Made by a program: the position numbers and the translations under genes. Under the pieces are notes generated by a model. That model saw only the letters and a program-made list of their open reading frames with translations. It was not told the DNA's origin and ran no database searches. Shown here in pieces: positions 1 through 64,000 of a stretch of 64,000 nucleotides of DNA. How positions within the stretch are numbered: the first letter of the stretch is position 1; every line of letters starts with the position of its first letter. Source of the stretch: Macrostomum hystrix (lineage: Eukaryota > Animalia > Platyhelminthes); the NCBI GenBank assembly GCA_950097015.1, contig CATNEN010000002.1, forward strand, positions 6,200,001 to 6,264,000, written 5' to 3'.

Positions 1-7
1 TTTCCAG

Positions 8-3000
8 CATCAATATGACGGACATCCTGCCCAGCCACTCCATCACTGGTGGAGTGTTTTCTCCGCTGACTTTGTTTGAGTCCACCATCACCAATGCCCA
101 GATGCTGGTTGAGTCCATGGCTGAGCGTGAGCTGTTCTCAGCTCTGCGCATCATCGGCAGCCTCCACAGTCACGTGGTACACGTCATGGAGCCCCGCTAC
201 GGCCGGCTGTGCGAGCGAAGCGACCACCTCGCCGAGCTGGAAGCCTCCGGCATGGCCCAGACTGCCGCAGCCGCTGCTGAAGCGGCCGCTTCGTCTGCCA
301 CTGTTAGCGGCGCCAGGCGTGTTGCTAAGGAGGAGAAGATCATGTCCAATTCACCACTGGCTGCTCAGCAGTCTTCTGTGCTCCACTCGGCACTGGGCAC
401 CATAAAGGTTTGTTTGAGCTCACGCTTAGCATCTGAAGCAAATGTACACGTTTTTAGGCCATTTTCAATATTAGATTACTAATTTCTTGAGTAATTTATT
501 AAATAATTAGAGGCTAGGCTAAACTCTTCTCCCCCACAACAACAGATGGAGAACTTTGAGTCGGCGGCGGCAGACTACGGTGAGCAGCACCTGCTGGAGG
601 AGCCACCAACGGAGATCCTTGAAGAAGACGCCGACGATGAGATTGACGACGAAGATGATTGTGTCATCACCGACTATTTCGACGACAGCAGCTTCGGTGG
701 CGGCGGGGTCGGCGGAATTGGAGGCTTCGGCCCGACCCCGTCCAAGATGCCGCGCTACGGCGGCGGTGGCGGAGGTGGCGGCGACAGTTCGATGCCCGCC
801 GAGTGCAAGACCATCATGAGAAGAGCTTACAAGGCGTTGAAAGGGAATGGGCCGCATCTGTTTGACTTTAGCCTGCCGTGAGTTGCACTGAGTTTTAGTT
901 TAACAATTCCTAGAATTCCGGTTAAATTGGGTTTTTCTTAGATTTGAGTGATGGAGTGGGATTTTAAGGACTGTGATGTTTTGGTTTTGAGTAAAGCAGT
1001 AGCATTTAGGTTAAGGAGTTGTTTGTGGGATTTGGGTTAAGGACTGGGATTTTTATGCTAGTGGGATTTCTAGAGAACTTTTATTAATGAGTCTGGGACT
1101 TATTCAGTTTTTAGTGAAATAAGTGTGACTTATTCGGATTTGTGGATAAAGAGTTGGATTTTGGCCACTGGGTTGAGTTGCTATAAATTTTTGGTCATGT
1201 AGTGGAAATTTAAAGGCTATTTGATTGAGAATTCAAGTAATGATTTTTAGGTAAAATTCGAGAACTATATTTAATCTAGAATAATGTAGACTTCTTAACT
1301 TGCTAGTGGACATTTCCATCATGAAGATAGGCATTGCCTAGCGCTTAGAAACAATCTGACTCTGTATTCCCGCTGTGCACCTGCCCCCAGTTTCTCCTCG
1401 GATCAGAACCAACGCGTTGCCGCACGAGTGACCGCAAAGGCCAAGGAGATGGCCCACGGCAAGGGCTGGCCTGAAGACATCTGGCAGAGTGAGTGGGCAG
1501 GTCTTTCCTCTGATATTTCTTTCATTCACCTTGAAAATAAGTTGCATTGACCAGTGTATTATGGGATCTGAGATATTTAAAACAGTCGGACAGACTGTAG
1601 AAATATTAATAGCACACAACGCAGTAGCAGCTTCCAAGAAGGCTGTGTCCTGCTGTCCATGGACTGTAGGGTAGGGATGGTCGCCAATCAAACCTAAATT
1701 TCCCCACCATTTGTTAATGGGCACCAATTTAGTTCCTTGAGAATGATGATTCAAACTACCGACAAAATTATAAGTCTATAATTTAGGAGTGTCGACATTT
1801 TATGTACTACTTAGGAATTTAGTAGTAATTGCTGTATTTGCTATTTTTTTATTATCTATCTGTGTATTTTTGCTTCCATACAAATTTTGTCAAGTCTGGA
1901 AACGTCGCAAGTGAAATGTGGATGTCTGAGATTACAAATCAAATAAAAAAAGCTGATAATTTACAATTCAGCAAATGCTTCACTATGCATTAATTAACTA
2001 ATTAAACTGCATTTTTTTCTTACTGTGGAATGAAATTTTCCCTAAATTTGTATCCCAAGACTTTTTTACTCTGTTTTTAGCACAACAGCCTGCCCCTTGA
2101 ACTGCTGGCGTTTCAGGTAGCGACGTTTCTAGGAAGCTCAGTAAGGATTTGAGTTGATCTAGTCAACAATAGATAAACCAATTGTTCTAGGACTACCCTA
2201 TGGCTCGCGAACTGTCTATGTGTACTTGGATTTCCGGCAGAAGATGCGAATCCGACATCGAGTTGTAGTAAGCCAATAGTGTCCTTAAATGCAGTTTTAT
2301 AGCGGGCGTGAGTCTCCTAGTTGCATTGTTGCATTTCCACACCGATCAATAATGTGCTTGCGATGTTTACCAATTAACACTGTGCTGTAGTTTGTGGTTC
2401 GGCACAATCTGTCATGCCTATTTAACTTAATTCCGCCTAATAATTGATTAATGCTTGAAGGACTGCCCAAAGATGCCAGGGTGAATCGCATTCACTGCAC
2501 CCTGGCTGCTGGCCTCCGCTTCAAGCACAAGCAGATTGTGAGTTTCAAGCTTGCCCAGTTACTATCATTGGCGTTGTGCTTTGATCATTTAAGCAGCAGC
2601 AATGCGTTGAGCACATTCTAATCACTTATTCGACGTTTCCTGAGTATGCCTAAATAGCTTGAAAACCTGAAATCCCAGGAATTCTGAGCATCCTCGCATT
2701 TGCCCACACACCCCTAATCTCCCCCGGAACTGTTTTCTAGAACTGCCAAAAGTTGGCCGACTGTCTGAGATTTTCTTTGTATTCCGAAGCCAGATTCGAA
2801 ACAAGCTGCGGGTGTTTGTAAGCCAAGAATGTCGACTGTGATTTTATTTCTCATTGTTTTGTTTGTTGCCAGCGGCGTTTCTCGACTATTGCGGCCTAGC
2901 TAAGAGTTTTAAAATTCACACGCGTACGAAAATTAACCTGATTGTTTTAGAGTTGCCGGCAAGCGGTCGTGTTGGCAAGATGTTCACCGATTTTAGGCAG

Positions 3001-6000
3001 AAGATGCGCGTCAAACTTCAGTTTAATGTGCGTCTGCTGGGCTGTGCAAACAGCAGCTCTTGTTTTTTCTATAGAAAAGTCTGCGACCGCGTTTCCTGAC
3101 TTGAGTTTGCCTGATAAAATACAGTTCATCACTGGGTTTCAAAACTCAAACCCGCTAAAGCAAGTGCATTTATAATTGTCCATTCTAATGCAGGGCTGCC
3201 ATTTGCGGCTCGTCTGGCGTGCGTGTTCAGCAATTTCCGCCACAAAATGCGAAGCAAATGGCGCGCAGATGTTAGTTCGGTCATTGTTGTTTAGGGCCTG
3301 AATGCGGTGAATTATTTTTGAAAGGCTGACGTTTCCTGACTAGACCATTGTCCTCAGTCATTGTTCTGAACATAATCTTGAGGATTGCAGCAGTTTTGTC
3401 TCTTGGCGCCTCTTACAGACCTGCCATTCAATAGCCGGCTGATTCGCATCTTTGGCGACTTTAAAAAGAAGATTCGTTTCAAATGGCGCTCAACAGTTAG
3501 TCTGGGCTCTTGTTGCCGCATAATTAGTTTCTTCTCTAGTCAATTGAAGCAGGCGTAGGGCGGCTGCGGGCCATTCCGCCAAGCTCTGACTGAGCACACG
3601 TGTGCTCGGATACGCTGAGACGGAGCGGTCAACGCGTCCTACCCTAGCACCCAAGATCTCTATAAAAATATTTTTGACTCTTCGGGGGTTTTGTGCAATT
3701 TACGGCCATAGGCAGTGAAGCCAGCGCCTGAATGCTTTGGGGATGACAGATTGGTTGACAGACTAGTCGAAGGTGTCCTGTGGTTGAGCTGCGCCTAATG
3801 GTTAGGCTTGAACAGTGAAATTGGAGAAATTCGCGTCAGGGTGTCCATGGTGGCCTAGTTCCACCTTTTGTAGCTCTTGAAGGTCTAGATAGATAAGAGA
3901 GATAGATCTAGATAAAGGTCGGTGACCGCCGAAGTCGGAGATGATGCAAGCACATTCGGGTGACATGCTGATAAAGTTTAAAGGTCTGGAAAGGCCGCAC
4001 TGAGGCGCAGTGCAAATTCGTGTATAGGAGTGTATGAAATACACTAGCTCTTATGGGAAAAATCGGACCTTCGGCCAGAAACATTGAATATCTCGACTGT
4101 CTGAAGAGCTGGCGACTTGTTTCTTGTTTCAGAAGATGCGCAACAAAAAGTTGGCCCGTGTTCTCGAGTTTCGTGTGCTTGCATTGTTCCGTATGGGTGC
4201 AGCAAAAAACATTGTCGGTCCTACTTGGTAGTTCTACCGTTAACGGTCCGGAAAAAGAGCCTAGGAATGGTCAAGGAATCGGACTGTGGCAAAAATGTTC
4301 TATGGCACAAAATACCAGTAATATTGCTAATGTGAATTGGGGATGTTGGTCTTTACTGGTATCCATAGCTCAACAAGCCCCAACCCTGATCTCCGTATCT
4401 ACGCAGTTTTAATTGGCCTTCAGCCCACTCTTGACGTCACCCACCTACAATCAATCTGTTGATGGTTGCATATTTATTTATTTTTTTTTATTCACTGCAG
4501 ACGTTTTCCGACCCATTCAAAGAACTATCATTGTCCTAAAAATATGTCTATGGCATCAAAGAATTCACCGTTCATATTTGCAGACCTTCCCACTAATAGC
4601 CGACTGCACAGCATATTTGCCGACTTTAGAAAGAAGATGCGAAACAAGTGGCGCGTTGATGTTTGTTTAAACTCGCTTCTGCTGCAATAGAGCATTTGTT
4701 GGAAAACCAGGAGCATTCAAAGAAACAATTTTACGAATCAGGGCAAAGCTAAAAAATTCATGACCTAGTTCTAAAACAGTGACTGAATAATGGCCAAATT
4801 TTAGTACAGTATGACTAAATCAAGATTCAGTCATAGAGCAGCATGACTGAATCTTGACCAAATCATAGTACTGTATGGCTGAATCATGACAAGATTCTAG
4901 AACATTATGAATAAATCATGACCAATGAATAGAACAGTATGACTGCATTATGACCAAATTCTAGTACACTATGACGAAATCATGACCTAATCATAAAACA
5001 GTATGACTGAATCATGACCAAATCATAGAACAGTATGACTGAATCATGACCAAATCATAGAACAGTATGACTGAATCATGACCAAATCATAGAACAGTAT
5101 GACTGAATCATGACCAAATCATAGAACAGTATGACTGAATCATGACCAAATCATAAAACAGTATGACTGAATCATGACCAAATCATAGAACAGTATGACT
5201 GAATCATGACCAAATCATAGTACTGTATGACTGAATCATGACCAAATCATAGAACAGTATGACTGAATCATGACCAAATCATAGAACAGTATGACTGAAT
5301 CATGACCAAATCATAGTACTGTATGACTGAATCATGACAAGATTCTAGAACATTATGAATAAATCATGACCAATGAATAGAACAGTATGACTGCATTATG
5401 ACCAAATTCTAGTACACTATGACGAAATCATGACCTAATCATAAAACAGTATGACTGAATCATGACCAAATCATAGAACAGTATGACTGAATCATGACCA
5501 AATCATAGAACAGTATGACTGAATCATGACCAAATCATAGAACAGTATGACTGAATCATTAACAAGTCGATGAACAGTTTGTCTGAATTGTGAGCAAATC
5601 CAGGAACATCTAAGAATAGTATCACTGAATCATGACCAAATGAACGAAGATCATGACCGAATCAACAAAGATGATGCCCTGATCCAAGACATCAGATCCC
5701 AGGCTAAACCTGGGAAAAACCCTTGGCTTTTGCCTCATCCCACACCCCGCACGCCGTCAACTCCAGAAGCTGAACCGGCGTCAGAAAAGTTTCGAACTCG
5801 TGGCCACCAGCCTGACCTCTGAGGAGCTGGAGAAATTCCGAGTGATCCTCACCAGAGAGTACACCAGCTCAGATGAGGAGTGCGGCTCCGGCGGCACCGA
5901 CCAGCTCCGGGTGCGCGAACTCGCCTGGGAGTCGGACGAGGTCAAACGGTTGAAGCGGCAGCTGGATCAGGTGTACTCAGACAATTGCGCAACAACCAAG

Positions 6001-6123
6001 CAGAAGCAACAGCTGGCCAGGTGCATCCGGGACCCGATGCGGTCCAGGTCGCAACGGCCGCCGCCTGAACACGCGCCCAGCTGGGCTCTGAAGGTGCCGC
6101 AGCAGAGAGGCCAAACCAGCTGA
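8..6123 (+). CDS. C14orf93-like protein, 5'-partial spliced gene containing a mutually exclusive exon cluster
   Basis: Exons: 8-407 (acceptor tttccag at 1-7, ATG at 15, donor gtttgt), 546-877, 1391-1488, one of seven 77-nt exons (2191-4660), and 5767-6123 (stop TGA). All junctions are GT-AG and phase-compatible (0, 2, 1, 0), giving 418 aa from ATG15. The C-terminal motifs FDFSLPFSSDQNQRV, YTSSDEE, LRVRELAWESDEVKRLKRQLD and RPPPEHAPSWAL match my recollection of the C14orf93-like family (S-D/S-E-E acidic motif followed by a W/R-x-S helix ending LD). The family call is from recall, not from a search. Confidence 0.75.
1889..1915 (+). promoter_or_regulatory. Candidate intronic docking site for mutually exclusive splicing (GTCAAGTCTGGAAACGTCGCAAGTGAA)
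   Basis: Single-copy sequence about 400 nt downstream of the constitutive donor at 1489. Its reverse complement (TTCACTTGCGACGTTTCCAGACTTGAC) recurs in degenerate form upstream of all seven variable exons. Confidence 0.8.
2120..2132 (+). promoter_or_regulatory. Selector A (GCGACGTTTCTAG)
   Basis: Forms 13 contiguous pairs (one G-U) with docking-site CUGGAAACGUCGC (1896-1908); lies 59 nt upstream of exon A. Confidence 0.8.
2191..2267 (+). CDS. Mutually exclusive exon A (77 nt): x-LPYGSRTVYVYLDFRQKMRIRHRVV
   Basis: Acceptor ttctag, donor gtaagc; phase 1 to 0; paralogous to exons B-G. Confidence 0.85.
2356..2368 (+). promoter_or_regulatory. Selector B (GCTTGCGATGTTT)
   Basis: Forms 13 pairs (two G-U) with docking-site AAACGUCGCAAGU; lies 93 nt upstream of exon B. 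Confidence 0.75.
2461..2537 (+). CDS. Mutually exclusive exon B (77 nt): x-LPKDARVNRIHCTLAAGLRFKHKQI
   Basis: Acceptor ttgaag, donor gtgagt; phase 1 to 0. The most divergent member, but it keeps L1, P2, R6, R19 and K21. Confidence 0.8.
2622..2643 (+). promoter_or_regulatory. Selector C (TCACTTattCGACGTTTCCtGA)
   Basis: 10-bp plus 6-bp helices with the docking site; lies 98 nt upstream of exon C. Confidence 0.8.
2741..2817 (+). CDS. Mutually exclusive exon C (77 nt): x-LPKVGRLSEIFFVFRSQIRNKLRVF
   Basis: Acceptor ttttctag, donor gtaagc; phase 1 to 0. Confidence 0.85.
2872..2887 (+). promoter_or_regulatory. Selector D (GCGGCGTTTCTCGACT)
   Basis: 15 of 16 positions pair with docking-site AGUCUGGAAACGUCGC (two G-U); lies 64 nt upstream of exon D. 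Confidence 0.8.
2951..3027 (+). CDS. Mutually exclusive exon D (77 nt): x-LPASGRVGKMFTDFRQKMRVKLQFN
   Basis: Acceptor gttttag, donor gtgcgt; phase 1 to 0. Confidence 0.85.
3082..3104 (+). promoter_or_regulatory. Selector E (TGCGAccgCGTTTCCtGACTTGA)
   Basis: 14 of 15 pairs with docking-site UCAAGUCUGGAAACG plus a 5-bp UGCGA/UCGCA helix; lies 90 nt upstream of exon E. Confidence 0.8.
3194..3270 (+). CDS. Mutually exclusive exon E (77 nt): x-LPFAARLACVFSNFRHKMRSKWRAD
   Basis: Acceptor ctaatgcag, donor gttagt; phase 1 to 0. Confidence 0.85.
3328..3345 (+). promoter_or_regulatory. Selector F (GACGTTTCCtGACTaGAC)
   Basis: 16 of 18 positions complementary to docking site 1889-1906; lies 74 nt upstream of exon F. 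Confidence 0.8.
3419..3495 (+). CDS. Mutually exclusive exon F (77 nt): x-LPFNSRLIRIFGDFKKKIRFKWRST
   Basis: Acceptor tcttacag, donor gttagt; phase 1 to 0. Confidence 0.85.
4491..4512 (+). promoter_or_regulatory. Selector G (TTCACTGCAGACGTTTTCCGAC)
   Basis: Gapped match to the docking-site reverse complement TTCACTTGCGACGTTTCCAGAC; lies 72 nt upstream of exon G. Confidence 0.7.
4584..4660 (+). CDS. Mutually exclusive exon G (77 nt): x-LPTNSRLHSIFADFRKKMRNKWRVD
   Basis: Acceptor atttgcag, donor gtttgt; phase 1 to 0. Confidence 0.85.
4760..5640. repeat. Intronic minisatellite, 32-bp unit (ATGACTGAATCATGACCAAATCATAGAACAGT)
   Basis: Directly visible tandem array in the last intron of the C14orf93-like gene. 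Confidence 0.95.
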
Positions 6124-6887
6124 GTTGACTGCTGTGTTGTTAGCTTATTGAATTGCAATCAGACAGCGTCTAGTGTTATTCGGCTATTTGTAAATTGGTT
6201 TTGCTTTTTACGTTTGCCTACGGCTACCTTATAAATCATAATGCCGATCGTTTTTAATTGCCGAACTCATTTCTGGACTATTTCGACTGCGTACGACTCT
6301 TCTCTTTGACCTGTTCACAATAATTGAGTCTCCACAGTCAAGTGAGGTTTTTCAGCTTATTTTTAAACTAAAGATAAGGCCAGCTAAAGATTATTGGTGA
6401 ATGAACTGCTAAGCAGAGAGCGGAAGTTAACTGCTATAGAGAGTATGTAGAGTGGGTATGAACTACTGTAGAGTGTGTATGAACTACTGTAGAGTATGTA
6501 GAGTGGGTATGAACTACTGTAGAGTGGGTATGAACTGCTTTAGAGTGGGTATGGACTACTGTAGAGTGGGTATGAACTACTGTAGAGTGGGTATGAACTA
6601 CTGTAGAGTGGGTATGAACTACTGTAGAGTGGGTATGAACTACTGTAGAGGGGGTATGAACTGCTGTAGAGTGGGTATGAACTACTGTAGAGGGGGTATG
6701 AACTACTGTAGAGGGGGTATGAACTGCTGTAGAGTGGGTATGAACTACTGTAGAGTGGGTATGAACTACTGTAGAGTGGGTATGAACTACTGTAGAGTGG
6801 GTATGAACTGCTGTAGAGTGGGTATGAACTGCTGTAGAGTGGGTATGAACTGCTGTAGAGTGGGTATGAACTGCTGTAGAGTGGGTA

Positions 6888-7114
6888 TAATAATAATAAT
6901 TGAATAATTGATTACACCTGCCCCAATTGGGTCAAATGTGCAGCCGACAGCACAGCCGCAGCTAATGCGCGGCGCATCTGAAGGCTGCGTACAGCTGTTC
7001 AGTCCATGGACTGGGGGGACGCCACACCCACCTTCAATTATCCCAGCTGATGCTAATACCCATTTAACAGCTGGGTGAACTGAAGCAATGTAGAGTTAAG
7101 TGTCTTGCTAAAAG
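6888..7114 (-). mobile_element. 5'-truncated SINE copy 1
   Basis: Reverse complement of the 3' ~225 nt of the full-length SINE at 23035-23347, including the (ATT)n tail. Confidence 0.9.
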
Positions 7115-7268
7115 AGTGGGTATGAACTACTGTAGAGTGGGTATGAACTACTGTAGAGTGGGTATGAACTACTGTAGAGTGGGTATGAACTGCTGTAGAG
7201 TGGGTATGAACTGCTGTAGAGTGGGTATGAACTGCTGTAGAGTGGGTATGAACTGCTGTAGAGTGGGT

Positions 7269-7496
7269 ATAATAATAATAATTGAATAATTGATTACACC
7301 TGCCCCAATTGGGTCAAATGTGCAGCCGACAGCACAGCCGCAGCTAATGCGCGGCGCATCTGAAGGCTGCGTACAGCTGTTCAGTCCATGGACTGGGGGG
7401 ACGCCACACCCACCTTCAATTATCCCAGCTGATGCTAATACCCATTTAACAGCTGGGTGAACTGAAGCAATGCAGAGTTAAGTGTCTTGCTAAAAG
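7269..7496 (-). mobile_element. 5'-truncated SINE copy 2
   Basis: Near-identical to 6888-7114 with the same truncation point; part of a ~380-bp tandem duplication. Confidence 0.9.
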
Positions 7497-9160
7497 AGTG
7501 GGTATGAACTACTGTAGAGTGGGTATGAACTACTGTAGAGTGGGTATGAACTGCTGTAGAGTGGGTATGAACTACTGTAGAGTGGGTATGAACTACTGTA
7601 GAGTGGGTATGAACTGCTGTAGAGTGGGTATGAACTACTGCAGAGTGGGTATGAAGTACTGTAGAGTGGGTATGAACTACTGTAGAGTGGGTATGAACTG
7701 CTGTAGAGTGGGTATGAAGTACTGTAGAGTGGGTATGAACTACTGTAGAGTGGGTATGAACTGCTGTAGAGTGGGTATGAACTACTGCAGAGTGGGTATG
7801 AAGTACTGTAGAGTGGGTATGAACTGCTGTAGAGGGGTATGAACTACTCTAGAGTGTGTATGAAGTACTGTAGAGTGGGTATATACTACTACACATAGAG
7901 AGTGAACAGTTGAAGAGTAGCAGCAAATTAATCTAGCGGGCTCTGGTCTCCTGGCATCTACTAGCTAAAAGCGTAAATTGTTTTACGAGTATATTGCTCA
8001 GCTTGACGAGGACATACATTTCTTGCTTAATTTGCGTCAGAGTTTTGCATTTTGTCAACTAATTAATAGTTTATTCTCCAGCTATAGGTAATAACTACTC
8101 AGTCATCTCGCTTTATTAACTGTTGTGATTCTTTGCGTTCCATTGGACATAGAAGTGCAAGTATTGTGAAGCAATCGTTTATTTAAGTAATTGTTCATGT
8201 TGGGTTACCGGTTACGCGTTTGAATAAGTTGTGTTACTTAATTTGTCTATAAAAATGAATTTAACAGTAACTTTGAGTTCCAAAATATACTGGAATATAT
8301 TTTGGGTCGGGTCGCATTGTTCATCATCGAAACCGAAACGAAACTTGTAAAAGTATTTTAATCTGAGTTCTCTCTGCTAAAACGATATTGTTGTAGCGAT
8401 ACGCTCGTATCCTGCGTTCCGTGAAAGTCCTGATAGTCAGCATAGCCGACCATCGACTATTTTATCCTTGGTGTGTGGTCTTGCTTGACTCCATGAAATC
8501 CGAAGCGAATTTTATGCAGTTCGCATCAGTCTTAAACTCAAGAACTACTCAAGAATTGTTTTATTCCTTACACGGACGGGTGGGCAGCTAATCGTCTATG
8601 ATAATCTGAGAGATTGTGACAAACTGAACACAAACATTTCAATAAACTGAACACTTTGAAAACGAGTTTTGATAAAATTCTAACAAAAACAATTAAGCTG
8701 AAGTTTTGGAATGCAGAATGCATTTCCTCGAAAATTACTATTTTTTTTACTCGATTCGCTATTTCTGTGAGTTTTTGCTACCAAATACGTTTGTATGACC
8801 GCCATGAGACTATGGCTATGAGCTCTGTCACTATGAGAGCTGCTTCACAGCAGAGCAAACAAATCTGGCTGGCTGGCATGTTTGCCCATCTTCGCAATTA
8901 GGTAAAAATAGAGTCGCATGTTTAAATAAACAAATACTTTTCTTAACCTGCGGCTCAAGCTACTGAGGCAGTCAATGTTGAGTATAATCTTTGTTTAACA
9001 CAATGGGCAAACACACCAGATTTAACGCGTTGTCATGGCAACAGAAAACAAAGGCTATGCAGCACGCTGAGAATGTTTTTAAACTGAAATTTCGAGATTG
9101 ACGGCGGGCCAGGAGAGCTCAGTGTTTCACCCCTGCCTGACCGAGTCTGACTGCTCAGAC

Positions 9161-10292
9161 ATGCCGATCTCATCAGGCGCTGGCGGCAAGCCTAACTCCT
9201 ACTTCAACCCGACCAATGCCGTGTCACGGAGGCCATCCGTCAGCAGCGGCAACTACAGCGGCTCCAGTGCCGGGGCCACTCCCGGCTACTACTATGGCAG
9301 CTACGGCGGCGCCGAGCCCGTTGTCATGGCAACCGTTGCCGGGGCCGCCGCCACACCACGAGGAGTTCAGGTTGGATTTCTTGTCACGATCACGAAAACC
9401 CGGAAACCCTGAAAGTCAGGAAACGCCAGCGACAACTAACACTGACACTCCAGTCTCCATCCCTGACACTCCAGTCTCCATCCCTGACACACCGATCTCC
9501 ATCCCTGACACTCCAATCTCCAACCCTGACACTCCAATCTCCATCCCTGACACACCGATCTCCAACCCTGACACTCCAATCTCCATCCCTGACACTCCAA
9601 TCTCCATCCCTGACACTCCAATCTCCATCCCTGACACTCCAATCTCCATCCCTGACACTCCAATCTCCATCCCTGACACTCCAATCTCCATCCCTGAAAC
9701 TCCAGTCTCTAACCCTGAAACTCCAGTCTCTAACCCTGACACACCTGCAAACTCTCAGGTGGTTGACATATCCGGCCGGATGCCCCAGAACAGCCAAGCC
9801 GCGGTGTCTCGTGAGTCGCCCGACCGTCGCTGCTGTCCGTGTCCGGGCCGCGGCCGCCCGGAGATGCGCATGCCGCCGATGCCGAAGAGCAAGCTGGCCA
9901 CAGCCGGCGGTGCCGTCACCCGCCACGGCTGCTGCGTCTTCCTAATCGGCCTGCTGGCCCTAGCCACGGCTGCCGGCCTCATCGCCGGCCTGTACTTCCT
10001 GTGCACCCAGTTGTCCGGAGTCCGAGCTGCCAGGGGCGCCTTCTACCTGATTCCCGGGAGGCGAGCCGGCGACCTCATGTGGGTCATCTACGGCACCCTG
10101 CAGGAGTGCCAGCCTGTCACCACCAGTGCATCGACCACAAGCACCACAACGTCAACAACCACCACAGTTTCCACCACGAGGGCAACCGGCACTACGGCGT
10201 CGACAACTACGCCGACTACGACTACGACCGCAGCCACAACCTCGGGGACCACATTGATCTCCTGCGCCAGCACCACATATCGGTATCAGCAG
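9161..10292 (+). CDS. Orphan type II single-pass membrane protein with Thr-rich (mucin-like) stalk; 3' end unresolved
   Basis: Exons 9161-9370 (ATG; donor gttgga) and 9759-10292 (acceptor ctctcag; donor gtgagc), phase 0/0. The hydrophobic segment CCVFLIGLLALATAAGLIAGLYFLC is followed by a T-rich run. Confidence 0.65.
9440..9740. repeat. Intronic minisatellite, 21-bp unit (CCCTGACACTCCAATCTCCAT)
   Basis: Fills intron 9371-9758; source of the PISIPDT pseudo-peptide. Confidence 0.95.
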
Positions 10293-11699
10293 GTGAGCAC
10301 AATCACCTTTAAGGGTGCTATCAAAGACCACTTAAGAAGATGATACTATTGGAGACGGAGGGTGAGTGGCAGAGCGGTTAGGGCGTTTGCCTCTCTCACC
10401 AAGGTCCCTGAGAGTCACTCACTCAACAATGAGCCATTGCCCGCAGCCCTGCTGCCATTGTCATTATTACTATTGAAAACTACTCGGGTTCAATTTCTGT
10501 AAGCATAAACTACTTGTTGATCGTGTATGGTAGCTTCGATATTAACGATACATTAAACAGGTTTTATAGATTAAACTGCAATTGTCTATGGTTCCCGAAT
10601 TGAGCGCTAGTTTAAAAAATCTCATTTCCGCCGTTTTTTCCCATAGACTGCGTCTCTCTCCCTTAAGAAGCGTGCAGCCATTTGACCCTCCAGCTCAGTC
10701 TGTCTGCTTCTCAGATATATCTATGGTCTAAGTCTTTGTGTCGTGTACAATCCAAGGGAGTCCTATGAAAGCAACAGACTTCAACTCGGTGGTGATTAGT
10801 TTTTAGCTCTTATTCTGTAGAGTTAGCATCACATTTAACACACTTGCAACTGACACCTTTGAGTTTTTTGTACTTTGCACCCTTCAACTTGTAACCCACC
10901 GGTCGCAGGTGACATTGTCAGTCGGCAGGACTCGGCCGGAACCGATCTTCGTAGCAGCCTCCGCGGCGGCTGCCCTACTCTGCCGGCTGCTGTTGATGAC
11001 GCAACAGGTCACGTGATGTGCTAGAGTTAAAACAACGCATTAATTTTATTGCATACATCCATTCTTTATTTTCGTAAGTTATTTACTATATTAATCTTAT
11101 TTCTAATTTTAATTTATAATGTTTTACAGAAACATTTTTGTTATAAATATAATGGACGGGTATAATTAGAAATTATATGTTTAAATAATAAAAATTTAAT
11201 GGCTAACGAAATGATAATCTCTATAACTCTTAATATTTCTTTAAACCAATTTATTTTTTTGTCGTTTAAAAGTACTAAAAAGTTTTCTTTAGTGCCATCT
11301 ATACGTAGTAGACCCTTGTACCTAGACGCAAGCCAATTGCTAGTTTCTGTTAGCTTAGAAACTGTTTCTTTGCTCTGTAAACTTCGTCTTATTGTTATAA
11401 TTTTTAAGACAAGTAAAATTATTTTGCTGTGTAAAAAACTGTACAGTTACTGTCGTCGTTTAGCGGTAGTTGACAATACTATTTTTCGATTTCAATGATG
11501 ACGTAGCTGCGTTGTCTTAAAAGCATGCTTTTTTAAGTCTCGCTTAAGGTTTCTACCTGTCTGCCACTAAATAAATAAGAACAATGCGTCTTTAACTTGT
11601 GTTGTATTTGCAGTGTAACTTCTTTATCAAACCAGAGCTCAAAGGCCCGCCTTAAGAAATCAAAAACTTGCATAGCTGCCCAAACACTGCCTAAACACT

Positions 11700-12296
11700 G
11701 ACTAATATCTGTCAAATCACTGCCTAATTACTGCCTAATCACTCTGTAATCATTTTCTAATCACTGGCTAATCACTGGCTAATCACAGGCTAATCACTGG
11801 CTAATCACTGGCTTATCACTGGCTAATCACTGGCTAATCACTCTGTAATCATTTTCTAATCACTCTGTAATCATTTTCTAATCACTCTGTAATCATTTTC
11901 TAATCACTCTGTAATCATTTTCTAATCACTCTGTAATCATTTTCTAATCACTCTGTAATCATTTTCTAATCACTCTGTAATCATTTTCTAATCACTCTGT
12001 AATCATTTTCTAATCACTCTGTAATCATTTTCTAATCACTCTGTAATCATTTTCTAATCACTCTGTAATCATTTTCTAATCACTCTGTAATCATTTTCTA
12101 ATCACTCTGTAATCATTTTCTAATCACTCTGTAATCATTTTCTAATCACTCCGTAATCATTTTCTAATCACTCTGTAATCATTTTCTAATCACTGGCTAA
12201 TCACTGGCTAATCACTGGCTAATCACTGGCTAATCACTGGCTAATCACTGGCTAATCACTGGCTAATCACTGGCTAATCACCGGCTAATCACAGCC
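11700..12296. repeat. Minisatellite, 22-bp unit (AATCACTCTGTAATCATTTTCT) flanked by the related 11-mer TAATCACTGGC
   Basis: Directly visible tandem array. Confidence 0.95.
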
Positions 12297-14283
12297 CATT
12301 CACAGCTTATCTCGTAGTTGCTTTAATGCTTCAACATAGAATCAAACGGAGCAAAGCAAAAATTAAGGATTAGAAGTTACGCGCCATTTTACTCAGGTGC
12401 GTAACTGGTATAGACAGGAAGTCAAACAGTACACCTGACAGTAGAAGACAGGTATAGACCTCTCTGGGTTATCTATACTGGTTCAATAAACATATTAAAA
12501 ATACAATCAATACGCGGTTGTGTGCAAACTCGATCCCAAGTCCTTGGAGAGTAATTTTACTCTTTGATCCCCCATTACTTACGAGTACCAGTTTCCCCCA
12601 TAGAATCGTCAGTGAGCCTTGAGGCCAGCTTGGGTGGTTCGTAGCACGTGACTCGATGAGTCATCGCCTTGATCTCTCGGACCCCTCAAAACGCCCACCC
12701 CACCTCCGCTTTGCATTGACGGGAGCTTAGCCTTCAAATGTCCTGTTAATTTACGCGAATCCCTTCATATTTTTCCCGACTTTAATAAGAATTATAAGAA
12801 TCCCTATCCCTAACAAGCTCGTATATTAATTCCCCATCCCCCCCGAGTCGTCACGGCAAGCCTTCACCCCTGAAGAGCAACGACAGTCGTCCTTGCGCCC
12901 AGCCGCCTGACCCTGCAGTACAGCCGAGTCCAGCTGCATCTGGTTGAGCCCAAGTTAAATTAATACCGTCAGTAGCATCAAGGTATTTGCTATTTTGCTT
13001 TTGACCACATCAGGCAGGAAAATTTCTTGCAGACTAAATAATAGAAGGTAATGTGATAATCTAATTCTAATATAAAAACGGTACGATAGTACTAATAGCA
13101 GTACAGTTTGCACACAGCCGCATTCAGGAGAGGCTAGGCTTTCACTAGGCGGCACAGACCTTGTAAGAAGGGATTGAAACTCTGTATTGAAACTTTAGCG
13201 AATGCCTCATCCCCAGCTAAGGTAGGATTGTGTAAAGTACAAAAGAACCCCCTATGCGAAAGACCTTGCTTCTAGCACTGACAAGAACACCCAGTAGATG
13301 CCCAGCATGCAGTACCATTTAGCAGCCATTATCGTCTCTCTTTGGCCTAAATATTAGTCGTAGCAACCGAGGCCCCGGCCTCGTTAGGATTTATTTATGG
13401 AGTCCAGAACCGCACGTGGTGGTGGCAGATCGGCAGACCTTGGCCAATCGGACACACAAAACCAGCTACCAACCATCAGTAAGACTGGTGCCACTTGGGG
13501 GAGTAAGGCCTGATCCCTTCCACCTTGGGATCCCCTCATGCATCATGGGATTTCCAACGCTGGCACGGAGCCATCCCCGGGTTTCAGCACAATATAAAAA
13601 ATGTATATTATATACGTTGACATAACGAAACTTTGTGAGCAGAAAATTATGGTTTTTGCCATCAGACACCCCGACGAGAATCGTTGAATATCTCGAACAT
13701 GCCGATTTTGGCAATTCTGGAAATTGTTTCAGTGGATGGAGTGGTAAATTGTAGCCAGTGTTCCGGATTTTCATGACTATTGGTAGAATATTTTGGGAGA
13801 TGCAAAAAAGAAAGAAAAAAGTTAAATACCCACGGCGCTTTTCTACCGGTAAGGCAAGCAAAACAATTGACCAAACAAAAGCATAGTCAAGAGAACCACC
13901 AATGAACCGATAAAACAGAAATCAGGTTTTGCAAAAAAAATTTGAGGTAGACCGAGTGCATCCCGAGAAAAAACTTGGAATCAGAAATTTTACTTACTGT
14001 TGAATAAAATAAGAGCATAGAAAATAAAAGAGCTGGTTGCAAAAAATGGCTCATTGTTTGACCGTCTGTGACAATAATAACCTATACGAGCTAAGTCGAA
14101 AGCAGTCTGAGAGCAGTTTTTATCAAGCTATTCAATAATTCGTTTTTTAAATAGCGTCTTCCTTTGATCCATAAATAATTTGCCGCTTTGACTAGCCGCC
14201 ATAAATGGTCTTTCAAATCTTGCTAGACTAGTTTAAATAGCTGGAATAGATGCGAACTGAGCAGCAATCTTTGACTTGCCATT

Positions 14284-15331
14284 ATGAGCTTATCAGCTTC
14301 ACCGCTGAGCATCAACTGTGCGCTGCTCACGCTGCTGGCAATTGTTGTTGCAGCTGATGGCCAGCAGGTGTTGAACTCTATGCAGCACAAGTTCCAGCTG
14401 GCGCACAAGTCCAGCAGCCGGCTGCCGATCAGCTTCGCGACAGATGCCGGGCCAGCAGCCGGCAGCCGGATACGATGCTCGGCCCGCTGCGGAGCCCTGC
14501 CCAGCTGCTTCGGCTTCTTCAGACGGGTCGACTTCGGCTGCGGCTACTTCTTCGGCTGCGACTATTTCAACGAGGAAGCGTGGAACTCCAGCGACACCGA
14601 CTGGGACATCTTTGTACGGCCAGTTGGTGAGCGGCAGTGTGCAATTCAAGACAGTCAAGCTATTGACGTTGAGCGTCGGACTGACAACTTGCAAGTCGGG
14701 GGTTCGATTCCCGTCCACGCTGGAACAGTTTGTGTCCTTTGGCAAGAAACTCATTAAATCTGCACAGTAGAGCTAATTCTCTTGCTAAAGTACACAATTA
14801 TTTCAGTGGAGTCGAGAATCGAACTCACGACCTTTAAGTCGCGAGTCCAACGCTCTTACCACACTAGGCTACAACCGCTCTCATCTGTTTGTTTTAACCA
14901 AACCAACTCCAGCCGCAAAAGTGACTAAACTACCCGCCATCGACTGCAAACAGAGCAGCACCCGCAAGACCGACGGCTGCTGGAAGGCAATCGACGGTGA
15001 CATCAGGCAGAACCTCCTCACGGGCCAGTCCTGCACCCACACCATGTACAACACTGGCGAATGGTGGGAGGCTGAATTAGCTAGCGCTGCCATCGTGGCC
15101 TCCGTGACTCTGTACAACCGGCTCGACTGCTGCAGGCAGCGCCTGAGCAACTTCAGCCTGCTGGTGGACGGCGTACAGTGCCTCCGCGTGGATCTGGGCA
15201 GCGACAGCTTCTCTGTGCGCACCTTCAGCTGCTACGGCTGGGGCAGGCGGGTCAGAGTGCTCAGCATGCTGGTTGACGAACCGCTGCACATCTGCGAGTT
15301 CTTCGCCTACGCCCAGCTGCCTGATGCCTGA
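14284..15331 (+). CDS. Secreted F-type lectin (FTP/fucolectin domain) with N-terminal Cys-containing PAN/apple-like region
   Basis: Exons 14284-14626 and 14913-15331 (phase 1, GT-AG). Signal peptide present. FTP motifs QSST..AIDG..CTHT..WW..NRLDCCRQRLSNF, with exact H-x26-R-x-D-x4-R spacing. Confidence 0.85.
14629..14750 (+). mobile_element. SINE 5' fragment (tRNA-like head plus start of core domain)
   Basis: B box GGTTCGATTCC followed by TTTGTGTCCTTTGGCAAGA, similar to 23035-23140. Confidence 0.7.
14775..14880 (-). mobile_element. SINE 5' fragment, inverted relative to the preceding one
   Basis: Reverse complement reads GAGCGGTTGTAGCCTAGTGTGGTAAGAGCGTTGGACTCGCGACTTAAAGGTCGTGAGTTCGATTCTCGACTCCACTG, homologous to the SINE head at 23035. 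Confidence 0.8.
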
Positions 15332-15659
15332 GACTGGAGAGAGTAGAGATATGAGAGAGGGGAGACGAGAGATAAAAGGGGAGAGATGAGAGATAAGAGA
15401 GGAGAGAGGAGACAGGAGAGAGGAGACAGGAAAGGAAAGAAGATGAAGTGAAGTGAAAATATACGAGCCTATGAAATAATAATAAGCAGTGAATGCCATT
15501 GATTGTTTTTTGTCTTCTTGAAAACGCACGACAAGAATCAACGCTTACGTCATGGAAAGAAATGAGGCCTTCGTTAATTCATATGACCGATCGATTGCTT
15601 CCTTTGTTTTGTAGCTGAGATGAGCTGGATAGCCTACTTATTGTAAGGCGTTAGAGTGG

Positions 15660-16670
15660 ACAGTCAGTCTGTCAGGCTGAGAGTCAGGGTTGGAGTCAGT
15701 CAGTCAGGGTGAGAGTCAGTCAGTCAGGGTAAGAGTCCGTTAGTCAGGGTGAGAGTCAGTCAGGGAAAGAGTCCGTCAGTCAGGGTGAGAGCCAGTCAGT
15801 CTGGGTGAGAGTCAGTCAGTCAGGGTGAGAGTCAGTCTGTCTGGGTGATAGTTAGTCAGTCAGGGTGAGAGTCAGTCTGTCTGGGTGAGAGTCAGTCTGT
15901 CTGGGTGAGAGTCAGTCTGTCTGGGTGATAGTTAGTCAGTCAGGGTGAGAGTCAGTCTGTCTGGGTGAGAGTCAGTCTGTCTGGGTGAGAGTCAGGGCGA
16001 GAGTCTGTCAGTCAGAGTGAGAGTCAGTCAGTCTGGGTGAGAGTCAGTCAGGGTGAGAGTCCGTCAGTCAGGGTAAGAGTCCGTCAGTCAGGGTGAAAGT
16101 CAGTCTGTCAGAGTGAGAGTCAGTCAGTCTGGGTGAGAGTCAGTCAGGGTGAGAGTCCGTCAGTCAGGGTAAGAGTCCGTCAGTCAGGGTGAAAGTCAGT
16201 CTGTCTGGGTGAGAGTCAGTCTGTCTGGGTGAGAGTCAGTCAGGGTGAGAGTCAATCAGTCAGGGTAAGAGTCCGTCAGGCAGGGTGAAAGTCAGGGTGA
16301 GAGTCAGTCAGGGTGAGAGTCCGTCAGTCAGGGTGAGAATCCGTCAGTCAGGGTGAGAGTCCGACAGTCAGGGTGAGAGTCCGTCAGTCAGGGTGAGAGT
16401 CCGTCAGTCAGGGCGAGAGTCAGTCAGTCAGGGTGAGAGTCCGTCAGTCAGGGTGAGAGTCAGTCAGGGTGAGAGTCCGTTAGTCAGGGTGAGAGTCCGT
16501 CAGTCAGGGTGAGAGTCCGTCAGTCAGGGCGAGAGTCAGTCAGTCAGGGTGAGAGTCCGTCAGTCAGGGTGAGAGTCAGTCAGGGTGAGAGTCCGTCAGT
16601 CAGGGTGAGAGTCCGTCAGTCAGGGTGAGAGTCCGTCAGTCAGGGTGAGAGTCCGTCATTCAGGGTGACT
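15660..16670. repeat. Minisatellite, ~20-bp unit (GTCAGTCAGGGTGAGAGTCC) with 16-bp variants
   Basis: Directly visible tandem array. Confidence 0.95.
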
Positions 16671-17549
16671 AAGGGTCCCTAAGTTAGCAAAAGCTGTCTC
16701 ACAGCTTCAACAAAATGTTTTTAAAGACATAACAATGCCCAACTGTGTAAACTGGGTTGTAGCATTAGTATTCTTGGCAATTTCATATAAAACTTTACAA
16801 TCAAAGCCATCTTGAGGCGAGAAAAATAGTATCTATTTACATTTGCATGCACAGAAAGTACATTTCGCAGGTAAAAGTACAAAAAAGAATTATCAGTCAA
16901 ACAAGTGTCAATTAAAACTTTGATGGCGCCTAAGAAATAATACAAATAACACTTTAAAAAAATAGACAAGCACCACCCGATATGTATTGATATTGTTTTA
17001 GGAGAAAAGTTGTTACACACCCTTGCCAATGTTATGCGGGATAATATTGAGCTTGCATTAGCCTGTCCGTTGGCTAGAGGAAAAATAAAAGTACATGCAA
17101 AAAGCCAAGCTCGCCAGATAGTCCGTGATAGGTCAAATTGTTGAAGGTGAATTATGGGTAACGGGTGAGAGTTGAAGTCGCTGCTAGTGCTGCATGTGTC
17201 AAGAATGAGTAAAATCAATTAGCAAAGAAGCGATACTTGCTAAATACTGTCACTTCATTTTTTACTGATATATTGATTGATTGATTGACAGGTCGCAATA
17301 AAATAGAATACAAAAGTTGTCGGAAAATAGGCACCTGAAATAGGCAACAGATTGACAAAAACTTAATATAATTTTATAATATAAAAATGCTTAACAAAAA
17401 GTAAAAAACTTGAAATGATGCCTTACAGACGCTTGAACAAACATTGACAAATTGACATAAAAATAATGATAAAATAGTACAGATGTATACAGGAACACGT
17501 AAGCATACAAAATTGTGTTCTCACAGCTTCATGAGTTAAGTCTAGGGTG

Positions 17550-18060
17550 CGGGAGTGGGGTGGCTGCGATTGTCGGCTTGGGGAGTGAGGTGGGTGTGAT
17601 TGTCAGTTGGAGGAGTGGGGTTGGTGCGGTTTTCCTTGGTGGAGTGGGGTGGCTGCGATTGTCGGCTTGGGGAGTGAGGTGGGTGTGATTGTCAGTTGGG
17701 GGAGTGGGGTTGGTGCGGTTTTCCTTGGGGGAGTGGGGTGGCTGTGATTGTCGGCTTGGGGAGTGAGGTGGGTGTGATTGTCAGTTGGGGGAGTGGGGTT
17801 GGTGCGGTTTTCCTTGGTGGAGTGGGGTGGCTGCGATTGTCGGCTTGGGGAGTGAGGTGGGTGTGATTGTCAGTTGGGGGAGTGGGGTTGGTGCGGTTTT
17901 CCTTGGGGGAGTGGGGTGGCTGTGATTGTCGGCTTGGGGAGTGAGGTGGGTGTGATTGTCAGTTGGAGGAGTGGGGTTGGTGCGGTTTTCCTTGGGGGAG
18001 TGGGGTGGCTGTGATTGTCGGCTTTGGGAGTGAGGTGGGTGTGATTGTCAGTTGCGGGAA
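17550..18060. repeat. G-rich tandem repeat, ~90-bp unit made of three ~30-bp subunits
   Basis: Directly visible, about 5.5 copies, downstream of the PTEN stop. Confidence 0.9.
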
Positions 18061-18308
18061 TAGGGTTGTGGAGTGGGTGTGATTGCGATATTCTGCTTGG
18101 GTAGTGGGGGTTCAGTTCCATAAACTGGCGGTGAGAACTTACAGACCGCAGACATCTGCATGCAAGGCATGGAGAAATGGCAAATTTAAGAAAACTGTAG
18201 TGACTTAAAGCTAAAGGAATTGAGAGTATGATTAAAAGAGATTGTTCCAAACGGAAAAGCCATTCCTGGAATCGCTAGTTTTGGCCAGCTGTACTAACCA
18301 ATCAGCAA

Positions 18309-21300
18309 CTAAAGCGCAGTGGTCAAAATGTCTGGCGAGTTAAATTCGTTGGCGATGTCTGGCGAATTCTCTGCTGGTTCTGTCGCCGTCGACGTCGCCG
18401 AAGGGGGCGCAGTCGAAATCGGCGTCGGCGAGGGCGACGACTCGGGATTAGGCCGGTGGTGATGGCGGTGATGATGAGCATGATGTTGATGGGCATGGCG
18501 ATGATTCCGCGACGGCGACAAACGACGCGAAGCTGACGGCGCGCCGTTCTCCCGCGCAGCCGTCGAGCAGTCGCTAAGCGACAAGGCCGAAGCTGATGGC
18601 AGGTCGACGCCGAAGTCGCAGCAGTCCGAATCGTCGGTAATGGACGAGCAGGAGGACGAAGAGGAGGCGGCCGGGCCAACGGCGAAACCGCGGAATTGAT
18701 CGTCGAGTTGACCGTTGTCGACCGTGTCGGGGTAGGCAAAGTTGACGGTAATCTGCGATGGATTGGCGAGGCCGAATGAGAAATGGGAAATGGGGAAATG
18801 GGATCTGGAATAGAGATAAAACAGCTGAGCAGGTGGCACGAACCGCAAATGCCTCGGGATAAACCCGGTGCTGCTTGTCCTTGAAAGCCTTGTCTAGCTC
18901 GCATTTCGTCAGCGTTAGCGATAGTTCGCGGTCAGATTTCGACCTCGTTGAGAAGCCAGCCGCTTCGGTTGAGTCGGCGCGGTTTCGGCGCCACAGAGCG
19001 CCCGGCGTGTCAGGCGGCTGGTTGACTATGAAGAAGGTGTTCAGCCAGCAGTGGAACACCTTGTCCAGGCGGGACAGCAGCTTGCTGCGATTGTAGAACA
19101 CCAGCTTGAAGTCGCCGCTAACAGCAATCGGAGCGGGCGGCCGGATTACAAAAGTGCCGGGTGGCTGGGCAAGGCCGCGGCGTGGCTCAACGCTCTCGGA
19201 TTCGCCGACTGTCTTCAGCGTGCTCTTGTTGTCCTGCGCACAGGCGGGAGGGATCAGGAACAGGTGGTTGGAGATGTCAGGAACAGGTGGTTGGAGATGT
19301 CAGGAACAGGTGGTTGGAGATGTCAGGAACAGGTGGTTGGAGATGTCAGGAACAGGTGGTTGGAGATGTCAGGAACAGGTGGTTGGAGATGTCAGGAACA
19401 GGTGGTTGGAGATGTCAGGAATAGGTAGTTTAAGAAGTCATGAACAGGTGGTTGGAGTTGGAGTGAATATGAGATCAGGAACCAGGTGAGGATAGGAACA
19501 GGTGGGGATCAGGAACGAGGATCAGGAACAGGTGGGGATTAGGAACATTTGGGGATCAGGAACAGGTTGGGATCAGGCACAGTTGGGGATCAGGAACAGG
19601 TTGGGATCAGGCACAGTTGGGGATCAGAAACAGGTTGGGATCAGGCACAGTTGGGGATCAGGAACAGGTGGGGATTAGGCACAGTTAGGGATCAGGAACA
19701 GGTGGGGATTAGGCACAGTTGGGGATCAGGAACAGGTGGGGATTAGGCACAGTTGGGGATCAGGAACAGGTGGGGATTAGGCACTGGTGGGGATTAGGCA
19801 GAGTTGGGGATCAGGAACAGGTGTGTGAGTCTCACCTGGCCGCAGTCACGCACCATTTTCATGCACTTGAACATGAGACAGCAGCTGCCTGACTGAAAAG
19901 CTGGCGGGCCGCCTTCGACAACAATGGAGGTGAGCAGCAGGTTGAAGTTCTCCAAAGCCAGCTGTTTGTGCAGCATGTGAGCATAGTAGAAAACGTAGCG
20001 TCTCTGAGACGGGATGGTGACCCCCTGCAACGCGATGGGAATTTTTTATTCAGGGAAAGGGACATCTAAACCAAGGACCTCACCCATCACTCTCCACCCA
20101 CCTTGTTATCGTGCGTGCGCTTCGTATCGTAGAGTCTCAGCACGTCGCTGGCAGTCAGGAAAGTCGGCGGCTGGCCGTGCAATCCATGGAAGCTCTCGAA
20201 CAGCAGGTAGCAACAGACCATAGCACCTGTGCGACCCTGCGACATGGAGCAGAAAACACAGTTTCTGAAGTTTTCATCCAATAATAATCGTGACTGGGAT
20301 AAATAGAGACTCACTTTTCCAGCCTTGCAGTGGATGGCCGCCACATAGTCCGGACCTTTCTGCAGCCAGCGGTACACAGACATGCAGAAATACGGAATGA
20401 TGTGAATGGGCGGCGGGTTGTGATCTCGCATTGGAAACTGCTCAACCCGGTCGCGAAATTTTGATACATCGTAGGCTCGCTCAACGCAGCTGGGATAGAG
20501 TTAAATTAATAGCTTTTTAGTGAAACTTTACCATCATTTTCCCTTACAGCCCCTCCTCTCTCCAACAATGTTCTGTTCCTCACACCCACTGCACTTTCCC
20601 TCTCCCCCACTGCCCTAACTTTCCCTCTCCCCCACTGCCCTAACTTTCCCTCTCCCCCACTGCCCTAACTTTCCCTATCCCCCCACTGCCCTAACTTTCC
20701 CTCTCCCCCACTGCCCTAACTTTCCCTCTCCCCCACTGCCCTAACTTTCCCTCTCCCCCACTGCCCTAACTTTCCCTCTCCCCCACTGCCCTAACTTTCC
20801 CTCCCCCCCACTGCCCTAACTTTCCCTCTCCCCCACTGCCCTAACTTTCCCTCTCCCCCCCTGCCCTAACTTTCCCTCTCCCCCACTGCCCTAACTTTCC
20901 CTCTCCCCCACTGCCCTAACTTTCCCTCTCCCCCACTGCCCTAACTTTCCCTCTCCCCCACTGCCCTAACTATCCCTCTCCCCCACTGCCCTAACTTTCC
21001 CTCTCCCCACTGCCCTAACTTTCCCTCTCCCCCACTGCCCTAACTATCCCTCTCCCCCACTGCCCTAACTTTCCCTCTCCCCACTGCCCTAACTTTCCCT
21101 CTCCCCCACTGCCCTAACTTTCCCTCTCCCTCACTGCCCTAGCTATCCCTCTCCCCCACTGCCCTAACTTTCCCTATCCCCCCACTGCCCTAACTTTCCT
21201 TCCCCCCCCACTGCCCTAACTTTCCCTCTCCCCCCCTGCCCTAACTTTCCCTCTCCCCCACTGCCCTAACTTTCCCTCTCCCCCACTGCCCTAACTTTCC

Positions 21301-21822
21301 CTCTCCCCCACTGCCCTAACTATCCCTCTCCCTCACTGCCCTAACTTTCCCTCTCCCCCACTGCCCTAACTTTCCCTCTCCCCCACTGCCCTAACTTTCC
21401 CTCTCCCCCACTGCCCTAACTTTCCCTCTCCCCCACTGCCCTAACTTTCCCTCTCCCCCACTGCCCTCTCCGTCTTTCACCAATTGCCCTTTCCACCAAG
21501 GTACTGACAGGTTATAGACGCAATACTTGTCGCAGTGTCGTGTCTCCAAGAATCTGAATAATGAATGGTAAAGTGGAACAATTTATAGGTAATATTTATT
21601 TCTTGGTCATTCCATCAAGAGTTCAGTTTGCAAGTAGCTCGCAAAGCAATTCACACACCTGACGACTTCATTAATATCATTGCGGTAGATTCTCTCATAG
21701 GTCTCGGCTGGTACACCCATGGCTATAATCTGTGGACTTATATAGGACAAGTCCAGGTTGAAGCTGTCCTCTGTGAATCTCTTCTTCTTCTTAGACACAA
21801 TCTGGCGCACTGCATTAGACAT
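18309..21822 (-). CDS. PTEN: Phosphatase and tensin homolog (PIP3 3-phosphatase), 513 aa
   Basis: complement(join(18309-18752,18844-19233,19836-20024,20102-20236,20315-20489,21509-21553,21659-21822)), all GT-AG and in phase. N-terminus MSNAVRQIVSKKKKRFTEDSFNLDLSYISPQIIAMG; WPD-equivalent DHNPP; P-loop HCKAGKGRTG; GVTIPSQRRYV; C2 motifs FHCWLNTFFI and LTLTKCELDKA. Confidence 0.97.
19250..19820. repeat. PTEN intronic minisatellite, 23-bp unit grading into a GGGGATCAGGAACAGGT-type array
   Basis: Directly visible; fills intron 19234-19835. Confidence 0.95.
20590..21470. repeat. PTEN intronic minisatellite, 25-bp unit (CCCCCACTGCCCTAACTTTCCCTCT)
   Basis: Directly visible tandem array. Confidence 0.95.
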
Positions 21823-23034
21823 TGCTTAGTGAGCTATGCTTAACTGGCTAGCCACAGAACTGTCTATGGTCAATGATTACAGATGAGCACACAGCTCAAT
21901 GGGGACTCGAGCACAGCTGAAAGTTTGAGAAGCTTGAATAAAATAGGATTCTATTATCAGCTCATGCTAGGGCTTACTATTGTTATCTAATAAATTTTTG
22001 AAAAAAAAGTTATAAGACATTCTCAAAAATATTATATTTGCTTATTTCATTAAAGCACTATGCTAGTAAACAAGCAATAACTGAAAACAAACTCGAAAGT
22101 TTAAAATATTTTTCTATTAAAAATATAAAGTAGATTCATCATCATTATTTGCCTATATATATATATATATATATATTAGTGAGTTATATATATAGCCAAA
22201 TAATGAAGATTAATATACTTTTTATTTATACATATTATATAACAAATATTTATACTGATACTAATGACATGCAAAAATATTCCAACATTTAAATAATTAT
22301 ATTAAGTTAAAGATTAAGAAGAGTTAAAGAGAAGAACTGGAAATATGATGAGGGAAGACAGTGAAAACATGCCATGTACCAAATGTATAGGCCAAATTTG
22401 ATTTATTTGACATAACTAAAAGCTACACTAGAGGTTGCTACCAACTAAAGCTATATCTTATCATGAGTTTGTAATTAAATTAAGAGTAAAAACATGAGCT
22501 AAATTAGACTAGACTGGCATTGATGAGTTGAGGCAAGAGACAAATAAAATTTGGTGGTAACTGTCCACATCGGCAACATAAACTTTAGTAACAAATAAAA
22601 TAGACTATATAATACATGTTTAGTCATTTGTCTAAAGCATAAAAAGACAGTTTCAGTCATTTAAATAATGTTTTTAGATAGTAAGTACATTTTTTCAACT
22701 TAAAAATTATTTTCAATAATAATTCAATATAAATTTTCAATATTAAAATTAATGATTCAATTTGTTTAAAGTAAAAACTGAAAGAAACAATGACTCAAAT
22801 TTTACTTGCATACACAAGTTAAAGTGCTGACTTTGACAGAAAGTACAAAAATGAATTGCAAATGTTTTTAAAAAATCAATATAAAAAGACAAATAATTTT
22901 TACTTAGAGACTTTGTGTCATAAGTGGCATGGGATTAAAGAGATTTCAGAAGTGGCATAGACACTTTTGAGCATTAAATCAATGCCTTGTCAGACAAGTG
23001 AATTTTACATTTAAGCACTAGTTCAAGTTGAATG

Positions 23035-23347
23035 CAGAGGTTGTAGCCTAGTGGTTAGGGTGTCGGACTCACGACTTGAAGGTCGGGGGTTCGATTCCCG
23101 ACTCCACTGGAACAATTTGCGTCCTTTAGCAAGACACTTAACTCTGCATTGCTTCAGTTCACCCAGCTGTTAAATGGGTACCAGCATGAGCTGGGATAAT
23201 TGAAGGTGGGTGTGGCGTCCCCCCAGTCCGTGGACTGAACAGCTGTACACAGCCTTCAGATGCGCCACGCATTAGCTGCGGCTGTGCTGTCGGCTGCACA
23301 TCTGACCCAATTGGGGCAGGTGTAATCAATTATCAATTATTACAATA
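23035..23347 (+). mobile_element. Full-length tRNA-derived SINE with target-site duplication
   Basis: A box TAGCCTAGTGG, B box GGTTCGATTCC, core-like GTCCTTTAGCAAGACACTTAACTC, CACCCAGCTGTTAAATGGGTACC motif and ATT-rich tail. Flanked by TCAAGTTGAATG (23023-23034) and TCAAGTCGAATG (23348-23359). Confidence 0.9.
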
Positions 23348-25545
23348 TCAAGTCGAATGGGATTGAAAAGGGTTTAACGAATAGACAAATACCAAGTCTG
23401 TTATTGGTGTTAAAGTGGTTGTTGTTATTACTAAAGTGGATTGTATTTTGCAAGAATTGTTGAGCTCTATTAAATGCAATAGAGATTAGAGTACAAAATA
23501 GAAATAGTTTACCTATAACCTAGGTCTAGTAAAACAGAAACATTCTGTACATATTATATACCTATTAGAGCAATAGAGATTAGAGTACAAAATAGTTTAC
23601 CTATAACCTAGGTCTAGTAAAACAGAAACATTCTGTACATATTATATATTATATTATAGGCCTAGATAATGCTACATATTAGCCTCCAATTCAAATTGTC
23701 ATATTATGTATTGTTATATTATGTACAGTAACATTTCTGAAAGTTTGACAAAATCTTCATTGCAAATTTATTCAATAGCTTTACTGCTCCAAATATATAA
23801 TAAACAGAAGTTGTCATATTTGTTTGCCCTAATTGGCTCCACTTCACCTCTGCATCACCACATTAAGTTTTCTGCAATTGAACTTTCGAATTCCACTAAT
23901 TTAATTAAAGGTTGCTACTGAACCTAACATGCATTAAAAAACATTTTAGGTCCCTAATTATGCTTGTTAATGAATGATAACACACAATTTTGCTTATTTT
24001 AGCAGAAAAATATAAATATAAAAAAATTCTAACAAAAAGATTGTTAGCCACCAGGTCTTAAAATATTGAAACAAATGCATTAAATAAAAAACATAAAAAG
24101 TACAATTTTTTGTAAATATGTTTGTAAATACAGCTAAACAAAATTGTCATAATGATCCCTATTGTATTGGAAAAAGTTAAAAATTCTCAGACGATGTATG
24201 GCATGCTTTTTGGATTTTTCTAAAGTGCAGTATTCATTTCCTACTTAAGTGCTACTTGAAAAGACTTAAGCAGCTCCAGCAGAAAAGGGCATGGAGTGGC
24301 CACAAATAGCACAAACCTTCTTGACCATGGGGTGGCGCTAGGCTAAAGTGCACCTTTCTCAATCCTCCTTAATTCTAAAGTGCGCATCCATGGGTTTTCA
24401 ACATTTATTCCGATAGGAATAATGATTGCACTGAACAGAATCAAGCTGAGATCCAACTTGTCATCTAGATATGATGATTTAGAATATAACATTTTCAGCT
24501 GTAACCCTATATTACATAGCTACTATTTATATAGATCTCAATTTTATTTATATGAATAAAAAATGATTTAGCTGGTCCCTCCTTGCTCCAAATTTGTTGG
24601 AGCAAGGAGGGGCTAGGAAAAGCAAGGACAGCAAATAAAGCAGGGAAAGTAAAGGCCTATAGATAACAAATTTATTGAATCTGAGTTAGAATGTAATGAA
24701 CACATAGCTCAGCACTAAACAGATGGATGCTAGGCCTATATTATGAAAATTTATTTGCAAATTCATTTTATTTAAATCATACTTTAGAATCAAGGCTAGT
24801 AGGCTATAGGCCTATAGCCTATAGATTGTTTAATAAAACTATTAATTGTGCTATACTCATTAATAAATCAAGTTTAGTCTGAATATTGGCACAATGACAG
24901 TAATGCCTTAGAATATTTGTGTTAAAATATTAATAATAATAACAATAATAGTAATAATAGGCACTGCTTACTTTGTAAACTTAGAAAATAGAATTAAATA
25001 AAAAAACAAACAACGATAACCTTAGCCTATAGCAAACAAGGGTAGTAGCAAAAGCAAATGGCTAGGCCTATTGTTCGAATGTCAGAACAAAAAAACAAGT
25101 CCACCGTCACTGCCGTCAGAGAGCAAAGAAAGAAGAAAGAAGGACATTGCGTCAAAAAAAGAAATGAATTAAAGAAGCCAGTCAGATTTTCTATAATTTA
25201 CGGCTTCGACAAATAGTAAAAAAACAAAGAATTGCAAATATGTGACACAAAGAAAGCATATTCGTTTCTTAACTCGAGGGTTTATTATAAAAACGTATTT
25301 TCTTTTGTTCTCTATACTTTTTAGACGATTGTTTGTACTATATTTAAGAGTTTCTTGTGTTTTCAGTTTCCTGCCGCTTTTGGGTTTTTTAACAATTCCA
25401 CATTGGACCCTATTTTGGCAGTTTATACTCTTTATGTGACAGAAGCCGAAGGTCACAGAACTAACTTCCAAAGCTCAGTTTAAAAGTATAAAGAAAAACA
25501 CAGACGTTCATTCCTGAAGAAAAGCATTTTATGCTTCACAGCATC

Positions 25546-26780
25546 ATGGCCCTGACTGGAATTCATGACTGCACGCGGGTAAGCGTTTGTTTTATTCATG
25601 ACTATTGCTAGCTTAGTACTTGAATTCCAGATCATTGACCCACTCAATATGAAAGGAAAATAATTTCACCATTTCGTTGGTGGTACCTTAAAAATTTATT
25701 TTATTTGTGTTGTTTCAATTGACAGTTCAATAAACTAATCTTGCTATATTAAATTTAAACCAAAGCTCTACGAAGAGAACGATCGGCTAAAAAAGCGGAT
25801 CCAACAGTTGAGAGCAGAGCGCGCCGCCTTAGAGAGCGAACTGGCCGGCTTTCGCGAGCGACAGCGCATTGAAGACATCCTTGACGGACATGTGCGCAAG
25901 CGAACGTGAGTTGCATAAGTTGATTAAAGTACATCTGGACCATCTCACTATTCATAGCATCGCTGCGGTCTACGAACTTCAGCTCCATGACGCAGACTGA
26001 GCCCTGCGAGCTGGATGGCAGCCGTCGAGGCGGACGGAAGGCAACCGAGAGCGAGATAGTGGAGAAGCTGATCACGATGCAGCAGCAGGCGAGGATTCTG
26101 TACGAGAAAGAGTTAAAGAAAGGCGCTGACCACGTTCAGATGATCACTGCTCAGAATGTGAGCTCTGATTGCCTTTAGCCCACTCCCTTCCTCAGGAAGT
26201 AGCGTTAGCTCAAGAATTAACTGGCTCAAATATTACTCTTTCAGGGGAAAATTCTTGAACTGCAAAAAGATCTGACAAAAGCTGAGCGGCAGGTGAAACA
26301 ACTGGAGAATGACAAGGTGAAGCTAAAGAAGCAACTGTCTGCTGTGTCTGGTAAGGGATATGTTAGATGATCTGTCAAACATGATTGCTTGTAATATTCT
26401 TATTTCAAGATTTTCGTTTCCCGCCTCCCCTCGACGCCTCCGCAACTGACAGACTCGCGGGTGCAGTCGCTGCTCCAAAAGATTGAAGCCCTGAAGGAGG
26501 AAAATGCTAACCTCAGGTCCGAGCTTCGCGGACTCGACAGTGTAAGTTGCTTTTAAATTGGCGCCAAAATACTTCGGCATTTAAAGATTAATAAAATCCA
26601 TAAAAATTAATTCTTGCACATCTTCAGGACTTTTTCAACGAAATCGAGGATATCAAATTCGCCCTAGACCAGGCTGTCCGTCTCAATCAGCGCTACGAGA
26701 AGTGCCTCCAGCATCTTTGCGCAAAGTACAACATCCCGCTTGACTCTTACCAGGCTGGGTTGCGACAAGGTTCGGCCTGA
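25546..26780 (+). CDS. Small coiled-coil protein (231 aa) with a CEP290-like C-terminal motif
   Basis: join(25546-25578,25766-25905,25983-26157,26245-26350,26453-26541,26628-26780), all GT-AG and in phase. Heptad-rich; LRSELRGLDSDFFNEIEDIKF resembles the FFEEIEDLKY motif I recall from the CEP290 C-terminus. The first exon/ATG is less certain. Confidence 0.75.
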
Positions 26781-27364
26781 TATGCTGTTGCCATGGAGAC
26801 AGTCAGCTAGAAATGTCTTAGATTGCTTATTCATGTAAAATGCTCCAGGTGAACAAAGAAATGAGCAATTTTTAACTGTTTAGTTTATTGCAACAATGTA
26901 TCCATTTTTACTCATGAAGTTCTCATTCAGTTCATTTTCTTCTATTGTAATTAAATTGCTCACTAAATAAATGTATATTTCAGGCATTTAATGCATATTT
27001 CGAACAGTGTACGTGCTATGAAATTTTCTTTTTATCATAATCATTTTTACATGCTACTGCTAGTAGCCAGCGGCAAGTTTGTAATCGACGAATTTTGTAA
27101 CATAAATATTTTATTTGTCAAAACTTCTCAAAAATGCCATGCACTCACGAATTCACTTCTTAAAAAACTTATCCCAGCATGCAAGCTGAAAAATTCTTCC
27201 TGAACATCCTGTATTAGAATTATGCTAGCACTGCGCACTAACAGTTCTTGCTGGCCTGAACTCTTGATTCTTAATTAACGCCTCAGGTATCCCACTGCTG
27301 TTATTGGAGCCTGTCGCAAATTATTCACTTTATTCAATGTGGGAAGATCAGGTCTTCGGCGATA

Positions 27365-30300
27365 AATGAGAGATGAGACATGCGAAATGTGAGACTGGGG
27401 AGAGATGAGACAAACGAACTATGAGACTGGGGAGAGATGATACAAAGGAGAGATGAGACAGGGGAGAGATGAGACAGAGGAGAGATGAGACAGAGGAGAG
27501 ATGAGGCAGAAAAGAGATGAGACAGAGGAGAGATGAGACAGAGGAGAGATGAGACAGAGGAGAGATGAGGCAGAAAAGAGATGAGACAGAGGAGAGATGA
27601 GGCAGAGGAGAGATGAGGCAGAGGAGAGATGAGACAGAGGAGAGATGAGACAGAGGAGAGATGAGACAGAGGAGAGATGAGACAGAGGAGAGATGAGGCA
27701 GAGGAGAGATGAGACAGAGGAGAGATGAGACAGAGGAGAGATGAGACAGAGGAGTGATGAGACAGAGGAGAGATGAGACAGAGGAGAGATGAGACAGAGG
27801 AGAGATGAGACAGAGGAGAGATGAGACAGAGGAGTGATGAGACAGAGGAGAGATGAGACAGAGGAGAGATGAGACAGAGGAGAGATGAGACAGAGGAGAG
27901 ATGAGACAGGGGAGAGATGAGGCAGAGGAGAGATGAGACAGAGGAGAGATGAGGCAGAGGAGAGATGAGGCAGAGGAGAGATGAGGCAGAGGAGAGATGA
28001 GACAGAGGAGAGATGAGGCAGAGGAGTGATGAGACAGAGGAGAGATGAGGCAGAGGAGAGATGAGACAGAGGAGAGATGAGGCAGAGGAGAGATGAGACA
28101 GGGGAGAGATGAGGCAGAGGAGAGATGAGACAGAGGAGAGATGAGACAGAGGAGAGATGAGACAGAGGAGAGATGAGACAGGGGAGAGATGAGACAGAGG
28201 AGAGATGAGACAGAGGAGAGATGAGACAGAGGAGAGATGAGACAGGGGAGAGATGAGGCAGAGGAGAGATGAGGCAGAGGAGAGATGAGACAGAGGAGTG
28301 ATGAGACAGAGGAGAGATGAGACAGAGGAGAGATGAGACAGGGGAGAGATGAGACAGAGGAGAGATGAGACAGGGGAGAGATGAGACAGAGGAGAGATGA
28401 GACAGAGGAGAGATGAGACAGAGGAGAGATGAGACAGAGGAGAGATGAGGCAGAGGAGAGATGAGACAGAGGAGAGATGAGACAGAGGAGAGATGAGACA
28501 GAGGAGAGATGAGACAGAGGAGAGATGAGACAGAGGAGAGATGAGACAGAGGAGAGATGAGACAGAGGAGAGATGAGACAGGGGAGAGATGAGACAGAGG
28601 AGAGATGAGACAGAGGAGAGATGAGACAGAGGAGAGATGAGACAGGGGAGAGATGAGGCAGAGGAGAGATGAGGCAGAGGAGAGATGAGACAGAGGAGTG
28701 ATGAGACAGAGGAGTGATGAGACAGAGGAGAGATGAGACAGAGGAGAGATGAGACAGAGGAGAGATGAGACAGGGGAGAGATGAGACAGAGGAGAGATGA
28801 GACAGAGGAGAGATGAGACAGAGGAGAGATGAGACAGGGGAGAGATGAGGCAGAGGAGAGATGAGGCAGAGGAGAGATGAGACAGAGGAGAGATGAGACA
28901 GGGGAGAGATGAGACAGAGGAGAGATGAGGCAGGGGAGAGATGAGGCAGGGGAGAGATGAGACAGAGGAGAGATGAGACAGGGGAGAGATGAGGCAGGGG
29001 AGAGATGAGACAGAGGAGAGATGAGACAGGGGAGAGATGAGACAGAGGAGAGATGAGACAGGGGAGAGATGAGGCAGGGGAGAGATGAGACAGAGGAGAG
29101 ATGAGACAGGGGAGAGATGAGACAGAGGAGAGATGAGACAGGGGAGAGATGAGACAGGGGAGAGATGAGGCAGGGGAGAGATGAGACAGAGGAGAGATGA
29201 GACAGGGGAGAGATGAGACAGAGGAGAGATGAGACAGAGGAGAGATGAGGCAGAGGAGAGATGAGGCAGAGGAGAGATGAGACAGAGGAGAGATGAGACA
29301 GAGGAGAGATGAGACAGAGGAGAGATGAGACAGAGGAGAGATGAGACAGGGGAGAGATGAGGCAGAGGAGAGATGAGACAGAGGAGAGATGAGACAGAGG
29401 AGAGATGAGACAGAGGAGAGATGAGACAGAGGAGAGATGAGACAGAGGAGAGATGAGACAGAGGAGTGATGAGACAGAGGAGAGATGAGACAGAGGAGTG
29501 ATGAGACAGAGGAGAGATGAGACAGAGGAGAGATGAGACAGAGGAGAGATGAGACAGAGGAGAGATGAGACAGAGGAGTGATGAGACAGAGGAGAGATGA
29601 GACAGAGGAGAGATGAGACAGAGGAGAGATGAGACAGAGGAGAGATGAGACAGAGGAGTGATGAGACAGAGGAGAGATGAGACAGAGGAGAGATGAGACA
29701 GAGGAGAGATGAGACAGAGGAGAGATGAGGCAGAGGAGAGATGAGACAGAGGAGAGATGAGACAGGAGAGATGAGACAGAGGAGAGATGAGACAGAGGAG
29801 AGATGAGACAGAGGAGAGATGAGGCAGAAAAGAGATGAGACAGAGGAGAGATGAGGCAGAGGAGAGATGAGGCAGAGGAGAGATGAGGCAGAGGAGAGAT
29901 GAGACAGAGGAGAGATGAGGCAGAGGAGAGATGAGACAGAGGAGAGATGAGGCAGAGGAGAGATGAGACAGAGGAGAGATGAGGCAGAGGAGAGATGAGA
30001 CAGGGGAGAGATGAGGCAGAGGAGAGATGAGACAGAGGAGAGATGAGACAGAGGAGAGATGAGACAGAGGAGAGATGAGACAGGGGAGAGATGAGACAGA
30101 GGAGAGATGAGACAGAGGAGAGATGAGACAGAGGAGAGATGAGACAGGGGAGAGATGAGGCAGAGGAGAGATGAGGCAGAGGAGAGATGAGACAGAGGAG
30201 TGATGAGACAGAGGAGAGATGAGACAGAGGAGAGATGAGACAGGGGAGAGATGAGACAGAGGAGAGATGAGACAGGGGAGAGATGAGACAGAGGAGAGAT

Positions 30301-31770
30301 GAGACAGAGGAGAGATGAGACAGGGGAGAGATGAGACAGAGGAGAGATGAGACAGAGGAGAGATGAGACAGAGGAGAGATGAGACAGGGGAGAGATGAGG
30401 CAGAGGAGAGATGAGGCAGAGGAGAGATGAGACAGAGGAGTGATGAGACAGAGGAGTGATGAGACAGAGGAGAGATGAGACAGAGGAGAGATGAGACAGA
30501 GGAGAGATGAGACAGGGGGAGAGATGAGACAGAGGAGAGATGAGACAGAGGAGAGATGAGACAGAGGAGAGATGAGACAGGGGAGAGATGAGGCAGAGGA
30601 GAGATGAGGCAGAGGAGAGATGAGACAGAGGAGAGATGAGACAGGGGAGAGATGAGACAGAGGAGAGATGAGGCAGGGGAGAGATGAGGCAGGGGAGAGA
30701 TGAGACAGAGGAGAGATGAGACAGGGGAGAGATGAGGCAGGGGAGAGATGAGACAGAGGAGAGATGAGACAGAGGAGAGATGAGACAGAGGAGAGATGAG
30801 ACAGAGGAGTGATGAGACAGAGGAGAGATGAGACAGAGGAGAGATGAGACAGAGGAGAGATGAGACAGAGGAGAGATGAGACAGAGGAGTGATGAGACAG
30901 AGGAGAGATGAGACAGAGGAGAGATGAGACAGAGGAGAGATGAGACAGAGGAGAGATGAGACAGAGGAGAGATGAGACAGAGGAGTGATGAGACAGAGGA
31001 GAGATGAGACAGAGGAGAGATGAGACAGAGGAGAGATGAGACAGAGGAGAGATGAGACAGAGGAGAGATGAGACAGAGGAGAGATGAGACAGAGGAGTGA
31101 TGAGACAGAGGAGAGATGAGACAGAGGAGAGATGAGACAGAGGAGAGATGAGACAGAGGAGAGATGAGACAGAGGAGTGATGAGACAGAGGAGAGATGAG
31201 ACAGAGGAGAGATGAGACAGAGGAGAGATGAGACAGAGGAGAGATGAGACAGGGGAGAGATGAGGCAGAGGAGAGATGAGACAGAGGAGAGATGAGACAG
31301 AGGAGAGATGAGACAGAGGAGAGATGAGACAGAGGAGTGATGAGACAGAGGAGAGATGAGACAGAGGAGAGATGAGACAGAGGAGAGATGAGACAGAGGA
31401 GAGATGAGACAGAGGAGAGATGAGACAGAGGAGAGATGAGACAGAGGAGAGATGAGACAGAGGAGTGATGAGACAGAGGAGAGATGAGACAGAGGAGAGA
31501 TGAGACAGAGGAGAGATGAGACAGAGGAGAGATGAGACAGAGGAGTGATGAGACAGAGGAGAGATGAGACAGAGGAGAGATGAGACAGAGGAGAGATGAG
31601 ACAGAGGAGAGATGAGACAGGGGAGAGATGAGGCAGAGGAGAGATGAGACAGAGGAGAGATGAGACAGAGGAGAGATGAGACAGAGGAGAGATGAGACAG
31701 AGGAGAGATGAGACAGAGGAGAGATGAGACAGAGGAGAGATGAGACAGAGGAGAGATGAGACAGAGGAGA
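27365..31770. repeat. Large purine-rich minisatellite, 16-bp unit (GAGACAGAGGAGAGAT), about 4.4 kb
   Basis: Directly visible; the 48-nt (16-aa) period explains the 1492-aa minus-strand ORF. Confidence 0.97.
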
Positions 31771-32070
31771 GATACAGTGCTGTATGAGCAGCGCATCTGT
31801 CCCTGCACTGGATCTCTGGAACTCATTGGGCTATGCAGTTTGTTAAAGGGAATCTATTTACGCATGATATTTTCGTCCCATCTTATTGGCAGCTCATTGC
31901 CATAGACAATTTTTTTTTAGAAATACTTAAATGTCAAAACCAAGTAAAGAAGATAAATTCACAGATTCTATATTACGGTAATATAGAATCTGTGGCTAAA
32001 TTAGCTAAAGCGACTTTTTGTTGTAATTTTCATCAGTAAAGAAAGAAAGGAAAGCATTTTTGCCGTGAAC

Positions 32071-32223
32071 ATGGGGCATTTATGGTCGAGCACCGAATTA
32101 GTTTCATCTTCAATTTACTATGCGCTGGTGGCCTTAGTGATGGCCTTCCTAGTCATCTTGTTCAGCCTGCTGCAGTTCAGTCTGACCACTGCGGCATTGA
32201 GCGCACAACCCGAGGATGAATGA
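32071..32223 (+). CDS. Candidate 50-aa single-TM microprotein
   Basis: ATG-to-TGA ORF MGHLWSSTELVSSSIYYALVALVMAFLVILFSLLQFSLTTAALSAQPEDE in a locally GC-richer island; below the ORF-track cutoff. Confidence 0.45.
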   Translation: MGHLWSSTELVSSSIYYALVALVMAFLVILFSLLQFSLTTAALSAQPEDE

Positions 32224-32434
32224 CTAGCTATCGATTCTTGCCGTAATTTTTCAGAACTCAATGTAAATGCTGTTTGCTTATTAGTTGCTTACTGTTAGCT
32301 TTACTCGAAATCTAACCTATTACAAACAAATTCGTTGTATGACCAGATGTTAACAACTGCTAAAATACTAGCGTACTGTTGTTTGTGAACACTTCTGCAG
32401 AATTCTTTTCGTTGAAAGTTCTCACATGATTTTA

Positions 32435-32625
32435 GTGGATGTCAGGCAAAGTGGATGTCAGGGAGAGCGGATGTCAGGGAGAGCGGATGTCAGGGAGAGT
32501 GGATGTCAGGAAGAGCGGATGTCAGGGAGAGCGGATGTCAGGGAGAGCGGATGTCACGGAGAGCGGATGTCAGGGAGAGCGGATATCAGGGAGAGCGGAT
32601 GTCAGGGAGAGCGGATGTCAGGGGA
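32435..32625. repeat. Minisatellite, 16-bp unit (GAGCGGATGTCAGGGA)
   Basis: Directly visible tandem array. Confidence 0.95.
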
Positions 32626-32937
32626 GAAAGTTCGTAAATCCTTTTGCTTTACATGTAATTTAAAGTATTTAATGCAATTTATCTAAAAGTTAATTGTAAT
32701 TTATGTAAAAAATGGTAGAACCGAACGAAATGCAAATGGATGTTATTATTTTGTTTATTAATCATTCAGGACTCAGAACCAACATCGAGCTGGATTCGAC
32801 AACATGCAATCATCCAAATATGATCAAAGTTAATTTAACTTACTCGATCAGACAAAACTGATTCATTTCGTTAACTATAATAAACAAATAATGTTCGTTC
32901 TTGTAGACGTGCAGTCTTAAATTAGCGCTGATTCAAA

Positions 32938-33207
32938 TTACCGAAAACTGTGCGACGACTTGGAAATTCTGGATCTGTCAAACCGGTAAGTTGACCTCCT
33001 TAGCGAGTCCAAATGAGTCATCTCCTTCTTCTCACTCTCACCGCAGCACATGATTACGCAGGCAAACATGGTGAAGACTGTCACCGCAAAAATGTACGTG
33101 ATGCCAGCGATCACAACAATGAGCTGCACCAGCTCCTGATTTATACCGTTGAAGGCATTGTCCAGAAAGTTGGCGTTTGAAATGATATTTAGCATGATGT
33201 GTTGCAT
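32938..33207 (-). CDS. Candidate small single-TM protein (~89 aa)
   Basis: ATG at 33207. TM segment LIVVIAGITYIFAVTVFTMFACVIMCC followed by a charged tail; GC-richer coding-like composition. Confidence 0.55.
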   Translation of the reverse strand: MQHIMLNIISNANFLDNAFNGINQELVQLIVVIAGITYIFAVTVFTMFACVIMCCGESEKKEMTHLDSLRRSTYRFDRSRISKSSHSFR

Positions 33208-33672
33208 GGGACAGAAATACGGGCGATTATTCACTCAGACTTTTTTATCTTAACGGAATGATAAAAACCGATTTGCTCCTCAGGACCATAGACAGTGCAA
33301 TACTAGATTGAAGAAACTTTTATTTTTCTTTTTTTCTGCTTTGTTGCTTGCTGCTCGTATTGTGCTTCATGATTAGTAAACGAAAAAATACAAATCAATT
33401 ATGAATGAATGAAGCTGTCCAAAATTCGTTGAAGCAACATGTTTTGCAACAGATATGAAAGGAACAGAATTTGAGCTGATCCAGTAAAAAGTTACCAATA
33501 TTTTTATGTAAAAAACGACAAAAGTTCCCATCTCGCAAGTACATTTTACCGTGAAAATCAGCCTTGAATAATTTTTCAAGAAACGAAGTGTGTCGTCTTT
33601 CCTCTTCTAGTGGTCCTTAACGAGACCTCGCACGTTATATACTCATACCTTTCTCGACTTGACAAGCTAAAT

Positions 33673-34131
33673 ATGCTTCAAAGTGGCGTACTCCCCGTTT
33701 TTAGCGAATTAAGCAGTCTGCTCAGAGAGAAGATCAATGTGCTCAATTTTTCTGAAGCTATGCTGACCGCTCTGATGTCTCTGCGGTTAAGCTTTATGAG
33801 AGCTTTACTTACGCAGGTTGTGCGAATTACAGAGGAGACCACGCGGCCCTGGACTGGACAGTTCTGGGTGTTGGACCATCTCTCCTGGTGTTTCGATTCC
33901 ATCCAGTGCGTTATGGTGCAGATGACAGAGGATGGTATCGGGGCCCTGGTCCCGGGCCTGTTCGGGAGCCGGCTGCTCCAGCTCTCGCGGGCTGGTCCGC
34001 CTTCTCGTTTCCCGGGAAGCCCACGTGACCAGGTCGGATCCACTTCTTCAGTCCCCACCGAATTGGACTGCGCTAGCCCGTTAGTGGAAGTACGGTCGAG
34101 TGTCCTGAGGGCAGACAGGCTATTGGAATGA
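33673..34131 (+). CDS. Uncharacterised ORF or exon (152 aa from ATG 33673)
   Basis: Non-repetitive GC-rich open frame in an AT-rich background; no recognised domain. Confidence 0.3.
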   Translation: MLQSGVLPVFSELSSLLREKINVLNFSEAMLTALMSLRLSFMRALLTQVVRITEETTRPWTGQFWVLDHLSWCFDSIQCVMVQMTEDGIGALVPGLFGSRLLQLSRAGPPSRFPGSPRDQVGSTSSVPTELDCASPLVEVRSSVLRADRLLE

Positions 34132-36272
34132 AAAATCATCTTCCGCCCAGTGATGCCCTCTATGGCGCATCTCAGCTGCGCTGAAACAGAAGGCGAGCAT
34201 CGATCTCTATGAAAGACACTAGAATTGTGCCCCACGAGTCGCTGACAGTTAATGGACCCCATGCAATAACAATGTACATATACACTCAAGGTCTGTCTAC
34301 TCTACGCTACTTTTACTGATTTTTATTTATTTTATTGTTCGTCACATTGCAAATGTCTTCTTTGTACTGCTGATATCAATCAGCCAAATAAGTTAATTTA
34401 TTAATCAAGCAGGCGATTTTAAACTGTAATAATGAGTTAGATTTCTTAACAAAAAGCCTTTTTGGGTAATTTAGAGGTAGAGTATGTTTGATTGTTTACC
34501 TAAAAATACTCACATTTGTTTTGTTGAAAGCCTAATAATTTCTTGCACTTTTTAAAGAGGCGATGAAATATAATTTTTATTAGGAGATATAAATAGTAAC
34601 ATACTTTAGACGTAATCGCAAAATCGACAGTGTGACCTGCCTCAGTCGCAGGTCACATTGTTCCTTTTTAACATAAAAGGAAGGATTCTAGATCCAAGAA
34701 TTTGTGAAACATTGCATGAATTTCATTGGTAGAGATATCAGGCTCTGTATCATATTCGATAAAATGTCCTCTTATAGTGTTTTATTTTTATATTAGGCCT
34801 AGTTTAGTTTGAGTAGTTCATTAGTCAATAGAAGTGTGGCTGGCTAGTGTGCTTTAGTTTTCTACATTCATCTTAATGCGAACATTAGAGTGATAAGACA
34901 TATAAAACAAGCATGCTTTTTAATCAATTTGCTATTTCAACAAAAAAGCTTATTATGAAATTTAAATTATGCTAGATGCCTAGACCCACTTAAATTCAAC
35001 TTATTAATAAATAATAAAAAAAATTTTTGCCTAGCTTGGAGCTAACTTCCCAGCCAGGTTTTTGTGCGAATTGGGTACAACTTGCACCCCAAAATCCTGC
35101 TTTGCAACTATTTTTTGGGAATCAGATGCAAATCTAACTTTTTCTGAAGTGAGATACAAATGCATTTATAGGAATACTTTGAAGTAACTTATCTGTTCCT
35201 TATTGAGTTCTTAAATTAATCAATATACTTATTTAGCATTCTTAAAATATAAGTTATTGGAATTATTTTCACTAACAAATCAAACACAATTCAAATTAGG
35301 GCCTAGCAGGCTGCAGCACAGATTTCCTAGAAATATTCAGATAAAACATCTGCCTTAAGCCCTGGAGTTTCATTAAAATATACATTTTTGGTGTTAAAAC
35401 CTATATTAGGTGTAGATGCAATCTGCACCCAGACTTTTAAATTTGCTCCTAGATTTTAGGATTAAGTTACAAGCTTGCATCTACTTTTTTTTAACAAAAA
35501 CCATGTTCTAAGCTAGCTAGAAAGTTTTATAGAAAAGCTGTGCCTTCTAATTCTTAGGTTTATTTTGCTCCATGATTATACATATTATATAATATTGTCT
35601 TGAAAGTTAAATTCAAGGCCACCATTCACCATTTGAAATGAGGTTTGTCTAGATTGCTGAATCAATGCAAAAACTCTTCTCTTCTCATACTGAGTATGAT
35701 TTGTTAGTTTAGGGAGTCAGATAATTTTATCTGGAAATAAAAGCAAGACATATAGCAAGTGTCTGCAGACTTAAGCTAAAGGCTGATAGTGATCATACAT
35801 GCGCAACCTCCCAAATCTTAGCCGGCTGTGCGACTTAGTTTTTGCTCTTATTTGCGACTTAGTTCGTTTCATTGCTCTATTTACAACTTAGTTTGCTCTA
35901 ATTTGCTCTCTTTTTCTCTCCCCCTTTTCCTTTTCTTTACGCCTTCCTTTTTTGTCCCTTGGTCCCCCCTTTGATTTTTTTGTGCTTGGTCGATTGGTTT
36001 TTGCGACCTACCTTGCTTGGCCCTCGTTTCACCCGGCTGGGTGTTGCGCACTTATGATAGTGATTCCCAAGAAAACCAGATTAGAGTGTTTTTTATCCCA
36101 AAACCAATATATAATATGTACAATTTCTGAATTTTTTATCTATGACCAGATATAATAAAATAATAAGAATGCTTTACATGTGAATAGAATATATTTTACA
36201 AAACTGTGATAGTGTAGCTCTCTTTAAAATTAGCAAAAGAGCAAACGTCAAGACAAACATTTATTATTTAAA

Positions 36273-36313
36273 CTGCCGACGTGTTTCGTCCAAAGCGGAC
36301 ATCTTCAGGGCAA
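36273..36313 (-). ncRNA. Minimal type I hammerhead ribozyme (minus-strand copy)
   Basis: Reverse complement reads TTTGCC-CTGAAGA-T-GTCC-GCTTT-GGAC-GAAA-CACGTC-GGCAG. Confidence 0.65.
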
Positions 36314-36974
36314 ACGAACCATAAAAACACACTACCGAAAATGTATTTAAATTAAATCGAAAAATATTGAGCGAACAAATAAACAGAGGGAACGAAAAAG
36401 CATGCTGTAAACTTTTGAACGACCAATCAGTGAAGAGGGAGCAACCACCTCACCACCGAGTACATCAAGATCAAAAAATTCTGAGTTGTTGCTCCATACC
36501 TTTACTCACAAGCTGAATGTTTAAGCTGCTCCATACCTGTGAGTAAAGGTATGGAGCAACAACTCAGAATGTACGTACGTACATTAGGAAGTACAATCCT
36601 AGCTTAAACATTCAGCTTGTGAGTAAAGGTATGGAGCAACAACTCAGAATGTACGTACATACATTAGGAAGTACAATCCTAGCTTAAACATTCAGCTTGT
36701 GAGTAAAGGTATGGAGCAACAACTCAGAATGTACGTACATACATTAGGAAGTACAATCCTAGCTTAAACATTCAGCTTGTGAGTAAAGGTATGGAGCAAC
36801 AACTCAGAATTTTTTGATCTCGATGTACTCGGTGGTGAGGTGGTTGCTCCCTCTTCACTGATTGGTCGTTCAAAAGTTTACAGCATGCTTTTTCGTTCCC
36901 TCTGTTTATTTGTTCGCTCAATAGTTTTCGATTTAATTTAAATACATTTTCGGTTGTGTGTTTTTATGGTTCGT

Positions 36975-37015
36975 TTGCCCTGAAGATGTCCGCTTTGGAC
37001 GAAACGCGTCGGCAG
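36975..37015 (+). ncRNA. Minimal type I hammerhead ribozyme
   Basis: Core CUGAAGA...GAAA; stem II GUCC/GGAC; palindromic stem III ACGCGU; GUC cleavage triplet ending at 37010; stem I UUGCC/GGCAG. Confidence 0.75.
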
Positions 37016-37727
37016 TTTAAATAATAAATGTTTGACTTGACGTTTGCTCTTTTGCTAATATTTTACAAAAAAAAATTGTAGTAAGGCTGCTGGCAATAGC
37101 AAATCATTTTGTAACACTAGACCTGCAGCCAGAGCCAGCAAGAAAGCAATTCTGCTCATTTTGCTGAATCCTGAGCACACATGCACAAAGATGCTGTATG
37201 CAGACACAAGTGAAAGTACATCTGCCATGACTTCCTCATTGGCAGGCAGTGTACGTTTCACTGTACCTTGGAGGTTGGCCCTTAGGGATGTAAATTGTGT
37301 GACAACCTCTCAAGCCTTCTCTCTATGGCTGTGCCCCAAATGAATGTGGCCTCACTGTGGAATCAAAATTTCTTACCATGGTGCGAGAGGCAAACATGTT
37401 AACAGCTCTGCCACCGACCCCAGATTGGAGTGCTTTTCATTCTAAAAACCAACATATAATATTTACAATTTCTAAAGCTATTAATCAATGATAGATTTTA
37501 CAAAGTAATAAGAGTATGAAAAGAAAAGATTTTACAAAGCTATTTTGCATTGAATTCATTTGTTGACTAATATACTGTAGACAGTTTTATCTAGCCATAA
37601 TTATTAGCACAATGATTGATTGTGTAATTCCTTGCAGAACAAGCACTAGGTAATTGGACAGCGCCAGTTACTGTGGCTTTTGGTGGCCAAAAACTCGTGT
37701 TAAACTGAAGATTTGCAAGTAGGTAAA

Positions 37728-40700
37728 ATGGCAGCATCAGTGGCAGCATCCGCAGCGGGTGCTTCCACACCAGCAGGCGATGTTGCAGGCGGCACCATTG
37801 TGGTGGCTCGCTACGCCTACAAAGCTGTGGAGGATTCCGAGCTGACGGTGAAAAAGTCCGAACGCCTGCTGCTGCTGGATGACAGTCAGCACTGGTGGCG
37901 GGTGCAGAACGCCTCGGGCCAGGAGGGCTACGTCCCTAGCAACTACATGAAGCGAGCCAAGCAGGGCCTGTTCAGCTCGCTGAAAAGCTCCCTTTCTAAA
38001 AAAAAGAAAAAGCAGCAGAGGGAGGATGCGCCTGTTAGTGCTGCTGACAAGCGACCGGTGGCTTCTCCTGAGATTCCGAACGAGGCTGCTCAACCCGCTG
38101 CGGTGCCTCATTTTTCAACACAGTTAAATCTTGACCGACCCGAATCTGCCGGAGCTACGGCTGCACCACTGCAACAGCAGCAGCAGCCGCTGCGCATTGC
38201 AGTTGCTCGCTTCGCTTACGCGGCTACTCAAGAGGACGAGCTGACGCTGGCTAAAGGGGATCAAATAGCTGTCCTAGAGGAGAGCTCAGATGGCTGGTGG
38301 CGCGGTCGGCTTGTACTGCCTGACGGCGTGTCGGGTATGGCAACCAAGCCTATTTTTATGCATATCTACCTGTGTGCTTGTGTGCTCAAATCAGTTCTTA
38401 CAAATGCTCAAATCAATCTGTTAGTACTCACAGATGCTCAAATCAATCCGCCAGTTCTCACAGGTGCTCAAATCAATCTGTCAGTTCTCACAGATGCTCC
38501 AATCAATTTGTCAGTTCTCACAGATGCTCCAATCAATCTTTCAGTTCTCACAGATGCTCAAATCAATCTGTCAGTTCTCACAGATGCTCCAATCAATCTG
38601 TCAGTTCTCACAGATGCTCAAATCAATCTGTCAGTTCTCACAGATGCTCAAATCAATCTGTCAGTTCTCACAGGTGCTCCAATCAATCTGTCAGTTCTCA
38701 CAGATGCTCCAATCAATCTGTCAGTTCTCACAGATGCTCAAATCAATCTGTCAGTTCTCACAGATGCTCCAATCAATCTTTCAGTTCTCACAGATGCTCA
38801 AATCAATCTGTCAGTTCTCACAGATGCTCCAATCAATCTGTCAGTTCTCACAGATGCTCCAATCAATCTGTCAGTTCTCACAGATGCTCTAATCAATCTG
38901 TCAGTTCTCACAGATGCTCAAATCAATCTGTCAGTTCTCACAGATGCTCCAATCAATCTGTCAGTTCTCACAGATGCTCCAATCAATCTGTCAGTTCTCA
39001 CAGATGCTCCAATCAATCTGTCAGTTCTCACAGATGCTCAAATGAATCTGTCATTTCTCACAGATGCTCCGATCAATCTGTCGATCTGTCTGTCTCATAG
39101 ACCCTCAAATAGAGTTACCCAAATCATGATTGGACATGTGATCCAGAATCCCATATTTTTAAATCCCTCAGGCGGAGGCAGCGGCTGGTTTCCCTCCAAC
39201 TACGTGACGGGCAACTTCAACGCTGACGGCGAAAGCAACGGTGAGGACGAGGTTGGCTTGGTTGCATCGGCGGCTGCAGCAGACAAGCCCGCAGCGGCGC
39301 CTCAGTCGCAGGTCACACTGTTCCGGGTCCGGGCACTCTACAAATTTGCAGCCAGCCATTCTGAGGAGATGGACTTTGCCGAGAATGAAACTCTATCGGT
39401 GAGACCTGTTTTGATTGGATGACCTGGGAGAGGGTAATGACAGTGTACTGAATGACCTGGGAGAGGGTAATGACAGTGTACTGAATGACCTGGGAGAGGG
39501 TAATGACAGTGTACTGAATGACCTGGGAGAGGGTAATGACAGTGTACTGAATAACCTGGGAGAGGGTAATGACAGTGTACTGAATGACCTGGGAGAGGGT
39601 AATGACAGTGTACTGAATGACATGGGAGAGGGTAATGACAGTGTACTGAATTACCTTGGAGAGGGTAATGACAGTGTACTGAATTACCTTGGAGAGGGTA
39701 ATGACAGTGTACTGAATGACCTGGGAGAGGGTAATGACAGTGTACTGAATGACCTGGGAGAGGGTAATGACAGTGTACTGAATGACCTGGGAGAGGGTAA
39801 TGACAGTGTACTGAATGACATGGGAGAGGGTAATGACAGTGTACTGAATTACCTTGGAGAGGGTAATGACAGTGTACTGAATTACCTTGGAGAGGGTAAT
39901 GACAGTGTACTGAATGACCTGGGAGAGGGTAATGACAGTGTACTGAATGACCTGGGAGAGGGTAATGACAGTGTACTGAATTACCTGGGAGAGGGTAATG
40001 ACAGTGTACTGAATGACCTGGGAGAGGGTAATGACAGTGTACTGAATTACCTGGGAGATGGTAATGACAGCCCTGGTGGGTAGTGGCGCAACAGCAGGAA
40101 TTCCAGGCCGTGCTGAGTTGAGCATTTTCTCTGAATCCTTCGCCGTCAGATTCTGGGCACGCCAGCCGACGATCCCGAATGGTGGCTGGCGCGCAACTCG
40201 CGCGGCCAGCAGGGCCTGGTGCCCAGGAACTATGTCAGCCCGCTGCCGCCTGAGGATGGCCACAATGGGACCGGAGGCGCTAATCCTAGGCTTGCCTTTG
40301 TGGCTGGCGATAGCCTGGCTGACCGGGGATTCTACTGGGGCCGCATCGGGCGAAATGAGGCCGACAGAATGCTGATGCAGATGGCTTCGCCTGGCGAGTT
40401 CATTGTGCGAGCTGGCGAGTCAAATGTGAGTTCATCCCATCCTGCCTGCCTTCCCTGATCCCCAACTGTCTGATCCCATCCTGCCTGCCTTCCCTGATCC
40501 CCAACTGTCTGATCCCATCCTGCCTGACTTCCCCGATCCCCAACTGTCTCATCCCATCCTGTCTGCCTTCCCTGATCCCCAACTGTCTGATCCCATCCTG
40601 TCTGCCTTCCATGATCCCCAACTGTCTCATCCCATCCTGTCTGCCTTCCCTGATCCCCAACTGTCTCATCCCATCCTGCCTGCCTTCCCTGATCCCCAAC

Positions 40701-41556
40701 TATCTCATCCCATCCTGTCTGCCTTCCCTGATCCCCAACTGTCTGATCCCATCCTGTCTGCCTTCCCTGATCCCCAACTGTCTCATCCCATCCTGCCTGC
40801 CTTCCCTGATCCCCAACTATCTCATCCCATCCTGTCTGCCTTCCCTGATCCCCAACTGTCTGGTCCCATCCTGCATGTCTTTCCTAATCCCCAACTGTCT
40901 GGTCCTATCCTGCCTGATCCTATGCCTGATCCTATGCCTGATCCTATGCCTGATCCTATGCCTGATCCTATGCCTGATTCTATCCTGCCTGCGTTGCCTG
41001 ATCCTATCCTGCCTGCCTTGCCTGATCCTATCCTGCCTGCCTTGCCTGATCCTATCCTGCCTGCCTTGCCTGATCCTATCCTGCCTGCCTTGCCTGATCC
41101 TAGCCTGATCCTGCCTTGCCTGATCCTATCCTGCACCTGTCTTTCCTGATCCTTGCTGTTTGATCCCATCCTGCCTGTCTTTCCTGATCCCCAACTGTCT
41201 GGTCCCATCCTGCCTGCCTTGCCGGATCCCCAACTGTCTGGTCCCATCCTGCCTGCCTTGCCTGATCCCCAACTGTCTGGTCCCATCCTGCCTGCCTTGC
41301 CTGATCCTATCCTGCCTGCCCGCAGCCTGAGGACCTGACCCTCACAATGCGGGCCAAGGCCAAGAACCGGAACTTCAAAATTCGTCGGGTCTCCGACGCG
41401 AACGGGCTGCGGTACAACATCGGGCAGAAGTACTTCTCGGACCTGGAGGACCTCATTCGGCACTACCGTGAGCACCCCATCTACAAGTCCGAGGACGAGC
41501 GCTGCTTCCTCATCGGTCCCTTCCAGCATCCCAGTGTGGCCGGGACTAAACTTTGA
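37728..41556 (+). CDS. NCK: Nck/Dock cytoplasmic adaptor (SH3-SH3-SH3-SH2), 446 aa
   Basis: join(37728-38334,39172-39398,40150-40425,41326-41556), in phase. SH3-1 LLLLDDSQHWWRVQN..GYVPSNY; SH3-2 EESSDGWWRG..GWFPSNYV; SH3-3 DDPEWWLARN..GLVPRNYV; SH2 FYWGRIGR..GEFIVRAGES..KNRNFKI..LIRHY. Confidence 0.95.
38380..39090. repeat. Nck intron 1 minisatellite, 30-bp unit
   Basis: CAGATGCTCCAATCAATCTGTCAGTTCTCA tandem array. Confidence 0.95.
39415..40070. repeat. Nck intron 2 minisatellite, 33-bp unit
   Basis: GACCTGGGAGAGGGTAATGACAGTGTACTGAAT tandem array. Confidence 0.95.
40435..41320. repeat. Nck intron 3 compound minisatellite (39-, 12- and 24-bp related units)
   Basis: CCCAACTGTCTGATCCCATCCTGCCTGCCTTCCCTGATC and derivatives. 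Confidence 0.95.
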
Positions 41557-42939
41557 GGCCCTAATTTTTAGTTGTTTCCCGTTTAACTATAGAATGTGCT
41601 TCCAAAGTTCACAGCTGACCCGTTCATTCGTCTGACATCGCCACCGATCACAACGAAACAAGCTGCAAATTGCGTATGACCAACTAAAACACCTAGGTGT
41701 CCTAATTACCAATTTTGAAATTATGACCAATTGAAACACCTGTTGTTTTAAATCACAGATTTATGTAATTATGACCAATTGAAACACCTAGATAGTCTAA
41801 TGACCAATTCTGTAATTATGACCAACTGAAGCAACCGTGGTTGTCAATCACAGATTTTGAAATTATGACCAACTAAGGCACATAATGTCCTAATGACCAA
41901 TTCTGTACTTATGACCAACTGGAACACCTCAAGGTGGTTGATAGCCAATATTGTGTTTACGACCAAGCGAAAGACGCACGTGTTTTCTAAAGACTTTTTT
42001 GTAGCTATGACCAACAGAGTCACCCAATGACTATGAAACAAACAAACACCAGAACTTCCTGATTCAGTTGCAAATGTTGGTTAGCAATTGTGATAAAAAT
42101 TTATCGAACTGTACACTAATCCCCCAATCCCCCGCACTCAGTGTTTTGTTTGCTGTATTTTTCTGCAAACGTTTTCTATTGTATTGCTAATTGCCGTGCG
42201 AAATAATCTTGTATTATTACAATTTGATTTATCTTGAATCGCTGAATTTGACAGTTAGATTTCTTGTTGCCATGGAACCCGTCTAGATTCAAACTGATTA
42301 TTTCAAGCACATTGGCTGTGTCCGCAGGTCGGAGTGAAGTAGTATTCGGCAGTACTACTGCTGAGAAGCTGCGGGATAAGTAGTATGAATGTTTCACTGA
42401 GTTCACTTTGTACACAAATTCACTAGTTAATAACTTTCTGAGTTGCCTAAGAACCATTTTATGAAAATCTTTCCACGCGTACCACTGCTGAGACCCGAGT
42501 TCATTACCTTCGCTACTGGCTGACACTACTGGTCAGCCAGTAGTCACTGGCGGCTGTTGCGACTCTTTTTTCTCGTTCTATTTTTTACTCTCGTTAGCAG
42601 CCATTTTTATGTGTTTTCATGTCGTGAGCGAGTGAGAATCGAAATAACTCTACAGCACACCTTCCCGCTGCCTGGATGTTTTCTCGCTGTTGTTATTATA
42701 AAAACAGTTATATTTTTCAGTAAAATACAGTTATTTTAAATACTTTCGGTCAGCTTGTTTCATTATATGCTAGAATGCATATGTGAATAAAATCTAATAT
42801 TTGCTTGGCCGACTATTTCTAAACCTTGCTGTGTCACTGTTTTTCCACGAAACTGTTTTTTAATCTGGAGTCACATTGCTCACTAGTTAAAAGAACCTAT
42901 AACTTATTTATACTACTGCACCTCACATCCCGATTCCAT

Positions 42940-44190
42940 TCAAATTTTCCCCACATCTTGATCCCATTCATTTTCCCCCACATCCCCAAATCCCAAACCC
43001 GCATCTCCACATCCCAACCCCGCATCCCCACATCCCAACCCCACATCCCCACATTCTCAATTCCCACATCTCGATCTCATTCCGAATTCCCCACATCCTG
43101 ATCCCATAACCAATCTCCCACATCACGATCCCATACCCAATCCTACACATCCCGATCCCATTCCCAATCCTCCACATCCCGATCCCATTCCCAACCCCCC
43201 ACATCCCGATCCCATACCCAATCCTACACATCCCGATCCCATTCCCAATCCCCCACATCCCGATCCCATTCCCAATCCTATACCCAATCCCCCACATCCC
43301 AATCCTACACATCCCGATCCCATTCCCGATCCCCCACATTCCGATCCCATACCCAATCCTACACATCCCGATCCCATTCCCAATCCCCCACATCCCGATC
43401 CCATTCCCAATCCTATACCCAATCCCCCACATCCCAATCCTACACATCCCGATCCCATTCCCGATCCCCCACATTCCGATCCCATACCCAATCCTACACA
43501 TCCCGATCCCATACCCAATCCTAAACATTCCGATCCCATTCCCAATCCCACACATCCCGATCCCATACCCAATCCTACACATCCCGATCCCGTACCCAAT
43601 CCCCCACATCCCGATCCCATTCCCAATCCCACACTTCCCGATCCCGTACCCAATCCCCCACATCCCAATCCCATTCCCAATCCCCCACATCCCGATTCCA
43701 TACCCAATCCTACACATCCCGATCCCGTACCCAATCCCCCACATCCCGATCCCATTCCCGATCCCCCACATCCCGATCCCATTCCCAATCCCCCACATCC
43801 CGATCCCATTCCCAATCCCCCACATCCCGATCCCATACCCAATCCTACACATCCCGATCCCATTCCCAATCCCATACCCAATCCCCCACATCCTGATCCC
43901 ATACCCAATCCTACACATCCCGATCCCATACCCAATCCTACACATCCCGATCCCATTCCCAATCCCACACTTCCCGATCCCGTACCCAATCCCCCACATC
44001 CCAATACCATTCCCAATCCCCCACATCCCGATCCCATACTCAATCCCACACATCCCGATCCCATTCCCAATCCCCCACATCCCAATACCATTCCCAATCC
44101 CCCACATCCCGATCCCATACTCAATCCCACACATCCCGATCCCATTCCTAATCCCACACATCCCGATCCCATTCCCAATCGTACACATCC
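42940..44190. repeat. C-rich minisatellite, ~27-bp unit built from CCCNAT hexamers
   Basis: Directly visible; explains the GIGMW and GLGMG ORFs. Confidence 0.95.
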
Positions 44191-44754
44191 TAATCCCAGA
44201 GGGTGTATGGTAATATTGTTATTAACCCCGCCCCGGCAGTGTAATTACCTAATACGCTCAGTTGACTGTTAACGAAAATATCATTGTCCTCCTAGTTGCT
44301 ATGGCAGACTCATTAGAGGCCCTGCCTACAAGGGGGCCTGCAAGCATCTGCTGGGTGACGTATCATCTCCTAATCCTCAAAGTCCTGCTCTGAGCACTCT
44401 ACTCGGACTCATATAAGGCCGGATCTGGCCATGCGTTCTCGTGAGCAGCAGAAGAGTTGCTGCGCTTCATTACACGCTTGTTCGGGACCGTCCCCAGAGC
44501 CGGCCCATCCGTCGTCACCCTCTCCCCTCCGATCCACTTCTGTTCCGGGCCTCTCAATTTGGCGTCATCGAGTGGCAGGCCGGAGATGTCTCAGGCAGTT
44601 TGATTCGCCAGAAATCTTGCCGCGATAACGATGCGACAATATTACTGTTTGACGTGCTCATATAAGAAATATTTTGGGTTCCCTGTAACTAGGGAGCTCC
44701 TGGATTATCGGTGCTGCAGAGGTGGTGGTTGCTTCTGGATGGGGTGTTGGGTGC

Positions 44755-45450
44755 CCATAGGGTGGTGGGTGCTTTTGGGATGGTGGGTGCCCCTGGGGTA
44801 GTGGGTGCCCTTGGGGTGATGGTGCCCTTGGGGTGGTGGGCCCTTAGGGTGGTGGGTGCCCTTGGGATTGTGGGTGCCCTTGGGGTGGTGGTTGCCCTTA
44901 GGGTGGTGGGTGCTCATTGGGTGGTGGGTGCCCATTGGGGTGGTGGGTGCCCTTGGGGTGGTGTGTGCCCTTGGGGTGGTGGGTGCCCTTGGGGTGGTGG
45001 GTGCCCTTGGGGTGGTGTGTGCCCTTGGGGTGGTGGGTGCCCTTGGGGTGGTGGGTGCCCTTGGGGTGGTGGGTGCCCTTGGGGTGGTGGGTGCCCTTGG
45101 GGTGGTGGTTGCCCTTAGGGTGGTGGGTGCTCATTGGGTGGTGGGTGCCCATTGGGGTGGTGGGTGCCTTTGGGGTGGTGGGTCCCCATAGGGTGGTGGG
45201 TGCCCATAGGGTGGTGGGTACCCATAGGGTGGTGGGTGCCCTTAGTGTGGTGGGTGCCCTTGGGGTGGTGTGTGCCCTTGGGGTGGTGGGTGCCCTTGGG
45301 GTGGTGGGTGCCCTTAGTGTGGTGGGTGCCCTTGGGGTGGTGGGTGCCCTTGGGGTGGTGGGTGCCCATAGGGTGGTGGGTGCCCTTGGGGTGGTGTGTG
45401 CCCTTGGGGTGGTGGGTGCCCTTGGGGTGGTGGGTGCCCTTGGCGTGAAG
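44755..45450. repeat. G-rich minisatellite, 18-bp unit (GGGGTGGTGGGTGCCCTT)
   Basis: Directly visible tandem array. Confidence 0.95.
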
Positions 45451-46174
45451 GGTGCTCTTGGTATGGTGGGTGCTGCTGAGATGGTTGGGCGCCCTTGAAG
45501 TGGTGCGTGTGCCGCTGAGTTGGCCATGACAGGGTTTTGCGTGCCCTGTGCCGGCCGCGTCGCTGCAGTATTCAGCTCGTAAAAGGGAAATTTTTTGATA
45601 AGAGTTTTTCTCGCTCGAATCCCGTTAAATTTCAATAAAGTTTATAGTCGATTTCGCCTTTCAAACGGGCTAATTGCTTAACTGCCGTCTTCAAACAATC
45701 GCCTATCCTGTTCTCGGTTCTCACAATGAGCCAAGTCATTTTGAATCCATCGAAGTCACAACGGTCGGCCCTCCAAAATTTCCGGACTAATAAAAAATCA
45801 TTTTTTTCTCGTAAATTCAGTTTTTAAGACTCGACCGCAAAATAAAAATCTGCTCAGCTGCCATCGCCGGATGTGAAGTGAGCTTCTCAGACCGGATTGA
45901 GTAGGGCTCAGGCCCGCCAAGCAGCTTCAGCTCGATCAAGGTCGAGAAAAGAATTCGCGATGCGATTTTCTCTGTTTACACACAGACAGGGCCTCACTAC
46001 CTGCTCAATGCTTGCTTAGCTCAAATTATCCTAATTAGTAGGTGCTTAACTTGGGGAGCTTCTCATGCAGTTTTTATGCTAAATATTATTTATAGCCATT
46101 AGCGACCGTGGTTAGGCGTGATTGTGTTTTGCTGCTGAAATTTTACCCCATCATCAACGATATTCTTGTTGTAT

Positions 46175-46745
46175 AGCTGTCAGGCTTGTCTGTTTATGAC
46201 TGTCAGGCTTGTCTGTTTATGACTGCCAGGCTTGTCTGTTTATGACTGTCAGGCTTGTCTGTTTATGACTGCCAGGCTTGTCTGTTTATGACTGTCAGGC
46301 TTGTCTGTTTATTACTGTCAGGCTTGTCTGTTTATGGCTGTCAGGCTTGTCTTTTTATAACTGTCAGGTTAGTCTGTTTATGACTGTCAGGCTTGTCTGT
46401 TTATGACTGTCATGCTTGTCTGTTTATAGCTGTCAGGCTTATTTGTTTATAGCTGTCAGGCTCGTCTGTTTATGGCTGTCAGGCTTGTCTTTTTATAACT
46501 GTCAGGTTAGTCTGTTTATGACTGTCAGGCTTGTCTGTTTATGACTGTCATGCTTGTCTGTTTATAGCTGTCAGGCTTATTTGTTTATAGCTGTCAGGCT
46601 CGTCTGTTTATAGCTGTCAGGCTCGTCTGTTTATGGCTGTCAGGCTTGTCTGTTTATAGCTGTCAGGCTCGTCTGTTTATGGCTGTCAGGCTTGTCTGTT
46701 TATAGCTGTCAGGCTCGTCTATTTATAACTGTCAGGCTTGTCTTT
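46175..46745. repeat. Minisatellite, 23-bp unit (ACTGTCAGGCTTGTCTGTTTATG)
   Basis: Directly visible tandem array. Confidence 0.95.
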
Positions 46746-47284
46746 TGCATCCCAGAAGTTGCCCAGGTAAATCTGTTTAGCCTGTCACAGATGCCATTAT
46801 ATACTCAGGTCAGATGTGTTTCAGAAACTACCTGCGTGACAAACTCTGCTTCTGACTGGAATCGAGTTGTCCGTTGCCCGTCAGCTCTACTTACTCTGCT
46901 CAGCTCAGACGAGGCTGCTCAGAATGCTAGCTCATGCTCAAGCCATCAGAACAGCGCCCGAGCTGCCTCAGACAATATTAGCTCTGACAGGCACTGCAGG
47001 ACCGTCTCATCGCTGCCCTTCGACATGGGGGGGATTGGCGGCGGAGGGCCAGGGCATAAAAGACCTCCCCCTGCAGCCCTTCATTGGCCCAGCCATCTGC
47101 CAACGCTTCACCTTCCAGCGCTTCTACCCGCCTCCGCTGCTTTGGGGGATAATCATCCCGAATCCCAACTGTCAACAGCAGCTGCGGGAGGGCAAGCAGT
47201 TTTTCCTGATGACCGCGTGTTCGAACATTTGGACGAGTTGAGCACAGCTTCGCGGAAACATTGCGTGAGTATGCAGTTTATTAT

Positions 47285-47430
47285 ATGGAATTTGGTATTT
47301 TGGTATTTGGGATCTTGGTATTGGGGCTCTTGGAATTTGGGATCTTGTCATCTGGGATCTTGTCATCTGGGATCTTGTAATCTGGGATCTTGGAATCTGG
47401 GATCTTGGAATCTGGGATCTTGGAATTTGG
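47285..47430. repeat. Short 15-bp tandem repeat (TTGGAATCTGGGATC)
   Basis: Directly visible; lies in a candidate intron upstream of the GPCR. Confidence 0.85.
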
Positions 47431-47549
47431 ATTTCGAAAACTAAGATCACCACGTGTTTTAAAGCCCCGATTTCAAATATTTAGAACTCCTGGTTCGTCA
47501 GTTTTGGCTTCTGACTCCGCCACATCACCAGCTATTGTCAGTAGGCCGA

Positions 47550-48800
47550 ATGCTCAGCCAGTGCTCAGTCAACTGCACCTATGCCGAGGGCAGCGTGGCC
47601 AGCCCGGGCGGAGGTCCCGACTGGCAGCGGCCCAGCCCTCTGGGCCACCCGGCCGAGCCGTTCGTGTACATCCCGCTGTCCACGGTGAATGCCCTCCTAT
47701 CCGCCTTCTCCGCCCTGTTCTTCCTGGTGCGGGACAAGGCCGTCCACCCGGTGCCCCGCCGCCTGGTGGTCACAATGTCCGTGTTCGAGATCCTGTTTCA
47801 CCTGTCGGTGATTGCCGCCTACGCCAACCAAGTGGCCCAGCCGCGCGGCGCCCGTCAGCTCGGCTCGCCGCCGCAGCTGCTGGCGCTGCAGACACTGCTG
47901 CGGTTCTCACTCACAATGCGCAACTGGACAATGGGCCTGATCTCCTGGTCACGATTGGAAGCCGTCTGCCGCCCCGTATCCAGCCGTTCCTCTGGTCGCA
48001 CCTTGTTCAAGCCGGCTTACATAGTTGCCATGGAAACGGTGGCCGCAGTGGCTGGTCTGGCACTCAGTGTGCTCATGGTGACTGCTCAGGACGTCCGCCT
48101 GAGCCAGGCCTACTGGACTCAGGCTGAGCTGCATGCCATCGAGGTGGTGTTCTACACCTACCAGGGCATCATCCCAATCCTGTCCATCCTGCTGGCCACC
48201 GTCATCACCGTGGCGGTGCTGAGGAAGGCCGGCCACCTCAGGAGGCGCCTCTGCACGCAGCAGTTGCAGCAGATGCACCGGATGCAGCAGCAGCACCGCA
48301 CGGGACTCGGATTGGAAACCGCTTCAGCTGACTATGAAAACAGCGTCGAAACTGAGCGGCAGGAACTGCGCCGGCGGCAGCAACGAAGGCACAAGAGCCA
48401 GCGTCAGGCTAAGCGGGAGCGCCGCAGCATCCAGCTGATTGTGGCGATGTCCCTCACCTGCCTGGTGCTGGAGAGCCCCACAGACGTCTGCGGCTTCATC
48501 AAGAACAAGGCGCCACTGACCGAGCTGATTGTGAACACTCTGGTTGAGTTGGACTCATTGTGCAACTTCTTCATCTACACCTGCACTACCGGCATCCTGC
48601 GACAGTTCTGCGCCTCCGGCCGAGGTGGCCGCGAAGCTGCAAATCCTGACATCATTGTGGCCGACTCGGCGACAGTCGGCGCCGCTGCGGGCTGCGAGCG
48701 GGCGCCAACCACTGGCGGCGCAGGCTCGACCACTTTCCAGCGTAGTCCGCAGGATATCAGCTCTGGCTCGGCCGGTGCAGCTGTGGGCAGCATCGTCTGA
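47550..48800 (+). CDS. Orphan class A (rhodopsin-like, peptide-receptor type) GPCR; 7TM core in one exon
   Basis: Seven hydrophobic segments. TM3 MRNWTMGLISWSRLEAVCRP (DRY equivalent SRL); TM6 CLVLESP; TM7 DSLCNFFIY; long Gln/Arg-rich third intracellular loop. Confidence 0.85.
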   Translation: MLSQCSVNCTYAEGSVASPGGGPDWQRPSPLGHPAEPFVYIPLSTVNALLSAFSALFFLVRDKAVHPVPRRLVVTMSVFEILFHLSVIAAYANQVAQPRGARQLGSPPQLLALQTLLRFSLTMRNWTMGLISWSRLEAVCRPVSSRSSGRTLFKPAYIVAMETVAAVAGLALSVLMVTAQDVRLSQAYWTQAELHAIEVVFYTYQGIIPILSILLATVITVAVLRKAGHLRRRLCTQQLQQMHRMQQQHRTGLGLETASADYENSVETERQELRRRQQRRHKSQRQAKRERRSIQLIVAMSLTCLVLESPTDVCGFIKNKAPLTELIVNTLVELDSLCNFFIYTCTTGILRQFCASGRGGREAANPDIIVADSATVGAAAGCERAPTTGGAGSTTFQRSPQDISSGSAGAAVGSIV

Positions 48801-49784
48801 TTGTGATTTGATTTCAATATCGCGATATGTCACTTTAGTATACCATTTTCGTCTAATAAGTTTTGCAAGAACCCAGGACCACTAAGCTAGTGGTCCTTGG
48901 CAAGTACATGTACATAAACCACGATTGGTTATCTGCAAGAATGAAATTTCATGACTCCACTTTGGCCTTGGTTATAATTTGGGTTTTACCATAGACAAAG
49001 TAATTCCAGCACGCTAAATCAAATAATAATGACTGTCTATGATAAAAAATCATTTTTAGCGTTAAGGCGAAAGTATCGTGCGTTCTCTTGACCCCACTTC
49101 TAAGCTCGCTAAAAAGCTAAGAGTATGTTATATTAGTTAATTTCCATTCGACGCCACCCATATACTATTTTTAAGTTAAGGATTGTTTATTGAGTGGTTA
49201 TAAAGCCATATTTAGACCAAAATAAGTAAAACAAAGGAAAGTAGCATATTTATTCCACTGGGTGTGTCTTTTTTGCTGAGTATGCTTTGGCCATAGACAC
49301 GTGGAATATGCGGCAAATTAATAAAGTTTCAATAAAAAGTCTTTACTTATGTCTGTGGTCAATCCACACTCGTTAGAAACATTTTTCTATGATCATTCTT
49401 CAGGCTTGACAAATCGCAGCTTGAACGAAAAAGCGTTTCATGTAGTGAGGCCTTTAAGCTATGGATTTCTGTAGCTACTAGCAATTGCAAGTGCATAGCC
49501 AGTTAGATGCTAGCTTTAGAATTCACATTCACAAGATCAGGCGGTGTTGCATACGCTGCAGCTAGATAAAGGGAAGTAAATATTTGTTGCTATTTTTGGG
49601 CCTAAATAATTCAGTTAAATTTCAAAAGCTAGTGAGATAACACATTGTCGTATATAAAGTCGATTGTGACACACTATGAGCGTAGCTACTAAAGATTTTT
49701 AAAAAATCTATTGGTTTAATATAGGCTACATGTATCGACTTATTCTTAATTATCTCCTGCCTACAGATGAAAAGGGGAGAGTAC

Positions 49785-49975
49785 AGGTGAGAAGGGAAGA
49801 GTACAGGTGAGAAGGGGAGAGTACAGATGAGAAGGGGAGAGTACAGGTGAGAATGGGAGAGTACAGGTGAGAAGGGGAGAGTACAGATGAGAAGGGGAGA
49901 GTACAGGTGAGAATGGGAGAGTACAGGTGAGAATGGGAGAGTACAGGTGAGAATGGGAGAGTACAGGTGAGAAAG
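49785..49975. repeat. Minisatellite, 20-bp unit (GTACAGGTGAGAATGGGAGA)
   Basis: Directly visible tandem array. Confidence 0.9.
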
Positions 49976-50284
49976 GAGAACCTACTAGATAAGATAGATA
50001 GAAGGGAGAGTGAGAAGGGAATATGAATAAATGAGGGGTAAGACTTATCTCTGTCAAGCTACCAGTACAATCGGATATGGTGAAACACTAAATATTTTTA
50101 TCAGGGCAATCTACTAATAAGCAAACGACTGATTTGACCAAACACTTCAGACAAGTTCTTCTCAGGGGCACTTCTCAACTTTCTTACCATGGTTGATATT
50201 GTACTTTTATCCTCTACTGTGGAAAAATTTTAGCTGACATAAAACCCCATTTCTAGATTCACATCAGTTTATTAGTTTGAGTTA

Positions 50285-51215
50285 GTAAACACAGCAGTGA
50301 CTGAGTGTGACTGGGTGAACACAGCAGTGACTGAGTGTGACTGAGTGAACACAGCAGTGACTGAGTGTGAATGAGTGAACACAGCAGTGACTGAGTGTGA
50401 CTGAGTGAACACAGCAGTGACTGAGTGTGAATGAGTGAACACAGCAGTGACTGAGTGTGACTGAGTGAACACAGCAGTGACTGAGTGTGACTGAGTGAAC
50501 ACAGCAGTGACTGAGTGTGACTGAGTGAACACAACAGTGACTGAGTGTGAATGAGTGAACACAGCAGTGACTGAGTGTGACTGAGTGAACACAGCTGTGA
50601 CTGAGTGTGACTGAGTGAACATAGCAGTGACTGAGTGTGACTGAGTGAACATAGCAGTGACTGAGTGTGACTGAGTGAACACAGCAGTGACTGAGTGTGA
50701 ATGAGTAAACACAGCAGTGACTGAGTGTGAATGAGTGAACACAGCAGTGACTGAGTGTGACTGAGTGAACACAGCAGTGACTGAGTGTGACTGAGTGAAC
50801 ACAGCAGTGACTGAGTGTGACTGAGTGAACACAACAGTGACTGAGTGTGAATGAGTGAACACAGCAGTGACTGAGTGTGACTGAGTGAACACAGCTGTGA
50901 CTGAGTGTGACTGAGTGAACATAGCAGTGACTGAGTGTGACTGAGTGAACATAGCAGTGACTGAGTGTGACTGAGTGAACACAGCAGTGACTGACTGTGA
51001 CTGAGTGAACTCAGCAGTGACTGAGTGTGACTGAGTGAACACAGCAGTGACTGAGTGTGACTGAGTGAACACAGCAGTGACTGAGTGTGACTAAGTGAAC
51101 ACAGCAGTGACTGACTGTGACTGAGTGAACACAGCAGTGACTGAGTTTGACTGAGTGAACACAGCAGTGACTGAGTGTGACTGAGTGAACACAGCAGTGA
51201 CTGAGTGTGAATGAG
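50285..51215. repeat. Minisatellite, 30-bp unit (CAGTGACTGAGTGTGACTGAGTGAACACAG)
   Basis: Directly visible tandem array. Confidence 0.95.
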
Positions 51216-51630
51216 TGAAAATACTTGTAGCAGTGAATGAGTTTGAGCTTTCTGTACATTTCTAAGAATTTCGTGGCCCTGGACAAGTTGCAGTGCGTGA
51301 GCGGGACTCATGACTGATCATAAGCCAGATAAGAGTGGCTGTAAAGGCGGATTTTTATCAGAGCCAAATTTTCTGCGAATTTGATTCATCGAACTGTCGG
51401 TTCGGTTGGAATTTTCTTGTCTAAAACGCAGAGTAAGAAATCGACTCTGAACTATACCCAACAACATAACTGCATGCAAAACTCCGGCTTTGTGTAATCT
51501 GTGCAATAAAATACGGTATTATCAGCGCCCACTGTGCTTTGACCTGTTTTGTGAGGCCGTTATGGAAACAGCCTTGCCCGCGTGCAACTCTTATCGGTGG
51601 TAAGCCCATTCGAGTTAGGCTTGTTGTTGT

Positions 51631-51750
51631 TTGGCTGCGACTGGGCGACTATAGGCAACCAATTCCTAGATTGGCTGCGACTGGGCGACTATAGGCAACC
51701 AATTCCTAGATTGGCTGCGACTGGGCGACAATAGGCAACCAATTCCTAGA
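51631..51750. repeat. 3x 40-bp tandem repeat
   Basis: TTGGCTGCGACTGGGCGACTATAGGCAACCAATTCCTAGA x3. Confidence 0.95.
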
Positions 51751-52059
51751 TGCTTCACGGGCGTTAACAGTAGGACTACCAAGCCATTTCACCGCCCTGT
51801 TTTGTACCAATCAAGAGGTGATTTCCCCCCCAGAGTTTTTTTTGGCAGCGCCCAAATGCTTGGAACAAGTGCGCTTCGAGCATAAACAGTTTCGAACCTG
51901 TATTACACCTCGTATATTTTTTCACTAGCATAAACAGCTTCACACCTGGATTACCCTAGTATATTTTGTCACTAGCACTAGGTAAAATTAAAAAAAAATT
52001 CAGTTCCAAATTCAAAAAATTGCGTCCCTGGGAACAAAGGTGGGGTAGAAGGTGCTGTA

Positions 52060-52985
52060 CAGCTCCTGGGATGCAGCTCCTGGTACGTAGCAGATGCAGC
52101 TCCTGGTACGTGGGGGGGATGCAGCTCCTGGTACGTGACGGATGCAGCTCCTGGTACGTGGCCGTCTGCAACTGCTCCTATAGCTGTACAGATGCGTTTG
52201 ATGCTAGCATCAGCCATCTTCTCTGCAGCTCCTGGTATGCAGCTCCTGGTACGTAGCGGATGCAGCTCCTGGTACGTGGCCGGATGCAGCTCCTGGTACG
52301 TAGCCGGATGCAGCTCCTGGTACGTAGCCGGATGCAGCTCCTGGTACGTAGCCGGATGCAGCTCCTGGTACGTGGCCGGATGCAGCTCCTGGTACGTAGC
52401 CGGATGCAGCTCCTGGTACGTAGCCGGATGCAGCTCCTGGTACGTGGCCGGATGCAGCTCCTGGTACGTAGCCGGATGCAGCTCCTGGTACGTAGCCGGA
52501 TGCAGCTCCTGGTACGCGGCCGGATGCAGCTCCTGGTACGTAGCCGGATGCAGCTCCTGGTACGTAGCCGGATGCAGCTCCTGGTACGTGACGGATGCAG
52601 CTCCTGGTACGTAGCCGGATGCAGCTCCTGGTACGTAGCCGGATGCAGCTCCTGGTACGTAGCCGGATGCAGCTCCTGGTACGTGGCCGGATGCAGCTCC
52701 TGGTACGTAGCCGGATGCAGCTCCTGGTACGTGACGGATGCAGCTCCTGGTACGTGACGGATGCAGCTCCTGGTACGTAGCCGGATGCAGCTCCTGGTAC
52801 GTGACGGATGCAGCTCCTGGTACGTGACGGATGCAGCTCCTGGTACGTGACGGATGCAGCTCCTGGTACGTAGCCGGATGCAGCTCCTGGTACGTGACGG
52901 ATGCAGCTCCTGGTACGTGACGGATGCAGCTCCTGGTACGTGACGGATGCAGCTTCTGGTACGTGACGGATGCAGCTCCTGGTAC
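52060..52985. repeat. Minisatellite, 24-bp unit (GATGCAGCTCCTGGTACGTAGCCG)
   Basis: Directly visible; abuts the 3' end of the MULE transposase remnant. Confidence 0.95.
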
Positions 52986-53078
52986 GTGGCCGGCTCCAGC
53001 TGCTCCTGTAGCTGTACAGATGCGTTGGTACTAGCATCAGCCATCTTATCTGCAGCATGGAAGACAAGTGTCAAGAAG

Positions 53079-53739
53079 TCAATGGCGGAGATCGGTTTTA
53101 GATCTAATTTCGCTGTTTGCTGCACTGAGTCGCTTCGAATTCGCGACCGACTTTGCCAGGTTAGGGTGCGCCTTGAATCGTCGGCTGAGTCCTCCATGAA
53201 AGGACTCAATGTCGCAGTTGGTTCGCCTAGTGAGTCCATGCACGGAGATTCGAGAAGCAACGACGTGAAGTATCCAGAAGCTGTCCATGTACTGGTGGAC
53301 TCGCTCAACAGCAGCGCGGAACTTTTCGCATATATTCGGGTATCGGCAGGCAGCAGAGGCAGAGCTATAAGCCTTAGCATCCATCTCCAAAACCTCACTG
53401 TTGGTACCTCGGCTGACTTGTGACTGAAGGCCATTGGATTTAAACTTCGCGACAACAGCCGGGCAGAAGTGAAACCAACAGCCGTATACATCGGCGGAAG
53501 CGAAAGCTTTTTCTGCGCTTTCATCAGTGCAATCTCGAAGTCTGTCAAGATATTCTTTACCGCAGCGGCAGGACACAACACAGTAGCAACGTGTGTGTAG
53601 CTAGCTGTAGGGGCTCAGTAGGATGTATAATGACGGACAGAAGCCGTCCGTCTTGAATCGGACAAAACAGTATAAAACAGACGTTTAAAAGCTGGTACAA
53701 GATGCTTGGCACCGTGTTAAAAGTACCATCCTTGCACAA
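53079..53739 (-). pseudogene. Decayed Mutator-like (MULE) DDE transposase
   Basis: Collinear motifs KDGTFNTVPSILYQL, ILTDFEIALMKA, VYGCWFHF and RTNCDIESFH..HPNL are spread over three different frames (frameshifts). No TIRs recognised. Confidence 0.85.
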
Positions 53740-54359
53740 AGACTCCGCATGCTGAAGGCTATGCAGCAGTCTTCGGACCGCCCTGCAGCTAAGTCAAGTA
53801 AGTTTCCACCTCTCGCCAACAGTTACCGACAGTTATTATATGTTCTATGGCCAAAACTACAATTTTTTCAGTTTTTTACTGTCTATAACAGTACTAACAA
53901 AACACTAACAAAAATAACAGAAATTGCAATAACAATAGCAATAAAAAGTACAGATAAAATTACTCGTATAATTTCTATCACTGCTGGTTTGGGCAAAAGT
54001 GCTACTGCAGCTAAACAAACAAGACCATACTAAACATTCAATCCAGTTTTTGAGGCCATTAAGAATTCAGAAGAAGCTGACGATTTGAACGTTTCAATGC
54101 TATTTCACTGATGGCAGCTCAATTAGGAGCTCATTCTTGCACAAGCAAAATTAGCAATCCGCTTGCCCACTGGGAATAGAACATTTCTTCTCTCTGTAAT
54201 TGAATCAGTTGGAGAGCCGAAAAGTGCAATTACGCTCTGAAGTCGAATTTGCTGGGAGGCCAAATCGAATTTTCATTTCTTACGTGAGGACCAACCTACA
54301 AGTCAGGCCAGAATAACACACCTGTATGGGTGTATCTGCATTTAACGGATCTTAAAAGG

Positions 54360-55190
54360 CACGTCTATGGTACAAACTAAGCATGATCTTCATAGGCATG
54401 TCTATGGTACAAACTAAGCATGATCTTCATAGGCATGTCTATGGTACAAACTAAGCATGATCTTCATAGGCATGTCTATGGTACAAACTAAGCATGATCT
54501 TCATAGGCATGTCTTTGGTAAAAGCTAAGCATGATCTTCATAGGCGTGTCTATGGTACAAACTAAGCATGATCTTCATAGGCGTGTCTATGGTACAAACT
54601 AAGCATGATCTTCATAGGCGTGTCTTTGGTAAAAGCTAAGCATGATCTTCATAGGCGTGTCTATGGTACAAATTAAGCATGATCTTCATAGGCATGTCTA
54701 TGGTACAAACTAAGCATGATCTTCATAGGCATGTCTATGGTACAAACTAAGCATGATCTTCATAGGCGTGTCTTTGGTAAAAGCTAAGCATGATCTTCAT
54801 AGGCGTGTCTATGGTACAAATTAAGCATGATCTTCATAGGCATGTCTATGGTACAAACTAAGCATGATCTTCATAGGCATGTCTATGGTACAAATTAAGC
54901 ATGATCTTCATAGGCGTGTCTTTGGTAAAAGCTAAGCATGATCTTCATAGGCGTGTCTATGGTACAAACTAAGCATGATCTTCATAGGCGTGTCTTTGGT
55001 AAAAGCTAAGCATGATCTTCATAGGCGTGTCTATGGTACAAATTAAGCATGATCTTCATAGGCATGTCTATGGTACAAACTAAGCATGATCTTCATAGGC
55101 ATGTCTATGGTACAAACTAAGCATGATCTTCATAGGCATGTCTATGGTACAAACTAAGCATGATCTTCATAGGCATGTCTATGGTAAAAA
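54360..55190. repeat. Minisatellite, 37-bp unit (GGCATGTCTATGGTACAAACTAAGCATGATCTTCATA)
   Basis: Directly visible tandem array. Confidence 0.95.
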
Positions 55191-56059
55191 CTACGCTCGT
55201 AGCTAGATTCAGTACAAAAAATCACAGTGACGACATGGGCTGGCTAAGTGTGAATGCCCATTGGCTGAGAAAGCTTGACAAAAGCTGTAGCAACCAATTA
55301 TTGCGAACCTGATGAACGACTGCAAGTGTAGCTCTGCTGAGCTAGCATCTTGTATGACGCACACTTGCCGTGACTCAACACTTGGCTCATGGCCTCATTG
55401 GTCACGTGGTTCAAATCAAACAAACCGCAGGTAGTTAGTTATTCAGTCAGTTAATTTAGTTTAGCACTTCAAAAAACTGACAACAAAATTAGCAGGGAAA
55501 TCTGATCTGCAGTCGGAGTGTTTTGCATGGTTGCTAGAACTGGCTAGCCAAAGCTTGCGCGAATTGCTCGCTCGGTCGCAGTCCTGTATCGCTCTGCTCC
55601 TAGCTAGCAAACCAAATGCTATTGATAAAGGCCCCTCCAAAACAACTGGCTGCGTGCGTGAGCCCAATTTAGGTGCCAAGCAAGGTGAGGTGGCGCCATT
55701 TTTTTTAGTCTCGAAGTTGTATTACCTTTCAGCAAGCGCCTAATTGACTCACCACTTTTATCTCTTGTTTATTCATTGGCCTTGTTGTATACTTGGTGTC
55801 GGGACGGGCTGGGGACGGTTGGAAGCAAAGTAAATTTTGGTTCGGACAATGACTATCACTTCAATTAGCCTGTTTCATTATCCTGTGTTTGAGTCACTGT
55901 ACCGATTAGCTAAGTAAATGTACTCTAAATATGGCCTTTATAATCTCTTCATTTACTTGACTAAACTGATAAAGTAAATAGCTTTCGAAGGCCGTTACAT
56001 ATTCATTGCGTCAATGGATGGTCTCCCTTCAATGATACTTCCGCTTCCTTACTTCGATA

Positions 56060-56560
56060 CCTCAGTATACCCCAGCTGTTTCCTTCCTTCGATTCCACAG
56101 TTATACCCCAGCTGTTTCCTTCCTTCGATTCCTCAGTATACCCCAGCTGTTTCCTTCCTTCGATTCCACAGTTATACCCCAGCTGTTTCCTTCCTTCGAT
56201 TCATCAGTATACCCCAGCTGTTTCCTTCCTTCGATTCCACAGTTATACCCCAGCTGTTTCCTTCCTTCGATTCCTCAGTATACCCCAGCTGTTTCCTTCC
56301 TTCGATTCCTCAGTATACCCCAGCTGTTTCCTTCCTTCGATTCCTCAGTATACCCCAGCTGTTTCCTTCCTTCGATTCCTCAGTTATACCCCAGCTGTTT
56401 CCTTCCTTCGATTCCTCAGTATACCCCAGCTGTTTCCTTCCTTCGATTCTTTAAAGCCTCAGCTGTTTTCTTCCTTTGATTCTTTAGTTTCCAAGCTGTT
56501 TCCTTTCGTCGATACCTTAGTATACCCCAGCTGTTTCCTTCCTTCGATACCTCAAAATAC
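56060..56560. repeat. Minisatellite, 35-36-bp unit (CCCCAGCTGTTTCCTTCCTTCGATTCCTCAGTATA)
   Basis: Directly visible tandem array. Confidence 0.95.
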
Positions 56561-57194
56561 TCCAGCTGTTTCCTGTTTCCTTCTCCCTAGTCCTGCGCGG
56601 AGCAGTATTACAGTGAGTTTGATTAGACCCAATCAGTGTGCTCAGCTCTGCGTTCATTGCACTTATCGGGTAAGTCAAGAATTGTTTAGTTGTGCCAATA
56701 TTAACTAACTGAGCGAGTGAGAGAACCAACTCGACTTCATGCCAAGTTTAACTTAAGAAGAAACCAAGTCAAGCCGAGCCCCTCTCCCAGCTCAGTTTGG
56801 CCGCATGCAGAGCTGGTGCCCGGCCACTTATCAGTTTTGGCGAGCGATAAGCCCGCCACCCCGCACAAATCCGGCCCCACCTGCCCCTCCTCCCCACCTG
56901 CCCCTCCTCCCCACCTCCGCGGCCGGCCATACTGTATCAGTTTTCTCGTCCGTTTGGGGGGCCCCGCCCATTGATTGCCTAATTTATTATATATATTTGC
57001 TTCGCCCGACTTAGAGCCGGGCTTCAAAAATATAGACTAGAAAGCTTTGCGTCGAGCAAGTAATTTTGGTAAGTTTGTTTATTCTTTTGTTTTCTCCATT
57101 TCAATTGTAGTTCCAGCTAATATATAATTCTTGGCTGTGATTATTTATTTCATAATTTACAATTGTTTTGGGATGATAAACGAAATGCCGCAAG

Positions 57195-57365
57195 TGATGG
57201 CGTAAGTGATGGCCCAGGTGATGACCCAGGTGATGACCCAGGTGATGACCCAGGGGATGGCTCAGGTGATGACCCAGGTGATGGCCCAGGCGATGGCCCA
57301 GGTGATGGCCCAGGTGATGGCTCAGGTAATGGCTCAGGTGATGACCCAGGTGATGGCCCAGGTGT
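57195..57365. repeat. 12-bp tandem repeat (CCAGGTGATGAC/GGC)
   Basis: Directly visible just upstream of the tetraspanin ATG. Confidence 0.9.
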
Positions 57366-57423
57366 TGACTTACTTACCTCTCTCTAATCCAGATCAAGCC
57401 AGCAACAACCCACAAAATCAACA

Positions 57424-59561
57424 ATGGGCTGCAGCGCCTCTTTCGCCAAGCTGATCCTGTTCATCTTCAACTCGATCTTCTTCCTGTTCGGCGTGGCCAG
57501 CCTCGCCGTTGGAATCTGGGTGGCCGTCAGCAAGGACGAGCTGTTCAAGTTCATTAACCTGCTGGACAACAAGATCGCTGCAGGCGGTGGCAAGGAGCAG
57601 ATCGATAATGTGGCCAATCAGAGCGGCCTGATTGTGATTGCGGCCTACGTGCTGATCGGTGTCGGAGTCTTCACCCTGCTTGTGGGCTTCTGCGGCTGCT
57701 GCGGTGCCATCAAGGAGTCCAACTGCCTGCTTTACACCGTGAGTGGCTGGATGGCTGTGTTCATGAGATTCTTTGGATTTATATCGAAGCACTAGCCGAT
57801 GCGGATAAGCTCTGGTGCTGGTGTACAAAAATGATTGTGTCTTCAGCCAATAGCATTCCGCCAAGTCATCCTGTCAACAGTACTATAAAATGGCACTTAC
57901 TTACTTACAGCCAATAGCATCCAGCTACGTCATCAAGTGAATGAATATATATTTAGAAACGGTATAGCGATCCCGCGATCCTCATTCCAGTACGCAGGTC
58001 TCATCGGTGTGGTCCTGACCATCGAGATCGCGGCCGCCATTCTGGCCGGCGTCTTCCAGAACCGTATCCGCAGCGAGGCTGAGAAGGCTCTTTTCGACCT
58101 GGAGAATAACTACTTCGTCTCGATCCCAACCTACGAGGAAACACGGACCCAAACCACTGGCAATGCTGCAGCCAAGGCTGCTGTGACTTACCTGGTTAAT
58201 CTGGTGCAAATCAGCTTTGACTGCTGCGGCGCCATCAACGTTAACGACATCAGCAACAGCACCAGCTGGCGGGGATCGAACCTCATATTCAAGGGAAGGA
58301 GACTTGTGAATGCCATGACGTGCTGCTCGCTGAAGACTTCGAGCGCGAAGACTGGAATCAAGTTGCCGACCTTCAACTGGACCACCTTTGACGAATACCT
58401 GGACAAGCCCGATTGTCCATTCACAGCTGCTAGCCCCAGCAGTGGCATTCACTCGAAGGTAGGTGCACAACTTAACAGCGACATTGGTGCATTGAAGTTT
58501 GGCACTCATTGTCTAGCTCTACATGAAATACTGCAATGCTGCAATTGTAATCCCTCAGACCTGCTACCAGGGCTTGATGGACTACATCACCAAGTACTCC
58601 TTGCCCCTCATCGGCATCTGCGTTGCAATCGGCCTGATTGAGGTGAGAAATTGAGCAGATCCTACCAGCTAGCAGGTCCCAGCCACATGTGACATTTCTT
58701 AGCTTAACAAAATCACATCCCTTCCATAGCACTCGCAACTCCCTGAACCTCGCAACTCCCTGAACCTCGCAACTCCCTGAACCTCGCAACTCCCTGAACC
58801 TCGCAACTCCCTGAACCTCGCAACTCCCTGAACCTCGCAACTCCCTGAACCTCGCAACTCCCTGAACCTCGCAACTCCCTGAACCTCGCAACTCCCTGAA
58901 CCTCGCAACTCCCTGAACCTCGCAACTCCCTGAACCTTGCAACTCCCTGAACCTCGCAACTCCCTGAACCTCGCAACTCCCTGAACCTCGCAACTCCCTG
59001 AACCTCGCAACTCCCTGAACCTCGCAACTCCCTGAACCTCGCAACTCCCTGAACCTCGCAACTCCCTGAACCTTGCAACTCCCTGAACCTCGCAACTCCC
59101 TGAACCTCGCAACTCCCTGAACCTCGCAACTCCCTGAACCTCGCAACTCCCTGAACCTCGCAACTCCCTGAACCTCGCAACTCCCTGAACCTCGCAACTC
59201 CCTGAACCTCGCAACTCCCTGAACCTCGCAACTCCCTGAACCTCGCAACTCCCTGAACCTCGCAACTCCCTGAACCTCGCAACTCCCTGAACCTCGCAAC
59301 TCCCTGAACCTCGCAACTCCCTGAACCTCGCAACTCCCTGAACCTTGCAACTCCCTGAACCTCGCACCTTCCTGAAACTCGCATTTTCCTCAACCTCGCA
59401 ACTCCCTGAACCTCGCAACTCCCTGAACCTTGCAACTCCCTGAACCTTGCACCTTCCTGAAACTCGCATTTTCCTCAACCTCGCCCCCGCAGTTACTGGG
59501 CATTGTGCTGGCCTGTTGCCTGGTCAGCGCGCTGAAGAACGACAATGCCTACAAGAACTGA
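57424..59561 (+). CDS. Tetraspanin, 311 aa
   Basis: join(57424-57738,57991-58458,58559-58642,59493-59561), all phase 0 and GT-AG. Four TMs; GFCGCCGA motif; large extracellular loop with DCCG, TCC and a terminal Cys. Confidence 0.95.
58730..59485. repeat. Tetraspanin intron 3 minisatellite, 17-bp unit (ACTCCCTGAACCTCGCA)
   Basis: Directly visible, highly homogeneous. Confidence 0.97.
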
Positions 59562-60164
59562 GCAGTCGGAGGCTGTTGGCATAAATAGCTTCCATAGCAA
59601 CAGACTCACGCAAACGTTTTGCTGACAATATCTTATCACAATGATACTGTAGCTGTTAGCATATTCTGTGCGCAATCTGAACTGACTGCCCCTATCCAGG
59701 GAGGTGCAATGAGACTGCAGCCGCTATTCTGTTTGCTTTTTGCCAGCCAAGCAATTTCCCAACCACCAGGTCCTCAACTGTTACGGGTCTTCTAAATGTA
59801 TTAGAAAAAATTCATTTACCAAGTCCAACTTCTGATCAGTTTTGTTATATTTGCACTTTAAAAAAATACGGAAAATAAAATAAATTTGTTTAACTCTGCT
59901 GCGCCAATGTTCTGAGCAGCATTGCTCGGAGCAGAGAATAAATCGATTGAGACTAGGGCGCAAAAACATTAAGAAAATATGTTGCTACGCCTAACAACTT
60001 CGTTTGCTATGCTCCTAAAACAACGCGACGGTACAACTATAGTGCATAAAACAAAGTAGCTAGATTTGCTATGATTTTCAATACATTTTGCAGAAAAAAG
60101 TCTTATTTGTCTACGATCTTACCTATCGATTCTTGATGTGGTTGAATCTGTTTATCTTTGGATT

Positions 60165-63100
60165 CATCCACCTATTCCTCAGGTGTATCCACCTATTCCT
60201 CAGGTGCATCCACTTATTCCTCAGGTGTATCCACCTATTCCTCAGGTGTATCCACCTATTCCTCAGGTGCATCCACATATTCATCAGGTGTATCCAGCTA
60301 ATCCTCAGGTGTATCCCAACTTATTCCTCAGGTGTATCCACCTATTCCTCAGGTGCATCCACTTATTCCTCAGGTGCATCCACTTATTCCTCAGGTGTAT
60401 CCCAACTTATTACTCAAGTGTATCCACTTATTCCTCATGTGTATCCACTTATTCCTCAGGTGTATCCACCTATTCCTCAGGTGCATCCACTTATTCCTCA
60501 GGTGTATCCACTTATTCCTCAGGTGTATCCACCTATTCCTCAGGTGCATCCACTTATTCCTCAGGTGTATCCACTTATTCCTCAGGTGTATCCACCTATT
60601 CCTCAGGTGCATCCACTTATTCCTCAGGTGTATCCACCTATTCCTCAGGTGCATCCACTTATTCCTCAGGTGTATCCACTTATTCCTCAGGTGTATCCCA
60701 ACTTATTCCTCAGCTGTATCCAGCTATTCCTCAGGTGCATCCACTTATTCCTCAGGTGCATCCACTTATTCCTCAGGTGTATCCACTTATTCCTCAGGTG
60801 TATCCCAACTTATTCCTCAGGTGTATCCACCTATTCCTCATGTGTATCCAGCTATTCCTCAGGTGTATCCCAACTTATTCCTCAGCTGTATCCAGCTATT
60901 CCTCAGGTGTATCCACTTATTCCTCAGCTGTATCCAGCTATTCCTCATGTGTATCCACCTATTCCTCAGGTGTATCCACCTATTCCTCGGGTGTATCCAC
61001 CTATTCCTCAGGTGTATCCACCTATTCCTCATGTGTATGCACTTATTCCTCAGGTGTATCCACCTATTCCTCAGATGCATCCACTTATTCCTCAGGTGTA
61101 TCCACCTATTCCTCAGGTGCATCCACCGATTCCTCAGGTGTATCCAGCTATTCCTCAAGTGTATCCCAACTTATTCCTCAGGTGTATCCACTTATTCCTC
61201 ATGTGTGTCCCAACTTATTCCTCATGTGTATCCACCTATTCCTCGGGTGTATCCACCTATTCCTCAGGTGTATCCACCTATTCCTCATGTGTATGCACTT
61301 ATTCCTCAGGTGTATCCACCTATTCCTCAGATGCATCCACTTATTCCTCAGGTGTATCCACCTATTCCTCAGGTGCATCCACCGATTCCTCAGGTGCATC
61401 CACATATTCATCAGGTGTATCCAGCTAATCCTCAGGTGTATCCCAACTTATTACTCAGGTGTATCCACTTATTCCTCAGGTGTATCCACCTATTCCTCAG
61501 GTGCATCCACTTATTCCTCAGGTGCATCCACTTATTCCTCAGGTGCATCCACTTATTCCTCAGGTGTATCCACCTATTCCTCAGATGCATCCACTTATTC
61601 CTCAGGTGTATCCACCTATTCCTCAGGTGTATCCACCTATTCCTCAGGTGCATCCACATATTCATCAGGTGTATCCAGCTAATCCTCAGGTGTATCCCAA
61701 CTTATTACTCAGGTGTATCCACTTATTCCTCAGGTGTATCCACCTATTCCTCAGGTGCATCCACTTATTCCTCAGGTGCATCCACTTATTCCTCAGGTGT
61801 ATCCCAACTTATTACTCAAGTGTATCCACTTATTCCTCATGTGTATCCACTTATTCCTCAGGTGTATCCACCTATTCCTCAGGTGCATCCACTTATTCCT
61901 CAGGTGTATCCAGCTATTCCTCAGGTGTATCCACCTATTCCTCAGGTGCATCCACTTATTCCTCAGGTGTATCCACTTATTCCTCAGGTGTATCCACCTA
62001 TTCCTCATGTGTATCCAGCTATTCCTCAGGTGTATCCCAACTTATTCCTCAGCTGTATCCAGCTATTCCTCAGGTGTATCCACTTATTCCTCAGGTGCAT
62101 CCACTTATTCCTCAGGTGTATCCACCTATTCCTCAGGTGTATCCACCTATTCCTCAGGTGCATCCACTTATTCCTCAGGTGTATCCAGCTATTCCTCAGG
62201 TGCATCCACTTATTCCTCAGGTGCATCCACTTATTCCTCAGGTGTATCCACTTATTCCTCAGGTGTATCCCAACTTATTCCTCAGGTGTATCCACCTATT
62301 CCTCATGTGTACCCAGCTATTCCTCAGGTGTATCCCAACTTATTCCTCAGCTGTATCCAGCTATTCCTCAGGTGTATCCACTTATTCCTCAGCTGTATCC
62401 AGCTATTCCTCATGTGTATCCACCTATTCCTCGGGTGTATCCACCTATTCCTCAGGTGTATCCACCGATTCCTCAGATGCATCCACTTATTCCTCAGGTG
62501 TATCCACCTATTCCTCAGGTGCATCCACCGATTCCTCAGATGCATCCACTTATTCCTCAGGTGTATCCACCTATTCCTCAGGTGCATCCACCGATTCCTC
62601 AGGTGTATCCAGCTATTCCTCAAGTGTATCCCAACTTATTCCTCAGGTGTATCCACTTATTCCTCAGGTGTATCCACCTATTCCTCAGGTGTATCCACTT
62701 ATTCCTCAGGTGTATCCACCTATTCCTCAGGTGCATCCACCGATTCCTCAGGTGTATCCAGCTATTCCTCAAGTGTATCCCAACTTATTCCTCAGGTGTA
62801 TCCACCTATTCCTCATGTGTATCCACTTATTCCTCGGGTGTATCCACCTATTCCTCGGGTGTATCCACTTATTCCTCAGCTGTATCCAGCTATTCCTCAG
62901 GTGTATCCACTTATTCCTTAGGTGAATCCACCTATTCCTTAGGTGTATCCAGCTATTCCTCAGGTGTATCCAGCTATTCCTCAGGTGTATCCAGCTATTC
63001 CTCAGGTGTATCCCAACTTATTCCTCAGGTGTATCCACTTATTCCTCAGGTGTATCCAGCTATTCCTCAGGTGTATCCACCTATTCCTCGGGTGTATCCA

Positions 63101-63365
63101 CTTATTCCTCAGCTGTATCCAGCTATTCCTCAGGTGTATCCACTTATTCCTTAGGTGAATCCACCTATTCCTTAGGTGTATCCAGCTATTCCTCAGGTGT
63201 ATCCACCTATTCCTCAGGTGTATCCACCTATTCCTCAGGTGTATCCACTTATTCCTCAGGTGTATCCACCTATTCCTCATGTGTATCCACCTATTCCTCA
63301 GGTGTATCCACCTATTCCTCATGTGTATCCACTTATTCCTCATGTGTATCCACCTATTCCTCAGG
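60165..63365. repeat. Large minisatellite, 21-bp unit (TATTCCTCAGGTGTATCCACC) with 22-bp variants, about 3.2 kb
   Basis: Directly visible; explains all ORFs from 60088 to 63518. Confidence 0.97.
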
Positions 63366-63719
63366 TGTGCAAGGGTTACCTGGGGTGATGGCGGCATTAG
63401 TTTACTTTTTCGTTCGAAACATCTCAGCGTGAACTTCGATAATACATGTAAACCTGTAAAAATCATGCTTTGGCTAAGAAAAAGCAATCGAAAGCAATAT
63501 ACTCGAGCAACTGCTTAAAGTATAAAGCAACGATAAAATAACTGCTTTATATAACGCTTACAAAAGATCGTCACAGTGTGCGTGAGATAGTCGAGCCAAG
63601 GACAAGAATATGTAACACAAAATAACAAAAAGATGTCATAAATATCTGCTCACGAATATTCTCGAAATTTCGTGCACTTTATGTAAGTGACGATGCTGTC
63701 TCAAAATTAATCTGTCATT

Positions 63720-64000
63720 TATCCCACAGATAAAGACTTTCATTTATCTCAAAGGTACAGAACAGGTACAGACTTTCATTTATTCAACAGGTACAGACTT
63801 TCATGTATCCCACAGGTACAGACTTTTATTTATCCCACAGGTACAGACTTTCATTTATCTCAAAGGTACAGAACAGGTACAGACTTTCATTTATTCAACA
63901 GGTACAGACTTTCATGTATCCCACAGGTACAGACTTTCATTTATTCAACAGGTACAGACTTTCATGTATCCCACAGGTACAGACTTTTATTTATCCCACA
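63720..64000. repeat. Minisatellite, ~25-bp unit (GGTACAGACTTTCATTTATCCCACA), runs off the window end
   Basis: Directly visible tandem array. Confidence 0.9.

What the first reader, a model, noticed from the sequence alone, without database searches (positions are those of the whole stretch)
2191..4660. Seven tandem 77-nt mutually exclusive exons in a C14orf93-like gene
Seen in sequence: seven exons (2191-2267, 2461-2537, 2741-2817, 2951-3027, 3194-3270, 3419-3495, 4584-4660). Each is exactly 77 nt, bounded by AG/GT, enters in phase 1 and leaves in phase 0, matching the upstream constitutive donor (1488, phase 1) and downstream acceptor (5767, phase 0). They encode aligned 25-aa peptides with invariant L1, P2, R6 and R19, hydrophobic positions 10/14/18 and K/R21, while their DNA and the introns have diverged strongly. 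Because 77 is not a multiple of 3, two exons frameshift the message (A+B hits TGA at 2482), and skipping all truncates the protein near 5820. Only one-at-a-time inclusion rebuilds the 418-aa ORF. The spacers are 133-1088 nt, too long for steric exclusion. Established knowledge: duplicated mutually exclusive exon arrays are typified by arthropod Dscam1 and Mhc. Inference: a 7-way cassette in this gene family in a non-arthropod is, to my knowledge, undescribed. Gene predictors would probably annotate only one exon.
Basis: partly seen in the sequence, partly recalled or inferred. Interest (0 to 1): 0.95.

Follow-up and report, generated by a model that had tools for sequence, protein, structure and literature searches.

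The report
Flatworm seven-exon mutually exclusive cassette
A Macrostomum flatworm gene of unknown function carries seven interchangeable 77-base exons plus the same kind of "docking site and selector" RNA-pairing signals that let insect Dscam1 pick one exon at a time, apparently an independent invention of that trick outside arthropods.

Summary
There are seven homologous 77-nt exons with AG/GT borders at the stated coordinates. Any single exon gives a 418-aa ORF; none, two or three never do.

The window is from a Macrostomum-type flatworm. The M. lignano orthologue has the same seven exons in the same order. Across these pairs dN/dS is 0.18 at dS about 1.2, while the introns no longer align. 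Two M. lignano paralogues carry 5 and at least 11 such exons. More distant paralogues have one.

A 17-nt core (window 1896-1912), in the intron after the upstream constitutive exon, is identical in all four loci. A complementary selector lies 48-90 nt upstream of each of the seven exons (-23 to -27 kcal/mol). Selectors pair better with their own locus's docking flanks in 23 of 27 cases.

This is a Dscam1-exon-6-type architecture. I found no paper describing it in flatworms.

RNA evidence is indirect. RNA-seq-based M. lignano annotation shows one paralogue transcript with exactly one variable exon and one transcript with none.

The "C14orf93-like" label is not supported: there is no Pfam hit. 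The protein family is uncharacterised and found almost only in Macrostomum.

The scan's two other notes on this feature cover this same stretch, not other DNA.

The parts
15..407 (+). Coding exon 1 (ATG at 15), phase 0 at its end
   Evidence: ORF model. The N-terminus is near-identical to the RNA-based M. lignano protein P0159.
546..877 (+). Coding exon 2
   Evidence: The GTIK|MENF and FDFSLP|FSS junctions match P0159.
1391..1488 (+). Upstream constitutive exon; donor GTGAGT; leaves 1 base (phase 1)
   Evidence: 87% amino-acid identity to L007 7561-7653.
1886..1916 (+). Docking site. The invariant 17-nt core CTGGAAACGTCGCAAGT is at 1896-1912, 408 nt downstream of the donor.
   Evidence: The core is identical in the window, L007, L001 and L008, in introns that otherwise do not align. 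It is complementary to all seven selectors.
2110..2142 (+). Selector 1 (pairs with docking site, -26.4 kcal/mol), 48 nt upstream of v1
2191..2267 (+). Variable exon v1 (77 nt)
   Evidence: Orthologue is L007 8182; 20/25 amino acids identical.
2355..2373 (+). Selector 2 (-23.3 kcal/mol)
   Evidence: A 13-nt block identical in L007 is the best conserved block of that intron.
2461..2537 (+). Variable exon v2
   Evidence: Orthologue is L007 8413; 18/25 amino acids identical.
2621..2650 (+). Selector 3 (-25.2 kcal/mol)
2741..2817 (+). Variable exon v3
   Evidence: Orthologue is L007 9822; 23/25 amino acids identical.
2865..2895 (+). Selector 4 (-25.4 kcal/mol)
2951..3027 (+). Variable exon v4
   Evidence: Orthologue is L007 10108; 16/25 amino acids identical.
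3081..3105 (+). Selector 5 (-27.4 kcal/mol, 19 bp, no G-U)
   Evidence: rank 1 in the 64 kb scan.
3194..3270 (+). Variable exon v5
   Evidence: Orthologue is L007 10312; 11/25 amino acids identical.
3324..3346 (+). Selector 6 (-26.5 kcal/mol)
   Evidence: rank 2.
3419..3495 (+). Variable exon v6
   Evidence: Orthologue is L007 10528; 17/25 amino acids identical.
4490..4522 (+). Selector 7 (-25.9 kcal/mol)
4584..4660 (+). Variable exon v7
   Evidence: Orthologue is L007 11002; 19/25 amino acids identical.
5767..6123 (+). Downstream constitutive exon (phase 0), encoding the conserved C-terminal domain and the stop codon
   Evidence: 91% amino-acid identity to L007 11664-12008. 111 relatives at E<=1e-3.

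Best explanation
This is a true cluster of seven mutually exclusive exons in a Macrostomum-specific gene of unknown function.

Proposed mechanism: the pre-mRNA has one docking sequence (1886-1916) in the intron after exon 1391-1488. Each variable exon has, 48-90 nt upstream, a selector complementary to that same docking sequence. All seven selectors use the same 17-nt docking core, so only one can pair at a time. Pairing loops out the exons in between and brings one variable exon next to the upstream donor, so that exon is spliced in. This is the mechanism proposed for Dscam1 exon 6.

A second safeguard is the exon length. 77 is not a multiple of 3, so including two or three exons shifts the frame into early stop codons.

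Each chosen exon encodes the first ~22 residues of a long, strongly basic helix (net charge +5 to +7). A conserved hydrophobic/arginine face is kept. A stripe of positions roughly every fourth residue differs between exons. The isoforms therefore probably differ in what that helix surface binds.

Shown: exon anatomy, frame logic, one-to-one orthologous conservation under purifying selection, complementarity, conservation and co-variation of the docking and selector sequences.

Inferred: one-at-a-time inclusion in this species, that pairing drives the choice, and the function of the helix.
For: Exon anatomy and frame logic.

Orthologue: M. lignano locus L007 has exactly seven collinear 77-nt AG/GT exons.
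- Pooled dN/dS is 0.18 at dS 1.21, and pN is below pS in every pair.
- The introns are unalignable at about 33% identity.

Copy number and intactness:
- Paralogous loci carry 5 exons (L001/L005/L006) and at least 11 exons (L008).
- All 30 exons compared across the four loci have no in-frame stop.
- More distant paralogues have a single exon at this position.

Docking and selectors:
- In a scan of the whole 64 kb, the seven selectors rank 1, 2, 3, 4, 6, 14 and 21 of about 12,800 windows.
- With the 31-nt docking region, all seven give -23.3 to -27.4 kcal/mol. Random 140-nt segments average -15.1, and only 3.3% reach -22.
- In five of the eight cluster introns (those before v2, v3, v4, v6 and v7), the best block shared with the orthologue contains the selector.
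- The 17-nt core is identical in all four loci, at 78-438 nt from the donor.
- Selectors bind their own locus's docking site better than another paralogue's in 23 of 27 cases (-26.0 vs -23.6 kcal/mol, Wilcoxon p=7e-5).

RNA-based M. lignano annotation (StringTie/TACO, PMC5730564):
- P0002/P0142 contain exactly one variable exon.
- P0143 joins the upstream exon directly to the downstream exon.
- All five exons are intact at that P0143 locus.

Helix:
- AlphaFold2 model of P0141.
- Variable positions recur with a period of about 4 residues.
Against: - No transcript data exist for the window's own species. No Logan or other transcript-derived protein matched.
- In M. lignano only one variable exon per locus is seen in models. 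The transcript models of the direct orthologue and of the >=11-exon locus stop in the intron after the upstream exon (P0159, P0158), so use of all seven exons is inferred from selection, not seen.
- Selectors within a locus share ancestry, so the statistics on them are not from independent samples.
- The first exons of L001 and L007 have weak selectors, and none was found for the last two exons of L008.
- Many selectors carry a U-U mismatch in the middle of the duplex.
- Pairing has not been tested by mutation.
Confidence: 0.8

Rival explanations
1. Duplicated exons are mostly dead. One or two exons are used constitutively, and the rest are decaying tandem duplicates that still look like exons.
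For: Only one variable exon per locus appears in RNA-based or evidence-based models (P0002, P0141). v5 is the least conserved orthologous pair (11/25 amino acids, pN 0.36). A possible decayed relic lies at 4105-4148 (E 1.8).
Against: - All seven exons keep their exact length, AG/GT borders, an open frame and a selector in two lineages separated by dS of about 1.2, where the introns are randomised. pN is below pS in each pair.
- 30 of 30 exons in four loci have no stop.
- The TACO setting isoform-frac 0.75 used for the annotation removes minor isoforms.
Confidence: 0.07
2. The exons are mutually exclusive, but RNA pairing does not choose between them. The conserved intronic motifs are binding sites for a splicing protein or leftovers of the duplicated unit. 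Exclusivity would come from frame/NMD surveillance and other regulators.
For: - The selector consensus (GACGTTTCCTGAC) is better conserved than perfect complementarity would need.
- It carries a recurrent central mismatch to the docking site.
- No experiment has tested pairing.
- For Dscam1 exons 4 and 9, long-range pairing itself has been disputed (PMC7430681).
Against: - The docking element occurs once per locus, in reverse-complement orientation to the selectors.
- It lies at very different distances from the donor (78-438 nt) but keeps an identical 17-nt core.
- The docking flanks differ between paralogues and the selectors follow them (23/27, p=7e-5).
Confidence: 0.1
3. The cluster is mainly an on/off switch. 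The default product skips all variable exons and is a truncated 292-aa protein. Inclusion of any exon merely turns on the full-length protein, and exon identity matters little.
For: P0143 (PAA59491.1) is an RNA-based model that joins the upstream exon to the downstream exon out of frame, at a locus with all five exons intact. In the window the skip-all stop (5820) lies in the last coding exon, so it may escape NMD (my inference).
Against: - Exon-specific sequences are conserved one-to-one between orthologues. For example, v3 is 23/25 identical, while v3 versus the other exons is 7-13/25.
- The cluster has expanded to at least 11 exons in a paralogue. Both points argue that exon identity is under selection.
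- A switch role could coexist with diversification.
Confidence: 0.03

Closest known systems
Dscam1 exon 6 cluster of insects and crustaceans (Graveley 2005 model; described in PMC6071210 and PMC11802352)
   Same: - A single docking site lies in the intron just after the upstream constitutive exon.
- There is one complementary selector upstream of every variable exon.
- All selectors compete for the same docking nucleotides.
- The exons are tandem duplicates of equal length.
- The docking site is the most conserved intronic element.
   Different: - The phylum differs (Platyhelminthes) and the gene is unrelated: no Ig or FN3 domains, no Pfam family.
- There are 5, 7 or at least 11 exons rather than 48.
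- The exons are 77 nt, so multiple inclusion also breaks the frame.
- The variable part is a basic helix, not an Ig half-domain.
- No hrp36-like repressor, locus control region or balancer pairings are known here.
- No experimental proof exists here.
Other docking/selector MXE genes: 14-3-3 zeta, Mhc, MRP1, Dscam1 exons 4 and 9 (insects); DNM1, ATE1 (mammals) (PMC6071210, PMC11802352, PMC7797038)
   Same: Competing intronic RNA pairings linked to the choice among tandem-duplicated exons.
   Different: PMC6071210 states that the insect genes (14-3-3 zeta, Mhc, MRP1, other Dscam clusters) have the docking site downstream of the cluster; I did not check this for DNM1 or ATE1. ATE1 has two exons, and most annotated MXE clusters are pairs. 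Here the docking site is upstream and the cluster is large.
Known flatworm MXEs: Mhc cluster-8 pair (PMC3912159), coq-2 pair (PMC7434440)
   Same: Tandem-duplicated exons of equal length and frame in Platyhelminthes genes.
   Different: Those are two-exon clusters. The passages I read of PMC3912159 mention no competing RNA structure; PMC7434440 was seen only as a search hit. This one has 7 exons (5 to at least 11 in paralogues) and explicit docking and selector elements.
Model in which tandem duplication itself creates competing RNA structures (Ivanov and Pervouchine 2018, PMC6071210)
   Same: Each duplicated unit here carries both the exon and its upstream selector, as that model predicts. 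Copy number differs between paralogues (5, 7, at least 11).
   Different: That model was built on fly and human data. This would be an independent natural example in a third lineage.

Membership tests
Tandem-duplicated mutually exclusive exon cluster (prediction criteria as in Kassiopeia, PMC3923563) | Neighbouring exons of similar length, homologous sequence, same reading frame and conserved splice sites | tested here: met
   There are seven exons, all 77 nt, AG/GT bounded, phase 1 to phase 0. They are homologous at E 4e-15 to 3e-9.
Tandem-duplicated mutually exclusive exon cluster | Exactly one exon of the cluster in each mature mRNA | not testable with these tools
   No transcripts of this species are available. 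In an M. lignano paralogue, RNA-based models contain exactly one exon (P0002/P0142) or none (P0143). The frame allows only one.
Tandem-duplicated mutually exclusive exon cluster | Each alternative exon is kept functional by selection | tested here: met
   All seven have one-to-one orthologues in M. lignano. Pooled dN/dS is 0.18 at dS 1.21, beside unalignable introns.
Docking site / selector competing RNA structures (Dscam1 exon 6 type) | A single docking site in the intron next to the flanking constitutive exon | tested here: met
   The core at 1896-1912 occurs once in the window. One copy per locus is found in L007, L001 and L008.
Docking site / selector competing RNA structures (Dscam1 exon 6 type) | One selector per variable exon, complementary to the docking site | tested here: met
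   Window: 7 of 7, 16-24 bp, -23.3 to -27.4 kcal/mol, ending 48-90 nt upstream of each exon. Other loci: L007 7 of 7 (the first weak), L001 4 of 5, L008 9 of 11.
Docking site / selector competing RNA structures (Dscam1 exon 6 type) | Selectors overlap on the docking site, so only one can pair at a time | tested here: met
   Every predicted duplex covers docking positions of about 1897-1909.
Docking site / selector competing RNA structures (Dscam1 exon 6 type) | Evolutionary conservation and co-variation of the pairing | tested here: met
   The 17-nt core is invariant in four loci. Selectors fall within the best conserved block in five of the eight cluster introns. Own-locus pairing is stronger than cross-locus pairing in 23 of 27 cases, p=7e-5. 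Caveat: selectors within a locus are not independent samples.
Docking site / selector competing RNA structures (Dscam1 exon 6 type) | Disrupting the pairing changes exon choice, and compensatory mutation restores it | not testable with these tools
   Needs minigenes or transgenic worms.
C14orf93 / RTFC family (Pfam DUF4616, by my own knowledge) | Significant match to the family profile | tested here: not met
   No Pfam family reaches its cut-off for the window's exon translations or for the M. lignano relatives scanned. Five family members were also scanned at E<=10. The nearest non-Macrostomum relative is an unnamed hemichordate protein at E 1e-5.

The most novel reading that the evidence does not exclude
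A Dscam1-exon-6-type docking/selector system arose independently in flatworms, in an unrelated gene family expanded in Macrostomum. It is still expanding: 5, 7 and at least 11 exons in three paralogues, and 1 exon in older paralogues. It would diversify one exposed stripe of a basic helix. That would make it a second natural system of RNA-pairing-driven choice among many exons, possibly for a diversified recognition function. It would be testable in M. lignano, an animal with working transgenesis.
Probability: 0.6. Interest if true: 0.78.

Novelty: new member of a known kind. Interest (0 to 1): 0.68.

Why it matters
Large mutually exclusive exon clusters run by a single upstream docking site and one selector per exon are known essentially from pancrustacean Dscam1 exon 6. 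Other documented docking/selector cases are mostly exon pairs, and in the insect genes the docking site lies downstream of the cluster (PMC6071210).

An independent example in a flatworm would matter for four reasons:
- It would show that this architecture is a recurrent evolutionary solution, not a Dscam peculiarity.
- It offers snapshots of growth (1, 5, 7 and at least 11 exons in paralogues) to test the idea that duplication itself creates the competing structures.
- It gives a compact cluster (2.5 kb here) in a genus where M. lignano can be made transgenic (PMC5730564), so docking and selector mutations and their compensation could be tested in vivo.
- It flags a systematic annotation error. 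Current M. lignano models of these genes are truncated, skip the cluster, or chain exons wrongly.

Tried and rejected
- Pfam scans of exon translations and of full-length relatives: nothing, so no family name and no support for C14orf93.
- AlphaFold2 model of P0141 (pLDDT 72), searched with Foldseek against PDB: no match at E<=1e-3.
- VIA-align wide search: best Z 4.8, within noise. Several rows at Z 3.7-4.5 were N-terminal core-binding domains of tyrosine recombinases. I treat this as a lead only.
- Looked for transcript-derived proteins of this species or other Macrostomum: only M. lignano entries were found.
- Global MAFFT alignment of the window against the L007 cluster: it mis-registered because of large indels and gave about 33% intron identity. 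I replaced it with intron-by-intron local alignment.
- Local alignment of the first introns of the window and L001: not significant overall (score 24; shuffles reach 30), apart from the exact 17-mer.
- Eighth exon: the stretch 4105-4148 resembles the 3' half of an exon but scores only E 1.8 and has a stop just upstream, so I did not count it.
- A 'skip' selector before the downstream exon: the best duplex is -20 kcal/mol and lies inside a tandem repeat, so not convincing.
- Steric hindrance and U2/U12 incompatibility as the cause of exclusivity: rejected. Spacers are 133-1088 nt and all borders are GT-AG.
- Rfam at gathering thresholds: only a borderline tRNA elsewhere in the window.


Full report
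**Observation**

Reading 1-7000 and scripted checks confirm every structural claim.
- The seven exons (2191-2267, 2461-2537, 2741-2817, 2951-3027, 3194-3270, 3419-3495, 4584-4660) are each 77 nt, preceded by AG and followed by GT.
- The gene model is 15-407, 546-877, 1391-1488 (leaving one base), one variable exon, then 5767-6123. Each of the seven choices gives a 418-aa ORF.
- Skipping all exons stops at residue 292 (TGA at 5820). None of the 21 pairs or 35 triples stays open. v1+v2 stops at 2482.
- A profile HMM of the exons finds exactly these seven copies in the 64 kb (E 4e-15 to 3e-9). The next hit has E 0.17.
- The peptides share L1, P2, R6 and R19, hydrophobic positions 10/14/18 and K/R at 21.

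**Organism and gene family**

- The downstream exon has 111 relatives at E<=1e-3 among 1.84 billion representative proteins.
- All close relatives are unnamed Macrostomum lignano proteins.
- Locus L001 comes from GCA_002269645.1 (NIVC01...). PMC5730564 identifies this as the M. lignano Mlig_3_7 assembly.
- No M. lignano protein is identical to the window's. The best orthologue is about 87-91% identical in the flanking exons, and dS is about 0.6-1.2. The window is therefore from another Macrostomum-type flatworm. Other notes of this scan say the same.
- No piece of the protein and no relative hits any Pfam family. The label 'C14orf93-like' is not supported.
- The only named non-Macrostomum relative is an uncharacterised hemichordate protein at E 1e-5.
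- An AlphaFold2 model of the relative P0141 (pLDDT 72) has no convincing structural match.

**Comparative evidence that all seven exons are real**

- P0159 is an RNA-based M. lignano model whose N-terminus is almost identical to the window's protein. It led to locus L007.
- L007 has exactly seven 77-nt AG/GT exons in the same order, each clearly the counterpart of v1-v7. Identity is 11-23 of 25 residues; v3 is 23/25.
- Pooled over the seven pairs, dS is 1.21, dN is 0.22 and dN/dS is 0.18, with pN below pS in every pair. The flanking constitutive exons give dN/dS 0.07.
- The introns are essentially unalignable, at about 33% identity.
- Within the window the seven exons are old copies: pS is about 0.75 (near saturation) and pN is 0.45.
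- Two paralogous M. lignano loci have the same design with other copy numbers. There are five exons in L001 and its near-identical copies L005 and L006, and at least eleven good exons in L008, which runs off the fetched DNA.
- All 30 exons compared across the four loci are 77 nt, AG/GT bounded, free of stops and net +4 to +7 in charge.
- More distant paralogues (P0004, P0011, P0145, P0020) have one exon at this position and no detectable duplicates. The array therefore arose within this subfamily.

**Docking site and selectors**

- A motif like GACGTTTCC lies upstream of every variable exon. Its reverse complement occurs once, at 1894-1908, in the intron after exon 1391-1488.
- I scanned the whole window with a 24-nt docking probe. 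The seven selectors rank 1, 2, 3, 4, 6, 14 and 21 among about 12,800 windows.
- With the 31-nt region 1886-1916, all seven form 16-24 bp duplexes of -23.3 to -27.4 kcal/mol, ending 48-90 nt before their exon.
- Random 140-nt segments of the window average -15.1 kcal/mol, and only 3.3% reach -22.
- The 17-nt core CTGGAAACGTCGCAAGT is identical in the window, L007, L001 and L008. It lies 408, 230, 78 and 438 nt from the donor, in introns that do not otherwise align.
- In five of the eight cluster introns (those before v2, v3, v4, v6 and v7), the best block shared between the window and L007 contains the selector.
- The docking flanks differ between paralogues, and the selectors follow them. 23 of 27 selectors bind their own locus's docking site better than those of the other paralogue groups (-26.0 vs -23.6 kcal/mol, Wilcoxon p=7e-5).
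- An earlier two-locus version of this test gave 8 of 11, p=0.007.
- Caveats: selectors within a locus are related by descent. A few exons (the first of L001 and L007, the last two of L008) lack a good selector in the searched interval.

**RNA evidence**

- None is available for the window's species.
- The Mlig_3_7 annotation is built from RNA-seq with StringTie/TACO at isoform-frac 0.75, which removes minor isoforms.
- At the five-exon locus, it gives models with exactly one variable exon (P0002, P0142).
- It also gives one model that joins the upstream exon directly to the downstream exon out of frame (P0143), on a copy where all five exons are intact.
- At the seven-exon and at-least-eleven-exon loci, the models end by running into the intron after the upstream exon (P0159, P0158). 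That is what one expects when coverage splits among many alternatives, but it proves nothing.
- UniProt models from the older assembly either use one exon (P0141) or chain several with frame errors (P0001, P0003, P0112, P0160, P0161).

**Mechanism proposed**

- One docking site and competing selectors would allow only one pairing per pre-mRNA. That pairing would bring one variable exon next to the upstream donor, as proposed for Dscam1 exon 6 (PMC6071210, PMC11802352).
- The 77-nt length adds a frame and nonsense safeguard against double inclusion.
- Steric and U2/U12 explanations are excluded by the spacer lengths and the GT-AG borders.

**The variable segment in the protein**

- In the model of P0141, the variable exon is residues 184-209. 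It forms the first part of a long helix (188-224) that continues into the constitutive KLxRRQK segment.
- Across the 30 exons, positions 1, 2, 6, 10, 11, 14, 19, 21 and 23 are conserved. Positions 3, 4, 8, 9, 12, 16, 20, 24 and 25 are the most variable, with a period near 4 residues.
- This fits one conserved packing/basic face and one diversified face. What that face binds is unknown.

**Comparison with what is known**

- The architecture matches Dscam1 exon 6. PMC6071210 singles that cluster out as the case with the docking site upstream of the cluster.
- That paper says the other insect docking/selector genes (14-3-3 zeta, Mhc, MRP1, other Dscam clusters) place the docking site downstream, and that most annotated MXE clusters are pairs; PMC11802352 also lists long-range pairings for the mammalian genes DNM1 and ATE1.
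- In flatworms I found only two-exon cases: Mhc cluster-8 (PMC3912159) and coq-2 (PMC7434440).
- Searches for Macrostomum or flatworms together with mutually exclusive or competing-RNA terms returned nothing relevant.
- I file this as a new member of a known kind, not a new mechanism.

**Verdict**

- Observation: confirmed.
- Interpretation: largely right, and strengthened by orthology and by the docking/selector system. It is wrong on the gene-family name, and still lacks direct RNA proof in this species.

Noticed in passing
window 4780-5600; L007 11250-11607; L001 about 16540-16990: The last intron of the cluster, between the last variable exon and the downstream exon, holds a tandem-repeat array in all three loci examined.
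- Window: 32 nt x 26 copies. L007: 34 nt x 11 copies. L001: a roughly 22-nt unit.
- The window and its orthologue share the 10-mer TATGACTGAA 15 and 10 times, and it occurs nowhere else in either sequence.
- The L001 unit contains GACTGAG.
- This may be a splicing-regulatory array, or just one of the tandem repeats that are very common in this genome.
   Followed up: partly
window 4105-4165: A stretch resembles the 3' half of a variable exon (..QKMRNKK..). It has indels and an upstream in-frame stop, and the nhmmer E-value is only 1.8. It may be a decayed eighth copy inside the 1088-nt intron.
   Followed up: partly
L008 8884-13982 (M. lignano NIVC01001722.1): A paralogous locus carries at least eleven good 77-nt exons, plus one doubtful first copy, after the same docking core. 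The fetched DNA ends before the downstream exon, so the real number may be higher.
   Followed up: partly
L001 1206-7757; L007 3906-4265; L008 3867-4238: In M. lignano, each multi-exon-cluster gene is preceded a few kb upstream by a tandem paralogue of the same family. For the L001 paralogue (P0145) I checked that it has a single exon at the variable position. In the window that neighbour would lie before position 1.
   Followed up: partly
model of P0141, residues 205-320 (corresponds to window exon 5767-6123): Seven of the 50 best VIA-align rows for the C-terminal domain are N-terminal core-binding (DNA-binding) domains of tyrosine recombinases: lambda Int, XerD and several structural-genomics integrase fragments. 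They score Z 3.7-4.5, rmsd 3.2-3.8 Å, over 71-83 residues. This is below any safe threshold and is only a lead to a possible nucleic-acid-binding fold.
   Followed up: no
window 6497-7890, 9442-9742, 11685-12000, 27348-31826: Dense tandem-repeat arrays. They include a 21-nt satellite of about 66 copies just after the gene, and a repeat block of about 4.5 kb with extreme GC and AT skew that reads as a 1492-aa ORF on the minus strand.
   Followed up: no
window 14921-15328 (+) and 20090-20431 (-): One exon-sized ORF carries an F5/8 type C (NedA-like galactose-binding) domain at E 8e-11. Another carries a dual-specificity/PTEN-like phosphatase P-loop (HCKAGK...GRTG), with Pfam PTP-SAK at E 4e-5, below its cut-off. 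These are neighbouring genes and were not studied.
   Followed up: no
window 23037-23106 (+): Borderline tRNA match in Rfam (29.4 bits against a gathering score of 29).
   Followed up: no

What the first reader, a model, noticed from the sequence alone, without database searches (positions are those of the whole stretch)
1889..4512. Single docking site plus one complementary selector per variable exon (Dscam1-exon-6-like competing RNA structures)
Seen in sequence: a unique 27-nt intronic element (1889-1915, GTCAAGTCTGGAAACGTCGCAAGTGAA) lies between the constitutive exon and the array. About 60-100 nt upstream of every variable exon is a sequence complementary to it: A 2120-2132 (13 bp), B 2356-2368 (13 bp), C 2622-2643 (10+6 bp), D 2872-2887 (15/16), E 3082-3104 (14/15+5), F 3328-3345 (16/18) and G 4491-4512 (gapped). 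All overlap the GAAACG core, so only one can pair at a time. Substitutions in A, B and D are C>T or A>G changes that retain pairing as G-U, a signature of selection on RNA rather than DNA structure. The selectors cover different sub-windows of the docking site while flanking intron DNA is unalignable, which simple duplication would not produce. Established knowledge: this topology (docking site after the upstream constitutive exon, selectors before each variant) governs the Drosophila Dscam1 exon 6 cluster. Inference: an independently evolved instance in an unrelated gene and lineage.
Basis: partly seen in the sequence, partly recalled or inferred. Interest (0 to 1): 0.95.

Follow-up and report, generated by a model that had tools for sequence, protein, structure and literature searches.

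The report
Flatworm exon-choice RNA docking switch
A flatworm (Macrostomum) gene of unknown function has seven interchangeable 77-base exons, and a short intron sequence that can pair with a matching sequence in front of each one; this is the insect Dscam exon-picking design, and I found no report of it in flatworms.

Summary
Window 1889-1915 is a unique intronic element. The gene is an uncharacterised Macrostomum (flatworm) gene with no Pfam, Rfam or PDB fold match.

Three Macrostomum lignano relatives carry the same system:
- a syntenic 7-exon counterpart;
- a 14-exon paralog;
- a 5-exon paralog.

All share an invariant 17-nt docking core, CTGGAAACGTCGCAAGT. It is the only alignable intron sequence apart from a second short AT-rich element. 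In these arrays 28 of 33 exons have a selector. A paralog with a single 77-nt exon has no dock.

Selectors fit their own gene's dock flanks better than the paralogs' (p=4e-4). Their substitutions favour G·U-preserving changes (p=7e-4), which points to selection on the sense-strand RNA.

The best reading is Dscam1-exon-6-type competing RNA pairing, arisen independently. No splicing data exist for this gene.

The scan has flagged paralogous arrays elsewhere in this genome. I found no flatworm report in the searched literature.

The parts
1391..1488 (+). Upstream constitutive exon (exon 3 of the part of the gene seen in the window); ends in phase 1, donor GTGAGT
   Evidence: Translation and splice sites. 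87% aa identity to M. lignano P0135.
1889..1915 (+). Docking site. The invariant 17-nt core CTGGAAACGTCGCAAGT is at 1896-1912. The block 1890-1912 is identical in the syntenic M. lignano locus.
   Evidence: Unique in the window. It is the only intronic blastn match to L001. It is 23/23 identical to L003. All 9-mers and longer shared by the four dock introns lie inside it.
1989..2005 (+). Second conserved intronic element, ATTAATTAnCTAATTAA; role unknown; possibly part of the system
   Evidence: Occurs once per array-bearing locus, always between the dock and the first variable exon, and is absent from the single-exon paralog. No consistent pairing partner was found.
2107..2132 (+). Selector A. 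The core at 2120-2132 pairs with dock 1896-1908. A second helix at 2107-2115 pairs with dock 3' flank.
   Evidence: RNAduplex -32.2 kcal/mol with the 33-nt dock. Ranks in the top 7 peaks.
2191..2267 (+). Variable exon A (77 nt, LPYGSRTVYVYLDFRQKMRIRHRVV)
   Evidence: AG/GT flanks and open frame. 20/25 aa identical to L003 exon 1.
2355..2373 (+). Selector B; pairs with dock 1896-1913, biased to the 3' half, with G.U wobbles
2461..2537 (+). Variable exon B (77 nt)
2621..2643 (+). Selector C (10 bp core plus an AGTGA helix)
2741..2817 (+). Variable exon C (77 nt)
   Evidence: 23/25 aa identical to L003 exon 3.
2865..2888 (+). Selector D
2951..3027 (+). Variable exon D (77 nt)
3081..3105 (+). Selector E; pairs with the 5' half of the dock (GTCAAGTC.GGAAACG) plus TCGCA
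3194..3270 (+). Variable exon E (77 nt)
3324..3346 (+). Selector F; pairs with the 5' half of the dock
3419..3495 (+). Variable exon F (77 nt)
4490..4513 (+). Selector G. It stays about 70 nt upstream of its exon although 1.1 kb has been inserted into that intron.
4584..4660 (+). Variable exon G (77 nt)
5767..6125 (+). Downstream constitutive (last coding) exon, phase 0, with a stop codon at 6123-6125
   Evidence: 85-91% aa identity to M. lignano proteins.

Best explanation
This is a docking-site/selector system with the topology of Dscam1 exon 6.

In the pre-mRNA, one docking sequence (1889-1915) lies about 400 nt downstream of the constitutive exon's 5' splice site. It can pair with only one of seven selectors at a time, because every selector covers the same GGAAACGTCG core. 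Each selector sits 59-98 nt upstream of one 77-nt variable exon.

The duplex loops out all variants upstream of the chosen exon and brings that exon's 3' splice site close to the upstream 5' splice site, so that exon is activated. Once that intron is removed the dock is gone, so the downstream variants cannot be activated. They are skipped when the chosen exon is spliced to the last exon.

Shown here: the elements exist, they are complementary far beyond chance, their footprints on the dock overlap, they have been kept by purifying selection across four paralogous arrays, and the substitution pattern points to the sense RNA.

Inferred: that pairing actually decides exon choice, and that the unpaired variants are kept silent by weak sites or a repressor.
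For: 1. In the window the seven selectors are the seven best duplex partners of the dock. In the M. lignano loci L003, L004 and L001 the top 7, 7 and 4 peaks also all lie 76-145 nt upstream of variable exons, although only 16-28% of each region does.
2. Summed energy is -179 against -116.6 +/- 8.6 for shuffled docks.
3. The 17-nt core is invariant in four genes whose exons are 70-88% identical and whose introns do not otherwise align. Window versus L003 is 23/23.
4. Selectors were found for 7/7, 7/7, 10/14 and 4/5 exons.
5. A paralog with a single 77-nt exon (L005) has no dock.
6. Selectors pair better with their own gene's dock, which differs only in the flanks, than with the paralogs' docks: -24.8 versus -22.7 kcal/mol, Wilcoxon p=3.6e-4, n=32, using fixed 160-nt windows.
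7. Opposite dock G/U, 40 of 216 selector positions carry the wobble-preserving transition. Opposite dock A/C, only 19 of 243 carry the pair-breaking transition (Fisher p=7e-4). The sense strand gives the lower energy for 23 of 32 exons.
8. Exon order is colinear across paralogs, so the array, and with it probably the dock, predates the gene duplications.
9. Transcript-derived M. lignano proteins P0004 and P0112 contain exactly one variable exon, the third of five.
Against: - No RNA data exist for the window's gene. Evidence for one-at-a-time use is limited to a few M. lignano models.
- One transcript-derived model (P0113) skips the whole array.
- The dock core never varies, so there are no classical double compensatory changes in it. 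The flank test and the wobble test use selectors that are related by descent, so they are not independent samples.
- Five exons in the paralogs lack a selector: the first exon of L001, and the first and last three of L004.
- The comparison of the near-identical copies L001 and L002 had no power (1/148 versus 33/1272 differences, p=0.11).
- What silences the downstream variants is unknown.
Confidence: 0.8

Rival explanations
1. Exclusivity is enforced mainly by the reading frame. The exons are 77 nt, so including none or two shifts the frame and such mRNAs are discarded. The dock-selector pairing would only raise splicing efficiency by bringing sites together and would not choose the exon.
For: 77 is not a multiple of 3. 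Skip-all and double-inclusion products run into stop codons. A skip-all product exists among transcript-derived models (P0113).
Against: For skip-all and F+G inclusion the premature stop lies in the last coding exon, where exon-junction-dependent decay would not see it. Frame policing explains neither seven conserved selectors with overlapping footprints nor an invariant dock. Published reasoning says decay alone cannot police clusters of more than three exons (PMC6071210).
Confidence: 0.1
2. The dock and the selector cores are binding sites for proteins, such as a splicing activator on ACGTTTCC near each exon, and their complementarity is incidental.
For: The CGTTTC core is the best conserved part of the selectors. 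A second conserved element with no pairing partner (1989-2005) shows that non-pairing elements do exist here.
Against: Outside the core, selectors differ from one another yet stay complementary to different sub-windows of the dock: B to the 3' half, E and F to the 5' half. They track their own gene's dock flanks. G.U-type changes are favoured.
Confidence: 0.05
3. The selectors are neutral leftovers of tandem duplication, or the inverted repeats act at the DNA level or in an antisense transcript, with no role in sense-strand splicing.
For: The selectors very probably arose by duplication along with the exons (PMC6071210). The shared mismatch opposite dock T1897 in selectors C-G looks inherited.
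Against: The flanking intron is unalignable while the dock is 100% conserved, against about 80% for coding exons. Selectors stay 35-110 nt from their exons despite kilobase insertions. The wobble bias and the sense-over-antisense energies point to sense RNA. The motif is not a dispersed repeat.
Confidence: 0.04

Closest known systems
Drosophila Dscam1 exon 6 cluster (docking site downstream of exon 5, one selector upstream of each of 48 variants)
   Same: The topology is the same. A single dock lies in the intron after the upstream constitutive exon. There is one selector upstream of each variant. All selectors overlap one core, so pairings exclude each other. The dock is far more conserved than the surrounding intron. 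PMC6071210 calls this the 'left docker' variant.
   Different: The gene is unrelated (no Ig/FN3 or any other Pfam domain) and the phylum is different (Platyhelminthes). The arrays are much smaller, 5-14 exons. The dock core is short (17-27 nt). The same dock is shared by at least four paralogous genes. The exons are not a multiple of 3 nt, so frame also penalises errors. No repressor comparable to hrp36 and no locus control region is known here.
Insect 14-3-3zeta, Mhc and MRP1, and Dscam1 exon 4/9 clusters
   Same: Mutually exclusive exons are associated with competing intronic RNA pairings (PMC6071210; PMC4691838 listed).
   Different: In those clusters the dock lies downstream of the array, or the pairing is bidirectional. 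Here it lies upstream. No downstream or second common dock was found.
Human ATE1 exons 7a/7b (competing long-range RNA structures)
   Same: Competing intronic pairings control a mutually exclusive choice outside arthropods (PMC7797038).
   Different: That case has only two exons and five distinct elements. It is not one dock with one selector per exon in a multi-exon array.
Duplication model for the origin of competing structures (Ivanov and Pervouchine 2018)
   Same: The selectors share a core, sit at a fixed distance from homologous exons of equal length, and are colinear across paralogs. This is what partial duplication of an intronic stem-loop together with the exon would produce.
   Different: The single-exon paralog L005 shows no dock-like stem in its 94-nt intron. 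The ancestral stem-loop was therefore not observed.

Membership tests
Dscam1-exon-6-type docking site/selector system | Tandem array of homologous alternative exons of equal length with intact splice sites | tested here: met
   Seven 77-nt exons with AG/GT flanks, open frames and related peptides.
Dscam1-exon-6-type docking site/selector system | A single docking site in the intron between the upstream constitutive exon and the first variant | tested here: met
   The dock at 1889-1915 is unique in the 64-kb window. It holds the same position in L003, L004 and L001.
Dscam1-exon-6-type docking site/selector system | One selector complementary to the dock upstream of each variant, beyond chance | tested here: met
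   7 of 7 exons have one; the top seven duplex peaks are the seven selectors; shuffles and other 27-mers score far weaker.
Dscam1-exon-6-type docking site/selector system | Selector footprints overlap on the dock, so only one can pair at a time | tested here: met
   In the per-position table pooled over the 27 strong selectors of the four arrays, nearly every selector pairs with dock positions GGAAACGTCG. The window's seven pairings are given individually.
Dscam1-exon-6-type docking site/selector system | Dock and selectors conserved in related genes or species while the flanking intron is not | tested here: met
   23/23 identity to the syntenic L003; a 17-nt core invariant in four arrays; the only shared 9-mers and longer. 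Selectors are present at orthologous exons.
Dscam1-exon-6-type docking site/selector system | Covariation that preserves pairing | tested here: inconclusive
   The dock core is invariant, so no double changes occur there. Indirect support comes from own dock flanks beating paralog flanks (p=3.6e-4) and a bias towards wobble-preserving changes (p=7e-4). The samples are related by descent.
Dscam1-exon-6-type docking site/selector system | Exactly one variant per mature mRNA | tested here: inconclusive
   No transcripts exist for the window's gene. M. lignano models P0004, P0112 and P0132 carry one variant, P0113 carries none, and the UniRef models P0001 and P0136 join two, probably through mis-prediction.
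Dscam1-exon-6-type docking site/selector system | Exon choice depends on the pairing (mutation and compensatory rescue) | not testable with these tools
   Needs minigene or transgenic experiments.
Mutual exclusion by steric hindrance (introns too short) | Intron between adjacent variants too short to be spliced | tested here: not met
   The introns between variants are 193, 203, 133, 166, 148 and 1088 nt (coordinates).
Mutual exclusion by U2/U12 spliceosome incompatibility | U12-type donor or branch site on one member of a pair | tested here: not met
   All seven donors are GT with U2-type contexts (GTAAGC, GTGAGT, GTGCGT, GTTAGT, GTTTGT) and all acceptors are AG. There are also more than two exons.
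Mutual exclusion by frame shift plus nonsense-mediated decay | Wrong exon numbers give premature stops well upstream of the last exon junction | tested here: inconclusive
   77 nt shifts the frame, but in the skip-all and F+G products the stop falls in the last coding exon. Only A+B stops inside an internal exon.
C14orf93 / DUF4616-like protein (label used by other readers of this scan) | A match to the Pfam family | tested here: not met
   No Pfam family at E<=1 beyond noise for the window exons or for six full-length relatives. No PDB fold match at E<=1.

The most novel reading that the evidence does not exclude
This is an independent, non-arthropod origin of the one-dock, many-selectors mechanism. 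It has been maintained in at least four paralogous flatworm genes by the same invariant 17-nt dock together with a second conserved AT-rich element (ATTAATTAnCTAATTAA). That element might act as an activator or protein-loading site comparable to the Dscam locus control region. With small arrays of 5-14 exons, short introns and a transgenic host, this would be a much simpler system than Dscam for working out how pairing enforces single-exon choice.
Probability: 0.35. Interest if true: 0.85.

Novelty: new member of a known kind. Interest (0 to 1): 0.75.

Why it matters
In the papers I searched, docking-site/selector control of multi-exon arrays is documented for arthropod genes: Dscam1, Mhc, 14-3-3zeta and MRP1. 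Outside arthropods I found only two-exon competing structures such as human ATE1. Searches that combined the mechanism's terms with flatworm, Macrostomum or lophotrochozoan terms returned nothing relevant.

A clean left-dock system in a flatworm, in an unrelated gene family, would show that this solution evolves repeatedly wherever exons and their intronic stems duplicate. That is what the duplication model predicts.

The family also offers natural replicates. Four arrays of different size share one dock, some exons have lost their selectors, and a single-exon outgroup exists. I recall, without checking it here, that Macrostomum lignano can be made transgenic, which would make selector and dock mutagenesis with compensatory rescue feasible in vivo.

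The variable exon encodes the start of a long basic helix in a protein of unknown function, so the biological purpose of the diversity is also open.

Tried and rejected
- **Pfam.** Searches of the window exons and of six full-length relatives found no family.
- **Rfam.** A search of window 1-7000 found nothing.
- **Fold.** An AlphaFold model of the relative P0132 (mean pLDDT 70.5) had no PDB match at E<=1 in Foldseek.
- **Other copies in the window.** I looked for another copy of the gene or further variable exons and found none.
- **More transcripts.** Protein searches with the last exon, with P0004 and with P0132:150-324 returned only M. lignano genome-derived or UniRef models. No further isoforms turned up. 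P0001 has no genomic record.
- **Shallow-divergence test.** L001 and L002 differ by only about 2.6%, so the test was not significant.
- **Second dock in L004.** A search for a second or downstream dock serving the three selector-less L004 exons found nothing convincing.
- **Partner for the AT-rich element.** No consistent site was found.
- **Ancestral stem.** I looked for a dock/selector stem in the single-exon paralog's 94-nt intron and did not find one.
- **Dispersed repeat or transposon ends.** I rejected this reading because the dock core occurs once per locus.


Full report
**What is in the window**

Window 1-6125 holds the 3' part of a plus-strand, intron-containing gene. There are three constitutive coding exons (ending at 408, 545-878, and 1391-1488). 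Seven tandem 77-nt exons follow: A 2191-2267, B 2461-2537, C 2741-2817, D 2951-3027, E 3194-3270, F 3419-3495 and G 4584-4660. The last coding exon is 5767-6125.

Each variable exon has AG and GT flanks and enters in phase 1. Each encodes a related 25-residue basic peptide of the form LP..R...F..FR.K.R.K. tblastn finds no further copies in the 64-kb window.

**Check of the observation**

Three controls show the complementarity is not chance.

- A sliding RNAduplex scan of the dock against 1930-5766 ranks the seven selectors as the seven best sites. With a 46-nt dock they score -25.4 to -33.2 kcal/mol against a background of -14.0 +/- 4.6. With a 26-nt dock they score -23.3 to -27.4, and the next peak is -19.9.
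- The summed best energy across the seven upstream introns is -179. For 300 shuffled docks it is -116.6 +/- 8.6. The best other 27-mer of the same intron gives -160.5 and is a G-rich stretch.
- The 17-nt core occurs once in the window at up to three mismatches.

Aligning the seven repeat units shows that, apart from the splice sites and the exons, CGTTTC is the only conserved intronic block. Selector A is longer than reported, with a second helix at 2107-2115.

**Whose gene it is**

The last exon is 85-91% identical to Macrostomum lignano proteins. The family is large in that flatworm. It has no Pfam domain, and an AlphaFold model of a relative has no PDB fold match.

In that model the variable exon forms the first part of a long helix, residues 191-224 of P0132.

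Distant relatives of the C-terminal region occur as unnamed proteins in a hemichordate, a sea cucumber and an annelid.

The label 'C14orf93-like' used elsewhere in the scan is not supported by these searches.

**Related loci**

I fetched four M. lignano gene loci, one of them in two near-identical copies.

- **L003** is syntenic with the window, with the same downstream gene. It has seven 77-nt exons in one-to-one order with A-G.
- **L004** has thirteen 77-nt exons plus one of 71 nt.
- **L001**, and its 95% identical copy L002, has five.
- **L005**, a more distant paralog, has one constitutive 77-nt exon in a 94-nt intron context and no dock.

Whether the window is M. lignano itself or a congener cannot be settled. 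Its exons are only 70-88% identical at the DNA level to L003.

**Conservation**

Every array-bearing locus has CTGGAAACGTCGCAAGT in the intron after the constitutive exon.

- Between the window and L001 this 17-mer is the only intronic blastn match.
- Between the window and L003 the match is 23/23, while the neighbouring exons are 71-88% identical.
- Every 9-mer or longer shared by all four dock introns lies inside the core.

Selectors lie 35-110 nt upstream of 7/7, 7/7, 10/14 and 4/5 exons. In each locus the top 7, 7, 7 and 4 duplex peaks all fall upstream of exons. Kilobase insertions and minisatellites have entered several array introns, yet the selectors stay next to their exons.

**RNA-level signatures**

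The docks differ only in their flanks: W ..AAGTGAAATG, L003 ..AAGTAATTTG, L004 ..AAGTTCTTTG and L001 ..AAGTTCTCAC.

With fixed 160-nt windows, selectors pair better with their own dock than with the paralogs' docks: -24.8 versus -22.7 kcal/mol, Wilcoxon p=3.6e-4, n=32. For example, an L001 selector carries GAGAACT opposite AGTTCTC, and an L004 selector carries CCAAAGAA opposite TTCTTTGG.

In ungapped comparison with the invariant core, wobble-preserving transitions opposite dock G/U number 40 of 216. Pair-breaking transitions opposite dock A/C number 19 of 243 (Fisher p=7e-4). The sense strand gives the lower energy for 23 of 32 exons.

These tests are not fully independent, because selectors within an array share ancestry. 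The core itself never varies, so strict compensatory changes cannot be scored.

**Age and origin**

Exon order is colinear across the paralogs. L001 exons 1-5 match L004 exons 1, 4, 5, 6 and 7. Window A, B and C match L004 exons 6, 7 and 10-13. The array, and with it probably the dock, therefore predates the gene duplications.

The selectors most likely arose together with the exons by tandem duplication, as in the published model (PMC6071210).

**Mechanism and rivals**

The best reading is competing dock-selector pairing that activates one exon, as at Dscam1 exon 6.

- Steric and U2/U12 mechanisms do not fit. The introns between variants are 133-1088 nt, and all sites are GT-AG of the U2 type.
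- Frame does help, because 77 nt shifts the frame. But the premature stop after skip-all or F+G inclusion lies in the last coding exon.
- A skip-all product is among the transcript-derived models (P0113).
- Transcript-derived P0004 and P0112 use only the third of five exons.
- No RNA data exist for the window's own gene, so control of exon choice remains an inference.

**Unexplained**

- A second element, ATTAATTAnCTAATTAA, occurs once per array-bearing locus between the dock and the first variant (window 1989-2005). It is absent from L005, and no pairing partner was found.
- Five paralog exons lack selectors.
- Window and L003 selectors C-G keep a U.U or U.C mismatch opposite dock T1897.

**Novelty**

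Literature searches found docking/selector papers for arthropod genes and human ATE1. None concerned flatworms or other lophotrochozoans.

Other agents of this scan have flagged paralogous arrays in the same genome and reached the same reading. I treated those notes as leads. The M. lignano paralogs analysed here are an independent check. This is a new member of a known kind, in a new phylum and a new gene family.

Noticed in passing
window 1989-2005; L003 12016-12032; L004 12635-12651; L001 8506-8522; L002 9199-9215: A second conserved intronic element, ATTAATTAnCTAATTAA (two TAATTA cores), occurs once per array-bearing locus between the dock and the first variable exon. It is absent from the single-exon paralog L005. 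No pairing partner was found. It could be a protein site on the RNA or a homeodomain-type DNA site.
   Followed up: partly
L004 ~12876-12946, 16702-16778, 17902-17978, 18147-18223; L001 9004-9080: Five variable exons in the paralogous arrays have intact splice sites but no detectable selector. They are the first exons of both arrays and the last three of L004. No alternative common docking partner was found.
   Followed up: partly
L001 8858-8866: A sense-strand copy of the dock core (AACGTCGCA) lies about 140 nt upstream of the first variable exon, which has no selector. It may be a second or decoy dock, or a duplication remnant.
   Followed up: no
window selectors C-G (2621-4513) and L003 selectors 3-7: The base opposite dock T1897 is T or C in 10 of 14 selectors, giving a U.U or U.C mismatch flanked by pairs and the motif CCTGAC or CCCGAC, which resembles a branch-point consensus. 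L004 selectors pair at this position.
   Followed up: partly
window 3540-4440 and 4780-5600: There is a 1.1-kb insertion of unknown nature in the F-G intron. A 32-nt minisatellite (25.7 copies) lies in the intron before the last exon. The paralog introns carry their own, unrelated minisatellites.
   Followed up: no
window 6497-64000: The window is unusually dense in minisatellites: 49 TRF rows with score >=200. Examples are a 21-nt repeat directly after the gene (6497-7890), a 16-nt purine-rich repeat of 275 copies (27368-31773) that explains the extreme GC and AT skew there, and a 21-nt repeat of 151 copies (60166-63368).
   Followed up: no
window 9161-10297; L003 19008-19885: The downstream neighbouring gene is conserved in synteny with the M. 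lignano locus L003 (75-78% nt identity). I did not identify it.
   Followed up: no
L001 1-3757; L003 1538-8265; L004 3646-8238: In all three M. lignano loci another member of the same protein family lies immediately upstream in the same orientation, forming a tandem gene pair. Its equivalent region appears to be a single exon without an array. The window starts inside the gene, so this cannot be seen there.
   Followed up: partly
P0113 (M. lignano PAA59491.1): This transcript-derived protein joins the constitutive exon directly to the last exon, skipping the whole array. The result is a frameshifted tail, ...IWQKAQPSPAQLRTGCHQPQH.
   Followed up: partly
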